Assembly: GCA_035285165.1 (NCBI GenBank)
Contig: JAYKHP010000007.1
Location: 17,380 to 81,379, forward strand
From: Vampirovibrionales bacterium
Lineage (GTDB): Bacteria > Cyanobacteriota > Vampirovibrionia > Vampirovibrionales > Vampirovibrionaceae
Direction of reading: 5' to 3'
DNA length: 64,000 nt
Part shown: positions 1 to 64,000 of the stretch, one piece after another
Layout: every line of letters begins with the position of its first letter
How positions within the stretch are numbered: position 1 is the first letter of the stretch
The notes under the pieces: generated by a model
The model's database searches: none
Seen by the model: the letters and a program-made list of their open reading frames with translations, nothing else
Told to the model about the DNA's origin: nothing
Position numbers and translations under genes: made by a program

Positions 1-853
1 TATCGTTGCTGTCTGGCAATTCAAGCAGTGTGAGCAGCACCGGCGATAATTGAAGCCTGTAGCTTTCAATTAACCCTTGATGGAATTGATTGAACCACGG
101 AATCGCCCCTGTAAGTTCCGCCAGTGAGACGAATACCCCGGGAATCAGATAGTAGGTTAGCAGGTAGGAAATAAGCAACAGGGTGAAACAACGCCCGTAA
201 TTCTCTGAAACAATGGCCTTGCTTTGTTTTAGCAGACCTATCGTTCCTTTTTGCAGCGCTTGGCTGGTTTCAGGCCCCATCGCCACAAGCTGAAAGCCCA
301 TTGAAAACCAGGTATAGGCCAGAAAAATAAGAATCTGCGCTAACAAGCTGGGGACGGCGGGCGGAAAAAAGTAAGCCAGCGGTGATACCAGAAGCGAAAA
401 AACAATGCCCGCCACAAGCTGAACAAGTACGAAACCATTCAGGTAGGCAAAAAGGGGGTTTTTACGCTCAGCCAGAATATGCTTGAAGTTTTGGCCCGGC
501 TTTAAAGGGAGCTTGCCGGAGAGCTGCTCCGCGTAGGTGAGGTTCAGGCTTGCCATGTAAACGAAAAAATGCCAGAAACCGTAGGCCATCACCGCTATCA
601 TGATAAAAGTTGCCAGCAGCTTGAGGGGGATATTTTGCATATCCGCCACGCTGAGCGCGCTGAGAAGCGCAAGGTAGCTGCCGCCATATATCATGGCAGT
701 CGCCGGTAAAATGGCGCAAATATAGGGCACGCCCGTCTTGAAAAAATCGGCGCTGGCTTTTTGGAAAATCTCAAGCGTGCCGCGTTCCCTGACAAGACCA
801 GTGGTTAAATTGCCGCTTGTAGCGTCATTCGCATGATTGAACGGTTCACTCAT
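1..853 (-). CDS. Hypothetical integral membrane protein, partial: the ATG is at 853 and the gene runs off the window start
   Basis: Manual minus-strand translation from ATG at 853-851 gives more than 280 codons without a stop (MSEPFNHANDATSGNLTTGLVRERGTLEIFQKASADFFKTGVPYICAIL...), with several hydrophobic segments. It is absent from the ORF track only because no stop lies in the window. It sits immediately downstream of lpxB. Confidence 0.5.
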   Translation of the reverse strand, partial: MSEPFNHANDATSGNLTTGLVRERGTLEIFQKASADFFKTGVPYICAILPATAMIYGGSYLALLSALSVADMQNIPLKLLATFIMIAVMAYGFWHFFVYMASLNLTYAEQLSGKLPLKPGQNFKHILAERKNPLFAYLNGFVLVQLVAGIVFSLLVSPLAYFFPPAVPSLLAQILIFLAYTWFSMGFQLVAMGPETSQALQKGTIGLLKQSKAIVSENYGRCFTLLLISYLLTYYLIPGVFVSLAELTGAIPWFNQFHQGLIESYRLQLSPVLLTLLELPDSND

Positions 854-891
854 CGTTGGTCCTCACAATAAAGGTCCTCACAAAAAGCTTT

Positions 892-2187
892 TTACTCTGG
901 AAACGCGTCCAGTAAAGCCCTGGCCACTGCCACCGAAGCGGCTTCCTGGTGGGAATTCTGCATGGTTTGCCTGATTTTTTGAAACGCTTCTTTTTGGCGC
1001 AAGTGTTCGGCGTGTGTTGGATCAAGAAGGGGAAGTATGCTGCCTGCAATGGCTTCAGGGGTCGCCCTGTCCTGCCAGAACTCTGGAACAACTGGCGGCA
1101 GGGAATTTTGCATGGCGCGGTTAATATCGGGAATACAGCATAGGATATTGGGCAGCCCGATAAACGGTAGCTGCAACAGCCTGACGGCGATTTGGTAAAT
1201 GATGGGGTGTAGTTTATAAATCAAGACCAGCGGGGTGCCATAAAAAGCCGCTTCAAGCGTGACGGTGCCCGATGCCAGAATCACGGCGTCGGCCATGCTT
1301 AAGATGGCGTGATTGGCGTTTTCAAAAACATGAAAAACAGGTTGTGATTGGCCTTGCTGGGAGCCTGACGCGGGTATTTGAGCGATAGCCTCCGCCAATT
1401 TTTTTTCAAACGCTTCGGCTTTAAAATGCGATGACCTGGCGATGACAAACTGTATTTCCGGTGATTCTGGCGGTTTTTGCGCCTGAATGAGGGCGGCCGC
1501 TTTTACCATTGGCGCCAGCAGATAATCCAGCTCAAGGTGGCGTGACCCCGGAAAGATGCCGATAATGGGCCGCTTGGGGTCTAGCGCGTTATTTTTTATG
1601 GCGTTGTTGTCTGCCGCATGTTCGGCGCTGAATGTTTGGCAGAAGGTTTCTTTGGAAACGGCGGGCGGCAACTGTGTTGAAAGTGGATGACCGACGTAGG
1701 TGACGGGAATCCCTTCTGCTTCATACAGCGCTTTTTCAAAGGGAAAAATACAGAAGACATGATCAATGTGGCGCTTTATTTTGTTTAATCGCCCCCGCCT
1801 TGTGGCCCAGACCTGTGGGGGGATAAAGTAATACAGCTTGGGGCATCGATCTTTAAAACGCTTTTTCAGCTCACTGGCCAGCCATAAGTGAAAAACACCG
1901 TAATCGATAAACAGGATGGCTTGGGGCATCCAGGTTTGGCAGTGCTTCAGGATTTTTTGCCCCAGGCGCCAGTGGTCAAACGCGCCTAAAACGCTCCCAA
2001 ATCCCACGCGGGCCATTTTGGATTGATCGCTGATAAGTGGGGTGCCCTTGGCCTGAAGGTGTGTGCCGCCGACAGCGTGGATATCGATTGACGCATTGCA
2101 AGAAGCGCGAAGCGCATCCACAATGTGGGCCGCGTGCATGTCGGCGGAAGGATCGCCGGTTAGAATCAGAAGCCGCTTCAGCGTCAT
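892..2187 (-). CDS. lpxB: Lipid-A-disaccharide synthase
   Basis: 431-aa ORF with LpxB glycosyltransferase motifs (LILTGDPSADMHAA..., GIFPGSRHLELDYLLAPM..., SGTVTLEAAFYGTPLVLIYK) and typical LpxB length. Confidence 0.9.
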   Translation of the reverse strand: MTLKRLLILTGDPSADMHAAHIVDALRASCNASIDIHAVGGTHLQAKGTPLISDQSKMARVGFGSVLGAFDHWRLGQKILKHCQTWMPQAILFIDYGVFHLWLASELKKRFKDRCPKLYYFIPPQVWATRRGRLNKIKRHIDHVFCIFPFEKALYEAEGIPVTYVGHPLSTQLPPAVSKETFCQTFSAEHAADNNAIKNNALDPKRPIIGIFPGSRHLELDYLLAPMVKAAALIQAQKPPESPEIQFVIARSSHFKAEAFEKKLAEAIAQIPASGSQQGQSQPVFHVFENANHAILSMADAVILASGTVTLEAAFYGTPLVLIYKLHPIIYQIAVRLLQLPFIGLPNILCCIPDINRAMQNSLPPVVPEFWQDRATPEAIAGSILPLLDPTHAEHLRQKEAFQKIRQTMQNSHQEAASVAVARALLDAFPE

Positions 2188-2202
2188 ACTGCGCTCTCTT
2201 TA

Positions 2203-3066
2203 TTACTTTTCAGAACCTGGATGCGACACGCTGACAATGACCATCTTGTGACGATTGGCGTATGCGATCATCGCTTCCTTTTCCAGAAACAGCGTTTCGT
2301 TGGCCTCGGTTGCCAGCGTATCTAGTCCTGCTTGTCGCATCGTTTGCAAGGTGCGAAGACCAACGGTGGGAACATCGAAGCGTTGATCCTGATCGGGTTT
2401 TGCCACTTTGACCACTACCCCGCCACGGCTTTTCTTCCACTTAAACAAGCCTGGCAAGGGAAGACGGGACTGGCCTGAAATCAGTAAACCCGAACGTTTC
2501 AGGCAGGCGTCGGTGCCTTCAATGGCTTCAACGGCAATCAACATACCGTCCTTTATCACCACTGTCTGACCCACGTCCAAGCGGCCCATTTCACGGGCGA
2601 TTGAAAACCCGTAGGCGATATCGGCCAATGCTTGTCCTTGTGGCGCTATTTTGGTCAGGCAAGCCTCTTCGGCAAAAAGATCCGTCAGGAAAAGCGACTG
2701 GGGAAGAATTTCAAACCCTTTGTCGCGAAGTTGGCTGACCAACCAGAGCATGACATCGTCATCGGTTTTCCTAAGGACGCTCCTGAACGCTTCAATCGCA
2801 AGCGTGTCCATGCGCGGGTCGCGCAGCAAAATCCATTTGTTTACTTTTCCCGCAAACACAAGGTGAGATACCTCGGCGGCTTGCAGGTGGGCCAGGTTTT
2901 GCGACAACATACCGGGAATCATTGTTACCGTCTTTTTACCGCAAGCATGCTCAAGCGCTGAGGCGTTGTTCTTGTCGATGGTGAAGGGGATGACCTCAAT
3001 CCCTGCGGCGATGGCGTTTTTTGCCGCCACGACAGGAAGTTCACCTTCTCCTGCGATAATGCCCAT
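2203..3066 (-). CDS. lpxI: UDP-2,3-diacylglucosamine pyrophosphatase LpxI (DUF1009)
   Basis: The track ORF runs to 3279, but the conserved LpxI N-terminus MGIIAGEGELPV starts at 3066. The upstream 71 codons are low-complexity and probably untranslated. The gene is adjacent to lpxB, as in lpxI-containing lineages. Confidence 0.8.
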   Translation of the reverse strand: MGIIAGEGELPVVAAKNAIAAGIEVIPFTIDKNNASALEHACGKKTVTMIPGMLSQNLAHLQAAEVSHLVFAGKVNKWILLRDPRMDTLAIEAFRSVLRKTDDDVMLWLVSQLRDKGFEILPQSLFLTDLFAEEACLTKIAPQGQALADIAYGFSIAREMGRLDVGQTVVIKDGMLIAVEAIEGTDACLKRSGLLISGQSRLPLPGLFKWKKSRGGVVVKVAKPDQDQRFDVPTVGLRTLQTMRQAGLDTLATEANETLFLEKEAMIAYANRHKMVIVSVSHPGSEK

Positions 3067-3463
3067 TCGTTTCGGTTTTTGCCAATCACCCCAATGTCTG
3101 GCCTGCCGCCCGCCAGACTGTTCGCCAGTAGCTGTAGAAAGCAAGGAGGCCGCCGAAGGGGTGCTTGTCTTCTGCTTTTGCTTCTGAGGCTTGTTTTCAA
3201 AGGGGTGCTGGTAGCGTGGCATACAAAGCGGATCCGTTAAATCGCATTCCTGTTTAGAGAGCCTATTGAGAGAGCCCATGACGAACAGAAGCTGATATTA
3301 GCATAAACTGCCCGCCACTAAGCCTCTACGCTGCAGGGTGAAAAACTTTGTGTGACGGATGGGCTTGTGTCGGCGCAGGGTGTGCCAAATGGATGAACTG
3401 GCACAAGGGGTTGCGTTTGTGCGCTTGTTTTTGGGCTATAATAGCCCTTTCGCTCTGTCGTGA

Positions 3464-3537
3464 ATGTCCGTTTCCCATCAAGCGCCCTTATTAAAGTTCT
3501 GATACAGGTTCTGAAAAGCTTAATGGGAAACGGACAT
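3464..3537. repeat. Perfect 15-bp inverted repeat (ATGTCCGTTTCCCAT / ATGGGAAACGGACAT) with a 44-nt spacer, followed by a second 8-bp-stem hairpin (3541-3576)
   Basis: Read directly from the sequence. The arms are at 3464-3478 and 3523-3537, then GCATCTGC...GCAGATGC at 3541-3548 and 3569-3576. They lie in a ~600-bp non-coding region between lpxI and the exonuclease gene, next to a TATAAT-containing palindrome GGGCTATAATAGCCC (3433-3447). Confidence 0.7.
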
Positions 3538-3682
3538 CCGGCATCTGCGGGCGATTAAACCCAATGTGGCAGATGCGGTTACGCATTGATAGGCAAGCGT
3601 CTATTTCGTTGGGGTTTCCCGTATTGACCCATTAAGGCCCCTTTCTATAAAGGGCTTTAATCACAATAAAACCTGATAAACC

Positions 3683-4807
3683 ATGACTAAAAAGGATGCC
3701 GCCGTGGAAAAATCATCCGTTCACCATCGTGATAAAGACCGTGATAAGGATCGTGATAAAGACAAGGGGGATAAATCCCAGGGTCATGACCCTATCAACC
3801 CTTTGGCCTCGTCTTCCTCCTCCCTGTTTCAGGCCGGAGGCCCCTTGATTGTCCTGGATACTGAAACAACGGGGCTGGATCACAAAACGGAAAAGCTGAT
3901 TGAAATTGCCGCCGTTAAACTGGTGGATGGGGAAGTGACCGAGACGTTCTCCTCGCTGGTCAATCCGCAAAAGCAGATTCGCCGCTCCAGCTTCATGATC
4001 CACGGCATTAGCGACGAGCAGGTGGAAGGCGCGCCGCTTATCGAGGAAGTGTTGCCGCAGTTTCTGGAGTTTGTTGGGGATTTGCCCTTTGTGGCGCATA
4101 ACGCCATTTTTGATTACAGTTTTATCAACGAGGCCTGTAAGGCGGTTAACAGCCAACGTTTCCAGAACCACCGCATTGACACCTTCGAGATGTACCGAAG
4201 CGTTTTCCCCGATGAGCCGTCTCACGGTCTTTCAGCACTGTTGGCCCGCTTTGGCTTTGACTCCGACGTCAAACACCGCGCGTTGGATGACGCCATGTGC
4301 TTGGCGAAGGTCTATCCCAGGCTTCAGATGCTTTATAACCAGAAATACGCATGGCAGTTGGCCCAACTGCCGAATATCGACTATCTCCTGGAGCGCTATT
4401 TGAGGCTGCAAAAGGCAATTCAGTCGATGCAAAGCGAAATGAGCGACCTGAAGGAAGTGTTCAAGCTGCATTTTCAGCAGGGCGGAAAGCCGGTCGGCAG
4501 TTCGTTTGGCGATACGATGATTTCGACTTATCGCCGCTCTTATGCCTATGATGATGCCCGGGTTTGGGCATTGGCGCTTGAGGCGGGGATTCAGGAGCGC
4601 CTCTTCAAGCTTAACCCGAGGGCAGCGGATAAGCTGATCGATGGCGATCGCTTGCCGTCAGAGCAGCGTGAGCAGTTGCTTGATGCGAGAATTAGCATGC
4701 ATGAAAGCCGCCAGGTATCGTTTATCAAGACGCAGACCCTGGTCAACGAGGTTAAGGAAAGCGAAGAAGAAACCTCTGAAGAAAGTGCGGAAGCCCCGTT
4801 GGCGTAA
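3683..4807 (+). CDS. DEDDh 3'-5' exonuclease (DnaQ/epsilon-like) with a low-complexity KDR-repeat N-terminus and a ~190-aa C-terminal domain of unknown function
   Basis: Exo motifs VLDTETTGL (Exo I), HNAIFDYSFI (Exo II) and HRALDDA (Exo III); 374 aa. Confidence 0.8.
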   Translation: MTKKDAAVEKSSVHHRDKDRDKDRDKDKGDKSQGHDPINPLASSSSSLFQAGGPLIVLDTETTGLDHKTEKLIEIAAVKLVDGEVTETFSSLVNPQKQIRRSSFMIHGISDEQVEGAPLIEEVLPQFLEFVGDLPFVAHNAIFDYSFINEACKAVNSQRFQNHRIDTFEMYRSVFPDEPSHGLSALLARFGFDSDVKHRALDDAMCLAKVYPRLQMLYNQKYAWQLAQLPNIDYLLERYLRLQKAIQSMQSEMSDLKEVFKLHFQQGGKPVGSSFGDTMISTYRRSYAYDDARVWALALEAGIQERLFKLNPRAADKLIDGDRLPSEQREQLLDARISMHESRQVSFIKTQTLVNEVKESEEETSEESAEAPLA

Positions 4808-4841
4808 ACGTAAAACCGTTGGCTTAAGCCGGAGGAAACTC

Positions 4842-5162
4842 ATGCCCGACAAGTCCACGTTTAAACCGTCGGCTGAGATGCCTTCTGTCGAGATGCAGAA
4901 AGTAAGTAAAGATCTCGTCCGATTTATAGTGGTTGCGGCGATTGTCGAATCGACGCTGACGGTAACGCTCGTGATGCTTTACCTTAACCACGTGATTAGC
5001 GCCGATGCTTTTCCAACTTACTTGATGATGGTGGTGATTCCGTTTTCTGTCGTGCTGTTTGCGGGGATTAACCGATTTAAGCAGAAAAGGCAAGCCTTGC
5101 TTGACAAGGCGCAATCGCAGGAACAGTCTAGCGAGTCAAAGCGCCCAAACTTGATCTCATAG
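4842..5162 (+). CDS. Small membrane protein (two predicted TM helices)
   Basis: ATG at 4842 inside the track ORF 4641-5162. The region upstream of this ATG overlaps the exonuclease gene, so the shorter start was chosen. Hydrophobic stretches are VVAAIVESTLTVTLVMLYL and LMMVVIPFSVVLFAGI. Confidence 0.4.
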   Translation: MPDKSTFKPSAEMPSVEMQKVSKDLVRFIVVAAIVESTLTVTLVMLYLNHVISADAFPTYLMMVVIPFSVVLFAGINRFKQKRQALLDKAQSQEQSSESKRPNLIS

Positions 5163-5181
5163 CAATATAACAATTATTGTT

Positions 5182-6576
5182 TTAATAGCCGACTTTTTCG
5201 TCGACCAGTTCCCCAAATTCATCAATGAGCGCTTCTTTGACCAGCGATTGCTCTTCGGCCTCTTCGGGGATGGCTGACTCGGCGGGAAGCTTGGCATCGG
5301 GGAAGAATGCCTTGTGAATCGCGCGCACGGCACTGTCGGCGGCGGATTTTTCCACCAGGCAGCTAATCTTGATTTCACTGGTGGCAATCATCTTGATGTT
5401 GATGCCCGCCGTTGAAAGCGCCTGGAAGAAATCGGCGGCAATACCCGGACGGTCAATCATCCCCGCGCCCACAATGCTCACCTTGGCGATATCATCGTCC
5501 ACCAGGACGGCTGCGGCGCCCACCTTGTTCTTAACATCTTCCAGTATGCGTTTGCCATCGGCTAAATCGGTAGAGGGAATCGTAAAAGCGATGTCGTTGG
5601 TGGTGCCGCTGTGCTCACTGCCGAGCGACTGGATGATCATATCCACACTGATATTGGCATCGGCGAGGTTCCCAAAAATATCGGCAGCAACACCGGGCTT
5701 ATCGGGAACGCCTACAATGGCAAGCCGGGCCTGGCTTTTATCGCTGGCAACGCCGGTGACGGGATTAACACGCTCTAGAAATGAATGATCAACAATCATG
5801 GTGCCGGGATCCTCTAAGTGAAACGTACTGCGCTTGCTGAGGGTGACATTACCGCGCTTGGCCAGCTCAACCGCTCTGGGGTGAAGCACTTGTGCCCCGA
5901 CGCGAGCCAACTCCATCATTTCGATGTAGGAAATCTGATCCAGCTTGACGGCTTCGGGAACCACGCGCGGGTCGGTGGAGTAGACACCGCGAACATCCGT
6001 GTAGATATCGCAGCGCTCCGCGCCCAGGGCGCCGGCCAGGGCCACGGCTGAAGTATCCGAGCCGCCACGGCCAAGCGTCGTGGTTTCGCCCAGGCTGTTC
6101 TGGCCCTGAAAACCACTGATGATGACAATCTTGCCACCATTTAACTGGTTGATGATATGCTCGGTTTTGATTTCCAGAATGCGTGCGCGGTTATAGAGGT
6201 CTTCTGTGTGAATCCCCGCCTGGGGGCCACTGAGGCCGATGGCGGGATAGCCCATCGAATTAAGCGCCATCGCCATTAATGCGGTTGTCACCATCTCGCC
6301 CGTTGCCAAAAGCGCGTCGTATTCCCGGCCCGAGGGGTTTTCGGTTAATTGATTGGCCAGATCCACGAGGTGATCGGTGGAGTGTCCCATCGCTGAAACC
6401 ACCACCGCCACATGGTAGCCCTGCTCCGCCGTGTCTGCGATAATGCGCGCCACGCGCTTGATACGCTCGGCGTCCCCCACGGAGGTGCCGCCGAATTTCT
6501 GCATAATCAGCGGTTTCTTAAGACGCGGATTTTTGGGAGCTGCGGGAACTTGGGATTGAGTCGCCGTGTTTGCCAT
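5182..6576 (-). CDS. lysC: Aspartate kinase
   Basis: MQKFGGTSVGD... kinase N-terminus, amino-acid-kinase domain and two ACT-like regions. Start placed at MANTATQ (6576), because the track ORF start at 6672 adds a non-conserved leader. Confidence 0.9.
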   Translation of the reverse strand: MANTATQSQVPAAPKNPRLKKPLIMQKFGGTSVGDAERIKRVARIIADTAEQGYHVAVVVSAMGHSTDHLVDLANQLTENPSGREYDALLATGEMVTTALMAMALNSMGYPAIGLSGPQAGIHTEDLYNRARILEIKTEHIINQLNGGKIVIISGFQGQNSLGETTTLGRGGSDTSAVALAGALGAERCDIYTDVRGVYSTDPRVVPEAVKLDQISYIEMMELARVGAQVLHPRAVELAKRGNVTLSKRSTFHLEDPGTMIVDHSFLERVNPVTGVASDKSQARLAIVGVPDKPGVAADIFGNLADANISVDMIIQSLGSEHSGTTNDIAFTIPSTDLADGKRILEDVKNKVGAAAVLVDDDIAKVSIVGAGMIDRPGIAADFFQALSTAGINIKMIATSEIKISCLVEKSAADSAVRAIHKAFFPDAKLPAESAIPEEAEEQSLVKEALIDEFGELVDEKVGY

Positions 6577-6780
6577 AGGGTGGGGACTTTCCGTAAGATA
6601 GCAATGGTATTCGAATATCTCATGCGTACCATAGCAACGACAAGCCCTGATCGCAAGTGTCAAGGCCCTCAAGTGATGAAGGCCTGCAAGTGATCAAGCC
6701 GCTATTGTGACAATGTTTGTAAACCTTGCACTGGGCAAGCGAAAATGGGCAAGAGAAAATGAAAGAGAGACGAGCAGAAA

Positions 6781-7242
6781 ATGAAAATCGTAAGGCAATT
6801 CAAACCGTCGGATGTTTATATGGGCCGCTTTGAGTATGGCAGCGATCTGATCACGTCGCTTGAGGCGTTTTGCGGCGAGCATCATATCCGCCACGCCTGG
6901 GTGCAGGTGATTGGCGCGCTGAGTAAGGCTGCGATTGGATATTACGAGCAAGCGCGACATGACAAGTCGATGCGGGATCGCTATGTCGTCAAGCAGCTCA
7001 GTGGCGAGTATGAAATCATCAGTTGCTCGGGCAACATCAGTGTCAAAGATGGCAAGCCTTTCGGCCATTTGCACATCGCGGTGTCGGACACGCAGTATCA
7101 AACCTTTTCGGGCCACCTGATGCCAGGCTCGGTCGAACTTTTCGCAGGCGAGTTTGTGATTCAGAGCTTTGAAAAAGCCGTCCCCTCAGACCCCGATCTT
7201 GACCGCTGCCCGGATGAGGTTACCGGCTTGGCGCTGTGGTAA
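6781..7242 (+). CDS. PPC/DUF296 domain protein (putative DNA-binding)
   Basis: 153 aa. The motif HLHIAVSDTQYQTFSGHLMPG matches the PPC (DUF296) family signature. Confidence 0.6.
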   Translation: MKIVRQFKPSDVYMGRFEYGSDLITSLEAFCGEHHIRHAWVQVIGALSKAAIGYYEQARHDKSMRDRYVVKQLSGEYEIISCSGNISVKDGKPFGHLHIAVSDTQYQTFSGHLMPGSVELFAGEFVIQSFEKAVPSDPDLDRCPDEVTGLALW

Positions 7243-7260
7243 TTTTTTTTGGTGTAAATT

Positions 7261-7581
7261 TTAATTTTCCCAGCCATCCCACCAATCAGCTGCTGGAGCG
7301 TTACCCCATGTGTTTGGCGTTGCGCCTTGATAGGTTGTATCGCCTGCAACGCGGCCATTGATAGAAATTCTGCCATTATAATAAAGATCGATGGTAACTG
7401 ATTTGCCTGGCCCCACGGTGCTGCCAGAATATTTCCCGTCAGGATCAAAAGTGAAATAGATATAATGGTTGTTAGCGGTTTGTCCAAACCTATAGAGTGA
7501 CTGCAGCTTTAATTTGCCACCATTGTGCATTAAGAGACAAGGCTGCAACGATATACATGTAAGACTCGTCGAATCAGGCAT
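7261..7581 (-). CDS. Hypothetical protein, possibly the detached C-terminal beta-domain of the adjacent disrupted pilin-like gene
   Basis: 106-aa ORF in the same frame as the repaired pilin-like ORF upstream, separated from it only by a TAA. It is G/T/Y-rich and beta-type (YIYFTFDPDGKYSGSTVGPGKSVTIDLYYNGRISINGR). Confidence 0.35.
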   Translation of the reverse strand: MPDSTSLTCISLQPCLLMHNGGKLKLQSLYRFGQTANNHYIYFTFDPDGKYSGSTVGPGKSVTIDLYYNGRISINGRVAGDTTYQGATPNTWGNAPAADWWDGWEN

Positions 7582-7602
7582 ATCGTCAATGAAGCCAGTG
7601 CT

Positions 7603-7877
7603 TTAGATGCGCACGTAGTTCATGTAGGGCGCCAAATCGCCGGGATTCGTATTGACCGTCAAGGGGTTATTCGCTTTGTAAGCCTCAAAAGCCCCAGAAA
7701 TCATGGCAACGGTTTCTTTGGTTGACGCATTCCACGTGGAGTTCCGCTGGCTGATTAAAACTTTGGGAATTGTATGGGAATTGTAAATGTTGCAATAACA
7801 CCTAAAAGGGCAAGCGCAATCAAAAGCTCTGCCAGGGTAAGCCCATCTGTTTGTAGAAGGTTAAACTTTTTGAGCAT
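7603..7877 (-). pseudogene. Prepilin-type (type IV pilin / pseudopilin-like) gene disrupted by a perfect 11-bp tandem duplication
   Basis: The N-terminus MLKKFNLLQTDG|LTLAELLIALALLGVIATFTIP has a prepilin cleavage/methylation motif (G, then E at +5, then a hydrophobic helix). The reading frame hits a stop after 40 codons. Deleting one copy of TGGGAATTGTA (7764-7785) restores an 88-codon ORF ending at the TAA at 7603. Confidence 0.55.
7764..7785. repeat. Perfect 11-bp tandem duplication TGGGAATTGTA x2 inside the pilin-like gene
   Basis: Read directly: cttTGGGAATTGTATGGGAATTGTAaatg. Confidence 0.9.
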
Positions 7878-7909
7878 ATTACTGCCTTAATAATCCTCTG
7901 GAACCAGTT

Positions 7910-8143
7910 TCATACTGGCAAAGCGGTTTTAATTTCCGCCGCGTGCAGCCTGCCGTCTTTCATTGCGGGCTCCAGAGCCGCCATGACGCTGCGATGCCTG
8001 TCCATCAGGTTCTGGTTTTCAAAGCTCTTTGCTTCCACATAAATCAAGAAATGATCGCTCATGCCGTTCTTGTCCGCGATATTGACGGCGGCGTCGGGGA
8101 TGGCGTTTTTGATCAAAGTTTCAATGTCTGTAATGGCAATCAT
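7910..8143 (-). CDS. BolA family protein
   Basis: 77 aa; SDHFLIYVEAKSF...DRHRSVMAAL matches the BolA signature. Confidence 0.75.
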   Translation of the reverse strand: MIAITDIETLIKNAIPDAAVNIADKNGMSDHFLIYVEAKSFENQNLMDRHRSVMAALEPAMKDGRLHAAEIKTALPV

Positions 8144-8152
8144 AGGGTTCCC

Positions 8153-8755
8153 TTACTGAATGGCGTATGCTTCGTGCGTTGTTTCAAAAGCCTTGATGGT
8201 ATCAAGATAGCTTAACGTAAAGCCGATATCATCCAAATCATCCACCAGGCATTTCTTGCGATACGGGTCAATCGAAAACGGGAAGGCGCCTTGATTGGGA
8301 ATGCTGACGGTTTGCGCGGGTAAGTCAATGCTGACGCTGAGCGTGGCGTCGGCCTCGATGTCCGAGAGGAGCTTTAAAACGACAGGTTCAGGTAATGCGA
8401 TAGGCAATAACTGATTTTTCAGGCTGTTGTTTTTGAAGATGTCGGCAAAGGAGATGGCGATCATCGCCTTGAAGCCGAAGTCTTTAATGGCCCATGGCGC
8501 ATGTTCGCGTGAACTGCCGCAGCCAAGGTTATGGGGCGCCACTAGAACTTCAGCGCCTTTATATTGCGGCTGGTTGAGCGCAAACTCAGGCCTGGGATTG
8601 CCGGAAGCGTCATAGCGCCAGTCGTGGAATAATTTATCTCCCAGGCCGACCTTGGAGGTGCCTTTCAAAAAGCGGGCGGGAATGATTTGATCGGTATCGA
8701 TGTTGTTCAGGTTCATCGGCGCGCATCGCGCGGTGAGGGTGGTAAATTTGGCCAT
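8153..8755 (-). CDS. leuD: 3-isopropylmalate dehydratase small subunit
   Basis: 200 aa; NIDTDQIIPARFLK and the LeuD/aconitase swivel domain. Adjacent to leuC. Confidence 0.9.
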   Translation of the reverse strand: MAKFTTLTARCAPMNLNNIDTDQIIPARFLKGTSKVGLGDKLFHDWRYDASGNPRPEFALNQPQYKGAEVLVAPHNLGCGSSREHAPWAIKDFGFKAMIAISFADIFKNNSLKNQLLPIALPEPVVLKLLSDIEADATLSVSIDLPAQTVSIPNQGAFPFSIDPYRKKCLVDDLDDIGFTLSYLDTIKAFETTHEAYAIQ

Positions 8756-8863
8756 AGGTAAGAGGTCCTTATTTTTTTCTTGTCATGCCTGTGCATGCAG
8801 GCATCCATCCACTCTCTAAAGTTGGTTGATGGATCCCGGCCTTCGCCGGGATGACAATGTTTA

Positions 8864-10345
8864 TTAACTTAGTTTCCTGACATCCACAAGCTTGCCGGTG
8901 ACGGCTGCCGCTGCCGCCATCGCGGGACTCATCAGGACGGTTCGACCGCCCGGGCCCTGGCGTCCTTTGAAGTTACGATTACTGGTGCTGGCGCATAATT
9001 GGCCAGACTCGATCTGATCGCCGTTCATCGCGATGCACATGCTGCATCCCGGCTCGCGCCACTCAAAGCCAGCGTCGGTAAAGATTTTATCCAGCCCCTC
9101 CGCTTCCGCCTGGCGCTTGACGTTGTATGAACCCGGTACCACCAGCGCGCGAACTGAGGTTGCCACTTTCCTGCTTTTGGCGATTTGGGCGGCGTCTCGC
9201 AAGTCTTCAATACGGGAGTTGGTGCAACTGCCGATAAAAACCACATCAACAGAAGTGCCCGCCATGGGCTTTGCCGCTTCCACCTTCATATAATCCAGCG
9301 CGTCGGCCAGCTCGGTTTTTTCATCCTCCGTGGGCATTTGATCAGGCGTGGGCAATGGCTTGCTGATGCCGATGGCCATGCCGGGGTTGGTGCCGTAGGT
9401 TACCATCGGTTCAATGTCTTCCGCTTTCAGTTCAATAACCGTGTCGTATTTTGCGCCAACATCGGTGGTTAACTGCCGCCATTGGGCGACGGCCTCGTCG
9501 AACGCCTTGTCTTTCGGGGCGAATGGCTTGCCCTTGAGATACTCAAACGTCACTTCGTCGGGAGCGACCATCCCTGCCCGAGCGCCAGCCTCAATGGACA
9601 TATTGCAAAGCGTCATTCGGCCTTCCATTGAAAGCGAACGGATGGCTGAGCCCGTGTATTCCAGCACATAGCCCGTACCGCCGCCGATGCCGATTTTACC
9701 GATAATCGCAAGAATAATGTCTTTGGCCGTAATATGCTCAGAAAGCTTCCCTTCCACCCTGATTTCCATGGTTTTGGAGGGTTGCTGCAAAAGACACTGC
9801 GTGGCGAAAACATGCTCAATTTCGCTGGTGCCGATGCCGAAGGCCAGTGCCCCAAAAGCCCCGTGGGTGGACGTGTGGCTGTCACCGCAGACAATGGTCA
9901 TCCCCGGAAGCGTCAACCCTTGCTCTGGGCCGATAACGTGGATGATGCCCTGCTTGTCGCTATGGGCGCCGAAGTAGCGGACGCCGAATTCCTCGCAGTT
10001 TTTCTCGAACTGGCTGATTTGTCTGGCCGCCTCCGGGTCTTCCACCGGGCGGGAACGATCATAAGTGGGAATGCTGTGGTCGACCACGCCAAAGACGAGA
10101 TCTGGTCTGTGCATGGGGAGTTTTCTGTCTCGCAGCCCCTGAAATGCCTGGGGGGAGGTCACTTCGTGGATAAGATGGCGATCAATATAGAGAATGGCAG
10201 GAATGTCCGGCTTCTGAAGAACCACATGGCTATCCCAAATCTTCTGGTAAAGCGTTTTTGGGGTGTCGGCTAAAGCGTTTGTCACGGCTGTACTCCGGTC
10301 AATAGGTGTAAAACTCTCAGCTGGAATTATGCTCTTGAGAATCAT
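8864..10345 (-). CDS. leuC: 3-isopropylmalate dehydratase large subunit
   Basis: 493 aa; [12 protein letters not shown] and an aconitase-family Fe-S domain with cluster-ligand cysteines ([20 protein letters not shown]). The true start may be slightly downstream of the first ATG. Confidence 0.9.
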
Positions 10346-10523
10346 TCTAGCGCCGACAAATCGTTAAGCCAAGCGACGCCTGAAGACAGTCAGAAGAAAG
10401 ACTGTCTGAATAAAGGCAGGCTGAACTTTTACGGGCCAATAACGTCTTTTTGGACGGAAGCCTGTTTTTGGGCTAGGATAGTCGCTAAAGCGCTCTTGCT
10501 TAAAGGAGCGTGTTTCCTTATTT

Positions 10524-10979
10524 ATGAGGATATTCCCCATGCTTTGCTCCAATATCGCCCATTTCAAACGTAAAATGCTTTTAATGTCCGCTGCGGTATT
10601 GCTCGTAGCGGCGGCCGCAATACTTGCTGGGGGATTATTGAGCGCTCCCAAGGCAGAGGCGGCCAAGCGTACCGCCAATGCCATCGTTATTTTTACGGCC
10701 AACTGGTGCGCCAGTTGCCGAACCGTCATACCTGTCGCCCAGGAAGTGGCTTCGCAGAATGGTCTGGGTGTTGAAACCATTGACGTAGACAAGCAGGATG
10801 CTCCCTCGCAGGCTTCCGACTTTGGACTTTCAATCCCTTCGGCGGATTTGCCCCAGGTCTATTATGTGAACAACGGTCGGATCACGCTGCTATTTGACGC
10901 CCGTCAATACAAGTTTGCAAAGCCAGAGATTATCCGCACCCAGATTCTCAGTAACCTGCAACAGTCCAAATCGAGTTAA
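10524..10979 (+). CDS. Thioredoxin-fold protein with N-terminal signal/TM segment (CxxC = WCASCR)
   Basis: 151 aa with a hydrophobic N-terminus and a CASC redox motif. Start uncertain: internal ATGs are at 10575 and 10584. Confidence 0.6.
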   Translation: MRIFPMLCSNIAHFKRKMLLMSAAVLLVAAAAILAGGLLSAPKAEAAKRTANAIVIFTANWCASCRTVIPVAQEVASQNGLGVETIDVDKQDAPSQASDFGLSIPSADLPQVYYVNNGRITLLFDARQYKFAKPEIIRTQILSNLQQSKSS

Positions 10980-10994
10980 AATTAAGAGGATTAT

Positions 10995-11522
10995 ATGTTA
11001 AAGATGGTTCTTATTTTAGTTTTTCTTGTAATTGCAGGCATTCTTGCTTTTGCTACCACTAAACCTGACACATTTCGTGTTGAACGCTCGATTATAATTA
11101 ATGCGCCATCTGAAAAAATCTATCCTCTCATCAGCAATTTCCATCAATGGCAAATCTGGTCGCCTTATGAAAAGATGGATCCCAACATGAAACGCGCTTT
11201 TGAGGGGCCAGAAAGTGGAAAGGGTGCGGTCTATTCATGGAATGGTGCTGGTAAAGTCGGTCAGGGGCGGATGGAAATTCTGGAAACGCAGCCCGCATCC
11301 AAAGTGATCATCAAGCTTCATTTTGTAAAGCCCTTTGAAGCGACCAATACTACTGAATTTACCATTATTCCAGAAGGTAAACAAACAAAGGTCACCTGGG
11401 CAATGTCTGGCATTCAACCATTCATGGGTAAAGTGATTAGCGTTTTCTTTAATTTGGATCCCATGATAGGGAAAGATTTTGAAGACGGTCTACAGAATCT
11501 CAAAAAAGCTGTCGAGCCTTAA
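10995..11522 (+). CDS. SRPBCC (START/Bet v1-like, polyketide-cyclase-type) family protein with N-terminal TM anchor
   Basis: 175 aa. The gene looks visibly AT-richer than its neighbours. Confidence 0.55.
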   Translation: MLKMVLILVFLVIAGILAFATTKPDTFRVERSIIINAPSEKIYPLISNFHQWQIWSPYEKMDPNMKRAFEGPESGKGAVYSWNGAGKVGQGRMEILETQPASKVIIKLHFVKPFEATNTTEFTIIPEGKQTKVTWAMSGIQPFMGKVISVFFNLDPMIGKDFEDGLQNLKKAVEP

Positions 11523-11542
11523 ATCTGATTATACGCCTGACT

Positions 11543-11749
11543 TCACTCGTTTAGTGTTAGTTGTTCACCGAGCATCATTTTTCGCTTCAGGGCGATAAAC
11601 TTTTCGGTCAATTCAGCGGGGCTTTCCTTGACGAGGATTTTTTCACCGTTGGTCATCGATACCACGGTATCGGGTGTCGCCTCGGCAAACAGCACAAGAT
11701 CGGGGTTAAGATACAGCATCGTGCCGTTGAGTCGGGTTACTTCAATCAT
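11543..11749 (-). CDS. flbD: FlbD/SwrD family small flagellar protein homolog
   Basis: 68 aa; MIEVTRLNGTMLYLNPDLVLFAEATPDTVVSMTNGEKILVKESPAELTEKF aligns closely with the FlbD consensus (MIeLTRLNG...PDT.I.LtNGkk..VkES.eEv). Confidence 0.65.
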   Translation of the reverse strand: MIEVTRLNGTMLYLNPDLVLFAEATPDTVVSMTNGEKILVKESPAELTEKFIALKRKMMLGEQLTLNE

Positions 11750-11769
11750 CTTTTGCTCTGCTTTTCTGC

Positions 11770-14484
11770 TTAAACGCTGGGCGATGTTTTTACGGAAGCC
11801 GTTTTTGAAACGGCCTTGGAAAAAGCTAACGTGTCGGGATCGTCGGTCGAAAGTTCGGCGTAAATCGTATCCCCATCCACGAATTGACCTTGCAGCAGGG
11901 CGTTTGCCAAGGGGTTTTCGACGTACTTTCTCAAAACCCGCTTCAGGGGGCGCGCGCCATAAACCGGGTCATAGCCCAGCCTGCCCAGCAAGTCCTTGGC
12001 GTCATCGCTGAGGGTTAGCGTTAAATTACGCTGCAAAAGCATCTTCTCAATCCGTTTAAGCTGGATATCGACAATACTTCTCAAATGCTCGGCTTTCAGC
12101 GCCTCGAAGAAAACGATATCATCGAGTCGGTTGATAAATTCGGGCCGGAAGTGGCTTTGCACCTCATTCATCACTTGTTCCCTCAGCACCTCTTGGCGAA
12201 GTTGTTCATTGCTCGTTTGGTCGCCCATCAGGTGACGTTTGGCATGTTCTAAAATCACCTGGCTGCCGATGTTGCTGGTCAGGATAATCACCGTGTTCTT
12301 GAAATCGACTGTTCTGCCCTTGGAGTCGGTCAGGCGACCATCGTCCATAATCTGGAGCATCACGTTGAACACGTCGGGGTGGGCTTTTTCAACTTCATCA
12401 AACAGAACAACGCTGTAGGGTTTTCTGCGCACCGCCTCGGTCAATTGCCCGCCTTCGTCATAGCCGATATAACCTGGAGGAGCGCCAATCAGGCGAGCCA
12501 CCGTGTGTTTTTCCATATATTCGGACATGTCAATGCGCACGACGGCAGCTTCGTCATTAAAGAGAAACTCGGCCAGCGCCTTGGTCAGTTCGGTTTTCCC
12601 CACACCGGTGGGGCCAAGGAACATAAAGCTGCCAATCGGCCGGTTTTCTTCCTTTAAACCTGAACGCGCCCGGCGGACGGCTTCGGCGACCACGCGAACG
12701 GCCTTGTCTTGTCCGACGACTCGTTTTTCCAGGTAGTCTTCCAGGTGCAGGAGTTTTTGGATTTCGCTCTCTTGTAAGCGCGTGACGGGAATGCCCGTCC
12801 AGCGGCTGACGATTTCTGCGATGTCCTCTTCGCCGATTTCTTCTTTGACCAACAGTTTTTGGGATGAGGTTTTTCCCTTGCCGTTCGGGCTGCTTTCGCT
12901 CTGAATCACCTCGTCTAGCCTGCGCTGAAGTTCAGGCAATTGGCCGTACTTGAGCTCGGCGGCCTTGGCCAAATCAGCGTCCCGCTCGGCCTGCTCGATT
13001 TCGATTTTGACCTGTTCAAGCTGTTCCTTGAGCGTTCTGGAATCCTGGATTTTTTCCTTTTCCTGCCGCCAGGCGGTTTCAAGTTCGGTTTTTTGCTGCT
13101 TCAGATCTGAAATTTCCGCTTCCAGCTTGACCAGCCGCTCCAGCGATCCAGAATCAGTCTCTTTTTTCAGGGCTTCCTGTTCAATTTCCAGTTGAATCAG
13201 CGCGCGCGACACTTCATCAAGCGCCTGCGGCATGCTGTCGATTTCCATGCGGATTTTAGACGCCGCTTCATCAATCAGATCGATGGCCTTGTCCGGCAGA
13301 AACCGGTCGCTGATGTAGCGATGGGACAATGTAGCGGCTGCGATAATGGCCGAGTCTTTGATGCGCACGCCGTGATGAATTTCATATCGCTCTTTGAGGC
13401 CGCGCAGGATGCTGATCGTATCCTCCACCGTGGGCTCATCCACTAAAACCGGCTGGAAGCGCCGCTCCAGCGCCGCGTCTTTTTCAATGTACTTTCGGTA
13501 TTCGTTGAGTGTGGTTGCGCCAATGCAGTGCAATTCGCCGCGTGCGAGCATCGGCTTCAGCAAATTGCTGGCGTCCATCGCGCCATCGGTCGCGCCAGCA
13601 CCCACCACGGTATGCAATTCGTCAATGAAAAGAATAACATCGCCTTCAGCGGCTTGCACTTCTTTCAGGACGGCTTTGAGCCGCTCCTCAAACTCGCCCC
13701 GGAACTTGGCGCCCGCAATCAGCGCGCCCATATCCAGCGAGATCAGTTTTCGGTCTTTTAAGCTTTCAGGCACGTCTCCATTGACGATGCGAAGCGCAAG
13801 GCCTTCGACGATGGCGGTTTTCCCAACGCCAGGCTCTCCAATTAAAACCGGGTTGTTCTTGGTCCTTCTCGATAGCACCTGAACGACGCGGCGGATTTCT
13901 TCCTGCCTGCCGATGACGGGATCGAGCTTTCCTTTACGCGCGGCTTCGGTCAGGTCGCGTCCGTATTTTTCAAGGGACTGGTAGTTGTCTTCGGCGTTCT
14001 GGCTGTCCACCTTGTGACCACCCCGGATGTTTTTCAATACCGCTAAAATGTTGTTTTTCGTGACGTTTTGCTTTGAAAGCAGTTGCGCACAACTTTCCCC
14101 GGATTGTGCCGGGCCCGATTCCGTCATCGCAAGCAGAAAATGCTCGGTGCTGATAAAGTTGTCCTTAAACGTCCGGGCTTCTTTTTCAGCATCATCCACC
14201 AGTCGCTTGAAGCGCGGCGTGATATAGAGCTGCCCGTTGCCAAGGCTGCTGGCGCTTGCCCGGGGACGCTTGGCGACGGCGGCTTCCAATTCTTTTATCA
14301 GCCTGGCGGTATCGACGTTTAATTCGTTTAAAATTTTTCTGGGCAGACTTTTTTCATCTGATTCCAGAAACGCCAGCAACAGGAACTCGTTGTCCAACTG
14401 GTTTTGCGAAAAGCGCTGCAGTAGGGCCTGCGAGTTAACGATGGCTTCCTGGGCTTGCGTGGTTAAGCGGTTCAAATCGATCAT
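11770..14484 (-). CDS. clpB: Chaperone disaggregase ClpB
   Basis: Two AAA+ modules ([18 protein letters not shown]), a long coiled-coil middle domain and ~904 aa. Start placed at MIDLNRLT (14484) with GGAAG 7 nt upstream; the track ORF begins 6 codons earlier. Ends with a ~40-aa non-conserved C-terminal tail. Confidence 0.9.
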
Positions 14485-14557
14485 AGCAGGACTTCCAGTC
14501 ATAGTGCTTAATCGTAATTATGCGGGCATTTGACAGACCCAAACGAAAAATTTACGA

Positions 14558-14607
14558 AGGATTAATAATTAGGAGGAAGGATTAATCATTACAAAGGATT
14601 AATGATT
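14558..14607. promoter_or_regulatory. Three direct repeats AGGATTAAT[A/C/G]ATT in the clpB upstream region; putative operator array
   Basis: Copies at 14558-14570, 14578-14590 and 14595-14607, lying between the dgt-like stop and the clpB start. A candidate sigma70-like promoter (TTGGGT...CATAAT on the minus strand) lies between the repeats and clpB. Confidence 0.4.
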
Positions 14608-16236
14608 TTAAATCAGCGAGTTTTCTTCGGGCTCGTCCTCCAGATCCAGTTCGTCCGGGGCGTGTTCGTCATGTTTACCATGACTGGCGAAATGCTTTTC
14701 CAGTTGATCCAGTAAGAAACGCTTGGCTTTCTTGTCCCAAACGAACACCAGGTGCTTGTGGCCCTGGCCCTCCACAACAGAAAGCGGCAGGGAGGAGATA
14801 TTGCGTAGGTCAACAACAGGCCCTCGGAACCTTGAAATCCAGATGGGTTCTCGATCCTCAGGCGGCAGATACATCGGCTTGGGCTTGACGATGGTTTCCT
14901 CAAATCCGAAATCAAACGACAGCCCGCGTTGTTCGTAGTGCTTGCGCAACGCGATGACAATATCCCCCAGTTCGGCCAGGTGGCTGCCCTGGCTATATTT
15001 ATGAAGGTCAATGAACTTGAAGAGATCATGCGTCATCATCCGCTCGGCCAATTGGCGCAGCAGCGGGTCTTTGTTGGCATCAGTCGTCCAGGTGTTCAGC
15101 ACTTCCCAGAGATAGCAGTCATCCATTCTCAGATAAGACTGACACGTGAGGGAATGGCCGTCGCTCATCAGGGTATAAAGCTCGTTTGCCGGATGGCCGA
15201 TGTCAATTCCTTCTTCGCGGGCGGCTTTGAAGCGTTTCAGCACACAGTGCAGGATGGCTTCGGACGCTTTATCAAGCGAATGTAGCGCCATTTTATAGGC
15301 CTGAAAGCGTCCGAAGAGATAATGCTCAATGGCTGGGATGGCTTCTTCTCGAACGGCGATAACAGGCTGGCCCTGTGGCGTTTTGGCAATCACCAGGTTG
15401 GCGATGATCCGCTGGGCTTCAACGCGGCCATATTGTACGCCCAGGTAATGGCTGTCGCGCTGGAGATAATCCAATCTGTCCATGTCGAGCTGGCTGGATA
15501 CCAGATAAGCCAGGTAATGCTTGTTGCTGCGCTTTTTATAGCCTTGTTCAGCGCCAGGGGGCTTGGTGCTTTGTCCAGGTGGGTCTTCCCCCATAAATTG
15601 CAACAAGGCCTGGGGTAGTTGCGGGTCGTATTTTTGCCATATCTGGCAAAGTTCCTTATCCTCGCTTAAAATGCGACCGTTCCAGTAATGGTCATGGCTT
15701 AACCCGCGATCTTTAAGCTCCAGGATATCCTCAAGCGTGTGCGACAGAGGTGTATGGCCGATGTCGTGAATAAGAATGCTGACTAGTAAAAGCCGTTCGA
15801 CGGAAATGCCCGTATCTGTCTTGCTGCCTTCGGTGTCCGTTAGATGAAACGTGCTTTGAAGCACCTCACGCGTGTCGGGGTCGTTATTGAAATGCTCGAT
15901 GGCTTTCATCATCAGGTGAACGGCGCCAAGGCTGTGGATGAAGCGCGAGTGGGTGGCGCCTGGAAAGACGAATTCAGCCAGGCCCATCTGCTTGATTCTG
16001 CGCAGGCGCTGAAACGCGCTGGTGTTCATGATGTCCAGCAACAGCGCATGGGTTTCGTCGCGCCGGTCAAACTGGATCATCCCGTGAATCGGGTCAGCCA
16101 GGGACATCCGCTGTTGCATGCGGACATTGGGCTTGTGATGGCTGGAACTTGGATGTGAAGGCTTGGTGGCCATAAAGTCTGAAAGACGCCCCTCTGTTGT
16201 CCAAAACGAAAAATTCCTTACCGTCATTCCCGCCAA
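14608..16236 (-). CDS. HD-domain dNTP triphosphohydrolase-like protein (dGTPase/Dgt family)
   Basis: DPIHGMIQF...FQRLRRIKQMG...THSRFIHSLGV...LIHDIGHTPLSH motifs; acidic C-terminal tail. Start uncertain: alternative ATGs at 16173 and 16119. Confidence 0.75.
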   Translation of the reverse strand: MAGMTVRNFSFWTTEGRLSDFMATKPSHPSSSHHKPNVRMQQRMSLADPIHGMIQFDRRDETHALLLDIMNTSAFQRLRRIKQMGLAEFVFPGATHSRFIHSLGAVHLMMKAIEHFNNDPDTREVLQSTFHLTDTEGSKTDTGISVERLLLVSILIHDIGHTPLSHTLEDILELKDRGLSHDHYWNGRILSEDKELCQIWQKYDPQLPQALLQFMGEDPPGQSTKPPGAEQGYKKRSNKHYLAYLVSSQLDMDRLDYLQRDSHYLGVQYGRVEAQRIIANLVIAKTPQGQPVIAVREEAIPAIEHYLFGRFQAYKMALHSLDKASEAILHCVLKRFKAAREEGIDIGHPANELYTLMSDGHSLTCQSYLRMDDCYLWEVLNTWTTDANKDPLLRQLAERMMTHDLFKFIDLHKYSQGSHLAELGDIVIALRKHYEQRGLSFDFGFEETIVKPKPMYLPPEDREPIWISRFRGPVVDLRNISSLPLSVVEGQGHKHLVFVWDKKAKRFLLDQLEKHFASHGKHDEHAPDELDLEDEPEENSLI

Positions 16237-16279
16237 AGCAATAATAACGGGTTCTTCATTATATCATTCAGCATACCAT

Positions 16280-17293
16280 TCAGCCTTGATCCATCGTTTG
16301 TTTGGCGCGCGGGTGCGCCTTGAGATAAGCGCTTCTCAACCGTTCGGTGGAGAGATGGGTGTAAATCTGCGTGCTGCGAATGCTGACGTGGCCCAGCAAC
16401 TCTTGCACCACCCGCAGGTCAACCCCCTTATTCAGCAAATGAGTGGCAAACGTGTGGCGAAAGACGTGGGGGTGGATATGTCGTCCAAGCCCGGCCGCCT
16501 CGGCCAACTGATCCAGAATGCGCCGGATACTCCTGACATTCAAGGCTTCGCCCCGGTAATTGAGAAACACAGGATGCTTGCTGGCAAAGGGCTTCTGAGA
16601 CAAGTCGGCCCAGACGCTTTTGTAAAGCATCAGCGCCTTAAGCGCCTTCTGGCTGACAAAGGCGATGCGCTCGCGGGCGCCTTTACCAAAAATCCGCAAC
16701 TCGCCCTCTTCCCAGTTGATCTGTTCAAAGGTCAGTTGCGCAAGCTCGCTGACGCGGATGCCGGATGAAAAAAGCGTTTCGACAATCGCCAGGTTGCGAA
16801 GCGCCAACGATTGCTCGCTATTGGACGTTTCTGACAGTTTTTCCGCATGCCTTATTAAGCCCTGGATATCGTCCACGTTTAAAAACTCAGGCAGCTTCCT
16901 GGGCAACTTGGGGCGATGGAAACGCAAGGGCAAAGCGTCGGGCGTAAAAATGCCTTCTTTCATCAGGTATTTGAAATACGTTTTAAGGCAAGAGAGTTTT
17001 CGGGCCAACGTGCTTCTGGAAAGTCCCTTTTGTCCCAGCCAGGTGATGAATTGTCCTGGCATGTCGTTTAAAAGCGTTGGATTTGAAAGTGCAGGATTGC
17101 CAGCGGACGGAAGTGCTTCAATACTGGACAGCCACTGGCAGAACAGGGCCAGATCCGATTGATAGGCCCGAATCGTTTGTGACGAAAGGTTGCGGTTAAC
17201 CGCCAAGTGCGACAGGAAAGGCTCGACGCTTTCAAGCAGGCGTTGCCGGTTGGCGCCATCCAGAGGGAGTCGGGAACTCATGGGCTTTATCAC
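16280..17293 (-). CDS. Tyrosine site-specific recombinase, XerC/XerD family
   Basis: 337 aa; the C-terminal catalytic motifs HPHVFRHTFATHLL and LGHVSIRSTQIYTHL are typical of XerC/D. Confidence 0.85.
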   Translation of the reverse strand: MIKPMSSRLPLDGANRQRLLESVEPFLSHLAVNRNLSSQTIRAYQSDLALFCQWLSSIEALPSAGNPALSNPTLLNDMPGQFITWLGQKGLSRSTLARKLSCLKTYFKYLMKEGIFTPDALPLRFHRPKLPRKLPEFLNVDDIQGLIRHAEKLSETSNSEQSLALRNLAIVETLFSSGIRVSELAQLTFEQINWEEGELRIFGKGARERIAFVSQKALKALMLYKSVWADLSQKPFASKHPVFLNYRGEALNVRSIRRILDQLAEAAGLGRHIHPHVFRHTFATHLLNKGVDLRVVQELLGHVSIRSTQIYTHLSTERLRSAYLKAHPRAKQTMDQG

Positions 17294-17590
17294 TTCCTAA
17301 AGAGAAAGACTTTGTCTGTTTGGCTTGCCTGCGCTATACTTCTACAAATTTCAGAGGCTGGCGCATTTTTCGGTTGGCGCTTTTGTGAGGCAGGCGTATG
17401 AGATATCACCATGCTTTTCATGATACCTGATTCTCCAGCGAAAGCTCTCTTTGCAGGTTCTGAAATTGACGGCTCTAATTTCTTCATGCCCCGTATCGCG
17501 TTATTTTAGAAAGGATCTGGCATGCACGCTTCAGAAAATTTTCGCTCCCCTAAGGCAGGTAAAGTTACTGGTCATAATACAGGTCATAAA

Positions 17591-18796
17591 ATGACAAGAG
17601 CGTTTTCGCTCGGGATTTCAGCCCTGGCCTTGACCCTTACCCTCAGTGCCTGTAACGGCGCAAACCCGCTTGGGCCAAACCCCAACGCCAAGGTTGCAAC
17701 GGTTGACGGCAGCGTGATTACGCGGGGCGAGTACGATAAGACCTATAAGCTTATCAGCAAGAATATGGGTGTTGATCTTGAAAACGTTTCTGACCCCAAC
17801 CAGAAGCAGATGATCAAGCAGACCTTGTCGCAAATGGTTTTGAACAAGCTGATTCTTGATACGTTGATCGAGAATGAGGCCAAGGTCATGAACCTGACCG
17901 TCAGCGATCAGGAAGTGAAAGATTACAAACAGAAAATGCTGGCGCGTGACCCGAGCGCCGCAAAGGAACTGAAAAAGTTTCTGGATGAAAACATGATGAG
18001 CGAAAAAGATTTTAACGAAACGCTCAAGCAGAACATCCTGACCGAGAAAGTCGTCGAGCAGAAGGCGGGCAAGCAGCTTGCCGTAAGTGACGCCGAAGTG
18101 ACCGCCTACTATAAGGAGCATCCCGAACAGTTCAAGATGCCCGAGCAAATCCGCGCAAGCCATATCCTGATCAAGGCGATTCCACCCCAGATGGCCCGCG
18201 ACATCAAGGCCCAAAGCCCCAACAAGCCGCAGGCCGAAGTTGAGCAGGAAGTGGCCAAGCAAAAGGCAACGCTTCAAGCCAAGGCCCAAAAACTGTACGA
18301 AGATGTCAAAGCGCATCCCGACCAGTTTGACGATATCGCCAAGCGTGAATCGAACGATCCGGGATCGGCTACCCAGGGTGGTGATTTGAATTACGTCGTT
18401 CAGAACAACATCGACCCCGCTTTCTGGGCCGCCCTGAAAAGCACCAAGCCCGGCCAGTTGCATAACGGCGTGGTGGAAACGCAGTTTGGTTACCACATTA
18501 TCAAGGTTGCCGACATCAAGCCGCCTAAAACCAGCACGCTTGCTGAAATGAAGCCGATGATCCACGACTTTATCGAATCTCAGAAGAAACAAAAAGTGCT
18601 GATGGAATGGGCCGAAACCGAGCGTAACCAAGCTAAAATCGATATCGAACCCGAGTTCCAGCCCAAGGCGCCTGCGATTCCTTCCGGAGCGCCCATGGTG
18701 CCAGGGACAAATGCTGGCACAGGTACGCAGGAAAACTCGGCAAACCCTAATGCCGATTCTGGTAACGTTTCCCTGGGCGGTGCGAAAAAACATTAA
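17591..18796 (+). CDS. Peptidyl-prolyl cis-trans isomerase, PrsA/SurA-like parvulin lipoprotein
   Basis: Lipobox LTLSAC after MTRAFSLGISALALT, a SurA-N-like chaperone region and a parvulin domain (ASHILIK...GYHIIKV). The track ORF starts earlier (17522), but that would bury the signal peptide. Confidence 0.8.
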   Translation: MTRAFSLGISALALTLTLSACNGANPLGPNPNAKVATVDGSVITRGEYDKTYKLISKNMGVDLENVSDPNQKQMIKQTLSQMVLNKLILDTLIENEAKVMNLTVSDQEVKDYKQKMLARDPSAAKELKKFLDENMMSEKDFNETLKQNILTEKVVEQKAGKQLAVSDAEVTAYYKEHPEQFKMPEQIRASHILIKAIPPQMARDIKAQSPNKPQAEVEQEVAKQKATLQAKAQKLYEDVKAHPDQFDDIAKRESNDPGSATQGGDLNYVVQNNIDPAFWAALKSTKPGQLHNGVVETQFGYHIIKVADIKPPKTSTLAEMKPMIHDFIESQKKQKVLMEWAETERNQAKIDIEPEFQPKAPAIPSGAPMVPGTNAGTGTQENSANPNADSGNVSLGGAKKH

Positions 18797-18813
18797 GGAG
18801 TTGCACACGTTTT

Positions 18814-19314
18814 ATGGGACAAGTTCTCAGCAGGGAACAACTGAATACTTTCTTTCAGGCAAAATCCGGGGGCGCTGATAGCGCTTCCGGACTTTTGTCG
18901 CTGAGGCGTCCGCTGGTGTTCACCAACGGCTGCTTTGATCTGTTGCACGTGGGCCACCTGCGCTACTTGCAAGAGGCGCAGCGCCAGGGGGAAGCGCTGT
19001 TTGTGGCGCTCAATACCGATGCCTCCGTTCGTCGCCTGAAAGGGCATAGCCGACCCATCCTGCCGGAGGACGAACGGGCGGAAATGCTGGCCGCTTTATC
19101 CTGCGTGGACTATGTGGCGCTGTTTGATGAAGAGACGCCCGAAAACCTGTTGCGGCTTGTACGGCCTGACATTTACGTCAAGGGTGGGGATTACACGCTG
19201 GCTAATTTGCCCGAGGCACCTGTATTGAAGGAACTAAGCATCGAAGCGCGTTTCCTCACGCTGGTTGAAGGCCGTTCCACAAGTAGTATTGTGGAGAAAA
19301 TTCAATCGCTGTAA
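18814..19314 (+). CDS. D-glycero-beta-D-manno-heptose 1-phosphate adenylyltransferase (RfaE domain II / HldE C-terminal type cytidylyltransferase)
   Basis: 166 aa; TNGCFDLLHVGHLRYL nucleotidyltransferase motif. Confidence 0.8.
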   Translation: MGQVLSREQLNTFFQAKSGGADSASGLLSLRRPLVFTNGCFDLLHVGHLRYLQEAQRQGEALFVALNTDASVRRLKGHSRPILPEDERAEMLAALSCVDYVALFDEETPENLLRLVRPDIYVKGGDYTLANLPEAPVLKELSIEARFLTLVEGRSTSSIVEKIQSL

Positions 19315-19377
19315 CTTGCGCTAGGGTTTTCGCATGGGATGCTTTGCCCTACTCAGGCTTTGTCTGATAATGAAAAG

Positions 19378-21492
19378 ATGGCCATTCACCCTTCTCCCAT
19401 CCCCATTCAGAAAATTGACGCGGTCACGCTGTCTTACCTGGCGCGGGAGCTTCGCGGGATGCTTTTGGGTGCTCGCGTCAGCCGGATTACACACCCGGCG
19501 GCTAAGGAGTTTGTCATTTCCTTTTGGGGTCATGCGCATCCGGCAAATGCCGAAGATGCCGCCTTGCTGATTCCTCGCGGAGAGCTGAATCACTTTTACA
19601 TTAACCTTCACCCGGAATTTTGCTACGCGCTGTTGCTTGAGCCGGGCGAAAAAGACGCGCTGATTAAGACGACGCTGGATCATCCCACGGCGGTTTGTAT
19701 GCTGCTGCGAAAACACCTGGGTAACGCTACGGTGAGCGATGTTTTCGTACTGCCACATGAACGCGTCTTGAATCTTTGTTTTGAAAATTTCAACGAACTC
19801 GGTAACCGCGTCAAGCTGATTCTGTCCATCGAGCTGATGGGTAAGACGAGTAACATGGTGCTTTACGATGAATTGCAGGAAGAGATTCTCGCCCTGTCGC
19901 ATTCGGTGAGCGAAAAAATGAGCCAGTATCGTGAGATGACCGTGGGCAGCACCTATATCCCCCCACCCTTAACGCGCGGTAAAACGCCGATCAGCCAATT
20001 TAGCGATGCGGAATTTGAAGCACTTCTGACAACCGTTTCAGATACGGAGATAAACGCAAACACGCTTGCCGAGGCACTGGTTCAACGCCTGGCCGGTGTT
20101 GGTAAAATGATGCTTCGACAGGCGATTGAGATTTCCGAAAAACAAGCCGCTCAAAATAAAGCCAATAAACCCCAGGACGATTCCGTTTCTGATTTTTCAA
20201 AACGACTTTATCAATGCCTGATTCAGGTATCTCCGGATGTCTTGCAAGGTGTTTCATCAAATCGATTACAAGCTGATCACATTGCGCCGCGGATTTTATT
20301 TTCCAGTCCGTCTGTTAAAAACAAATCGCAAACGCCAATCCCGGCCGAGTTCTCACTCTTGCCTGATCCTGGGCGGGATTTATTGGATGATGCCCAAGCC
20401 TTTTCAACTGTGCATGAGATGCTGCGCGCGTATTTTCTGCCCAGAACCGCAGCCCTAAGGCTTGAAGAGTTCAGAACCCGCCTTCTTGCCAGTGTTGAAA
20501 CCGCCCAACGGCGACGCCTCAAGCGTGAGCAATCCCTCTCGCCGGATGCGGGGGATATCGAAGTTTTGCAACATGCGGGGCATTTAATGCTGGCTGCCGC
20601 CAACAGCGGAGGACTTCAGGGGGAACGGCCCGCAAAAGGGCTGGCGCTTGTGACGGATTATCAAAGCGGGGAAGAAATTTCGCTAGAGGTTGACCCGTCG
20701 CTAAGCTGGATGGAAAATGCCGAACGGTATTATCGACGCGCAAAAAAAGCCAAGGCCCGGCAGGCGCAATTTGTTTTGCAACAGGAGCAGTTGTCGCGCG
20801 AGGCGGCGTATCTGGAGGAGCTTGCCCTGATGATTGCGCAGGCCGATACCCTCAAAATGTTGCAGGTGATGGCCGATGAACTGGATACGTTTTTACGGGA
20901 GAAAAAGCAGAAGGCAGAATCACTGCCAAGTGCTGAAGGACTTAATCGTAGTTCAGGCAATCGAAAAAGTTTGAATTTCAAGCAAAAAGCCGCTAAGTCA
21001 CAAAAAAAACCGAAGCAGAAGGCGAGTCAGGGGAAAACGCCTCCCGGCTTGATAACGCTGCCGCTTGAGGCGGGAGGGCAGATCCTGGTGGGGCGTAGCG
21101 GCCAGGCCAACGGGGAGCTGGTGGGCCGATTGGGAAAACCGAATGACTGGTGGTTCCATGTTCACCAGATGCCGGGCAGCCATGTGGTTTTAAGACACGG
21201 AGAGTTAAAACATATGGGATTCAATCACGATCAAAAAGGAAACGATGAACCGGAAGATGCTTTAACCGCCAACTTGCCGCTTGATCCACAACAGCTTCTG
21301 CTGGCTGCCAATCTGGCGGTTTATTTCAGCACCGCGCGCGAAAGCAAAAACGTGCCGGTCATTTATACCCAAATCAAGCACGTTCGAAAAATTCCAGGGT
21401 CTTATCCCGGCCATGTGACCTACAAGCACGAGCAAAGCGTTTTTATTACCGTCGATGAGGCATTGATAAAATCCGCGCTGGGAATTGGCTAA
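19378..21492 (+). CDS. rqcH: RqcH/FbpA family (NFACT-N plus NFACT-R/DUF814) ribosome quality control homolog
   Basis: ~705 aa. The N-terminus has an NFACT-N-like fold, the middle is a coiled-coil, and the C-terminus carries DWWFHVHQMPGSHVVLRH (DUF814). Start at MAIHPS (19378). Confidence 0.75.
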   Translation: MAIHPSPIPIQKIDAVTLSYLARELRGMLLGARVSRITHPAAKEFVISFWGHAHPANAEDAALLIPRGELNHFYINLHPEFCYALLLEPGEKDALIKTTLDHPTAVCMLLRKHLGNATVSDVFVLPHERVLNLCFENFNELGNRVKLILSIELMGKTSNMVLYDELQEEILALSHSVSEKMSQYREMTVGSTYIPPPLTRGKTPISQFSDAEFEALLTTVSDTEINANTLAEALVQRLAGVGKMMLRQAIEISEKQAAQNKANKPQDDSVSDFSKRLYQCLIQVSPDVLQGVSSNRLQADHIAPRILFSSPSVKNKSQTPIPAEFSLLPDPGRDLLDDAQAFSTVHEMLRAYFLPRTAALRLEEFRTRLLASVETAQRRRLKREQSLSPDAGDIEVLQHAGHLMLAAANSGGLQGERPAKGLALVTDYQSGEEISLEVDPSLSWMENAERYYRRAKKAKARQAQFVLQQEQLSREAAYLEELALMIAQADTLKMLQVMADELDTFLREKKQKAESLPSAEGLNRSSGNRKSLNFKQKAAKSQKKPKQKASQGKTPPGLITLPLEAGGQILVGRSGQANGELVGRLGKPNDWWFHVHQMPGSHVVLRHGELKHMGFNHDQKGNDEPEDALTANLPLDPQQLLLAANLAVYFSTARESKNVPVIYTQIKHVRKIPGSYPGHVTYKHEQSVFITVDEALIKSALGIG

Positions 21493-21503
21493 GCTCATTG
21501 CTT

Positions 21504-21590
21504 TTTTTACGACAACTCTGGCGAGTCTGTTTGTTTTATGACAACTCTGGCGAGTCTGTTTTTTTACGACAACTCTGGCGAGTCGTCTTC
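21504..21590. repeat. Three tandem ~29-bp copies of tt(t)TA[C/T]GACAACTCTGGCGAGTC..., of which the last copy is the 3' end (including stop) of the 1198-aa gene
   Basis: Read directly: copies at about 21508-21533, 21537-21561 and 21566-21590. The reverse complement of copy 3 encodes ...EDDSPELS followed by the stop. Confidence 0.8.
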
Positions 21591-24500
21591 GTAAATCATG
21601 ACGTCGGGTTCGGGTGGGAGGCGGCGATCGAATTGCGCGTAATTCAGCCTTGAAACCCTTGGGCCATAGCCTTTTTCATTAAGAGGAGAATCCGCCTGCT
21701 CTTGATCCTGAGGGTTTTGACTGCGGCTTACGGTAGCCTCTTCCTGAATCTCGCCGGTCAAGTCCAGCGATGGCATATCAACGGAACGGGCTTCAAATGC
21801 CTGGTGGCGGCTTTCCTCATGCAGATCGGGAGCTGGATAACTGCCGTTATCATTCCCGTTATTATGTTCGTTATTATCCATGTTGAAACGTGCCCGAATC
21901 ACGTGCGGGGAGGTATATTGCGTTAAATGCAACGGCTGGGCTTCGTCAATGCGACGCTTGATCTTGCGAATCGCCATCTGGCAAACACTGCTGATAATCT
22001 CGCTGCTGCCCACCGCTTGCAGGTCAGCCAGCATCGTTAAAGCCCGATCAGTCGAGCCGATTTGTCCAAGGCTTCTCACGCAGGCCCACAGCAACGCTGG
22101 CGGCATGGTTGCTCTTGTCGCCTGGGGATAAACCTGCGTTGAAATGGCTGCCAGGATGGCATCTTCCGCCTGCCTTGCCGGACGTTTGCCAAGCGTTCGC
22201 ACCACCGCGATTTTCACGTCCTCATCCTCCTCAGGATCAAGCAACGTATTGGCCAGCGCGTGAAAAGCACCCTGCTCATCCATAAAGCTGAGCGAGTCGG
22301 CGGCCAGCGCGCGAATCGCCGGATCGCTGTCCTGGTGTAATCTTGCAATCAGGGCCTTAATGGCGTCTGGCCCCGGGTATTTCTGTAAGCCGACGCAGGC
22401 GTATTTTCGGATTTCGGGCACCGGATCGTCAATCGCATCCAGTAAGCTGTTTTGCACAAAAGGCGATTCTCGATCATTAGACGGATTGTGATCATCTGCC
22501 AGAAACTTGATGGAGCAGAGGCGTACGCTTTCATCCGCGTCTGATAGGCCCTTGATGAACACGGCGGTCAAATCGTGCGACCAGCGGTATTTTACCAACG
22601 CCTGGTATGCCTGGGCGCGAATGGCCTCATATTCATCGTCCAATGCTTCCAACATCGATTCCACAAAGCGCTTGTGAAAGTCCGGCTCGGTGGTCTTTTG
22701 GCTAATAAGCGCAAGGTTTTGCGCCGCGTATTCGCGCACCATCGTATCCATGTCTTTGAGGGCGGTAAACAACGCCTGCCTGGATTTTTCCGAATCGATC
22801 AGCGCCAGGTTATTCAGCGCTGTCACTCGAATGGCGGGCTGTTCGGATTTCAGGCTGTCGATAAAAAGCCTTTCGAGAAATTCGGGCATATCCGTATTGC
22901 CAAGCGAATGGCAAAGCGAAAGGACTTCTTGGGTCTTTGCCCGATCCAGCTCGCCTGTTTGAATCGAAAGGGGAATGATTTTTTTCAGGTAACGCAGTTT
23001 TTCTTCCGTCGGTAAATCAGCCTCGACGCTTGCGGTTTTGCTTTCCAGAAACTCGCGGTCAATGCGGTTCTGGAAAATAAACCACTTGTCGGCAAACGGC
23101 GTCTGGTTGGTGACGGCGGACTTGCTTTTGGCGAAGGGCTGAATGAACTGGTACTGCGCCAGCCGTTGCAGCACCTCATACACAAACGTTTCACCAAGCT
23201 GCTGCGAGAGGTAAACTTCCGAAATAGCGTCACCCGCCTTGAAGGGCTGACCGCCAAATGTTTTTAGCAAGGCCGCAATGGCCTTTTCCAGTTTTTCCTC
23301 CTGCTGGAGAAACGCCAATTTGATGCGCGTGTATGACAGTTCAAGCAGGTCTTCGGGTTGATCGATGCAAAGCCGGTTATAGAACTCCAGATCCAGGTGC
23401 CGGATGCGATTGGCGTGTGAACGTTCAATGAGATAGCGCGCCGCGCGGTTATGCCAGTAAGGGTTTCCTTGTGTCAGGGTGTAAACCTGTAAGTGGACGT
23501 TTTCGTCAAATTCAAGCCCGGCGCTATGGAAGCGCATGCGGAAAAGTTTTCTGGCTTGCGCCTCGTCCAGGGGGGCAAGCAGGAGCTTGGTTCTAAATTG
23601 GTGGAAAAGGTTTCCCCCGAGGCTATTGCTCTGCCCCAGCGTATCGCAGCCTAGTAGCAGCATCAGGCGGGTTTGTTGAGGGATGCCGGGGCGTCCCCCC
23701 TCTCGATTGTCTCCCGTTTCATTCAACAGGTCATACAGCATTTGTTTCAGTTCATTTTGCTGCGGCTGGGGAATATCGCTAACCCCTTCCCAGTGATCGA
23801 AGAGCAACAGCAGCGAGCTGTCGATGCTGGCAATGCCCTGGTTGATGAAGTCGAAAACCTGTTGCAGATGGGCGCTCATTTCGGCTACCGGCCCATGATC
23901 CTTTTGCTTAGGTGTTCTGGCTTTTTTCTTTGCAAGATTTGAAGAAAGAGCCGAGGCGGGTTCGGCATCCGAATCAGTATGCTGATCAGCGCTGTCCGTT
24001 TCTTGCTCCTGGTTCTGCAAAGTGTTCTGAAAAAACTGGGGACGCTTGGCTTCCCAGTCTTGGGTATAATTCAGATCAAACAAACGGTTGCCGTCCTTGA
24101 TTTCATCCGAAAGGGCAAACGCGGTTTTCAGACGGGGGTCGATGGGGTTGGCCAGTTGGCAGGCCAGCACCACCCAGGGGTTGAGGATAAATTTTACCAG
24201 CTTGTCGATGTGCGTGTTCAAGGACAACCTGAGTTTTTTCATGGTGGGCAGCGAATTTTTAATGGCCTTGGCCAGTTGTTCTTCGCTTGAAATTTTCGGG
24301 GGCGAGGATTTTTGGGAAGTTTTTGCCGGAGTGCTTTTTTCCGTATTACTTTTCTCAAGCCCACTTTCAAGCCCGTTTTCAAGATGAATAGCATCCTGAA
24401 GCTGTGCCAGCGATACGGCGCGGATGAGATCCTGGGTTTCCCAAACCAGCCCGATGTTGGCCAATTCTTCGTTAATGGCGATTAGTGCTTCCTGTATCAG

Positions 24501-25160
24501 CCGATCCGCATCCTGACGAAGGCTGTCGATTAAGGTTACATAGAAATGCTGTGGCGTTTTGAAATGATGCAGCCTGCAGTCAATGATGCGGGAATAAACC
24601 GACTGGCGAACCAGTTCGATAAAGCTGTCGATCAGGGCGGTTTTCCCCATGCCGGTATCCGCTGTCAGCAGCACCGCTTTTAGTTGTCCCTGGCGAGAGA
24701 GGTGAATCAGCTTGAGCAGTTGGCGCAATTCTGTTTTTCGTCCCACGATTTCGACGGTTTCAACAAGGTAAGCGTCGTTCGTGGCCGCAGCGCCCGCATA
24801 AGGCGAGGAGGCCGCCAACTCTCCCGGCAGCATCGAGGCAGTGTCGTTTCGGTTTGAAAATCCCATCCCTGAAAGTCCAAGCCCGGAGAGCCCCAGATTT
24901 TGGCTGAAAAGGCTTTTTTCCGCTGTCGCCGACGGCAGGGGAACGAGGTGCTCAAGTCCATGGGGCTCTGGTTGAGAACGGCTCTTATCGGCACCCATGG
25001 CGTTGATTTTCTTACCTGTATCCGTGTTACCGCTTTGAGAAGGTGCGGGAGAGTCCTGCTGCATTAGCGTAGGAGAGCTTGCGGGTTGCCGATTGAGCGC
25101 TTTTGGGTTGGAAGGGGTTTCTGAAAAGCCGGTCTGATCGGTCGGATAAGAAGAACTCAT
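21564..25160 (-). CDS. Large P-loop NTPase (AAA_16/STAND-like) with a disordered S/P/Q-rich N-terminus and a C-terminal array of HEAT/PBS-lyase-type repeats
   Basis: 1198 aa. Walker A is LLTADTGMGKTALIDSF, candidate Walker B is SLLLLFDHWEG, there is a long helical middle, and there are at least 6 HEAT-like repeats (PAIRVTALNNLALI, DTMVREYAAQNLALI, YEAIRAQAYQALVKY, ESVRLCSIKFLAD, VPEIRKYACVGLQKY, DPAIRALAADSLSFM, EDVKIAVVRTLG). Confidence 0.7.
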   Translation of the reverse strand: MSSSYPTDQTGFSETPSNPKALNRQPASSPTLMQQDSPAPSQSGNTDTGKKINAMGADKSRSQPEPHGLEHLVPLPSATAEKSLFSQNLGLSGLGLSGMGFSNRNDTASMLPGELAASSPYAGAAATNDAYLVETVEIVGRKTELRQLLKLIHLSRQGQLKAVLLTADTGMGKTALIDSFIELVRQSVYSRIIDCRLHHFKTPQHFYVTLIDSLRQDADRLIQEALIAINEELANIGLVWETQDLIRAVSLAQLQDAIHLENGLESGLEKSNTEKSTPAKTSQKSSPPKISSEEQLAKAIKNSLPTMKKLRLSLNTHIDKLVKFILNPWVVLACQLANPIDPRLKTAFALSDEIKDGNRLFDLNYTQDWEAKRPQFFQNTLQNQEQETDSADQHTDSDAEPASALSSNLAKKKARTPKQKDHGPVAEMSAHLQQVFDFINQGIASIDSSLLLLFDHWEGVSDIPQPQQNELKQMLYDLLNETGDNREGGRPGIPQQTRLMLLLGCDTLGQSNSLGGNLFHQFRTKLLLAPLDEAQARKLFRMRFHSAGLEFDENVHLQVYTLTQGNPYWHNRAARYLIERSHANRIRHLDLEFYNRLCIDQPEDLLELSYTRIKLAFLQQEEKLEKAIAALLKTFGGQPFKAGDAISEVYLSQQLGETFVYEVLQRLAQYQFIQPFAKSKSAVTNQTPFADKWFIFQNRIDREFLESKTASVEADLPTEEKLRYLKKIIPLSIQTGELDRAKTQEVLSLCHSLGNTDMPEFLERLFIDSLKSEQPAIRVTALNNLALIDSEKSRQALFTALKDMDTMVREYAAQNLALISQKTTEPDFHKRFVESMLEALDDEYEAIRAQAYQALVKYRWSHDLTAVFIKGLSDADESVRLCSIKFLADDHNPSNDRESPFVQNSLLDAIDDPVPEIRKYACVGLQKYPGPDAIKALIARLHQDSDPAIRALAADSLSFMDEQGAFHALANTLLDPEEDEDVKIAVVRTLGKRPARQAEDAILAAISTQVYPQATRATMPPALLWACVRSLGQIGSTDRALTMLADLQAVGSSEIISSVCQMAIRKIKRRIDEAQPLHLTQYTSPHVIRARFNMDNNEHNNGNDNGSYPAPDLHEESRHQAFEARSVDMPSLDLTGEIQEEATVSRSQNPQDQEQADSPLNEKGYGPRVSRLNYAQFDRRLPPEPDVMIYEDDSPELS

Positions 25161-25361
25161 AAGCGTTTTTCAATACTTTCTCTCTCTCGCTACTGCTTGA
25201 AGTCGTTTTACACATCCTGTTGTGCCCAGATATCCCTCCAGATATCCCTGGAGACATTATATAATAGCATTGCCCCCATATCAAAACGTGGCGTTGCCTT
25301 GATAAGGTATTGTTATCAACGATGACAGTTTCGGCAAACCGTCACGCTATTTAAGAAAGAC

Positions 25362-26018
25362 ATGCCAATGTATTCAACGCGTTCTTTGTTTAAAGCCCTC
25401 TTGGCTTTGCTGTTGTTTTTACCTGTTTCGGCGGCGTTTGCCGAAGCAGGTAAGCACAATGCTCCTCCGCTTCGTTCAGCGTCAGATATCAGCGATTCGC
25501 CATCCAGTAACCCCTACCTGTCGTTACGTATACCAAAGCCCGGTTCTGTGGCGCCTGGTATTCAGGTAAAGACGGCGGAGGGCACGACGCTTACGCTGAC
25601 CCAGTACAAGGGAAAAAAGAATGTGGTGCTGGTGTTTTACCAGGGGCATTTCTGCTCGGTCTGTGCCCATCAGCTTGCCAATCTCCAATCCCACTACGGC
25701 GATTTTAAGCTGCAGGAAGCTGAAATTATCGCAATCAGTGCGGATAGCCAATACCTGGCCCTCAGAACACAAGGAGAGCTAGGTCTTAGCTTTCCGGTTG
25801 TGCCGGATTCGGCTAAATCAATCATTGCGCGCTATGGCGTTGCCAACGTGGCCAAGCAGGGAATCGCCTGGCCGTCGGCTTTTATCATTGACAAGCAGGG
25901 CAAGCTTCGCTTTAGCTATGCCGATTCTCGTGGACATCGTTTGCACAGCAACGAGCTGCTGTCCCAACTCTCCAATATTACGGGAAAACCTTCGCCAAGC
26001 TTGGGTTATGAAGAGTAA
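25362..26018 (+). CDS. Secreted peroxiredoxin/thiol peroxidase (AhpC-TSA/redoxin family)
   Basis: Signal peptide (LLALLLFLPVSAAFA) and a redoxin fold with FCSVCAHQ. Confidence 0.7.
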   Translation: MPMYSTRSLFKALLALLLFLPVSAAFAEAGKHNAPPLRSASDISDSPSSNPYLSLRIPKPGSVAPGIQVKTAEGTTLTLTQYKGKKNVVLVFYQGHFCSVCAHQLANLQSHYGDFKLQEAEIIAISADSQYLALRTQGELGLSFPVVPDSAKSIIARYGVANVAKQGIAWPSAFIIDKQGKLRFSYADSRGHRLHSNELLSQLSNITGKPSPSLGYEE

Positions 26019-26146
26019 TTTATATTAAGAAATTCAATCGTAAATAAAACCAAAACGAATTAGTATCGCTGGAACATTCACAATGTCATTATCAAAAATA
26101 TTAATGTCGTACCGGAAGCTGGTTTAAATCAGTCGTGAAAAACCGA

Positions 26147-26461
26147 TTAATTAATCGGGCTGTGTGTAGGCTCTGACTCTAGTTTTTCAAGTAAACCACT
26201 CTCAAGATGTTTTTTGGCCCATTTCAGAACAATGCGTTGCTCGTCTTTGTTCTGGAAAAGATCTTCGTAATAAAGAGAACGAAGCGAGTCGTAGCTTGTA
26301 TTGAAAAATTCGGCCAATTGGCGAAGATTGGTTGGGTTGGGGACGCGTTGCGCTTTTTCAAAGCGCATGATTTGCACGCGAGATATCCTAGTGCCTTTTT
26401 CGATGTCAAGCAATGAACGCTCTCCGCGCAATTCACGCAGTTTTCGGCTTAAGTGCAGCAA
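26147..26461 (-). CDS. XRE-family helix-turn-helix transcriptional regulator
   Basis: 104 aa; N-terminal HTH (LRELRGERSLLDIEKGTRISRVQIMRFEKAQRVPNPTNLRQLAEFF). The 16-bp palindrome CCGATTAATTAATCGG (26143-26158) overlaps the stop and is followed on the minus strand by T5, so it probably acts as its terminator. Confidence 0.7.
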   Translation of the reverse strand: MLHLSRKLRELRGERSLLDIEKGTRISRVQIMRFEKAQRVPNPTNLRQLAEFFNTSYDSLRSLYYEDLFQNKDEQRIVLKWAKKHLESGLLEKLESEPTHSPIN

Positions 26462-27031
26462 TTTGACAGATTCCTTTAAGTATGTTAACGTATGCCTTGT
26501 TACCGTAAAAGAAACGGTGATGACTCACTCACAGCAGTTATAGGGTTATATAGTCATGTCGTTGCCTGTAGAAGAATGCTGTGGTTATATTCTGGAAATA
26601 GAGACTCTTAGAAGCATTCCCGCTTTTTTAACGGCTGAAAGCTTTTAAAGATTCTATTGAAACAATAATATATATTGTAAATACAATAATACCATACTGA
26701 CTAGGGTAGACTACATCACCCAAAAGAGTGTTTCATCTACCATTCCTCGGAATGAGTTTCATGTAAGCCAAAGTATCATTGAGAAAACGCAAGTAGTAGT
26801 ACGGAAGATATCGTGCAGATACAAGTTTTTATACACAGTACATCTTTAGTGTTGAGTGTATCAGGGTTATACAAGCTTGGCAATCCCTCTCTTGCCCCGT
26901 ACCGCAATTAAGCCTGATTGTTTGCTTTCCGTCTTGTTACTTTTTCTGTTACAAAATTGTGTTTTATTATTTCCACCACAGTATCTAACCAGTATAATTA
27001 CGTCGATTTACTTAGTTAATGTCGTTCATTC

Positions 27032-27063
27032 AGCCCTTTCACCTTTGAAAGGGCTTTTTTTTT
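27032..27063 (+). terminator. Strong Rho-independent terminator (10-bp perfect stem AGCCCTTTCA/TGAAAGGGCT, 4-nt loop, T9)
   Basis: Read directly. It closes a ~570-nt ORF-poor, AT-rich stretch downstream (on the + strand) of the XRE gene's divergent promoter. Confidence 0.8.
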
Positions 27064-27230
27064 GATAACGCTGTAAATTGTCCAACGCGCAGGCTTTTAC
27101 GGCCCCTGATTCGTCCGGCATTTAATATAACTCATCCCGCCCATTCTCATTTTGCCATTTTAAGACTAAGTTACTTAAAGCTAACCTGTCTTATTTGCAT
27201 TTTTATTCACAAAGAAAGGTAGGTCTCAAA

Positions 27231-28322
27231 ATGACCCAAACGCAAACCAGTCCGCTTAAACAGGAATCATTGGGCGTTCAAGCCAAAGGTTATGCTGCGA
27301 TGACCCCAAAAGCGCCTTTAAAGCCTTTCTCGTTCGAGCGACGAAAGCCCAATGCCAACGACGTGTTAATTGATATCCGCTATTGCGGGATTTGCCATTC
27401 GGACATCCATCAGGCTCGTGATGAATGGGGTGATGCCCTCTTCCCGATGGTGCCGGGTCACGAGATTGTCGGTATCGTTTCTGAGGTGGGCGAAAAGGTT
27501 ACGCGCTACAAGGTGGGCGATCGCGTGGGCGTTGGCTGCTTTGTCGATTCCTGCCGCCAGTGCGAACCTTGCCGTCATGATCTTGAGCAGTATTGTGAAA
27601 ACGGGATGACCGGCACGTACAACGCAATGGAACGGGATGGGGTGACACCCACGTTTGGCGGCTACTCCAACCACATCGTCGTCAACGAGGATTACGTGTT
27701 GGGAATTCCTGACAATCTCTCTCTTGATGCCGCCGCCCCCCTGCTTTGTGCTGGCATTACGTTGTATTCTCCCCTGATGCACTGGAAAGCGGCTCCCGGT
27801 AAGAAAGTGGCGATTATCGGCCTGGGAGGACTTGGCCATATGGGGGTTAAGCTTGCCCATGCACTTGGGGCGGAAGTTACCGTTTTAAGCCAGTCATTGA
27901 GAAAACAGGAAGATGCTAAGCGCTTTGGGGCGGATCATTTTTACGCCACCGCCGATCCGGCAACTTTTGAAAAACTGCAGGGTCATTTCGATCTGATCAT
28001 CAACACGGTGTCAGTCGATATGGACTGGAACGAGTACCTGAACCTGCTGAAGCTAGACGGCACGATGGTGGTGATTGGCGTTCCCGAAAAGCAGGTGCCG
28101 CTTGGCGCGTTTCCGCTTCTTTTAAAACGTCGCAGCCTGGCGGGCTCGCTAATTGGCGGGATTAAGGAAACACAGGAGATGTTGGATTTCTGTGGCAAGC
28201 ATAATATCACCTGCGATATCGAGTTGATTCCGATTCAGCAGGTGAATGAAGCTTATGAGCGCGTGATCAAAAGTGATGTCCGCTACCGCTTTGTAATTGA
28301 TATGGCCTCGCTGGAGAAGTAA
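27231..28322 (+). CDS. Zinc-dependent alcohol dehydrogenase, cinnamyl-ADH/YahK-like NADPH aldehyde reductase
   Basis: GICHSDIH catalytic Zn motif, structural Zn cysteines ([15 protein letters not shown]) and a GLGGLGHMG Rossmann motif. Start at MTQTQ (27231) with AAAGAAAGG upstream; the track ORF start at 27195 is less likely. Confidence 0.85.
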
Positions 28323-28347
28323 AAGGCTGGAAAAGTAAAAGCTAAAA

Positions 28348-28380
28348 GTCCCTCTCCCCTTGTGGGAGAGGGACTTTTTT
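28348..28380. terminator. Bidirectional Rho-independent terminator between the ADH gene and prpC (11-bp stem GTCCCTCTCCC/GGGAGAGGGAC, T6 on the + side, A-run on the other)
   Basis: Read directly. Confidence 0.65.
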
Positions 28381-28396
28381 ACAAGTACTGCTGGTT

Positions 28397-29527
28397 TTAT
28401 CGTGTTTCAAGCGTTGTATAGGGGCGGTTGCGATCGCCTTCGTATAGAACTTTCGGGCGAATCAGCTTGTTGTTGTCAAGCTGTTCAATCACATGGGCCG
28501 TCCAGCCCGCAACACGCGAGAGCGCGAAAATCGGGGTGTAGATTTCAATGGGCAGGCCCATCATGTAATATACGTAAGCCGTGGGGAAGTCGACGTTGGG
28601 CAGAATGTTCTTCTCGCGCTTAATCGTGCTTTCAACGATGGTGGCAATCTCGTGCCACTTGGTTTCACCCAGTTGCTGGGACATCTTGCCTGCCATTTCG
28701 CTCAGGATAAACGCCCTGGGGTCACCGGTCTTATAGGCGCGATGTCCAAAGCCCATGATTTTTTTCTTTTTTGCAAGCGCGTCCATAATGTAGGCTTCGG
28801 CTTTATCGGGCGAACCGATTTCAATCAGCATTTTCATCGCCTCCTCGTTGGCCCCCCCGTGAAGCGGGCCTTTGAGTGCGCCAATGGCCGAGACAACACC
28901 GGAATACATATCGGAAAGCGTCGAGGTCGTCACGCGTGCGGCAAACGTCGAGGCGTTAAACCCATGATCGGCGTAGCAAATCAGGGTGGCGTCAAACGTC
29001 TTGGCGAAATAAGGGTCGGGCTTTTTGCCCAGTAACGTGTATAAAAAATTCTCGGAATGATTGAGGCTATTGTCGGACTCAATCGGTTCCTGTCCCTGGT
29101 TGATCCGGTAGCTGTGGGTAATCAGCGCCGGGAATTTTGCGGTCAGACGAACGGCCTTGCGCACGTTTGCCTCATGGCTGTTGTCCGTCAATTCAGCATC
29201 ATAAAAGCAAAGCATCGCAACACCGGCGCGCAGCAAATCCATTGGATGAGCCCCTTGCTTGGGCAGCGTCCGAAAGGCATCGGTAATCTGCTGGGGAATG
29301 CCACGCTCTTTTTTTAGCGTGTCAGAGAATTCAGCCAACTGGGCTTTTGAAGGCAGTTCACCGTAAATCAGCAGGTAGGCGGTTTCTTCGTAAGTCGATT
29401 TGTCCACCAGGTCGCGGATGTCATAGCCGCGATACATCAGGCTGTTGATGTCTGAGTTGACGAAGGAGAGTTTTGTCTCGCCGGCGATGACGCCTTCAAG
29501 CCCCGGACTGTATGCGGCTGTTGTCAT
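28397..29527 (-). CDS. prpC: 2-methylcitrate synthase (citrate synthase family)
   Basis: 376 aa; citrate-synthase motifs (GYGHRVYK-type: GFGHRAYKTGDPR). Called prpC because of the adjacent prpB and prpD. Confidence 0.8.
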   Translation of the reverse strand: MTTAAYSPGLEGVIAGETKLSFVNSDINSLMYRGYDIRDLVDKSTYEETAYLLIYGELPSKAQLAEFSDTLKKERGIPQQITDAFRTLPKQGAHPMDLLRAGVAMLCFYDAELTDNSHEANVRKAVRLTAKFPALITHSYRINQGQEPIESDNSLNHSENFLYTLLGKKPDPYFAKTFDATLICYADHGFNASTFAARVTTSTLSDMYSGVVSAIGALKGPLHGGANEEAMKMLIEIGSPDKAEAYIMDALAKKKKIMGFGHRAYKTGDPRAFILSEMAGKMSQQLGETKWHEIATIVESTIKREKNILPNVDFPTAYVYYMMGLPIEIYTPIFALSRVAGWTAHVIEQLDNNKLIRPKVLYEGDRNRPYTTLETR

Positions 29528-29606
29528 ACGTGTTTCCCTTTTAAAGTTTTATAATGCAACCGAAATTGACTGTCTCACCACTTGCGATTCACTAAAAATT
29601 GGTCGG

Positions 29607-30527
29607 TTAAGTTTTTTTGGAGTACTGGGTGGCCAGACTGGCGTCAAGCGACTCGTAAGCCTGGTAATGGATCAGCTCGTACAGGGCCTCACGGCTTGTC
29701 ATGCGATCCAGGATCGATCGCTGGCTGCCCTCGCTCTTGAGCGTCCGGTACGTCTCGGCGACGGCGCCCATCATCATACGAAACGCGGTCATCGGGAAGA
29801 TAACCATATTATACCCAAAACGTTCAAATTCCTGAAGGTTGAACAGCGGCGTCTTGCCAAACTCGGTCATATTGGCCATCAAAAGACCGCTGACCTCCTT
29901 CCGATAGAGGAGGAACTCTTCCTCGCTTTCAAGCGCCTCGGCAAAAATCATGTCGGCCCCGGCGGACAGGTAGGCGTTGGCCCGTTCGATGGCATCAGCC
30001 AAGCCATAGACGGCCTTTGAATCAACCCGAGCTATCAGGAGAAAATCCGGGTTACTTCTGGCTTCTTTAGCGGCTGCGATTTTTTCGATCATCGCCTCGG
30101 TGGAGATGACCTGCTTGCCGTTCAAGTGCCCGCAGCGTTTGGGAATCAACTGATCCTCGATGTGGATGCCCGAGAGACCTTCTCGCTCGTATTGCTGAAC
30201 GGTTCGAAAAACGTTGATCGCTTCACCGTAGCCGTTATCACCGTCAGCAATGGCTGGAAGGCTTGTGGCTCTGGCTGTATAACCTGCCTGTGTGGCCATT
30301 TCACCCGCCGTCATAAAGCCGATGTCCGGATAGCCGCCCACGCCGTTGGCAATACCCGCGCCCGAAATGTAGAGCGCCTCGAATCCTTCGGCTTCGGCCA
30401 ATTTAGCGCTAATGGCATTAAACGCGCCGGGAAGCGCTACGGTTGCATGTTTTTTTAACAGATCGCGTAAGATTTTTGGTTTGTTGATGTTTTGCTTGGA
30501 AAGAAGCGCTTCTTGAGATGTTTCAGG
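29607..30527 (-). CDS. prpB: Methylisocitrate lyase (ICL/PEPM family)
   Basis: PEPM-family active-site region (IEDQ...KRCGH). Start placed at MPETSQ (30527); the track ORF start at 30569 would overlap prpD. Confidence 0.85.
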   Translation of the reverse strand, partial: PETSQEALLSKQNINKPKILRDLLKKHATVALPGAFNAISAKLAEAEGFEALYISGAGIANGVGGYPDIGFMTAGEMATQAGYTARATSLPAIADGDNGYGEAINVFRTVQQYEREGLSGIHIEDQLIPKRCGHLNGKQVISTEAMIEKIAAAKEARSNPDFLLIARVDSKAVYGLADAIERANAYLSAGADMIFAEALESEEEFLLYRKEVSGLLMANMTEFGKTPLFNLQEFERFGYNMVIFPMTAFRMMMGAVAETYRTLKSEGSQRSILDRMTSREALYELIHYQAYESLDASLATQYSKKT

Positions 30528-30549
30528 CATTGGGCATTTCCATTTTCTT

Positions 30550-31983
30550 TTATTGCTCATCAAGAACAAATAATTTTAGGATATCGCCGATATTTTGACA
30601 GTCCTCAATTTTCCACAAGGCATCCAACTGTTTCTGGATTTGCTTTTCATCGAACGCGCGCTTGGCAAGCGTTCTGAATTTATGCTCGATATCCGAATCC
30701 TGCATCGGATTTTTCGCATGGCCAAGCGGATAGGCGACCTCTTTTTCAAAGACCTTTCCATCGGCAAGCTTGATGACAATCAGGTTGGGGATGCCTTCGG
30801 GATAGCCTGCCGTCATTTTGGCGTTACGATTAACCTTTACTTTCTGGATCAGATCGACCAGGCGTGCATCCTGGATGCGTTCCTGGGTAAACGTATCCAG
30901 TGTGATCTCGCCATCCATCAGCGCTGCCGAAACGCAGTAGGGCATGCTGTGATCCGCCGTCTCCCGGCTTTGCGGTCGCCAATGCTCTTTGAAGCCCGCG
31001 ATGATATCGACTGCGGCGTCAAAACTTTCAATGGTGATCGACTCAATATGCTGGTCGATATCCTGCGGAGCCTTTACGCCAGTGTGCTTTACGATTTGAT
31101 CGCGCAGTTCAAAAGCCGCTTCGATTGCGCTCTGGCTGTGGTATTCGGCGGGGAAGTGCTTGACGTAGGTTTTGTTGATCATAAACGCTGCGCCGTTAAC
31201 GCCGCCCAATGTGGGCAGTTCAAATTCGCCTGAAATCTGTTTCCAAAAGCCCATTTCACCCTCGAAAATCTCGGAGGGGCCTGTCATGCCATGTTTTGCC
31301 AAAAGGGCCGCAAAAACGGCGTTGCGAGAGGCGTTGGCAAAGGCGCAACCTTTCCAGTTGGAGAGTTCACCGACTCTGGTCTGCCGCATCGCGTTATTGG
31401 GCGTGGCGGCAAGTCCTTGCACATGAACCAATTGCGTTTTGTCGAGACCATAAAGTTTTCCGCTGGCCAGTCCCGCGGAAAAAGACCCGTAGGTGACGTG
31501 ATCCCAGCCCCTGGCACGGATGCTGGCGGCGTCGCACAATCGGCACTGGATTTCGTAGGCCAGGACAATTGCGGTTAAGATATCTTTTCCGTTTTTACCT
31601 TCGGCTTCCGCCACGGCTAAAATAGCGGCAATGTTATCGCTTGGGTGGGCGGGCTCCAGGCTGAGATAGGTGTCGTTGAAGTCGAGGTAGCGAAACAGCA
31701 CGCCATTTGCGAAAGCGGCGTTTTCCACGCTGCTTTTGTGTTTCGTGAAAATAACCGTGGCGCCGTCTTTTGACTCACTCAGTCTGGCGACCGTTCTTGA
31801 AATCCTTGCCGGGTCGCTGTCCTTGGCGCCAATGGCGCAGCCGAGCGAATCGATAATCCTACGCTTGGCTTCTTGCAGGGCTTCCTTGGGAAGATTGTCA
31901 TAGCTCAGGCTGTCCGCGTACTCCGCCAGCCGGTGGGCCAATAACGTCTGTTTGCCGGTTTGGGTTGTTTGTGTCGCTGCCAC
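30550..31983 (-). CDS. prpD: 2-methylcitrate dehydratase (MmgE/PrpD family)
   Basis: MmgE/PrpD fold across ~478 aa. A GTG start at 31983 with GAGGG 10 nt upstream fits better than the track ORF start at 32166, which adds a 60-aa basic leader. Confidence 0.8.
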   Translation of the reverse strand: MAATQTTQTGKQTLLAHRLAEYADSLSYDNLPKEALQEAKRRIIDSLGCAIGAKDSDPARISRTVARLSESKDGATVIFTKHKSSVENAAFANGVLFRYLDFNDTYLSLEPAHPSDNIAAILAVAEAEGKNGKDILTAIVLAYEIQCRLCDAASIRARGWDHVTYGSFSAGLASGKLYGLDKTQLVHVQGLAATPNNAMRQTRVGELSNWKGCAFANASRNAVFAALLAKHGMTGPSEIFEGEMGFWKQISGEFELPTLGGVNGAAFMINKTYVKHFPAEYHSQSAIEAAFELRDQIVKHTGVKAPQDIDQHIESITIESFDAAVDIIAGFKEHWRPQSRETADHSMPYCVSAALMDGEITLDTFTQERIQDARLVDLIQKVKVNRNAKMTAGYPEGIPNLIVIKLADGKVFEKEVAYPLGHAKNPMQDSDIEHKFRTLAKRAFDEKQIQKQLDALWKIEDCQNIGDILKLFVLDEQ

Positions 31984-32317
31984 GATATTAAAGCCCTCGT
32001 TCAAAATCAACGGTGATGCAAAACAGGCTTGGGTGCCTGAAACAGGATGCTTTTTATGCGTATGCCCTTTCGGGGTGTCGTTATTTACTCTACTAGAATT
32101 CCCGCCCCCCAGCAATAGCGCCGGGTGCTTCCTACTTGGTGCTTCCTTGCGGGTAATTCCTGACAATGCAAAAGATCGCTCCCTCAGTAGGATGAAGCGG
32201 CTTGTTTTTTTAAGTTGTTTTCCGCCCTCCCCATCGCTACAATATCAGCCAGGGTCATTCATCTTGTTATGGACGGGTTTCTCATATTAAGCCAAGCAAA
32301 TATAAGGTAGTTGCGCC

Positions 32318-34522
32318 ATGCAGGCAGGCGGATTCGCTCAATCGTTACCAATTTTCTCTGCTTCATCAGCTTTTCCGGTTTTGAATCGATTTTCATCGGC
32401 AGGAGACAGCCCTCGTTTTGGGGCCGCCTCCACTGATTCTGTTGCTTTGAAAACAACGCCCCGAAATACTCAGGGCGCTCCTTACCTGAAACTGCGCCCC
32501 TCCAAGAGTCAGGAACGGTTTGACCTCATTGTGATTGGCGGCGGTATCAACGGGACAGGCATTGCCCGTGATGCGGCATTGCGCGGCTTGAAAGTTCTTG
32601 TGGTGGAAAAAGACGACCTGGGTTCGGGAACCTCCTCTGCCTCTACCCGGCTTGCCCATGGGGGACTGCGCTATCTCAAGAGCCTGGAAGAAGCTGTCGA
32701 TGATATCGTGCAATACGCCGCAAAAGAACGACACCCGCTTCGCATTGCTTCATTTATCAAGCAGCGATTGTCCCAGACGGATGTGCAACTGGTGTGGGAA
32801 TCAGTCAACGAACGCGAGCGCCTGCTGAGAAACGCGCCGCATCTTGTGAAGGAAATGCGCTTTGCAATTCCGGTTTACAAGCCCGGGGAGAATGCGCCCG
32901 AGGCGGTGCGAAAAAATTACGACTCCTTTTGGAAAATCGCCCTTGGGTTGAAGTTGTATGATTCCTTCTTCTTGGGAAAAACCGTCGAAAATTCCGATGT
33001 CCACCCTTTGGCCTGGCTGTTGGGCCGCTCAAACAAGACCTTCAGCAGGCAGTTCCCCAGTATCAGCGCGGACGGGCTTGAAGGCGGCGTGACGTATTCT
33101 GATGCGCAAATTGTTTTGCCTGAGCGAATTTGCGTTGAAAATGCCGTTTCGGCCCTTGAGACGCACAACGCGCAATTGATGACGCATGGGGAAGTCTGGA
33201 AACTGTTAACCGAGGATTGTGTCGGCAGTGGCGCGGACAAGGTCTGCCATCCGGGATCCGGAGCGAAATCCCATGTGAGCGGGGTGGCTTTTAAAGATAC
33301 GCTGAGCGGTGAAGAATACCGTGCCGAGGGAAAAGTGATCGTCAATGCCGCCGGGCCCTGGGTGGATGAAATAGCCAAATTGACTGGCGGTAAGGCCCTG
33401 GGAAAGGGCCACGAGATGCTGGGCGGTACCAAGGGGACGCACCTGGTGGTTAAAGGCTTTCCCGGCGCCCCGGATGCGTCAGTTTATGTTCAGGACAGTA
33501 AGAGCGGCAGACCGTTCTTTATTATTCCCTGGCAGGTCAAATACAACCGGGAGGGTGCCGTGGACAAGAGCGAAACGCTCTATTTGATTGGCACCACGGA
33601 TGATAAGTATACGGGCAGCCTGGATGATGTCCATCCTGTTCAGTCTGAAATCCAATACCTGCTTGAAGAAACCAATCTCGTTCTTCCAGAGGCGCGTCTT
33701 AAACAGAATGACGTTCTGTACGCTTATGCGGGCGTCCGTCCATTGGTCAAATCGAACCAGGACGTTGAGGGCAAGATGTCTCGCAAACACTACGTGGCCG
33801 ATCACGGCCAGGCCAGGCCCTATGCCGAATACAAGGGCCCCCATGGCGAAGCGGAAGTCCCCGCCGAAGATCGCCTGCCGGGCTTTATGTCGGTTATTGG
33901 CGGCAAGTTGACTGTTTATCGCGCGCTTTCGGAAGATACGGTTGATACGGCGGTCAGGAACTACGGTTTGCGGCTGGAGGATGGAACGCTGCCCAAGAAG
34001 GGCGCGACGAAGCGAACGCCTCTGCCTGGCTCTGAAGGGATTGTAAGTCCCAAGGGAAAAAAGCCCAAGGGAAAAAAGCAGGATGCGCAGTTTAAACGCT
34101 ATATCGAAGAGAACCTGGATGAGGCGGTCTCCAATTATATGCTGCCGCGTGATACGGCCCGCGCGCTGATGAATTTTTACGGCATTCGCTATCGCCAGGT
34201 ATTGGATTTGACGTTTGATAACAGTGAACTGAAAGAGCCGCTTGTGGTAGGTTCACCCAGAATCAAGGCCCAGGTGGCGCATTCGATTCTCAATGAACAC
34301 GCCTATACCCTGATGGATATCATGCGGCGGATGGGGGCCAACTGGTCTGCCGATAACGGTCTGTCGGAAATCGAATCGGTGGCTGAAGTCGCTTGTCGCT
34401 ACCTGAATTGGGATAGCGTGCGCCGCGATGAGGAAGTGGCCAAGTACCGGGCGTATGTGGATCATTTTTACCGCGCCTACCAGAAAACCTCCGCTCGCAA
34501 TGACATAACGCCAGCCTCTTGA
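32318..34522 (+). CDS. FAD-dependent glycerol-3-phosphate dehydrogenase family oxidoreductase (GlpD/GlpA-like), unusually long
   Basis: The DLIVIGGGINGTGIARDAALRGL dinucleotide-binding motif and SSASTRLAHGGLRYL are GlpD hallmarks. At 734 aa it has an N-terminal 60-aa leader and internal insertions. Confidence 0.75.
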   Translation: MQAGGFAQSLPIFSASSAFPVLNRFSSAGDSPRFGAASTDSVALKTTPRNTQGAPYLKLRPSKSQERFDLIVIGGGINGTGIARDAALRGLKVLVVEKDDLGSGTSSASTRLAHGGLRYLKSLEEAVDDIVQYAAKERHPLRIASFIKQRLSQTDVQLVWESVNERERLLRNAPHLVKEMRFAIPVYKPGENAPEAVRKNYDSFWKIALGLKLYDSFFLGKTVENSDVHPLAWLLGRSNKTFSRQFPSISADGLEGGVTYSDAQIVLPERICVENAVSALETHNAQLMTHGEVWKLLTEDCVGSGADKVCHPGSGAKSHVSGVAFKDTLSGEEYRAEGKVIVNAAGPWVDEIAKLTGGKALGKGHEMLGGTKGTHLVVKGFPGAPDASVYVQDSKSGRPFFIIPWQVKYNREGAVDKSETLYLIGTTDDKYTGSLDDVHPVQSEIQYLLEETNLVLPEARLKQNDVLYAYAGVRPLVKSNQDVEGKMSRKHYVADHGQARPYAEYKGPHGEAEVPAEDRLPGFMSVIGGKLTVYRALSEDTVDTAVRNYGLRLEDGTLPKKGATKRTPLPGSEGIVSPKGKKPKGKKQDAQFKRYIEENLDEAVSNYMLPRDTARALMNFYGIRYRQVLDLTFDNSELKEPLVVGSPRIKAQVAHSILNEHAYTLMDIMRRMGANWSADNGLSEIESVAEVACRYLNWDSVRRDEEVAKYRAYVDHFYRAYQKTSARNDITPAS

Positions 34523-34626
34523 TGGGCTCGCCACGCTTATGAATTAAATTAGATTATTGAATGTTATGCCTCTGGTGTATGATAAACGGGTCAAATGGCC
34601 ATTAGAATATAGCAGGGGCAATCTGA

Positions 34627-36288
34627 ATGGATATCCTGAACTTGGGGCTTGCGTTCCTTGAGGGCATGGCGCTGATCGCTTCTCCTTGCGTGCTGCCAAT
34701 CCTGCCCATCGTGCTTTCTGCAGGGCTTGATAGCGGTAAGTGGCGTCCCTATGGCTTAATAACAGGCTTTATTTTTTCTTTCTGGACGTTTACGCTTTTA
34801 TCAAGAAAACTGGTGAGCGTTCTGGGTGTAGATCCTGGTCTTATTCGGAATATTTCCTTTGCCGTTCTGTTCATCTTCGGCCTGGTTCTCTGTTCGGAAT
34901 TCTTGTCAGAAAAATTCACTGCCCTCAGCGAGCGTCTTGTTCGCATGGGCCAGTCGCTCAGCAGCCAATTATCGGCGAGAGAATCAGAATCCAAGCGATC
35001 GGGATTTTTTAGCGGCTTCTTGCTGGGCATTTTTATCGGATTAATCTGGAGTCCTTGCGTGGGCCCCATTATCGCGATTGTTCTGGTACAGGTGATTCGC
35101 CAGGAAACCGACCTGGCCTCGGCGCTTTTACTGGCGGCATTCAGTATCGGGGTCAGTGTTCCCATGTTGTTAATTACCCTGGGAGGGAAAAAGGTGATGG
35201 CGAAATTGGATTTCTTCAAGCGTAAAGGCGCGCTTGTCCGTAAAATACTGGGCATTATCATTCTTGTGACGGTTCTGCTAACGGCGGGAAGCGAGTGGTT
35301 CAACCTAACGCCTCCGTCTTTTGCCGCTAGTCCAAATATTAAAATACTGGATGGCCTGGCAAACCCTTCCCCGGCCCCTGAATTTAAAGGGATTTCCGCC
35401 TGGATAAACAGCAAGCCGCTCACGATGGCACAGCTTAAGGGCAAAGTCGTACTGGTGGATTTCTGGACGTATTCCTGCGTGAACTGTATTCGCACGTTGC
35501 CGCACATTACGGCCTGGGACAAAAAATACCGTGGCAAAGGGCTGGTGATTGTCGGCGTGCATTCCCCGGAATTTGAGTTTGAGAAAAAATTGTCCAACGT
35601 GCAGATGGCCGTTAAAAAATACGGCATCCAGTATCCCGTGGCGCTGGATAATAACCTGGATACTTTTACCGGTTTTGAAAACCGCTACTGGCCTGCACAT
35701 TACCTGATTGATAAAAACGGCAGAATCGTTTATACCCATTTTGGCGAAGGCAAGTATGACGTTACTGAAAGCAATATTCGCGCCTTTTTGGGAATTGCCG
35801 GCGCCGCCGCTCCCGATACCAACGCCCGTGGTTTTGGCGCTTATGATCAAACCCCCGAAACGTATCTTGGGTATGCCCGCGCCGAGCATTTCGACAGTCC
35901 TGAGGGGTTGCAGAAAAACACGACTGCCACGTACACTTTTCCCAAAACCTCGCCGATGCATGCCTGGTCACTGTCCGGAAAATGGGCCGTGGGCGCCGAG
36001 AAAATTAGCTCGCGCGAGAAGGGGGCTTCCTTAAGGCTGCGTTTTACGGCGAAAAAAGTCTTTCTGGTGTTGGGAAGCGATCGCGGCCAGCCTGTCCAAG
36101 TCTCGCTGTGGCTGAATGGCAAACTGTTAAAAAATAATGCCGGTAAGGACATCAGCCATAATCGCCTGAGCGTTAAGGAGCATCGCCTGTACGAGCTGGT
36201 GAATCAGGAAACAAGTAAGCCCGGCTGGCTTGAAATCAGAAGCCACGAGCCCGGCCTGTCGGCTTACGCTTTTACGTTTGGATCTTAA
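34627..36288 (+). CDS. DipZ-like thiol:disulfide interchange protein: a CcdA/DsbD transmembrane domain, a thioredoxin domain and a C-terminal beta-rich (CBM-like) domain
   Basis: CcdA cysteines (SPCVLP in TM1 and WSPCVGP), a Trx motif WTYSCVNC, and a further ~170 aa C-terminal domain. Confidence 0.8.
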
Positions 36289-36322
36289 TTCCGCAAGGCG
36301 GATCTTCCCAAAGGCCGATCTT

Positions 36323-36886
36323 ATGAAAAACAAGAAACTTTATATGTTTCTGGTGGCGGTTACAACGCTGGTGTCGCTAACTTTTTTGTTCGGCTGTAGT
36401 CCCGTCAGCTCCGCCCCCGCCAGCGCCCCTAAACAAAAAGCGGTTCGAGAATATTTTGCAGGAGAACAGTTTATGATTGAAAAAGATCATACCCAGAAAA
36501 GCGATGCCGAATGGCGGGAACAACTTACGCCGGAGCAATACGAGGTGCTGCGAAACCATGGCACCGAACGCCCTTTTTCAGGCCAGTATGACCATTTCTA
36601 CAAGCCAGGACGCTATGTTTGCGCCGCTTGTGGCCACACGCTTTTTTATTCCGATACGAAATTCGATTCAAAATCCGGTTGGCCAAGTTTTTACTCGCCG
36701 GCAGACAAGGCGGCCGTTGGCGAAAGTAAGGACAGTTCGCTTGGGATGGTGAGAACGGAATTTCATTGCGCCAAATGCGGCGGGCACCTGGGCCATGTGT
36801 TCCCCGATGGCCCCGCGCCGAGTGGGCTTCGCTATTGCACGAATTCCGTTTCGCTGAAATTTGTTCCCGAATCCGACCAGCAATAG
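36323..36886 (+). CDS. msrB: Peptide-methionine (R)-S-oxide reductase MsrB, lipoprotein form
   Basis: Lipobox LFGCS; the SelR/MsrB motifs [30 protein letters not shown] and RYCTNS. ATG at 36323 within track ORF 36230-36886. Confidence 0.85.
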
Positions 36887-36897
36887 AATGCAAGCTA

Positions 36898-37941
36898 TCA
36901 GCTTCTGCAATTGCCGGGATTCAGCCAGCGGTGCTTCAGCTTTTCCAAAGTCCCATCTTTTTTAAAGCGTGCCAGAATCCGGTTGACGCTTTTCTGAAGG
37001 GATTTTGAATCCGGCCTCTGTCCGCTTTTCCTGAAGGCAAGTCCATAGGATTCATCAGAAAGCGCGTAAGGCAGCATGCGGAATTTTTTCTGAAGGTCGC
37101 AATGGTTTTGAAGCAACCCTGACAGCAGTACATCATCATTGCTTAACGCGTCCCCTTCGCCAGTCTGCAAACCCGCAAAGGCTTCGTTGAGAGTCGCGTA
37201 ACCTTTTATCCTGGCGCTTGGAAACAGCATCTGGATTCTTGCCTGAGTGGTCGAGCCGTTCACCGTCAGGATGGTTTTACCGGATAGGGCGTTTCTCAGT
37301 TTTCCAATGGGCCCAGTCACTTCAATCAGCAGGCTCTCTTTGGGCACCAGCATTTTCTGGTGGACTTCAAAATAAGGGACGCTGAAATCAACGCGCTGCC
37401 TTCGGGCCTCTGTAATGCTCATCGCAGCGGCGATCAGATCGACCGACTGTGTGTTTAAAGCGACAAGACGGGTGCTGGTGAGAACCTGGCGAAAACGGAT
37501 GGGGTGCTTACCCTCCGGCAACAGGGCGGCGGCGATGGCTTGGCTTAGATCGACATCAAAACCTTCAGCGCGATAGGATGCGTTGGCCTCAGACGTTGAA
37601 TGCTTTGTCAGACTGCCGAAGGGCGGGTTGTTATAGTTGATGCCCACCCGTAAATAACCGCGCTTTTGAATGTGACCCAACAGCACATCATCGCCTTGGC
37701 TATTATCACCAAACTTACAGCCAGGGCAGCCAAGGCTTGTAATGATGACAAGCGCCAATAGCGACCGGTAATGGGGCGAAGCCTGCCACTTTCCGGCGTG
37801 ATATCGGGCGTAATATCGAATGTGATGAACGATGTTTTCCCACATGGGTTTATTGTAAATCCGAGCGGCGTTGAACACGCGCGCATTTATTTTGTTTTGC
37901 CAGAATCTCGACCAAACAAGGGGCTTTTTTCTTGCAAACAT
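36898..37941 (-). CDS. Periplasmic solute-binding protein, family 3 (amino-acid ABC-type SBP), orphan
   Basis: SBP_bac_3-like fold (GYLRVGINYNNPPFG...DVDLSQAIAAAL...DLIAAAMSITEARR) with a lipoprotein-like LGCPGC. Start uncertain. Confidence 0.65.
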   Translation of the reverse strand: MFARKKPLVWSRFWQNKINARVFNAARIYNKPMWENIVHHIRYYARYHAGKWQASPHYRSLLALVIITSLGCPGCKFGDNSQGDDVLLGHIQKRGYLRVGINYNNPPFGSLTKHSTSEANASYRAEGFDVDLSQAIAAALLPEGKHPIRFRQVLTSTRLVALNTQSVDLIAAAMSITEARRQRVDFSVPYFEVHQKMLVPKESLLIEVTGPIGKLRNALSGKTILTVNGSTTQARIQMLFPSARIKGYATLNEAFAGLQTGEGDALSNDDVLLSGLLQNHCDLQKKFRMLPYALSDESYGLAFRKSGQRPDSKSLQKSVNRILARFKKDGTLEKLKHRWLNPGNCRS

Positions 37942-38044
37942 GCCGGAAATAGCTTGCGTTATCTAAATAAGGCTTAAAATAGCAGGTAAACCTGAAACCG
38001 CTTAACTTGCGATATCCCAGCCAATAATCCCAAAGAGAGCGCTG

Positions 38045-39211
38045 ATGTCACAAATCGGTCCTGGCGGCTCCTTCCAGAAACCGTTTCAGACCAACACAGG
38101 CCAATCACAAACCGGCCAGTCCAGAACCGGCGGGAATTTTTCGTCTGCTCAAAACCAGAACGCCAGCGCCGCTTCATCCGGCAATGCCAATACGCTCCCA
38201 GGTCAACTGCCCTCGCTTAATCCTTCCCAGCTGGCGGGGTTGTTGGGGCAATTGCTCTTATCGCCTGCTGCTGCCCAGAACGCCTCGTTAAGCTCGCTGC
38301 AATTGAGCCTACTGTTGCGCAGTCTCTTTCAATTGCCTTCAGAGCTTCAGCAGTTCCTGGCGCAAGTGGTTACTGGCCAGACCGGCACTGAAGAACAACA
38401 ACAATTGTTGCGCCAGCTTTTGCAGGAGAATCCCGGCCTGCCCTTAAACCTGGAAGATCTCCAGTCGCTCTTGCAACAGGCAATTTCAAAAAATGACAAG
38501 AAGCTTTTGCAGTTGCTGCAAAGCAGTAACCAGGCGCAGGCGGTTAACAGTCAGGCAAGCGCCAACTGGGGTGAACTGCTTGGGGTCATTTCCCAGCTAA
38601 AAGCTCAGGTTGGCAGTACTCCCCTGCAATCGCTCAATACCACTTTCCTGCTTTACCTGCCGTGGTATCCGCTGGCCGCCCAGCAGAAGCTGACATTGCA
38701 TTTTGAGGCGCCTAAAAATAAGGATAAAGACGGGGGCGAAGGTGAAGGGGCCGATGCTTCGCAAGCCGACCAGTCGCATCTGGTGATGCTGATTGACACC
38801 AATTGTCTGGGGCGCTTTAAGATATTGACGCTACGACTGGATCGGACGCAACTGATGTTCCACGTCGAATACGATGCCTCCGCGCTGTCGGTTATCCCCT
38901 CGTTGGAACACAGGGTTTCACAGGCATTGACCAAGGCGGGACTGCCGCTGCCCGAGTTTGAATGGAAGCAGCGCGGTGTTTCCAGGCATCTTTTTGATGA
39001 CAGCACGCAGCCCCTTACCAGCGCCCAAAGCCAAGCGACTGACGCAGCCCCTCCCCTTGGTGAATCTGACAGCCAAGAGAGAGAAGACAAGCAGGCCGTG
39101 GCTGTCCATAATGTGGGACAGGTTCCTGTCATTGTTGTTCAGGGAGCGTACTGGGTGGCCCGCTTGGTGTTTGAACTGGATAACCAGCAATTGGAAGAGC
39201 CTAGCGCTTAG
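38045..39211 (+). CDS. Q/L-rich low-complexity protein whose C-terminal region weakly resembles the flagellar hook-length control (FliK C-terminal) fold
   Basis: 388 aa with LQ/QQ repeats. The C-terminal segment LTLHFEAP...LGRFKILTLRLDRTQLMFHVEYDASALSVIPSLEHRVSQALTKAGLPLPEFEW is Flg_hook-like. Confidence 0.35.
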   Translation: MSQIGPGGSFQKPFQTNTGQSQTGQSRTGGNFSSAQNQNASAASSGNANTLPGQLPSLNPSQLAGLLGQLLLSPAAAQNASLSSLQLSLLLRSLFQLPSELQQFLAQVVTGQTGTEEQQQLLRQLLQENPGLPLNLEDLQSLLQQAISKNDKKLLQLLQSSNQAQAVNSQASANWGELLGVISQLKAQVGSTPLQSLNTTFLLYLPWYPLAAQQKLTLHFEAPKNKDKDGGEGEGADASQADQSHLVMLIDTNCLGRFKILTLRLDRTQLMFHVEYDASALSVIPSLEHRVSQALTKAGLPLPEFEWKQRGVSRHLFDDSTQPLTSAQSQATDAAPPLGESDSQEREDKQAVAVHNVGQVPVIVVQGAYWVARLVFELDNQQLEEPSA

Positions 39212-40719
39212 CGTTCATCAGTACCGTCTTCAGATTCGTTAGTACCGTCTTCAGATTCGTTTTCTTCATCGTCATACGCATCTGCATCCTCCCCATTTTC
39301 ATCACCAGGAGCGGATTTTACGGCTCCCCTGGCCGAGGCCAGCTTTCGCCGCGCGCGGGGTGACATGAAAGATTCGTCGCTGTCATCGGGGAGATAATCG
39401 AACTCCAGGCCCGCGATGCTAATCACATGGCCTTCGTGGGCGCCCGCTGCCGCCAGGGCCGAGAAGACGCCCATCGCTTTTAGGATGTTCATCAGCCGAA
39501 AGACCGCAGCGCGGTTTTTCATATCCGTAACCTGAAACAGCCGATCGATTTTACCGCCATCAACAAAGAACTGCTTGCCCTTGCGCTCGATTTCAAACGC
39601 GCTGTCGTCATTGTTGAACGCTTTGTAATCGGCGACCAGTTCCACAACCTGTTCCTGTTTGGGAATCGCGTCGAGTTGGGCGAATAAATGAGACAGCAAC
39701 TGATCCACCCCTTGCCGTGTGGCGGCTGAAATGGCAAAGACACCCGGTTCAAAGGCGGCCATTTCAGGACTGTTATGCTTGCTTTTGGCGGTATCCGCTT
39801 CTGCCCTGAACTTGGCTCTTAGTGTTTCCACATAATCCTCGGGCACCGAATCCATTTTATTCAGCACCAGAATTTGGGGTTTTTTGGATAACAGGCCGCT
39901 GTACTTTTCAAGTTCCTGGTTAATCAGGCGGAAGTTTTCAAGCGCCTGGCCTTCGCGCTCTTCAAGATCAACGGTCATATCGATCACATGAACCAGTAGC
40001 CTTGTCCGCTCGACATGGCGAAGAAACTCATGGCCAAGACCCACGCCGCTGTGCGCGCCTTCGACAAGCCCTGGAATATCAGCCACGACCACGCCGTTGC
40101 CGTCTGGTTTTTTTACCACGCCAAGATTCGGTACCAGCGTTGTAAAGGGATAATTGGCGATTTTTGGCTTGGCTGCGCTGATCACACTAATCAGCGTGGA
40201 TTTTCCCGCATTTGGCAGGCCAATGATCCCCACTTCGGCAATCAGTTTCAGCTCCAGCTCCAGCTCACGCTCAATGGCCGGTTCGCCTGGTTCCGAGAAC
40301 TGGGGGGCCTGGTTTTTGGAGGTCATAAAACGCGCGTTTCCACGTCCTCCGCGACCGCCAATGGCCACGACAACCTGCTGGCCTTCCATCGTCAAATCGG
40401 CGATGGCATCACCGGTTTCGCCATCGCGGACAATGGTGCCGCAGGGAACACGAATGGTGAGATCCTTGCCGCTTTTGCCATGCATGTTCTTGTTCATGCC
40501 TTTTTCGCCATCGCCCGCCTTAAAGATCGACTGGTGCTTGAAGTCCAGCAGCGTATTGAGATCCTCGGTGGCCTCGATAATGATATCGCCGCCCTTGCCG
40601 CCATCGCCGCCCGCCGGGCCGCCAAAAGCGACGAATTTCTCGCGCCGCCAGGCCACGATGCCATTGCCGCCTGAGCCTGACTTGACGTGGATTTTTGCCT
40701 TGTCGATAAATGTTGCCAT
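39208..40719 (-). CDS. obg: GTPase Obg/CgtA with extended C-terminal domain and acidic tail
   Basis: Obg fold N-terminus (MATFIDKAKIHVKSGSGGNG...GGKGGDII), G-domain motifs (GLPNAGKST, DIPGL, NKMD) and an NESEDGT-repeat acidic tail. Confidence 0.9.
   Translation of the reverse strand: MATFIDKAKIHVKSGSGGNGIVAWRREKFVAFGGPAGGDGGKGGDIIIEATEDLNTLLDFKHQSIFKAGDGEKGMNKNMHGKSGKDLTIRVPCGTIVRDGETGDAIADLTMEGQQVVVAIGGRGGRGNARFMTSKNQAPQFSEPGEPAIERELELELKLIAEVGIIGLPNAGKSTLISVISAAKPKIANYPFTTLVPNLGVVKKPDGNGVVVADIPGLVEGAHSGVGLGHEFLRHVERTRLLVHVIDMTVDLEEREGQALENFRLINQELEKYSGLLSKKPQILVLNKMDSVPEDYVETLRAKFRAEADTAKSKHNSPEMAAFEPGVFAISAATRQGVDQLLSHLFAQLDAIPKQEQVVELVADYKAFNNDDSAFEIERKGKQFFVDGGKIDRLFQVTDMKNRAAVFRLMNILKAMGVFSALAAAGAHEGHVISIAGLEFDYLPDDSDESFMSPRARRKLASARGAVKSAPGDENGEDADAYDDEENESEDGTNESEDGTDER
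39220..39261. repeat. Perfect 21-bp tandem duplication (AGTACCGTCTTCAGATTCGTT x2) inside the obg 3' end
   Basis: Read directly; it encodes the duplicated heptad NESEDGT of the acidic tail. Confidence 0.85.
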
Positions 40720-40864
40720 AGGCTGTGTCTGGAACCTGCTTTTAAAATCTAATGAGCCGACGAACGATATTCAGCCCTTATAATAGAGGAAAGACGGATG
40801 AGGGGACAGGCACAGGTCTTCTTTTCGCCATTTATAGTTTTTGCCTGGAGTTAGAGTTTCCATG

Positions 40865-41908
40865 AATTTTCGCTGTATCAATTTTCGTCTTTCAGGACGC
40901 TCCTTTGCCTTAATGGTCGGCTTACTGGGGGTTTTAAGCCTCTCGCCGATTGCGGATTCAATGGCCGGACGAATCATTGCCAACGCTCCGGTGCCGCCTG
41001 TTACAACAGACCTGAACAGCCAGGCGCCGCAATCGCCTCAAGTTCAATTGGCTAACCCTCATTTGGCGGGTGCCGCCCTGCCGCTGGCAGCCGTTACCCT
41101 CAAGGCCGACGCTTCGGTCAGGCAGGGGGAAACGTTTTCCGTGACGCTGGATATGCCCGAAAAAGTGGACGTGCCCCAAAGAGTGGAGGCTCCCCAAAAA
41201 AATGCGGAAGCACTCTACGCCATTTATCTGGACAAGAAAATCCCGCTGTTTCAGACTGCGGTGGGGCATTATGTGGGCTGGATGCCCGTGTCCGTCTTTC
41301 AGAAGGTGGGTCAATTCACGCTGGGTATAAGAGACAAGCAGAATCGCCTCCTGGCCTCGCAGCCCGTGACGGTTGCCGATGCGAAATTCAACATCCAGAA
41401 CATCAAGGTCAGTAAGTCGATGGGCGGCTTGCAGCCGGAACCAGGAGAACTGGACACCGTGGCCAACCTGAAACAAATCGTGAGCTGGCAGAAATTCTGG
41501 GACGGGGAATTTATATCGCCTACAACCGATTGCCAGAATTCCCCTTTTGGCAACCTGCGTTATCATAACGGCAAGCCCACCGGGGATTATCACAAGGGGG
41601 TCGATCTGCGCTCGCCGCTTGGCAGGCCGATTAAGGCGATTAATGGCGGTAAGGTTGTAATTGCCCGTAAATTCAGGCTTCATGGTGGAACCGTGGGTCT
41701 TGATCACGGCTATGGCTTTACTTCCATTTATATTCATATGTCCCAAATCAACGTCAAGCCGGGCCAGGTGGTGAAAAAAGGCGATGTTATCGGGAAAGTG
41801 GGTGCTACAGGCTTTGCCACAGGCCCGCACCTGCATTGGGGCCTTTTCGTCAATGGATTGCCGGTCAACCCCAGCCAGTGGGTGCATAACGTCCCGCGCT
41901 GCGGTTAG
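40865..41908 (+). CDS. M23 family metallopeptidase (LytM domain), secreted
   Basis: Signal peptide; HKGVDL...GYGFTSIYIHMS...GATGFATGPHLHW M23 motifs. Confidence 0.8.
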   Translation, partial: NFRCINFRLSGRSFALMVGLLGVLSLSPIADSMAGRIIANAPVPPVTTDLNSQAPQSPQVQLANPHLAGAALPLAAVTLKADASVRQGETFSVTLDMPEKVDVPQRVEAPQKNAEALYAIYLDKKIPLFQTAVGHYVGWMPVSVFQKVGQFTLGIRDKQNRLLASQPVTVADAKFNIQNIKVSKSMGGLQPEPGELDTVANLKQIVSWQKFWDGEFISPTTDCQNSPFGNLRYHNGKPTGDYHKGVDLRSPLGRPIKAINGGKVVIARKFRLHGGTVGLDHGYGFTSIYIHMSQINVKPGQVVKKGDVIGKVGATGFATGPHLHWGLFVNGLPVNPSQWVHNVPRCG

Positions 41909-41962
41909 GCTTATTTAAACATGCAGCAATAAAACTGCTTCAGGGACGTATAATTCAATATC

Positions 41963-43135
41963 ATGAGCATGCCGACCCTTCCTGTTTCCCCATATCGCTC
42001 GGGGCCGCTTAATGGCCTTCAGCCTGATTTTGCCTCGCAGATTATCGGGATTTCTCCCGAATCTCTTGCCGTAGCGCCCCATCACACCGGACGTCCTATC
42101 GGGCAGATGAACATCCTGACGGCTGACACGCTTCAACTGAGCGATCCGAGCGCAAAACCCCTCAGTATCACCCAGCCGGTGCCCTCTCTGGCGCTTGAAA
42201 AAACAGACGCCATCAAGCGCTTTGCCGTCATCGGCGATGCCGGAACGGGCGAGGATGGCCAGTTTGACATCGCCCAGGGGTTACAGCGGGAATTTCAGCG
42301 CCAGCCCTTTGCGTCCACTCTGGTTTTAGGGGATAACGCCTATCCCAAGTATCAAGATGCAAGCCAGCTTGAGGCGGTGTTTGACCGGTGCATCGGAACG
42401 CCTTACATGCCCTTGAAAGAGCAGGGGATTCGTTTTTTCCCGGTTCTGGGCAATCACGACGTGGACAAGCAGGACTTTGGCGGCTTGAACCAGTTGAAGT
42501 ACTGGTCGCGCCTGAATGATATTTTCAGCAATGAGGCCCAAGTGCCGCGCTATTATAGCCAGCGTCTTGGCAACACCGAGATTTTCGCCCTTGATGCCAC
42601 GGTTTTCTTTCCCTACTATGGCGACTCTTACAATAAAAACCCCCAGTTTGCCGTTGAGCAGGCCGCCCGGCAGTTGCAATGGCTGGATCAGGCCCTTGGC
42701 CAAAGCGATGCGCGTTTCAAGGTGGTGTATGGCCACTATCCGATTTACTCGGTGACCGAGGGCAAGGAGCCTCCCGGTTTTGTGGCCCAGTGGCGGCAGT
42801 TGATCGAACCCTTGCTGAACAAACACGGGGTGGATGTTTATCTGGCGGGCCATAACCATGATTATGAAAAAGCCGAGGTGAATGGCGTTCATTATTTTGT
42901 CAGCGGCGCGGGCGGACGTTTGGCCGAGCATAAGCCGAGCGAGGATTTATTCCCGATTTATCCGGTTGAGAAAATGATTACCCAGCGCCATTTTATGATG
43001 TTTGAGGAAAAGCCTGACGGGCTGGCCTATCAGGTGATTGGCCAGGACGCGAATCAACAGCGCGTGATTCTCGATGAAGGCGTGATTCCTGACAAGAAAA
43101 AAAGCGCCGAGAATTTGTTCCCGGTTAATCGTTAG
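41963..43135 (+). CDS. Calcineurin-like metallophosphoesterase (purple-acid-phosphatase-like)
   Basis: GDAGTG, GDNAY, GNHD and GHNHDYE metallophosphatase motifs. Confidence 0.75.
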   Translation: MSMPTLPVSPYRSGPLNGLQPDFASQIIGISPESLAVAPHHTGRPIGQMNILTADTLQLSDPSAKPLSITQPVPSLALEKTDAIKRFAVIGDAGTGEDGQFDIAQGLQREFQRQPFASTLVLGDNAYPKYQDASQLEAVFDRCIGTPYMPLKEQGIRFFPVLGNHDVDKQDFGGLNQLKYWSRLNDIFSNEAQVPRYYSQRLGNTEIFALDATVFFPYYGDSYNKNPQFAVEQAARQLQWLDQALGQSDARFKVVYGHYPIYSVTEGKEPPGFVAQWRQLIEPLLNKHGVDVYLAGHNHDYEKAEVNGVHYFVSGAGGRLAEHKPSEDLFPIYPVEKMITQRHFMMFEEKPDGLAYQVIGQDANQQRVILDEGVIPDKKKSAENLFPVNR

Positions 43136-43850
43136 CGGGTTTGGTGGATGCTTCGCGTTGGTAAGTGCCAACAAGATCGGCTTTTTCGATAACGTGGCCT
43201 GACATCATTCGATCCAAGTCCAGGCGCTTGCTGGCGCGGGGAAGATTAATCACCGTATCGAGCGCGAAAACCCTGAAGTGGTAATGGTGGGCATCGGTCT
43301 TTTTGTTGATCCTGCCGTTCTCGCTTTTTTTAATCGATGGGCAAGGGCCACCGTATCCGATCTGTCCAAAATCATTCGACGCCATTGGCACCAGCGAGGG
43401 CAGTTTTCCCTCCGGCACAACAAACGGCTTTGGCGCCACGTTCCAGAACGCCAGATGCGTCCAGTTGCGCGTGGGCGCGTCGGGATCATCAATAATCAGT
43501 GCCAGGCTCTTCGTCTTGGGCGGAATGTTATAAACCATCAACGGGGGGACAATGTTTCGACCGTCACAGGTATATTCCTTGGGAATGGCCTCACCATCTT
43601 TAAAGGCTGAACTGCTGACGGTGAATTTTTTGGGTGTTTCTTTTTTATCCGCCTCCTCTGTATCTGCCTCTTCGGCCCAAAGCAGGGGCGAGAAAAAAAG
43701 CGCGATAATGCCAAGTGCAATCAAGACTTGTAAAAAGCCGACCATATAAGACAACCAGTTTTTGGGCGAAAAATACGAGGAAGGGATTCCGCTTGGAAAA
43801 GGTTTCATGATGGGGCCAGCCTTTCTGGGCGATTGAAGTTTCCGCGACAT
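43125..43850 (-). CDS. YbhB/YbcL (PEBP/Raf-kinase-inhibitor-like) family protein with N-terminal signal/TM segment
   Basis: YTCDGRNIVPPL...LALIIDDPDAPT...WTHLAFWNV are PEBP family motifs. Confidence 0.75.
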   Translation of the reverse strand: MSRKLQSPRKAGPIMKPFPSGIPSSYFSPKNWLSYMVGFLQVLIALGIIALFFSPLLWAEEADTEEADKKETPKKFTVSSSAFKDGEAIPKEYTCDGRNIVPPLMVYNIPPKTKSLALIIDDPDAPTRNWTHLAFWNVAPKPFVVPEGKLPSLVPMASNDFGQIGYGGPCPSIKKSENGRINKKTDAHHYHFRVFALDTVINLPRASKRLDLDRMMSGHVIEKADLVGTYQREASTKPAND

Positions 43851-43863
43851 TTAATAAGAACGC

Positions 43864-43902
43864 CTGGATGCGATAACTGGATGCAATAATTGGACGCTAT
43901 AA
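43864..43902. promoter_or_regulatory. Three tandem 13-bp repeats (CTGGATGCGATAA / CTGGATGCAATAA / TTGGACGCTATAA) just upstream of the PEBP-like gene
   Basis: Read directly. Confidence 0.5.
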
Positions 43903-44080
43903 AACGTTCGTGCAATAGGCCAAAGCCTATCCTGCCGGGGGAGTAAAAATCTTTAAAAATCTCTAACACTCTCAAGACCGGATGATGAAACACCGATCTT
44001 ACACCTGGCCCCTATTATACTAATCACTCGCCAGGGTGGGCAATGGGCCGAAGCTTTTTCTGCTTTTATTTAAGTTCGTT

Positions 44081-44530
44081 TTATTTAAATTCAATCAGGC
44101 CTTGCATCATGTCCATCGTGCAATGAAACGGAAGCTTGCCAGCGTTCTGGGCAGGTAGCGTTACTTTGTAAGTGCTGTGGTTGGGAACACTGAAACGCTT
44201 TGCCAGGCTTGGGATTTCAATATCCCGCGCGCAACTGGAAACATCTTCGTCCCTGAAAAATTCCATCAACAGCGGTACACCTGCCTTGGCGATAATATGC
44301 GACGGTTCGTAGGCATGATTAATGGTGACGATAATTTTTTGTGACTGCCCGTCCGGACTGAGCTTGGCTTCTTCAGGTTTTGAATTTGCGGCTGGCTTTG
44401 AACTGGCGGGTGAACCATGGCTTCCCTCTGTCTTTGGCCCGCAAGCGGCGAAAAGAAAGGTCGAGAGGATTAGCGCACTGAGTGAGGCGATGGCCAGAAT
44501 GGTCTGAAAAAACTTAAAATGGCATCTCAT
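44081..44530 (-). CDS. Cupredoxin-like lipoprotein (possible copper-binding; FHCTMDMMQG motif)
   Basis: Lipobox LFAAC after MRCHFKFFQTILAIASLSAL. The C-terminal H-C-x-M-x-M-M pattern resembles a Cupredoxin_1-type domain. Start taken at 44530. Confidence 0.5.
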   Translation of the reverse strand: MRCHFKFFQTILAIASLSALILSTFLFAACGPKTEGSHGSPASSKPAANSKPEEAKLSPDGQSQKIIVTINHAYEPSHIIAKAGVPLLMEFFRDEDVSSCARDIEIPSLAKRFSVPNHSTYKVTLPAQNAGKLPFHCTMDMMQGLIEFK

Positions 44531-44624
44531 CGGGGGCCTTCCTTTTGTTTCGATTTGAATCAAATGTAAATGAAAGGGGATTAAAAAATAAGCTGCTTTT
44601 GGCTATGCTGTTGGAATAAAACCT

Positions 44625-45341
44625 GTGAGGATGAAACCTGTGGGAATAAAGCCAGAAACGCTGATTCATCAGGAAGACGAATTGCTGGTGCTGACGATGC
44701 CGGTTGGGCCGCTGCAATGCAATTGTACGATCATTGGGGATTTGAAAGCAAAGCAGGCGATTGTCATTGATCCGGGCGGCGATGCCGATGAGATTCTCTC
44801 GATTTTGCACCAGCATCAATTAAAGCTGACGCGGATTTTACATACGCATGCGCACTTTGACCATTTTATGGCCTCAGGAATTTTAAGGGAGGCGACCGAA
44901 GCCCCATTGGCGCTGCATTCTGCGGATCGCTTCCTGTGGGATAATCTGGAGACACAGTGCCAGCGGTATATGATTCCCTTTATCGCCGTACCTCCGCCGG
45001 ATGAGACGATTGCGCACGAGCAGGAATATAATCTCCCCCATTGTGCCTGTATGGCCATCCATACGCCGGGTCATACGCCTGGTTCCACCTCGTTTTACCT
45101 TGAAGGCCAGAAGCTCCTGGTGGCGGGTGATACCCTGTTTCGCCGCTCGATTGGCCGAACGGATCTCTGGGGAGGCGATGCCAAGCAGATTGAGCGTTCA
45201 ATTCAAAAGCGTTTGTATACGCTGGATGAAGAGGCGACGGTGGTGACAGGCCATGGCCCCACAACGGTGCTTGGCGATGAAATGCGCCATAACCCATACG
45301 TCAGCGTAAGCCCCGCTAACGCCAAAAGATCCCGCTATTAG
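44625..45341 (+). CDS. MBL-fold metallo-hydrolase (glyoxalase II-like)
   Basis: HTHAHFDH metal-binding motif plus downstream HTPGHTPG and GDTLF. Confidence 0.8.
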
Positions 45342-45871
45342 CGTTGCTGAATATAGTGCTGAAGATTGGCCATTTCAAGGGCGGCCAGGGCGACATCCAT
45401 ACCCTTGTTTTCAGCCTTTTGTCCTTCGTGCGTTTTAAATCCGGCGCGTGCTTCTGCTTGTTCCAGATTCTCGGTGGTCAGCACGCCAAACATAATGGGC
45501 ACACCGCTTTGAAGGCTCGCCTCGTTGATGCCGCGTGCCGACTCGTTGCAGACATAATCATAATGGGTGGTTTCACCGCGAATCACGCAGCCAAGGGCGA
45601 TAATCGCCGCGTATTTTCCCGTTTTGGCAAGGCTCAGGCTTGCCAACGGCAGCTCAAACGCGCCAGGAACCCACGCGACATCAATGTCCTGCGGGCTTAC
45701 GCCTTGCTCGATCAGGGTATTATAAGCGTTTTCAAGCAGCGGTTCGGTGATATGGCTGTTGAAACGCGAGACGGTGATGGCCAATTTGAAGCCACGGCCC
45801 TCGGTACTGACCGCAAAGCTTGGAATCTCTGGCCTTGCCTGAGACTTACTCTGAAATCGTAAATTACTCAT
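45338..45871 (-). CDS. ribH: 6,7-dimethyl-8-ribityllumazine synthase
   Basis: 177 aa; [22 protein letters not shown]...[16 protein letters not shown]. Confidence 0.9.
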
Positions 45872-47219
45872 GAGGGCTACTTACCGGCTTTAAGAGAGGG
45901 TCTTCCGACGCGAAGTTAAGCAAGTGTCCCAGCTTGTTCTGCTTGGCCTTCAGGTATTGCTCATTATGACGGTTGGTGTCGGAGATAATCGGTACGCGAT
46001 CCACCAGTTGCAGGCCATAGCCTTCCAGTCCCCGAAGTTTTCTCGGATTGTTGGTCAGCAGGTTAAATTGGCGAATGCCTAAATCTAGTAAAATTTGTGC
46101 CCCAACGCCATAGTGGCGAAGGTCTGCGGGAAACCCCATTTCCAGGTTGGCTTCCACGGTGTCCATGCCGCTGTCCTGAAGCTCGTAAGCCTTTATTTTA
46201 TTGGCAAGACCGATGCCCCGACCTTCATGGTTACGCATATAGACCAACACGCCCTTACCGTAATCGTTAATCTGTTCAAGCGCCGCATGAAGCTGAAACC
46301 CGCAGTCGCAGCGAAGGCTGTGCAGGATATCCCCGGTCAGGCATTCGCTATGAACCCGCACCAACGGCAATTGGTCGGTTTCGTCGATACCGGTATCGGC
46401 TGGCATCCCCACATTGCCTTTGACAAGCGCCAGATGCTCGTGGCCATCCAGAGCGTTTCTATAGGCGATGACCTGAAATTCCCCAAAGCGTGTCGGAAGC
46501 GTCGCTTCGGCTTCCCTCACCACCATCCGCTCATGGCGCAGGCGATAGTTAATCAACTGGGCCACGGTAATGAACTTCAGGTTGAATTTTTGGGCAAAGG
46601 CGAAGAGGTCGTTTCGGCGGGCCATCGTGCCATCCGGGTTTAAAATCTCGCAAATCACGCCGCTGGGGTGTAATCCCGCAAGCCTGGCAAGATCAACGCT
46701 AGCCTCGGTCTGCCCGACCCGCTCCAGAACACCGCCGGGCTTGCTTTGCAGGGGGAAAATATGCCCCGGGCGTCTTAAATCGGAAGGAACCGCGTCGGGA
46801 GCGACTGCAACCTTGATGGTATTGGCCCTGTCTGATGCTGAGATGCCGGTGGTGACGCCGTATTTTGGGGCAGCGTCCACGCTGACGGTAAAGGCGGTGC
46901 TGTAAAGGTCGTTGCCCTGGCTGACCATCGGGTAAAGCTGTAGCTGGTCGCAGGTTTCAGGCGTCAGTGTCAGGCAAATGAGTCCCCGGCCTTCGCTTGC
47001 CATAAAGTTAATAATGTCATCGGTGACTTTTTGGGCCGCGCAAACCAGATCGCCTTCGTTTTCCCTGTCTTCATCATCGGCCACAATCACCATTTCGCCG
47101 TTTTGAATAGCCTTAATGGCTTCTTCCACGGTGCTGTAGCCCTGAGACACCAGCGATTGCTCGTGGTCGGGGTTCTCGTAATGATAAGGGAAGGATTTGG
47201 AGCTTTTCGAGTTTTTCAT
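45864..47219 (-). CDS. ribBA: Bifunctional 3,4-dihydroxy-2-butanone-4-phosphate synthase / GTP cyclohydrolase II
   Basis: DHBP synthase N-half ([12 protein letters not shown]) and GTP cyclohydrolase II C-half ([15 protein letters not shown]...NHEGRGIGL). Confidence 0.9.
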
Positions 47220-47249
47220 GGTGTTGACTGCGTCTTATTTTCTAAGCGG

Positions 47250-48032
47250 CTATAAAATGGGTTTTTCGGGCCAATGCATCGTTTCGGCGGGGACAGAGCC
47301 TGGCACGTGACCGTGGATGGCCTCATCATGATTAAACCAGAGCCCGGCGAAAAGTTTTCCGGCAGAAGCGGCGTCACTGGCAGTGCCTTGCCGGTAGTGG
47401 CCCAGTGCCGGGCCGAGCAGTTTATGGACGTACTTGCCGAGCAGGTCGCATTCGATATTGACGGTGTCGAAGCCATCGTCGCCAGCGGGGGAAAAATCGC
47501 CCAGGTTGGTGTGGGTAAGGGTATGCGGAATGATGGCTACGGTGAACGCCTGTTTTTCAACCGTATTCACGGTTAGGCTGATACCGTTGACCGTGACCGA
47601 CCCCTTGGGAATCAGATAGGCGGCAAGGCTTGGGTCATCCAGCAGGAAACGGTAAATCCAGCTGTTGCCCTCCCGGAACTTGGCCAGAACGTTGGCGGTG
47701 CCGTCCACGTGTCCCGTGACGAAATGGCCGCCGAGACGACTAGTGGGGGTTAGTGGACGTTCCAGGTTAACGCGTCTTTTGCCTTTTTCGTAGTATCGAA
47801 ATGTGGTTTTGGATAGCGTTTCAGGGCTGGCTTCAATTGAAAACGCTGTCTCACCTTCTATTTCATCCAGTGAAACGACGGTTGTGCAAGCCCCGTCAAT
47901 GGCGATACTGTCCCCCAGTCTGGCCTCGGCCAGGAAAGCCGCGTCGGGGACGCGAATGGTAATCCGACTACCCTCTGTGCTTTGGGATACGGTGTGGATG
48001 TGTCCAATGGCTTCAATGAGGCCGGTAAACAT
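47250..48032 (-). CDS. ribE: Riboflavin synthase alpha subunit with a ~50-aa C-terminal extension
   Basis: MFTGLIEAIG... and two lumazine-binding repeats. Confidence 0.85.
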   Translation of the reverse strand: MFTGLIEAIGHIHTVSQSTEGSRITIRVPDAAFLAEARLGDSIAIDGACTTVVSLDEIEGETAFSIEASPETLSKTTFRYYEKGKRRVNLERPLTPTSRLGGHFVTGHVDGTANVLAKFREGNSWIYRFLLDDPSLAAYLIPKGSVTVNGISLTVNTVEKQAFTVAIIPHTLTHTNLGDFSPAGDDGFDTVNIECDLLGKYVHKLLGPALGHYRQGTASDAASAGKLFAGLWFNHDEAIHGHVPGSVPAETMHWPEKPIL

Positions 48033-48377
48033 CGCTGGCCCTTTTTTGTATGTGCTTGAGTCAAAACTTTGTATGGGTTTGCGTCAAAACAAGGTTGACC
48101 TTAGGGAGTATTTTAGCCAAAACACTGCTTTGCCGATACTGATCCTTAAAACCTGCCGTTTCGGAAAAACTTGCCGTTTCTGCTCAGGAAATTGATCCAA
48201 TGGCCGAGGCCGAATCATCCATTTGCCCGTTACCGTTGGCCAAAACCCAGGCTATCCTGAAAGAAACTTTTGCATGAAATGGCCTCTGCCTTTCATTTTT
48301 CAGGTTTTTTGGGTTTCTCCGGATTTATGGAAATCCTTTATTTGCGCCCTTACGGCAGTAACCTTGCTGGATTCATT

Positions 48378-49685
48378 ATGACGCAAGTCCCCCCTCACCA
48401 AAATGTTGGCGGTTCAGGAACTTCTTCCGAGCCGCTCTTTAAAGCGACTGCTGCTTTTAACAGCCCAACCCCTAAAAAAATCCCTGTTCGCATCCCGCTT
48501 TCGGTTCCCTGTCTGGGCCTGGAAGAGGAGCAATCCGTTATGGATTGTGTGAAAAGCGGCTGGGTTTCCTCCATTAGCCCTGTGGTAAAAGCGTTTGAAA
48601 ATGCGTTTGCCCAAAAACTTCTCGTCCCTTATGCGATAGCCACCAATACCGGCACTTCGGCCTTGCACCTGGCGATGTCCGCGCTGGGGATCGGGCCGGG
48701 AGACGAAGTGATTGTTCCCGCGCTGACGTTTATCGCAACGGTTAACCCTGTAAGGTATCTTGGCGCCACACCGGTTTTTGTCGATGTTGAAAGCACGACA
48801 TTCGGGATGAATCCCCTGGCGGTTGAGGCGGCCATTACGGAGAAGACAAGGGCCATTGTGGTGGCCCATCTGTATGGCTTTCCGGCCAGAATCCGGGCGA
48901 TTAAGCAAATCGCTGACAAGCACGGCCTTCCTGTCATTGAAGATGCGGCAGAAGCCCTGGGGGCTGCGGTGGATGGTGATTTCATCGGCACCATTGGCAC
49001 CATTGGCTGCTTCAGTTTTAACGGCAATAAAACCATTACCTGCGGTGGCGGCGGGATGATCGTCACCAAGGACGAGCGTCTGGCTGCGCGTATGCAGCAC
49101 CTTTCAAGTCAGGCCCGGGTTATCGATCCTGAATGTTCGGCTGAAATTACCCATGACGAGGTGGGCTATAATTGCCGGATGACCGGTTTGCAAGCCGCCG
49201 TCGGCATCGCACAACTGGGTAAGATGGATCAGTTTCTCGCCAAAAAACGCAAGATTGCCAGAACTTACGCCCAAACATTGTCGCTGGTTCCCGGGATTCA
49301 GACCAAGTACCTGGCCGAGCCTCTTGTTGAGACGGAGCCTTCCTATTGGTTGGCGGTCAGTTTGCTGGATGAGCCGATGATGCGCAACAAGATAATCGCC
49401 AGGGCGCTTGAAAAAGGCATCGAGTTTCGCCCCTTCTTTAAGCCTCTGCCGATGCTGAAACCTTACCAGCCTTTCGCCAAACATCGCTACCCGGTTGCCG
49501 AAGCGCTCTGGCAGCGGGGGCTTTGCATGCCCAGTTGCCAATCGATGAGCGAGCTTCAGCAGTTGGAAGTCATTCACTTGCTATCGTCTGAATTAACGGC
49601 GTTTAATCACGATAGAAAAAAAGCGGCGGATTTTGCAATTTCTGACAAGAGGACGGCATACTCTCACGTGCATAAGCGACTTTGA
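48378..49685 (+). CDS. DegT/DnrJ/EryC1/StrS family PLP-dependent sugar aminotransferase (LegC/PseC-like)
   Basis: Fold-type I sugar aminotransferase with a conserved lysine region (SFNGNKTITCGGGG); start at MTQV (48378). It has a ~55-aa C-terminal extension that overlaps the convergent GNAT gene. Confidence 0.8.
   Translation: MTQVPPHQNVGGSGTSSEPLFKATAAFNSPTPKKIPVRIPLSVPCLGLEEEQSVMDCVKSGWVSSISPVVKAFENAFAQKLLVPYAIATNTGTSALHLAMSALGIGPGDEVIVPALTFIATVNPVRYLGATPVFVDVESTTFGMNPLAVEAAITEKTRAIVVAHLYGFPARIRAIKQIADKHGLPVIEDAAEALGAAVDGDFIGTIGTIGCFSFNGNKTITCGGGGMIVTKDERLAARMQHLSSQARVIDPECSAEITHDEVGYNCRMTGLQAAVGIAQLGKMDQFLAKKRKIARTYAQTLSLVPGIQTKYLAEPLVETEPSYWLAVSLLDEPMMRNKIIARALEKGIEFRPFFKPLPMLKPYQPFAKHRYPVAEALWQRGLCMPSCQSMSELQQLEVIHLLSSELTAFNHDRKKAADFAISDKRTAYSHVHKRL

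Positions 49686-64000: not shown

What the first reader, a model, noticed from the sequence alone, without database searches (positions are those of the whole stretch)
7261..7877. Prepilin-type gene inactivated, or phase-switched, by a perfect 11-bp tandem duplication, with an in-frame downstream ORF separated only by a TAA
The N-terminal reading frame hits a stop at codon 40. Removing one copy of the perfectly duplicated 11-mer TGGGAATTGTA (7764-7785) restores an 88-codon ORF. That repaired ORF is in the same frame as the next ORF (7261-7581), separated from it only by a TAA at 7603. The locus therefore looks like a once-larger pilin gene carrying a slip-type duplication. An 11-bp direct duplication is the classic footprint of replication slippage. 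It can act as an ON/OFF switch in surface-structure genes, or simply mark a pseudogene.
Basis: seen in the sequence. Interest (0 to 1): 0.55.

Follow-up and report, generated by a model that had tools for sequence, protein, structure and literature searches.

The report
Dead pilin gene with two lesions
This is a type IV pilin gene in an uncultured Vampirovibrionales bacterium that was knocked out recently by an 11-base tandem duplication plus a separate premature stop codon, so it is an ordinary pseudogene from a large multi-copy gene family and not an on/off switch.

Summary
Window 7764-7785 is a perfect two-copy 11-bp tandem repeat inside a minus-strand prepilin gene (ATG at 7877). It shifts the frame after codon 34 and gives a 40-aa stub. 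Removing one copy and reading through the in-frame TAA (7605-7603) gives a 201-aa protein. That protein matches more than 1,250 intact proteins of about 190-200 aa over 94-98% of its length, on both sides of the TAA. So 7261-7877 is a single former gene.

A reversible switch is unlikely for four reasons: there are only two repeat copies, a second independent lesion would still truncate the protein, TAA is the organism's main stop codon, and two further assemblies from separate runs carry both lesions (a third contig carries the same 40-aa stub). No intact allele was found anywhere. A strain 98% identical in leuD-bolA has a different gene at this position.

Verdict: a recent pseudogene in a gene family that gains and loses copies. 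Low interest.

The parts
7261..7877 (-). The whole pseudogene. It derives from a former 201-codon type IV pilin-family gene. The locus is 617 nt now and 606 nt when one repeat copy is removed.
   Evidence: The repaired, read-through translation matches more than 1,250 proteins. The best hits have E about 1e-56, 52% identity, 94-98% query coverage and lengths of about 190-200 aa. Alignment A1 spans both lesions.
7755..7877 (-). The only remaining open reading frame that starts at the original ATG. It encodes 40 aa: the leader MLKKFNLLQTDG, then LTLAELLIALALLGVIATFTIP, then the out-of-frame tail IQFPKF and a stop.
   Evidence: TIGR02532 scores 24.7 bits against a cutoff of 16.3. PF07963 scores 23.6 bits against a cutoff of 21.2. 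Gly-1 is codon 12 (7844-7842) and Glu+5 is codon 17 (7829-7827), read from the sequence.
7764..7785 (.). Perfect 11-bp x2 tandem duplication (gene sense TACAATTCCCA|TACAATTCCCA). It adds 11 nt, shifts the frame, and sits inside the family-invariant motif ATFTIPK.
   Evidence: Searches give 100% match and 2.0 copies. In A1 the invariant columns T30 F31 T32 I33 P34 K35 flank the site. Chance expectation is 0.025 per window.
7603..7605 (-). In-frame TAA nonsense codon. It is codon 88 of the repaired gene and is a second, independent inactivating lesion.
   Evidence: Homologs run through this column with sense residues: D in 78 of 120, then Q, E, V, K, Y and others. TAA is the commonest genuine stop codon in the window, ending 26 of 41 genes. 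The same TAA is present in L001 and L002.
7261..7602 (-). Remnant coding sequence for the C-terminal globular (beta-sheet) domain of the pilin. It includes the 106-aa ORF 7261-7581, which has no signal peptide of its own.
   Evidence: It keeps all the A1 family-invariant residues of this half: D94, C104, C110, G116, D141, K155 and G165. It has no Pfam hit on its own. No gene is called here in the Logan contigs.
7761..7767 (-). The heptamer C_CCA_AAG, which the duplication places in the X_XXY_YYZ register of the zero frame, two codons before the TAA at 7757-7755. It is a formal -1 slippery site and most likely an incidental by-product of the duplication.
   Evidence: Read directly from the sequence. 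The 81 nt downstream fold no better than shuffles (z = -0.16). That X_XXA_AAG heptamers are shift-prone in E. coli is recalled from memory and was not tested here.

Best explanation
Window 7261-7877 (minus strand) is a recently inactivated copy of a Vampirovibrionales type IV pilin-family gene that was about 200 codons long. It carries two independent lesions.

- **Lesion 1.** An 11-bp tandem duplication, probably a replication-slippage or repair error, lies inside the invariant TIPK motif at the end of the membrane-embedded part of the N-terminal helix. It shifts the frame after codon 34 and stops translation at codon 41.
- **Lesion 2.** A point mutation has created TAA at what was codon 88.

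The only product that can be made from the original start is a 40-aa stub: the signal peptide plus the hydrophobic helix. The C-terminal beta-sheet domain cannot be made or exported.

The family has many interchangeable copies per genome in relatives, and this copy sits alone at a strain-variable spot. Its loss is therefore ordinary gene turnover and not regulation.

**Shown:** the two lesions, the single-gene ancestry, family membership, the pilin fold of the family, the presence of both lesions in two other assemblies, and the low level of decay.

**Inferred:** slippage as the cause, the lack of function, and the tolerance of the loss. I could not see other family copies in this genome.
For: - **Duplication and frames:**
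- **Prepilin N-terminus above curated cutoffs:**
- **Single-gene ancestry:** the repaired, read-through 201-aa product hits more than 1,250 proteins at up to 209 bits with 94-98% coverage, and no hit exceeds 52% identity, so no intact allele is on record.
- **Alignment across both lesions:** the duplication lies in the invariant ATFTIPK motif and the TAA lies in a variable column.
- **Little decay:** a family HMM built without the window sequence scores the repaired product 264 bits, rank 82 of 121, against a family range of 235-290. It deviates at 5 of 49 conserved columns against a family median of 2. All five changes are conservative, and they include Phe to Leu at mature position +1.
- **TAA is a real stop:** it is the dominant stop codon in the window, 26 of 41.
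- **Reproducibility:** the same two-copy state and the same TAA are in Logan contigs from SRR19514063 and SRR19514068. The diagnostic 40-aa product is recorded on 3 contigs.
- **Redundancy in the family:** 4 tandem copies in L087 and 13 in 20 kb of L088.
- **Strain-variable position:** a JGI contig that is 97.9% identical over leuD-bolA diverges exactly at the bolA stop and carries a zeta-toxin-like gene instead.
Against: - The sequence has decayed very little apart from the two lesions. This would also fit a gene that is still used in some way.
- All assemblies that carry the locus come from neighbouring SRA run numbers, probably one study and one population. Fixation across independent populations is therefore not shown.
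- Raw reads could not be inspected, so a minority one-copy subpopulation cannot be excluded.
- I could not confirm that this genome holds other intact family copies or a pilus assembly machinery. None lies in the 64-kb window.
Confidence: 0.86

Rival explanations
1. Reversible ON/OFF switch. The 11-bp duplication is gained and lost by slipped-strand mispairing, as in the tandem-duplication switch of pneumococcal cap3A, so that this pilin is turned off and on within the population.
For: The duplication is perfect, lies in a surface-structure gene, and in principle can be removed precisely by slippage between the two copies. The rest of the gene is barely decayed. A precedent exists: tandem duplications in cap3A switch the capsule off and their reversion switches it on (Waite et al. 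2001, as summarised in PMC11163986).
Against: - Only two copies are present, with no longer tract.
- Precise excision would still leave TAA at codon 88. The resulting 87-aa product would lack the whole beta domain, including the invariant Cys pair.
- TAA is the normal stop codon here.
- Every assembly that covers the site has two copies.
- No protein corresponding to a one-copy allele was found among 5.8 billion clustered proteins.
- No DNA match with 0-22 nt between the flanks (one, two or three copies) was found in JGI metagenomes.
Confidence: 0.05
2. Sequencing or assembly artefact. The real gene is intact, and the duplication, the TAA, or both are errors in this assembly.
For: The source is a metagenome-assembled genome, and such assemblies do contain indel errors. 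The gene looks otherwise healthy.
Against: Two further assemblies made by a different pipeline from different runs are 100% identical through both lesions: L001 over 3,943 bp and L002 over 1,344 bp. A 22-bp structure is shorter than a typical assembly k-mer or a read, so it is not a graph artefact (inference). Two unrelated errors within 160 bp are improbable.
Confidence: 0.03
3. Leaky expression by recoding. The duplication happens to create a C_CCA_AAG heptamer in the -1 frameshift register, followed closely by a stop. A -1 shift there would return ribosomes to the pilin frame and give a variant with a 4-residue insertion (TIP-IQFP-KVL). Together with readthrough of the TAA this could yield some full-length protein.
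For: The heptamer is in the correct register, and a zero-frame TAA lies two codons downstream.
Against: There is no stimulatory structure downstream (z = -0.16). The site is a by-product of the duplication and is not conserved in homologs. The insertion would fall in an invariant helix segment. A second recoding event at an ordinary TAA would also be needed.
Confidence: 0.02

Closest known systems
Type IV pilins (type IVa-like; solved examples Dichelobacter nodosus FimA 3sok, Neisseria gonorrhoeae pilin 1ay2, Thermus PilA5 6xxe)
Multi-copy pilin gene sets in Cyanobacteria and Melainabacteria (Vampirovibrio chlorellavorus is reported to encode a complete type IV pilus gene set, PMC4451040)
   Same: The source is a Vampirovibrionales genome. 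Relatives carry many copies of the same pilin family, in arrays of 4 and 13. In one relative, a family member lies two genes upstream of a prepilin peptidase gene.
   Different: The copy studied here is solitary. It sits between bolA and a convergent PPC-domain gene, with no pilus genes in 64 kb, and it is inactivated.
Tandem-duplication phase variation of pneumococcal capsule gene cap3A (Waite et al. 2001, cited in PMC11163986)
   Same: In both cases a short perfect tandem duplication inside the ORF of a surface-structure gene causes a frameshift.
   Different: In cap3A, reversion restores a full-length gene and both states are seen in culture. Here reversion would still leave a nonsense codon, and only the duplicated state has been observed.
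Simple-sequence contingency loci in pilus genes (for example homopolymer tracts in Neisseria pilC; recalled from memory)
   Same: Frameshifting by repeat-number change in a pilus-related gene.
   Different: Contingency loci have long tracts of 1-6-nt units that vary between isolates. This locus is a two-copy 11-mer with no observed variation.

Membership tests
Prepilin-type (class III signal peptide) proteins / type IV pilins | Short positively charged leader ending in Gly at -1, which is the prepilin peptidase cleavage site | tested here: met
   The leader is MLKKFNLLQTDG, followed by LTLAELL. Gly is at codon 12 and aligns with the family's G|FTLAELL.
Prepilin-type (class III signal peptide) proteins / type IV pilins | Glu at +5 and a hydrophobic helix of about 20 residues; match to TIGR02532 / PF07963 above the curated cutoff | tested here: met
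   Glu is at codon 17. TIGR02532 scores 24.7 bits (cutoff 16.3) and PF07963 scores 23.6 bits (cutoff 21.2) on the 40-aa ORF. The repaired protein scores 20.8 bits on TIGR02532.
Prepilin-type (class III signal peptide) proteins / type IV pilins | Phe (less often Met) as the N-methylated first residue of the mature protein | tested here: not met
   The window has Leu at +1, whereas 97% of 120 family members have Phe. Whether Leu is tolerated was not testable.
Prepilin-type (class III signal peptide) proteins / type IV pilins | Pilin fold: long N-terminal helix packed against an antiparallel beta sheet | tested here: met
Prepilin-type (class III signal peptide) proteins / type IV pilins | An intact reading frame able to encode the whole subunit | tested here: not met
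   A frameshift follows codon 34 and a TAA sits at repaired codon 88. The locus is therefore a pseudogene of this family, not a functional member.
Prepilin-type (class III signal peptide) proteins / type IV pilins | Prepilin peptidase and pilus assembly genes in the same genome | not testable with these tools
   None lies in the 64-kb window and the rest of the genome was not available. In relative L083, a peptidase A24 gene lies two genes downstream of a family member.
Type II secretion major pseudopilin GspG (TIGR01710) | Score at or above the equivalog cutoff over the full model | tested here: not met
   The score is 27.2 bits against a cutoff of 88.85, and only model positions 2-57 (the N-terminal helix) match. 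NCBI's name 'type II secretion system protein' for homologs is generic.
Phase-variable contingency locus / reversible tandem-duplication switch | Repeat-number variation at the site among cells, reads or strains | tested here: inconclusive
   All assemblies covering the site have two copies. A pattern allowing 0-22 nt between the flanks found nothing else in JGI metagenomes. The assemblies probably sample one population, and raw reads were not available.
Phase-variable contingency locus / reversible tandem-duplication switch | The ON state (one copy) encodes the complete functional protein | tested here: not met
   The one-copy sequence still ends at the TAA after 87 aa, whereas homologs continue for about 110 more residues.
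Programmed -1 ribosomal frameshift site | Slippery heptamer in register, plus a stimulatory element, plus conservation in relatives | tested here: not met
   The heptamer C_CCA_AAG is in register. The downstream fold is no better than shuffles (z = -0.16). The heptamer register exists only because of the duplication, so it cannot be conserved.

The most novel reading that the evidence does not exclude
The duplication is a working, slowly reversible switch, or a leaky one via the C_CCA_AAG -1 slippery site that it creates, on a solitary pilin copy. On this reading the TAA is either polymorphic in the population or leaves a short, helix-only pilin that is still assembled. The locus would then be regulated and not dead.
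Probability: 0.04. Interest if true: 0.4.

Novelty: new member of a known kind. Interest (0 to 1): 0.12.

Why it matters
It matters little as a finding. It is a clean, well-documented example of how a copy in an expanded pilin family dies, by a slippage-type duplication plus a nonsense mutation, and it should be annotated as one pseudogene and not as two small ORFs.

The more interesting by-product is the family itself. It is a Vampirovibrionales-wide set of roughly 190-200-aa pilins, with more than 1,250 hits in the protein database. Members share an invariant ATFTIPK helix motif, have an uncharacterised globular domain, and occur in arrays of up to 13 copies in 20 kb. Such arrays may underlie surface variation or prey attachment in these bacteria, some of which are predatory, and this could merit a separate study.

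Tried and rejected
- **JGI metagenome DNA scan.** I scanned for the duplication flanks with 0-22 nt between them, to catch one-, two- or three-copy alleles. There were 0 hits.
- **JGI metagenome protein scan.** I scanned for close protein relatives of the repaired gene. 289 word matches were found, but none was confirmed.
- **GTDB representative genomes via LeuD.** The aim was to find syntenic relatives. The source species is not represented. The nearest Vampirovibrionales LeuD is only 57% identical, and its locus (L003) has no pilin after leuD.
- **Exact look-up of the 106-aa downstream ORF.** It is not on record.
- **Synteny of the best homologs.** They lie in unrelated neighbourhoods, so no ortholog could be defined. 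P0016 could not be located.
- **Sequence search of the PDB with the family profile.** Only the N-terminal helix matches, so a structure prediction was needed to test the fold.
- **Pfam scan of 39 window ORFs for pilus or T2SS genes.** None was found.
- **Promoter and terminator scan around the gene.** Nothing above the shuffle expectation.
- **Rfam scan of the window.** No hits.
- **Programmed frameshift idea.** The heptamer is in register, but no stimulatory structure is present.
- **Recoded TAA.** Rejected, because TAA ends 26 of 41 genes in the window, including this gene's own natural end.

Full report
**1. The observation**

The gene lies on the minus strand. From the ATG at 7877 it reads MLKKFNLLQTDG|LTLAELLIALALLGVIATFTIP, then IQFPKF and a stop (40 aa; the stop is at 7757-7755).

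At 7785-7764 in the gene sense, the sequence TACAATTCCCA occurs twice in perfect tandem. The neighbouring bases do not extend the repeat.

A perfect 11-bp tandem pair is expected about 0.025 times in a shuffled window of this size. My own scan for perfect tandem pairs with period 8 or more found periods 9, 11, 12, 15, 15 and 21. Only the 11-mer is not a multiple of three.

Deleting one copy restores TFTIPKVLISQRN... for 87 codons, up to a TAA at 7605-7603. The 106-aa ORF 7581-7261 is in that same frame, seven codons further on. The one exception is that the stop is codon 41, not codon 40.

**2. It was one gene**

I translated the locus with one copy removed and the TAA read as X, which gives 201 aa. 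This protein finds more than 1,250 proteins with E at or below 1e-3. The best hits have 209 bits and E about 1e-56. They are 190-215 aa long and cover 94-98% of the query.

The 26-sequence alignment A1 runs without a break across both lesions. The duplication sits inside the family-invariant ATFTIPK. The TAA falls in a variable column that holds Asp in 78 of 120 members, then Gln, Glu, Val, Lys, Tyr and others. Several of these residues are one base change away from TAA.

The part downstream of the TAA keeps all invariant residues of that half: D94, C104, C110, G116, D141, K155 and G165.

**3. What family it belongs to**

- **N-terminus.** It passes the curated thresholds for the prepilin cleavage/methylation domain. 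TIGR02532 scores 24.7 bits against 16.3, and PF07963 scores 23.6 bits against 21.2.
- **Not GspG.** It is far below the GspG equivalog cutoff (27 bits against 88.85).
- **PDB by sequence.** Only the N-terminal helix matches solved pilins.

The family is therefore a type IV pilin family with a divergent globular domain. NCBI names its members generically as 'type II secretion system protein [Vampirovibrionales bacterium]'.

**4. Source and context**

Exact matches to the neighbouring proteins identify an NCBI MAG labelled Vampirovibrionales bacterium. The matching proteins are LeuD MEB3286636.1, BolA MEB3286635.1 and a PPC-domain protein MEB3286633.1.

The gene follows leuC-leuD-bolA on the same strand, 32 bp after bolA. 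It converges on the PPC-domain gene, with aspartate kinase beyond that.

No other prepilin motif occurs in the window. No pilus or T2SS gene occurs either.

In relatives, family members occur as singletons among housekeeping genes. In one case a prepilin peptidase lies two genes downstream. They also occur as arrays: four tandem copies in GCA_001858525.1, and thirteen copies within 20 kb of an ENA contig.

V. chlorellavorus is reported to have a complete type IV pilus gene set (PMC4451040).

**5. How decayed is it?**

An HMM built from 120 homologs, without the window sequence, scores the repaired product 264 bits. That is rank 82 of 121, and the members themselves score 235-290.

At 49 columns that are at least 85% conserved, the repaired product deviates five times. 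The family median is two, and 7 of 120 members deviate as much or more. All five changes are conservative, but one is Phe to Leu at mature position +1.

The gene has therefore hardly drifted, which means inactivation is recent.

**6. Population evidence**

- Logan contigs from SRR19514063 (100% identical over 3,943 bp) and SRR19514068 (100% over 1,344 bp) carry the same two copies and the same TAA.
- The diagnostic 40-aa product is recorded on three contigs.
- A third run, SRR19514073, has a 99.9%-identical contig that ends 90 bp into the 3' end of the gene.
- No protein more than 52% identical to the repaired product exists among 5.8 billion clusters. No intact or one-copy allele has therefore been assembled anywhere.
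- Two JGI metagenome scans found nothing.
- A JGI contig that is 97.9% identical over leuD-bolA loses all similarity at the bolA stop codon. It carries a zeta-toxin-like gene there instead. This position therefore varies between close strains.

**7. Mechanism and rivals**

The best reading is a pseudogene made by two independent hits in a dispensable copy of a family that gains and loses members (confidence about 0.85).

- **Reversible switch (cap3A-like).** This is disfavoured. There are only two copies, reversion would still leave an 87-aa truncated product, TAA is the main true stop codon (26 of 41), and only the duplicated state has been seen.
- **Assembly error.** This is disfavoured by the agreement between independent assemblies.
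- **Recoding.** The duplication happens to put C_CCA_AAG into a -1 slippery register just before the new stop. A -1 shift would regenerate the pilin frame with a 4-residue insertion. However, there is no stimulatory structure (z = -0.16), and the TAA would still end translation.

**8. Verdict**

The kind of event is well known, so interest is low. The expanded Vampirovibrionales pilin family is the more noteworthy side result.

Noticed in passing
L088 1-15300 (ENA ERZ27332908 k141_502210) and L087 10001-12815 (GCA_001858525.1 LAPX01000005.1): The pilin family is greatly expanded in relatives. One contig has thirteen intact copies of about 165-200 aa within 20 kb, in groups of 5, 5 and 3. Another has four copies in tandem. 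All share GFTLAELLIAL..GVIATFTIPKVL.
   Followed up: partly
L086 618-1334 (JGI 3300004463 Ga0063356_100774574), compared with window 7912: A strain 97.9% identical over leuD-bolA diverges exactly at the bolA stop codon. It carries a zeta-toxin-like gene where the window has the pilin pseudogene. That toxin gene's P-loop start (MDKPQCFIIGGPNGS...) is in a different frame from the rest, so it too looks frameshifted.
   Followed up: partly
window 34049-34079, 39220-39261, 48983-49007, 25226-25249, 58430-58459: These are other perfect short tandem duplications with periods 15, 21, 9, 12 and 15. The ones inside genes are in frame: a DAO-family oxidoreductase, the Obg GTPase 3' end, and a DegT aminotransferase. 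This contrasts with the out-of-frame 11-mer.
   Followed up: partly
window 21502-21584: A 29-bp unit is repeated 2.9 times (92% match). It lies between the convergent NFACT-family gene (19339-21492) and the 1,198-aa AAA/HEAT-repeat gene (21564-25160), and overlaps the 3' end of the latter.
   Followed up: no
window 48270-53047: This is a cluster of a DegT-type aminotransferase, a GNAT/FemAB-like acyltransferase, a UDP-GlcNAc 2-epimerase and NeuB. It looks like a nonulosonic-acid (sialic/pseudaminic-like) sugar pathway, which in other bacteria glycosylates flagellins or pilins (this last point is from memory).
   Followed up: no
window 28397-32166: Citrate synthase, a PEP-mutase/isocitrate-lyase-family protein and PrpD lie together on the minus strand. 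This looks like a methylcitrate-cycle gene set.
   Followed up: no
window 45864-48200: The riboflavin genes ribBA and the riboflavin synthase alpha chain are present. However, the Rfam gathering scan found no FMN riboswitch, and no other RNA family anywhere in the 64 kb.
   Followed up: no
window 16280-17293: A XerC/XerD-type tyrosine recombinase (Phage_integrase plus the SAM-like N-terminal domain) lies next to a 542-aa ORF with no Pfam match (14608-16236).
   Followed up: no

Follow-up and report, generated by a model that had tools for sequence, protein, structure and literature searches.

A large NTPase gene and its divergent redoxin neighbour

The gene of interest occupies positions 21564–25160 on the minus strand of the 64-kb stretch of DNA analysed here (the window), and encodes a protein of 1198 amino acids. 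The reading frame is genuine: it runs from an ATG to a stop codon, with an in-frame stop four codons 5' of Met1. Alternative methionines lie at residues 33, 55, 99 and 110; a start at Met1 is likely, and is unproven because an identical database protein has its start called at Met55. The genes flanking it in the window are housekeeping genes. An NFACT/RqcH gene (19339–21492) is convergent with it, as had been pointed out in a sequence-only reading of this DNA; the convergence is incidental, since none of the other loci compared shows it. The features of the locus are listed below (window coordinates, strand, description, and basis in brackets).

21564–25160, minus: whole gene, 1198-aa AAA_16/STAND-like NTPase with HEAT repeats (open reading frame; Pfam; Vampirovibrionales orthologs)
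24804–25160, minus: N-terminal tail, residues 1–119, predicted disordered and lineage-specific (pLDDT <50; missing from most close homologs)
24555–24803, minus: N-terminal half of the NTPase core, residues 120–202 (AAA_16 match; secondary structure)
24639–24662, minus: Walker A/P-loop, residues 167–174, A-D-T-G-M-G-K-T (family conservation)
23895–24554, minus: helical insert between strand b2 and the Walker B strand, residues 203–422 (spacing; conserved residues; Pfam split)
23571–23894, minus: C-terminal half of the NTPase core, residues 423–530 (Pfam matches of homologs; motif conservation)
23787–23813, minus: Walker B, residues 450–458, LLLLFDHWE (family conservation)
23361–23570, minus: helical (lid) domain, residues 531–600, with GxP motif G565-N-P567-x-W569 (motif conservation)
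23031–23360, minus: predicted winged-helix domain, residues 601–710
21936–23009, minus: HEAT solenoid, residues 718–1075 (20 helices, ~10 hairpins)
21564–21935, minus: C-terminal acidic disordered tail, residues 1076–1198, plus stop codon (pLDDT <50)
25256–25265, unstranded: perfect 10-bp palindrome ATTATATAAT, between the NTPase and redoxin genes (TATAAT on both strands)
25256–25284, minus: sigma-70-type promoter of the NTPase gene, TTGATA-17-TATAAT, 11/12 matches (promoter scan)
25362–26018, plus: secreted CxxC thioredoxin-fold protein (AhpC/TSA, Prx/ResA-like; hereafter, the redoxin) with signal peptide (translation; Pfam; NCBIfam)

Architecture of the NTPase-HEAT protein

The protein was modelled with AlphaFold2 on an alignment of 50 sequences (mean pLDDT 76.6, rising above 90 in the ordered core), and motif conservation was counted over the 50 family members examined. 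Disorder is predicted for residues 1–119, 274–285, 372–415 and 1077–1198. Pfam and the model together bear out the domain order proposed from sequence, namely an NTPase followed by a HEAT array. No effector domain was found by Pfam in the 1198-aa protein, and none recurs among the 50 members.

The N-terminal half of the NTPase core comprises a GRKxELRQL helix, strand b1, Walker A, helix a1 and strand b2, and is matched by Pfam AAA_16 (residues 138–234; 38.5 bits, gathering cut-off 32.6). The C-terminal half contains the Walker B strand, the sensor-1 strand and a b5 'FRxKLLLxPL' motif; in homologs it is matched by ATPase_2 and nSTAND1, the latter (cut-off 27.1) with 28.5 bits in P0004 and 33.1 in P0030. 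Across the family, AAA_16 matches 46/50 members, NACHT 24/50 and nSTAND1 17/50. The GxxGxGK[ST] Walker A of STAND NTPases is present as D-T-G-M-G-K-T at residues 168–174 (G170 conserved in 49/50; G172 and K173 in all 50). Walker B, which likewise conforms to the STAND class, follows the family motif hhhhD-x-W-[D/E] (D455 49/50, W457 44/50, D/E458 48/50), with the second acidic residue at +3 and a variable residue at +1. Strand b4 ends in the sensor-1 arginine in 39/50 members. In the 1198-aa protein this position is Asp506, the only Asp in the set, and the nearest relative (P0002) also has Asp; with the arginine replaced, this copy may, to judge by its sequence, bind nucleotide but hydrolyse it poorly.

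The two Walker motifs lie far apart because a family-defining helical insert splits the NTPase core. Their spacing is 169–371 residues in 50/50 members and ~280 in the 1198-aa protein. Both this spacing and the 120-aa disordered C-terminal tail had been passed over in the sequence-only reading. Pfam models break on either side of the insert, which itself has no sequence match in Pfam or the PDB. It carries two of the disordered loops (274–285 and 372–415) and several conserved residues (W240 47/50, P328 48/50, W329 45/50), and sits where initiator AAA+ proteins have their specific motif. As far as sequence comparison can tell, the insert is a structural novelty inside the nucleotide-binding core, without sequence relatives.

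Downstream of the core, the 'long helical arm' of the sequence-only reading resolves into two domains. The lid carries the GxP motif of STAND NTPases (G565 49/50, N566 42/50, P567 42/50, W569 37/50), and is followed, as in STANDs, by a winged helix that is a prediction only (helices 602–669 plus a hairpin at 673–675/693–696; pLDDT >90). The superstructure-forming repeats expected at the C-terminus of a STAND are also there: 20 helices form ~10 HEAT hairpins over residues 718–1074, with Pfam HEAT_2 (E 7e-27) and HEAT (E 2e-13) matching residues 760–1050. The HEAT repeats noted from sequence are thus present; their claimed novelty as a STAND sensor type does not stand, since HEAT has already been named among STAND repeats, beside LRR, WD, ANK and TPR (PMC4986451).

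As proposed, the N-terminal tail is predicted to be disordered; its composition is S 17%, A 11%, P 10% and Q 6%. It is not a family feature: it is missing from 6/7 full-length close homologs, and shows no similarity to the tail of P0002. The C-terminal tail has a net charge of -13 and is weakly conserved; the short motifs it carries vary from clade to clade. Since even the best-kept cysteine of the family occurs in just 28/50 members, redox sensing through the protein's own thiols is unlikely. No membrane segment is predicted (top 19-residue Kyte-Doolittle mean 1.24). A KAP NTPase was considered and rejected: no transmembrane helices are predicted inside the NTPase domain, and the KAP_NTPase score is 17.4 bits, under the cut-off of 20.

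The STAND class is said to go back to Leipe et al. in 2004. With the AAA_16/nSTAND1 STANDs (PF13191, PF20703) the family shares Walker A and B, (mostly) the sensor-1 arginine, the b5 'LxPL', a GxP helical domain, a winged helix and then superstructure-forming repeats, together with profile scores above the gathering cut-offs. It differs from them in that (i) its core is split by the helical insert, (ii) its Walker B acid lies at +3, (iii) it has no effector or adaptor, and (iv) it is a vertical core gene outside conflict systems. The closest solved folds to the NTPase module appear to be Orc1/Cdc6 (2qby_A, 1fnn_B, 7tjf_D), rather than Apaf-1 or NLRs, and SSO1545/ATPase_2 (2fna_B) is a further fold relative. 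The AAA+-lid-winged-helix fold of Orc1/Cdc6 is shared by the NTPase-HEAT protein; its basic DNA-binding surface, however, is absent from the winged helix and the insert, judged by net charge (family medians -1 and -7, a crude proxy). The NTPase-HEAT protein further differs in its acidic domains and added HEAT solenoid. PBS-lyase-type HEAT proteins (YibA 1oyz, CpcE/CpcF 5n3u, NblB, alphaRep designs) share the repeat type only, being themselves without an NTPase, and identity as a PBS lyase or NblB was rejected on equivalog scores that are far too low (NblB 29.8 vs 300, CpcE 24.1 vs 330).

A lineage-restricted family and its genomic surroundings

Vampirovibrionales are non-photosynthetic, predatory relatives of cyanobacteria, and the order is poorly studied. 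A search of 1.84 billion representatives (E<=1e-10) placed the family at ~64 clusters at 50% identity, and all named members belong to Vampirovibrionales/Melainabacteria. The expectation of an undescribed family is supported: Pfam, NCBIfam and PADLOC contain no family-specific model, and the names given in databases ('oxidoreductase/HEAT', 'PDS5', 'dnaA') are either generic or mistaken. The NCBI name 'oxidoreductase/HEAT', for instance, stems solely from a hit to the PRK13800 HEAT tail. The NTPase-HEAT family is real, uncharacterised and restricted to Vampirovibrionales.

In its behaviour the gene resembles a core gene passed on vertically, not a mobile anti-phage defence gene. Its divergence follows that of citrate synthase (rho 0.87), synteny of the locus is kept across Vampirovibrionales, and no relatives were found on plasmids or viral contigs. 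The HEAT domain is conserved like the NTPase (mean pairwise identity 0.54 vs 0.48–0.61); going by these identities, the 'sensor' does not look like an arms-race receptor. PADLOC returned a single, weak HEAT match for the protein (HEAT_CxxC_PD-DEXK, E 3e-4) and nothing specific for the flanking genes, among which ClpB and the XRE HTH match only generic AAA+/HTH models. The earlier suggestion of a defence role is not supported by these results. That suggestion was to fall if the protein showed both core synteny away from variable regions and unambiguous homology to an established housekeeping family; the synteny was found, the homology was not. Like Avs/bNACHT proteins, the NTPase-HEAT protein joins an NTPase switch to a C-terminal repeat 'sensor' in one large polypeptide; an antiviral STAND of this type is nevertheless not supported as an identity, there being no fused effector, no defence-model match and no defence-island or mobile context, while the sensor is conserved. 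In one homolog locus (L006), a TPR-caspase gene lies downstream of the NTPase-HEAT gene.

The redoxin, whose PDB relatives include AhpE, 2-Cys Prx and ResA, is encoded adjacent and divergent to the NTPase-HEAT gene in 20/22 loci, with both outer flanks changing. It is also the neighbour in a distant locus (L023) whose NTPase-HEAT member is ~20% identical, and is not adjacent in two to three loci (L006, L018, L024). The two proteins co-diverge (rho 0.85). The intergenic palindrome ATTATATAAT occurs once in the window, and has precisely one copy, in a constant position, in 16/24 related loci, while its flanks vary. It is AT-only, and the -10 element of the predicted NTPase-HEAT promoter, a strong one, falls inside it. 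This shared promoter architecture suggests co-expression with the envelope redoxin. The palindrome may be just an unusually well-kept -10 element, and the adjacency could reflect a shared promoter alone or gene-order inertia. Direct physical partnership is unlikely, because the redoxin is exported and the NTPase has no membrane segment. The redoxin gene also adjoins a separate XRE-type HTH gene (in the window and L001) or a cNMP-binding gene (L002, L007). Secretin, pilin and flagellar genes are neighbours in several loci, none of them conserved.

A candidate non-immune switch and its alternatives

With moderate confidence, we read the protein as a soluble, effector-less P-loop NTPase at the STAND/Orc1-Cdc6 boundary (AAA_16/nSTAND1-like) that acts as a vertically inherited, redoxin-linked switch. 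Judging by architecture and context, the protein most likely serves as a switch or scaffold that binds other proteins, is gated by nucleotide and is regulated together with envelope redox defence. The protein would cycle between nucleotide states that control its self-association, as other STAND/AAA+ switches do, and its conserved HEAT solenoid would bind a conserved endogenous protein or ligand, rather than fast-evolving invader proteins. With neither an enzymatic effector nor a DNA-binding domain, we infer that the output would be the recruitment or scaffolding of partners, possibly via the insert and the variable disordered tails. Since co-expression with the redoxin is suggested, the role is probably in a housekeeping or life-cycle response connected with the envelope or with oxidative stress. 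A more specific and unlikely version is that NTPase-HEAT and redoxin form a Vampirovibrionales-specific two-gene module, expressed from one palindromic bidirectional promoter, in which an effector-less, NLR-like switch carrying a new insert domain would sense a cue that is oxidative or comes from a host or prey, and would gate a life-cycle or envelope-protection response.

Several other explanations fit parts of the same evidence. The foremost, which we consider unlikely yet worth keeping in view, is that the protein uses ATP to assemble, or serves as a scaffold for, a cellular structure peculiar to Vampirovibrionales (e.g., of the envelope, motility or predation). It would then be functionally unconnected to the redoxin, whose adjacency would be a matter of the shared promoter region only. 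This reading fits a lineage-restricted distribution combined with core behaviour; HEAT solenoids are generic protein-binding scaffolds, the clade-specific C-terminal motifs in the disordered tails could dock partners, and secretin, pilin and flagellar genes do occur nearby. Those neighbours are not conserved, however, whereas the redoxin has been kept through multiple rearrangements. We give little credence to an Avs/bNACHT-type, NLR-like immune sensor, in which HEAT recognition of a protein from a phage or other invader would drive oligomerisation and abortive infection through an unrecognised effector, such as the insert or the disordered tails. The NTPase-plus-repeat logic fits, L006 has its downstream TPR-caspase gene, and the half running from Walker B to the helical domain matches nSTAND1, a clade defined in PMC8195603 and first described there in counter-invader conflict systems. 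Against it stand the lack of a recurrent effector in 50 members, the lack of a relevant PADLOC match in protein or flanks, the lack of relatives on plasmids or viral contigs, the vertical, syntenic inheritance described above, and a 'sensor' as conserved as the NTPase.

About equally improbable is a MalT/LAL-like transcription regulator, whose winged helix would bind the palindrome and control the redoxin gene and its own in response to a HEAT-bound ligand. MalT/LAL regulators do offer a precedent for an AAA_16-type NOD that is chromosomal and serves housekeeping signalling rather than immunity; divergent genes around a conserved palindrome are typical of regulator-target pairs, a winged helix is predicted, and the closest folds appear to be those of the DNA-binding Orc1/Cdc6 proteins. 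Yet HEAT here replaces the TPR-like sensor, neither the 1198-aa protein nor the 50 members showed an HTH output domain, be it LuxR, SARP or another, and the winged helix, insert and all other domains are neutral to acidic family-wide, which argues against DNA binding. The palindrome, moreover, consists of A and T alone and falls on a consensus -10, and the XRE-type HTH or cNMP-binding gene beside the redoxin is a more conventional candidate regulator. Charge also weighs on the least probable reading, which we regard as very unlikely: a divergent Orc1/Cdc6- or DnaC/TnsC-like AAA+ protein acting on DNA, with the insert as a hypertrophied initiator-specific motif. The Orc1/Cdc6 profile TIGR02928 scores only 15.3 bits (E 0.007) against a cut-off of 181.3, the lid has GxP where the sensor-2 arginine would sit, b4 ends in a STAND-type arginine, and neither a replication nor a transposition context is present.

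The practical value of these findings is limited, because Vampirovibrionales are difficult to grow and lack a genetic system. The analysis nonetheless corrects the misleading names 'oxidoreductase', 'PDS5' and 'dnaA', and the pairing with the redoxin via the palindrome yields a regulatory hypothesis concrete enough to test. Work on bacterial STAND/NLR-like proteins has lately centred mostly on mobile anti-phage sensors, to which the NTPase-HEAT family is a counter-example; if the two-gene module were true, it would represent a 'housekeeping NLR' outside immunity, with an output of a new kind.

Domain architecture and predicted fold

The NTPase gene is a 1198-aa open reading frame, running from ATG to stop on the reverse strand of the window (21564-25160). 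The sequence-only reading had placed a P-loop NTPase followed by HEAT repeats here, and Pfam searches recovered both: AAA_16 matches residues 138-234 (38.5 bits, against a cut-off of 32.6), and HEAT_2 and HEAT match residues 760-1050 (E 7e-27 and 2e-13, respectively). Neither the antisense ORFs within the gene (Pfam) nor the whole window (Rfam) gave any match.

The protein structure was predicted twice using AlphaFold2. The first model, built from eight orthologs, was mediocre (pLDDT 64); the second, built from a 50-member family alignment, is good (mean pLDDT 76.6, pTM 0.64, ordered core >90), and predicts the following segments.

Segments of the window NTPase in the second AlphaFold2 model (residues)
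1-119: disordered N-tail
168-174: Walker A, between strand b1 and helix a1
191-194: strand b2
203-356 and 424-442: long helical insert (disordered loops 274-285, 372-415)
450-454: Walker B strand
499-506: strand b4
524-527: strand b5
after b5: helical domain with G565-N-P-x-W
602-708: winged-helix-like unit
718-1074: HEAT region of 20 helices
1077-1198: acidic disordered C-tail

The Pfam models divide around the insert—AAA_16 covers the Walker A half, while nSTAND1 and ATPase_2 cover Walker B through to the helical domain—with nSTAND1 exceeding its gathering cut-off in two homologs. The insert follows b2 and precedes the Walker B strand, a position that probably corresponds to that of the initiator-specific motif in initiator-clade AAA+ proteins.

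Motif conservation across the 50 family members
Walker A G172 and K173: 50/50
Spacing from Walker A to Walker B: 169-371 residues in every member
Insert W240, P328 and W329: 47/50, 48/50 and 45/50
Walker B D455: 49/50
Position +1 after D455: variable
W457: 44/50
Acidic residue at +3 (458): 48/50
Sensor-1 Arg506: 39/50
S511: 47/50
G565 and P567: 49/50 and 42/50

An apparently degenerate Walker B (D-H in the window, D-E in close homologs) was dropped as a candidate feature, because across the 50 members +1 varies and the conserved acidic residue lies at +3. Within this set, Asp at the sensor-1 position is found in the window NTPase alone; its closest relative, protein P0002, also carries Asp there. 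The V. chlorellavorus ortholog combines Arg506 with a D-E-W-D Walker B, the window variant Asp506 with D-H-W-E; both are predicted to bind nucleotide, the window variant with poor hydrolysis. Two further ideas were rejected: a thiol-based redox sensor (no cysteine is conserved in more than 56% of the 50 members) and insertion into the membrane in the manner of KAP NTPases (hydrophobic segments are absent, and no membrane segment is predicted).

In whole-protein fold searches, HEAT matches swamp the list, and matches to the nucleotide-binding module surface only with the improved model. A module profile found no match among PDB sequences; with the insert deleted, Vps4 aligned with it over a single unbroken domain (E 1.6e-4), ClpB and Cdc6 only weakly, a likeness that, at the level of sequence profiles, is generic to AAA+ proteins only. 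By motifs and profiles (GxP, b5 LxPL, sensor-1 Arg, AAA_16/nSTAND1) we class the module as STAND-like, a label that rests on these features because Apaf-1, NLR, MalT and Avs structures are absent from the top 60 fold matches of the better model and neither PDB sequence search returned a close structure. By predicted fold, it lies at the boundary between STAND and Orc1-Cdc6 proteins. The literature on STAND proteins already lists HEAT as one of their repeats (PMC4986451).

The idea that the N-tail holds a conserved motif for signalling or amyloid formation was rejected, since this tail is dissimilar even to that of the closest relative and to neighbouring genes; a universal C-terminal LPFE docking motif was likewise rejected (3/50 members, with different motifs in other clades). 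The disordered C-tails do end in clade-specific short motifs in the family alignment A3, which may serve for docking: the V. chlorellavorus-like clade has L(K/D)(L/I)PFE, and two other clades have IDL(V/I)AVS and xKQLL, respectively.

Family and distribution

A word-indexed search returned eight relatives, one of them named Vampirovibrio. Searching 1.84 billion cluster representatives exhaustively with HMMER and a profile of the nucleotide-binding module only gave 376 matches at E<=1e-3, of which 64 reach E<=1e-10 and 49 reach E<=1e-30; lengths of 900-1270 aa predominate, and the weaker matches fade into generic P-loop similarity. The AAA_16-plus-HEAT architecture is kept (AAA_16 in 46, HEAT in 41 of the 50 family members), and no recurring effector domain was found among the same 50. 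Among orthologs, the HEAT domain equals the NTPase parts in conservation (mean identity 0.54 and 0.48-0.61, respectively); tails and loops are unconserved.

All members with a name are assigned to Vampirovibrionales or Melainabacteria, or belong to MAGs called 'Cyanobacteria bacterium'. Scanning GTDB species representatives gave 15 loci, including that of the V. chlorellavorus type strain; thirteen carry Vampirovibrionales, Melainabacteria or generic 'Cyanobacteria bacterium' labels, and two carry cyanobacterial family labels. L008 (DATNQC010000356.1) and L012 (DATNPJ010000038.1) come from Oculatellaceae- and Coleofasciculaceae-labelled MAGs and have a redoxin/NTPase locus of Vampirovibrionales type; the explanation is probably either wrong binning or labelling of the contig, or co-assembly of a predator and its cyanobacterial host. 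Database names are generic or wrong ('PDS5', 'Bacterial dnaA protein', 'oxidoreductase/HEAT'), and NCBIfam matches to the window protein are sub-threshold only, falling in the HEAT region (PRK13800, NblB, CpcE) or on generic P-loops. The family thus appears undescribed so far, as had been expected from the sequence.

Linkage to a secreted redoxin

Genes around the NTPase gene (window coordinates, strand)
14608-16236 (-): 542-aa ORF, blank in Pfam and PADLOC, weak dGTP-triphosphohydrolase-like match (E 4e-4)
16280-17293: Xer-type tyrosine recombinase, adjoining the 542-aa ORF
19339-21492: NFACT/RqcH gene, convergent with the NTPase gene
25362-26018 (+): redoxin, with signal peptide and AhpC/TSA-fold domain (F-C-S-V-C motif)
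26147-26461 (-): small XRE-type HTH gene (104 aa), adjoining the redoxin gene
34627-36288 (+): DsbD_TM + Redoxin + Thioredoxin_10 fusion (553 aa), 9 kb off

The flanks in the window are housekeeping genes (ClpB, Xer-like recombinase, SurA-like PPIase, CoaD, RqcH, peroxiredoxin-like protein, ADH, citrate synthase, PrpB, PrpD, aconitase). The convergence with rqcH was correctly noted at the outset, but rqcH, coaD and surA are conserved as neighbours in none of 22 related loci, and linkage to rqcH was rejected. A homolog of the redoxin gene, by contrast, lies directly upstream and divergent in 20/22 loci. It is kept while the outer neighbours differ on both flanks, and is present even at L023, whose family member is only ~20% identical. 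Relatives of the redoxin include ResA, AhpE and 2-Cys peroxiredoxins.

Pairwise divergence of the NTPase correlates with citrate synthase divergence (Spearman rho 0.87 over 36 pairs) and also with redoxin divergence (rho 0.85 over 136 pairs), to be read as a pattern and not a probability because the pairs are non-independent; this is consistent with vertical co-inheritance.

In the intergenic region, the NTPase gene has a near-consensus promoter (TTGATA-17-TATAAT, 25284-25256), whose -10 falls within a perfect palindrome, ATTATATAAT (25256-25265). The palindrome occurs once in the 64-kb window and exactly once in each of 16/24 related loci (L001 9826-9835, L002 9245-9254, L014 5898-5907 and others), always upstream of the NTPase gene and with unconserved flanks. 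Either strand of the palindrome reads TATAAT, so it could act as a -10 in both directions, for divergent transcription of the two genes, or as an operator. It lies 96 nt upstream of Met1 in the window and 48-166 nt upstream of the start codon in loci with gene calls, which is slightly more in keeping with a start at Met1 than at Met110.

Several local features accompany the pair. Directly downstream of the -10 is an exact 12-bp tandem duplication (25226-25249; CCAGATATCCCT twice on the plus strand, AGGGATATCTGG on the minus), rejected as a shared element because none of the other loci has it. A 29-bp tandem repeat (21502-21586; 2.9 copies, 92% match; no other occurrence in the window) takes up the space separating rqcH from the convergent NTPase gene, and its third copy codes for the last NTPase residues (D-S-P-E-L-S-stop); the 3' end of the gene, including the stop codon, is therefore triplicated. 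The XRE-type HTH gene recurs at L001 (8611-8931), and at L002 and L007 its slot holds a 146-aa cNMP-binding protein; either protein could be what really regulates the pair. GC content dips to 0.44 (~0.52 elsewhere) at 26001-28000, spanning the XRE gene and the start of a zinc-ADH gene; this region may be a recent insertion, because the zinc-ADH gene was not found in related loci. The DsbD_TM fusion, a membrane transporter of thiol reductant, could be an electron source for secreted redoxins, the NTPase-paired one among them. L006 is the sole close homolog locus without the redoxin; there, the NTPase gene is followed by a co-oriented TPR + Peptidase_C14 (caspase-like) gene (5889-7256) and, further on, by a gene for a GerE-type response regulator. 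Oxidative-stress defence is discussed in the V. chlorellavorus genome paper in terms of superoxide dismutases and KatG; the words HEAT, peroxiredoxin and thioredoxin did not turn up when its text was searched for them (PMC4451040).

Candidate functions

The NTPase had been proposed as a signalling or defence ATPase. A defence sensor would suit the nSTAND1 similarity, as nSTAND1 was defined within counter-invader systems bearing effector and adaptor domains (PMC8195603), but every contextual test goes against it: no window flank gene has a specific defence match, a PADLOC search of the NTPase gave nothing relevant, and no relatives were found on viral contigs or plasmids. The defence reading is therefore disfavoured. 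A MalT-like regulator would share the STAND-like module, but the DNA-binding domain is missing. As for the fold boundary with Orc1-Cdc6 proteins, a DNA-handling role of that kind is unlikely; the NTPase domains are all neutral or acidic. An assembly factor unconnected with the redoxin is a reasonable alternative.

The evidence supports reading the NTPase as a soluble switch that depends on nucleotide and whose conserved solenoid would bind a protein or ligand, a switch probably lacking enzymatic or DNA-binding output and apparently coupled in transcription to the secreted redoxin; it also supports fixation of the gene as a core gene in one order. The mechanism that we infer as most likely is nucleotide-gated self-association together with recruitment of partners, perhaps in envelope or oxidative-stress homeostasis, or in the life cycle. 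STAND-like NTPases with repeats are a known architecture class; this family stands out by a conserved insert splitting the core, by having no effector, by being a core gene in Vampirovibrionales, and by a putative promoter-level tie to a secreted redoxin.

Follow-up and report, generated by a model that had tools for sequence, protein, structure and literature searches.

An ORF-poor stretch of a Vampirovibrionales chromosome may combine an XRE control region with lineage-specific DNA beside an inserted dehydrogenase gene

We propose that the ORF-poor stretch between an XRE-family regulator gene and an alcohol/aldehyde dehydrogenase (ADH) gene in a Vampirovibrionales MAG is composite, consisting of an autoregulated XRE control region and a lineage-specific segment of an inserted ADH gene that carries an insulating terminator. 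We assign this reading a probability of about one half. The first-pass annotation had seen here a candidate ncRNA or small-protein locus under a dedicated XRE repressor; what it observed is confirmed and its interpretation is partly supported, while a dedicated, conserved ncRNA or small-protein gene is not supported. Our reading draws on the anatomy of the locus, its conservation pattern and synteny, and the absence of coding or RNA-family signal, all of which are directly observed. The window, meaning the whole stretch of DNA analyzed, is 64 kb long, and its features around the locus are as follows.

25362-26018, plus strand: gene for a secreted AhpC/TSA-type peroxiredoxin (Pfam AhpC-TSA, E = 1.5e-28)
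26143-26158, minus strand: palindrome CCGATTAATTAATCGG, with TTTTT after it on that strand (terminator scan)
26147-26461, minus strand: gene for an XRE-family HTH regulator, 104 aa, TTG start (HTH_3 match)
26462-26520, minus strand: conserved block directly upstream of the XRE start, with an SD motif (alignment)
26652-26738, minus strand: conserved non-coding block interpreted as the promoter region of XRE (conservation, promoter scan, palindrome)
26739-27031, no strand: AT-rich spacer specific to this lineage; relatives have no counterpart, and it contains neither a credible ORF nor significant structure
26936-26952, plus strand: GTTACTTTTTCTGTTAC, candidate second binding site (exact match to GTWAC-N7-GTWAC)
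26970-26998, plus strand: promoter-like TTTCCA-N17-TATAAT, 10/12 (promoter scan with an E. coli-type consensus, which may not apply in this phylum)
27032-27063, plus strand: strong predicted intrinsic terminator with a perfect 10-bp stem, a 4-nt loop and T9 (hairpin -15.2 kcal/mol)
27231-28322, plus strand: gene for an Ahr/YahK-like NADP-dependent alcohol/aldehyde dehydrogenase (Zn-dependent ADH), not at this position in relatives
28348-28380, plus strand: ADH gene terminator, facing the end of prpC (second of two strict terminators)
28397-29527, minus strand: prpC (2-methylcitrate/citrate synthase II), whose end is faced by the ADH terminator

The gap had been described as ~1.2 kb long and AT-richer than its surroundings, with an ORF-poor stretch divergent from XRE, and both descriptions hold. 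From the AhpC/TSA stop (26018) to the ADH ATG (27231) it spans 1212 nt, with a GC content of 0.34-0.45 vs ~0.50-0.57 in the flanks (~52% in the surroundings). The 769 nt from the XRE start to the ADH ATG contain no credible ORF, and an independent gene caller placed zero genes between XRE and ADH. Measured to the start of the TTG-extended ADH ORF (27195), the span is 733 nt with a GC content of 0.37, and a crude gene map of the window ranks it as the longest of the ORF-free, low-GC gaps in the 64 kb. A replication origin or a tRNA-linked integration site was considered and rejected, as no tRNA genes were found and GC skew does not switch at the gap. A literature search returned nothing relevant to the locus.

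The 104-aa XRE-type HTH regulator on the minus strand is real: its Pfam match to HTH_3 (PF01381) covers residues 7-58 and, at 27.6 bits, exceeds the cutoff of 23, which places it in the HTH_3/XRE family. An AAGGA SD motif lies 10 nt upstream of its start, and the protein is 100% identical to an NCBI MAG protein labeled 'Vampirovibrionales bacterium'. The palindrome reported at the end of the gene was also recovered; CCGATTAATTAATCGG overlaps the stop codon, has its T-run exclusively on the minus strand and forms a weak terminator of the XRE gene. In the window and its relatives the gene stands alone, with a convergent AhpC gene downstream and 367-769 nt of non-coding DNA upstream. It does not have the layout of a type II toxin-antitoxin system with an XRE antitoxin, as no adjacent co-oriented toxin gene is present.

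Close XRE orthologues number five in a collection of 5.8 billion proteins. They lie on five contigs (L002-L006), all short and metagenomic. Wherever these contigs reach far enough, XRE faces the same convergent AhpC gene, adjacent to it in L002-L005, and beyond AhpC comes the same AAA16/HEAT gene. On L002 and L003, the C-terminal end of prpC adjoins the XRE region directly upstream on the same strand, and the prpC-XRE gap is 367-402 nt of non-coding DNA that lacks an ADH gene. This retained synteny on both sides indicates that XRE is a fixed chromosomal gene. Because prpC adjoins XRE directly in L002 and L003, parsimony further indicates that ADH was inserted between prpC and XRE in the lineage of the window. 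Scans of a genome collection with the XRE protein and with the 1198-aa neighbor returned no relative.

Downstream of ADH, the minus strand encodes citrate synthase II, PEP-mutase/ICL and MmgE/PrpD, a prpDBC-type operon. ADH homologues with 75-80% identity occur in Leptospira, Legionella, Nitrospiria, Terriglobia and an archaeon, and their gene contexts (L008-L011, L016, L017) are unrelated to that in the window. Such a distribution with unrelated neighbors is a pattern typical of a horizontally mobile gene. We also tried the ADH homologues as a comparison for the upstream DNA and set them aside, since all have unrelated contexts; that DNA comparison covered L008-L011.

The decisive clue to the stretch is its conservation, which ends at 26738. 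Sensitive blastn combined with MAFFT alignment identified two conserved non-coding blocks common to the window, L005 and L006, at 26462-26520 and 26652-26738, and conservation is limited to the XRE-proximal ~280 nt. The block at 26652-26738 is 83% identical to both L006 and L005, vs 73-75% for the XRE coding sequence. Homology to L006 stops at 26738, and for the other 107 nt of L006 the window offers no match.

Within the distal of these blocks, the promoter scan found a minus-strand -35 hexamer TAGTCA (26703-26698) and -10 hexamer TACAAT (26679-26674) with N18 spacing, matched in L005 and L006 by TAGTAA-N17-TACAAT. A 17-bp palindrome, ACAATA-N5-TATTGT at 26662-26678, overlaps the -10 TACAAT; it is the short palindrome of the first-pass annotation, with a spacer of N5 rather than N7. 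The same block contains a conserved upstream element, ACTCTTTTGGGTGAT. Close to the gene, a degenerate operator-like copy, GTTACCGTAAAAGAAAC at 26499-26515, has one mismatch to GTWAC-N7-GTWAC and sits 38-54 nt before the XRE start codon. The exact motif occurs once each in L002, L005 and L006, in every case 36-52 nt ahead of the XRE start and thus in the same relative place. Conserved, palindromic sequence does precede the regulator gene, which supports this part of the earlier interpretation. We also tried RNA covariation as an account of the hairpin upstream of the XRE start and rejected it: the GTTAC/GTAAC half-sites are themselves conserved, so a DNA operator fits better.

A second promoter pattern, TTTCAA-N17-TATACT, is present on the XRE strand of L002, L005 and L006, where it ends 147-167 nt before the XRE start. 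The TTGAAA at 26657-26662 in the window is the reverse complement of its -35 hexamer TTTCAA, and this role on the XRE strand accounts for the conservation of TTGAAA. The hexamer had been paired with TAAATA (26678-26683) as a + strand promoter; the two are separated by only 15 nt and TAAATA does not end in the T of a -10 element, so they would make a poor + strand promoter, and TTGAAA is better read as the XRE-strand -35 seen in reverse.

From sequence, our best reading of about 26462-26740 is a control region belonging to a solitary, chromosomally fixed XRE regulator. The minus-strand promoter in block 26652-26738, with its -10 under the 17-bp palindrome, would transcribe XRE into an mRNA with a long 5' UTR of ~150-200 nt, in which a GTWAC-N7-GTWAC-type site would lie 38-54 nt before the start codon. 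We infer that these promoters are used and that protein binds the motifs; an XRE dimer would then exert negative autoregulation through the 17-bp palindrome and the GTWAC-type sites. The autoregulated phage cI/Cro-like repressors and RstR are likewise small HTH_3 proteins. The window XRE also shares with them 17-bp palindromic sites over its own promoter and in its leader, and its relatives with 54-63% identity sit in phage early regions. Unlike them, it lacks a divergent cro-like gene and neighboring prophage genes, is fixed beside prpC and AhpC in a Vampirovibrionales clade, and scores 27 bits against the RstR model, far under the cutoff of 80.

Beyond the control region lie the distal 490 nt, terminator among them, and comparison of 26740-27230 with the DNA of L002-L011 recovered a single shared 20-nt motif and otherwise no similarity. 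The L005 and L006 contigs end before the region homologous to 26850-27230, and absence there was tested against L002, L003 and L004. A repeat search found no second copy of the spacer in the window and only chance-level short repeats, and we rejected a repeat or mobile-element origin on that basis. A pseudogene remnant was likewise rejected, as stop-to-stop frames have no match in relatives and the 69-aa frame, which was the one searched against a large library, has no homologue. Segment 26740-27230 would accordingly be lineage-specific DNA that either came with the ADH insertion or arose after it.

The terminator at 27032-27063 has the stem-loop and following U-tract of an intrinsic (Rho-independent) terminator. 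A strong + strand terminator with nothing protein-coding in front of it is thus confirmed, with its perfect 10-bp stem and T9; only the description 'GC-rich' was overstated, as 5/10 stem pairs are GC. As no A-tract precedes it, it is predicted to be unidirectional. The 64 kb contain 2 strict terminators, vs 0.21 expected from shuffles, and these two bracket the ADH gene. The terminator scan found no + strand intrinsic terminator between the AhpC stop and 27032, and the XRE and AhpC genes overlap convergently in L002; AhpC transcription is therefore expected to run antisense into XRE. In L002, the XRE-prpC gap has two terminators with the orientation of the one at 27032. L003 has none facing this way and a prpC-oriented terminator instead, so the arrangement is not general.

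The 27032 terminator belongs to the lineage-specific DNA associated with the ADH insertion and falls outside the conserved XRE module. It would act mainly as an insulator, stopping + strand transcription before ADH; the transcription stopped could be AhpC read-through, antisense across XRE, or could instead initiate within the spacer. The corresponding terminators of L002 would insulate prpC in the same manner. The orphan terminators of sRNA genes and 5' leaders likewise have a strong stem and U-tract, no ORF upstream and a promoter-like site close by. Unlike those, the one in the window has no Rfam family and no alternative structure, its conservation was not found in L002, L003 and L004, and it sits at the edge of an inserted gene. 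We consider an insulator, or a terminator carried along at the edge of the inserted gene, at least as likely as the mark of an sRNA or leader. If the composite reading is true, little changes: it documents what the control DNA of a lone XRE regulator looks like in the Vampirovibrionales, an uncultured and little-studied lineage that is the non-photosynthetic sister group of Cyanobacteria. It also illustrates that an 'orphan' terminator can merely mark the edge of an inserted gene, and that in genome scans such a terminator in AT-rich DNA is insufficient to call an ncRNA.

We searched the stretch for coding signal. The 69-codon ORF and short ATG peptide noted previously do exist, the former at 26856-27065 with a GTG start and reading through the terminator, the latter as a 30-aa ORF at 26556-26648. 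A 33-aa hydrophobic TTG ORF (26918-27019) stops 13 nt before the terminator stem. No + strand ORF of at least 10 codons that starts in the stretch up to 27180 has an SD motif 4-12 nt upstream. Stop-to-stop frames of the stretch have no peptide-level relative in L002-L007, and Pfam returned no match for the 69-aa and 30-aa ORFs. Against 1.84 billion representatives, the 69-aa ORF gave one low-complexity match (E = 7.6e-4) and no real homologue. The conservation search proposed for these peptides thus came back empty.

RNA-family signal is similarly absent. Rfam 15 gave zero matches at gathering thresholds across the whole window, and the sub-threshold matches in 25900-27400 are driven by the terminator hairpin. 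The best of them, to the Betaproteobacteria toxic sRNA (RF02278), scores 25.8 bits against a gathering threshold of 50; only the terminator hairpin and U-tail match, the family-specific 5' part is absent and the sequence is not a member. Folding of 26690-27063 gave a z-score of -1.8, arising mostly from the terminator, against -0.65 in the XRE leader and -1.6 in 27004-27235, and no unusual folding was found beyond the terminator hairpin. The Rfam check therefore gives the stretch no family, and the ncRNA that the orphan terminator was taken to imply is not supported by conservation, Rfam match or folding.

These results bear on several alternatives. In the model of the first-pass annotation, a + strand ncRNA of ~370-400 nt runs from the TTGAAA at ~26660 to 27063 and is repressed by XRE. 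TTGAAA is conserved in four lineages with palindromes beside it, and L002 also has a terminator facing away from XRE with no ORF in front. However, the candidate -10 elements are poor and unconserved (TAAATA in the window, ACTCTA in L006, AATTTA in L002), TTGAAA is fully explained as an XRE-strand -35, and the RNA body from 26740 on is unconserved even in the nearest relative, L006. The z-score of -1.8 also adds little beyond the terminator. We regard this long transcript as improbable. We hold a small-protein gene, encoded by the 30-aa ATG, 33-aa TTG or 69-aa ORF, to be very improbable, less likely still. Candidate ORFs exist, and a hydrophobic 33-aa ORF ending just before a terminator resembles a type I toxin. 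Yet all three lack a preceding SD motif as well as conservation in relatives, and the gene caller called none; the 69-aa ORF runs through the terminator and has only its low-complexity match, and Pfam is empty for it and for the 30-aa ORF. For comparison with type I toxin-antitoxin systems, the 33-aa ORF is hydrophobic; it has no SD motif, no relative in L002-L007 and no repeat copy in the window.

The DNA immediately before the terminator looks more organized than a passive spacer. Here GTTACTTTTTCTGTTAC is the sole exact GTWAC-N7-GTWAC in the 64 kb (1 vs 0.08 expected), and 18/20 bases are identical to the L002 site next to its XRE gene. It ends 18 nt before the promoter-like sequence at 26970-26998, which is one of six sites of at least 10/12 in the 64 kb and lies 34 nt upstream of the terminator stem. 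The predicted transcription start, ~27005, is 27 nt before the stem, with GTTACTTTTTCTGTTAC centered ~61 nt upstream of it. One explanation is a short, lineage-specific sRNA of ~58 nt, starting at ~27005 and ending at ~27063, in which 27 single-stranded nt at the 5' end would precede a hairpin and U-tail, with GTTACTTTTTCTGTTAC near -61 as a possible means of XRE control. The 10/12 promoter with its perfect TATAAT, the rarity of the motif and the strong terminator argue for it, and a promoter-plus-terminator architecture is that of many trans-acting sRNAs. On the other side, at least one + strand site of at least 10/12 arises by chance in 17% of shuffles of this AT-rich stretch, the Rfam matches are below threshold and confined to the terminator hairpin, and homologous sequence was not found in L002-L011. 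The putative 5' part also shows no preference for pairing with the translation start regions of XRE or ADH, and its duplexes with the XRE, ADH and AhpC start regions do not rank among the window's best by energy. Some RNA that ends at 27063, such as a non-conserved, lineage-specific sRNA, may be transcribed, but we consider this specific ~58-nt product unlikely.

Alternatively, transcription from 26970 could form a 5' leader of ADH with regulated read-through of the 27032 terminator. The promoter scan found no + strand sigma-70-like site between 27064 and 27230, so ADH might depend on terminator read-through, and promoter, terminator and gene all lie on one strand. Against this, the 27 nt between predicted start and stem show no antiterminator pairing, the terminator is 170 nt from the ATG, and other Ahr/YahK-like genes have short, unrelated upstream regions. 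Nor does the sequence resemble a riboswitch or attenuator: folds contain no competing helix, and Rfam gives no cis-regulatory or leader family match. A further point against it is that promoters in this phylum may not follow the E. coli-type consensus. A leader is in our view quite unlikely, less so than the long ncRNA and more so than the short sRNA.

We tentatively consider a minority reading that joins these elements to the composite one, namely that a domesticated phage-type XRE gained a second operator at 26936-26952 and controls the unit 26970-27063, as a ~58-nt RNA or a terminator-gated leader, thereby wiring the acquired ADH gene into its circuit. We consider this unlikely; if true, it would be a compact example of a resident phage-type repressor capturing a horizontally acquired gene.

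The layout had also been likened to phage-derived or defense-associated modules, and here the evidence points away from a mobile or defense-linked element. Besides the synteny in L002-L006, phage and plasmid DNA collections gave no match and IMG/VR no relative, and viral protein searches returned generic HTH similarity (32-44%). PADLOC matched the HTH part of RmrA alone (E = 4.8e-6, profile positions 16-70 of 380) and found no partner genes of a defense system; NCBIfam matches were HTH-only and below cutoffs. A phage immunity switch finds no credible or conserved ORF divergent from XRE in the window, L002 or L003. The flanks are the housekeeping genes prpDBC, AhpC and AAA16/HEAT, syntenic in relatives, and thus not those of a prophage.

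As for mobile contexts of homologous XREs, the close orthologues on L002-L006 are chromosomally syntenic, and more distant relatives (54-63% identical; L007, L013-L015) do lie in phage-like modules. The XRE family thus includes phage-borne members, of which the window gene may be a domesticated version. A profile search recovered a relative (P0129, 56%) that is chromosomal and another (P0130, 54%) among small ORFs arrayed in the same direction, along with a Gam-like gene. The sole yield of a metagenome scan with XRE was L007 (63%), where the XRE gene sits among small ORFs followed by genes for a YqaJ exonuclease, RecT and a DnaQ-like exonuclease.

Only two strict intrinsic terminators were found in the 64 kb, and these flank the gene for the Ahr/YahK-like alcohol/aldehyde dehydrogenase (ADH) on both sides:

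27032-27063, + strand, strict intrinsic terminator (perfect stem plus at least T6), on one side of the ADH gene
28348-28380, + strand, strict intrinsic terminator by the same definition, on the other side

Canonical terminators therefore seem to be rare across this genome. In L002, the contig of a relative that lacks the ADH gene, the gap between prpC and the XRE regulator gene carries two terminator-like hairpins, both pointing at the end of prpC and away from XRE, with no ORF before either. The same gap contains two copies of a 14-nt direct repeat, TCAAACAACATCAA.

L002:426-453, terminator-like hairpin
L002:626-648, terminator-like hairpin

The window also holds a short inverted repeat with one arm upstream of the XRE gene and the other upstream of the ADH gene:

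26474-26487 and 27167-27180, 14-nt inverted repeat, arms 86% complementary

Through this repeat, a TAAC/GTTACTTAAAG-like sequence lies ahead of each of the two start codons, at a distance of about 15-50 nt. On the ADH side the copy contains GTTAC-N6-CTAAC, which nearly matches, at a different spacing, the operator-like motif GTWAC-N7-GTWAC found upstream of the XRE start in relatives. This arrangement of the repeat may be due to chance.

More distant XRE homologues occur in phage-like DNA. On L007, a 5-kb metagenomic contig, a homologue with 63% identity to the XRE protein of the window lies within a phage-like early region, in which all genes are co-directional:

L007:1266-4553, small ORFs, then XRE, a YqaJ-like exonuclease, RecT and a DnaQ/RNase T-like exonuclease

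L013:376-6646 (also L014 and L015) is an array of small co-directional ORFs containing a 75-aa homologue that is 54% identical. The array opens with a divergent HTH gene pair, includes a Mu Gam/Gp157-like gene and is probably a phage or prophage.

Adjoining the AhpC gene in all related contigs is a conserved gene, represented in the window by:

21564-25160, - strand, 1198-aa protein, AAA_16 (STAND-like) ATPase with HEAT repeats at the C-terminus

A peptide-pattern scan of 185,579 species-representative genomes with this protein returned no relative.

Elsewhere in the window, 49686-50744 comprises 1059 nt without any ORF of at least 90 aa, at normal GC (0.51). Rfam at gathering thresholds identified no family in this stretch, which probably contains smaller genes. 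A 175-aa ORF at 10995-11522 has a GC content of 0.41, markedly below that of its neighbours (~0.52).
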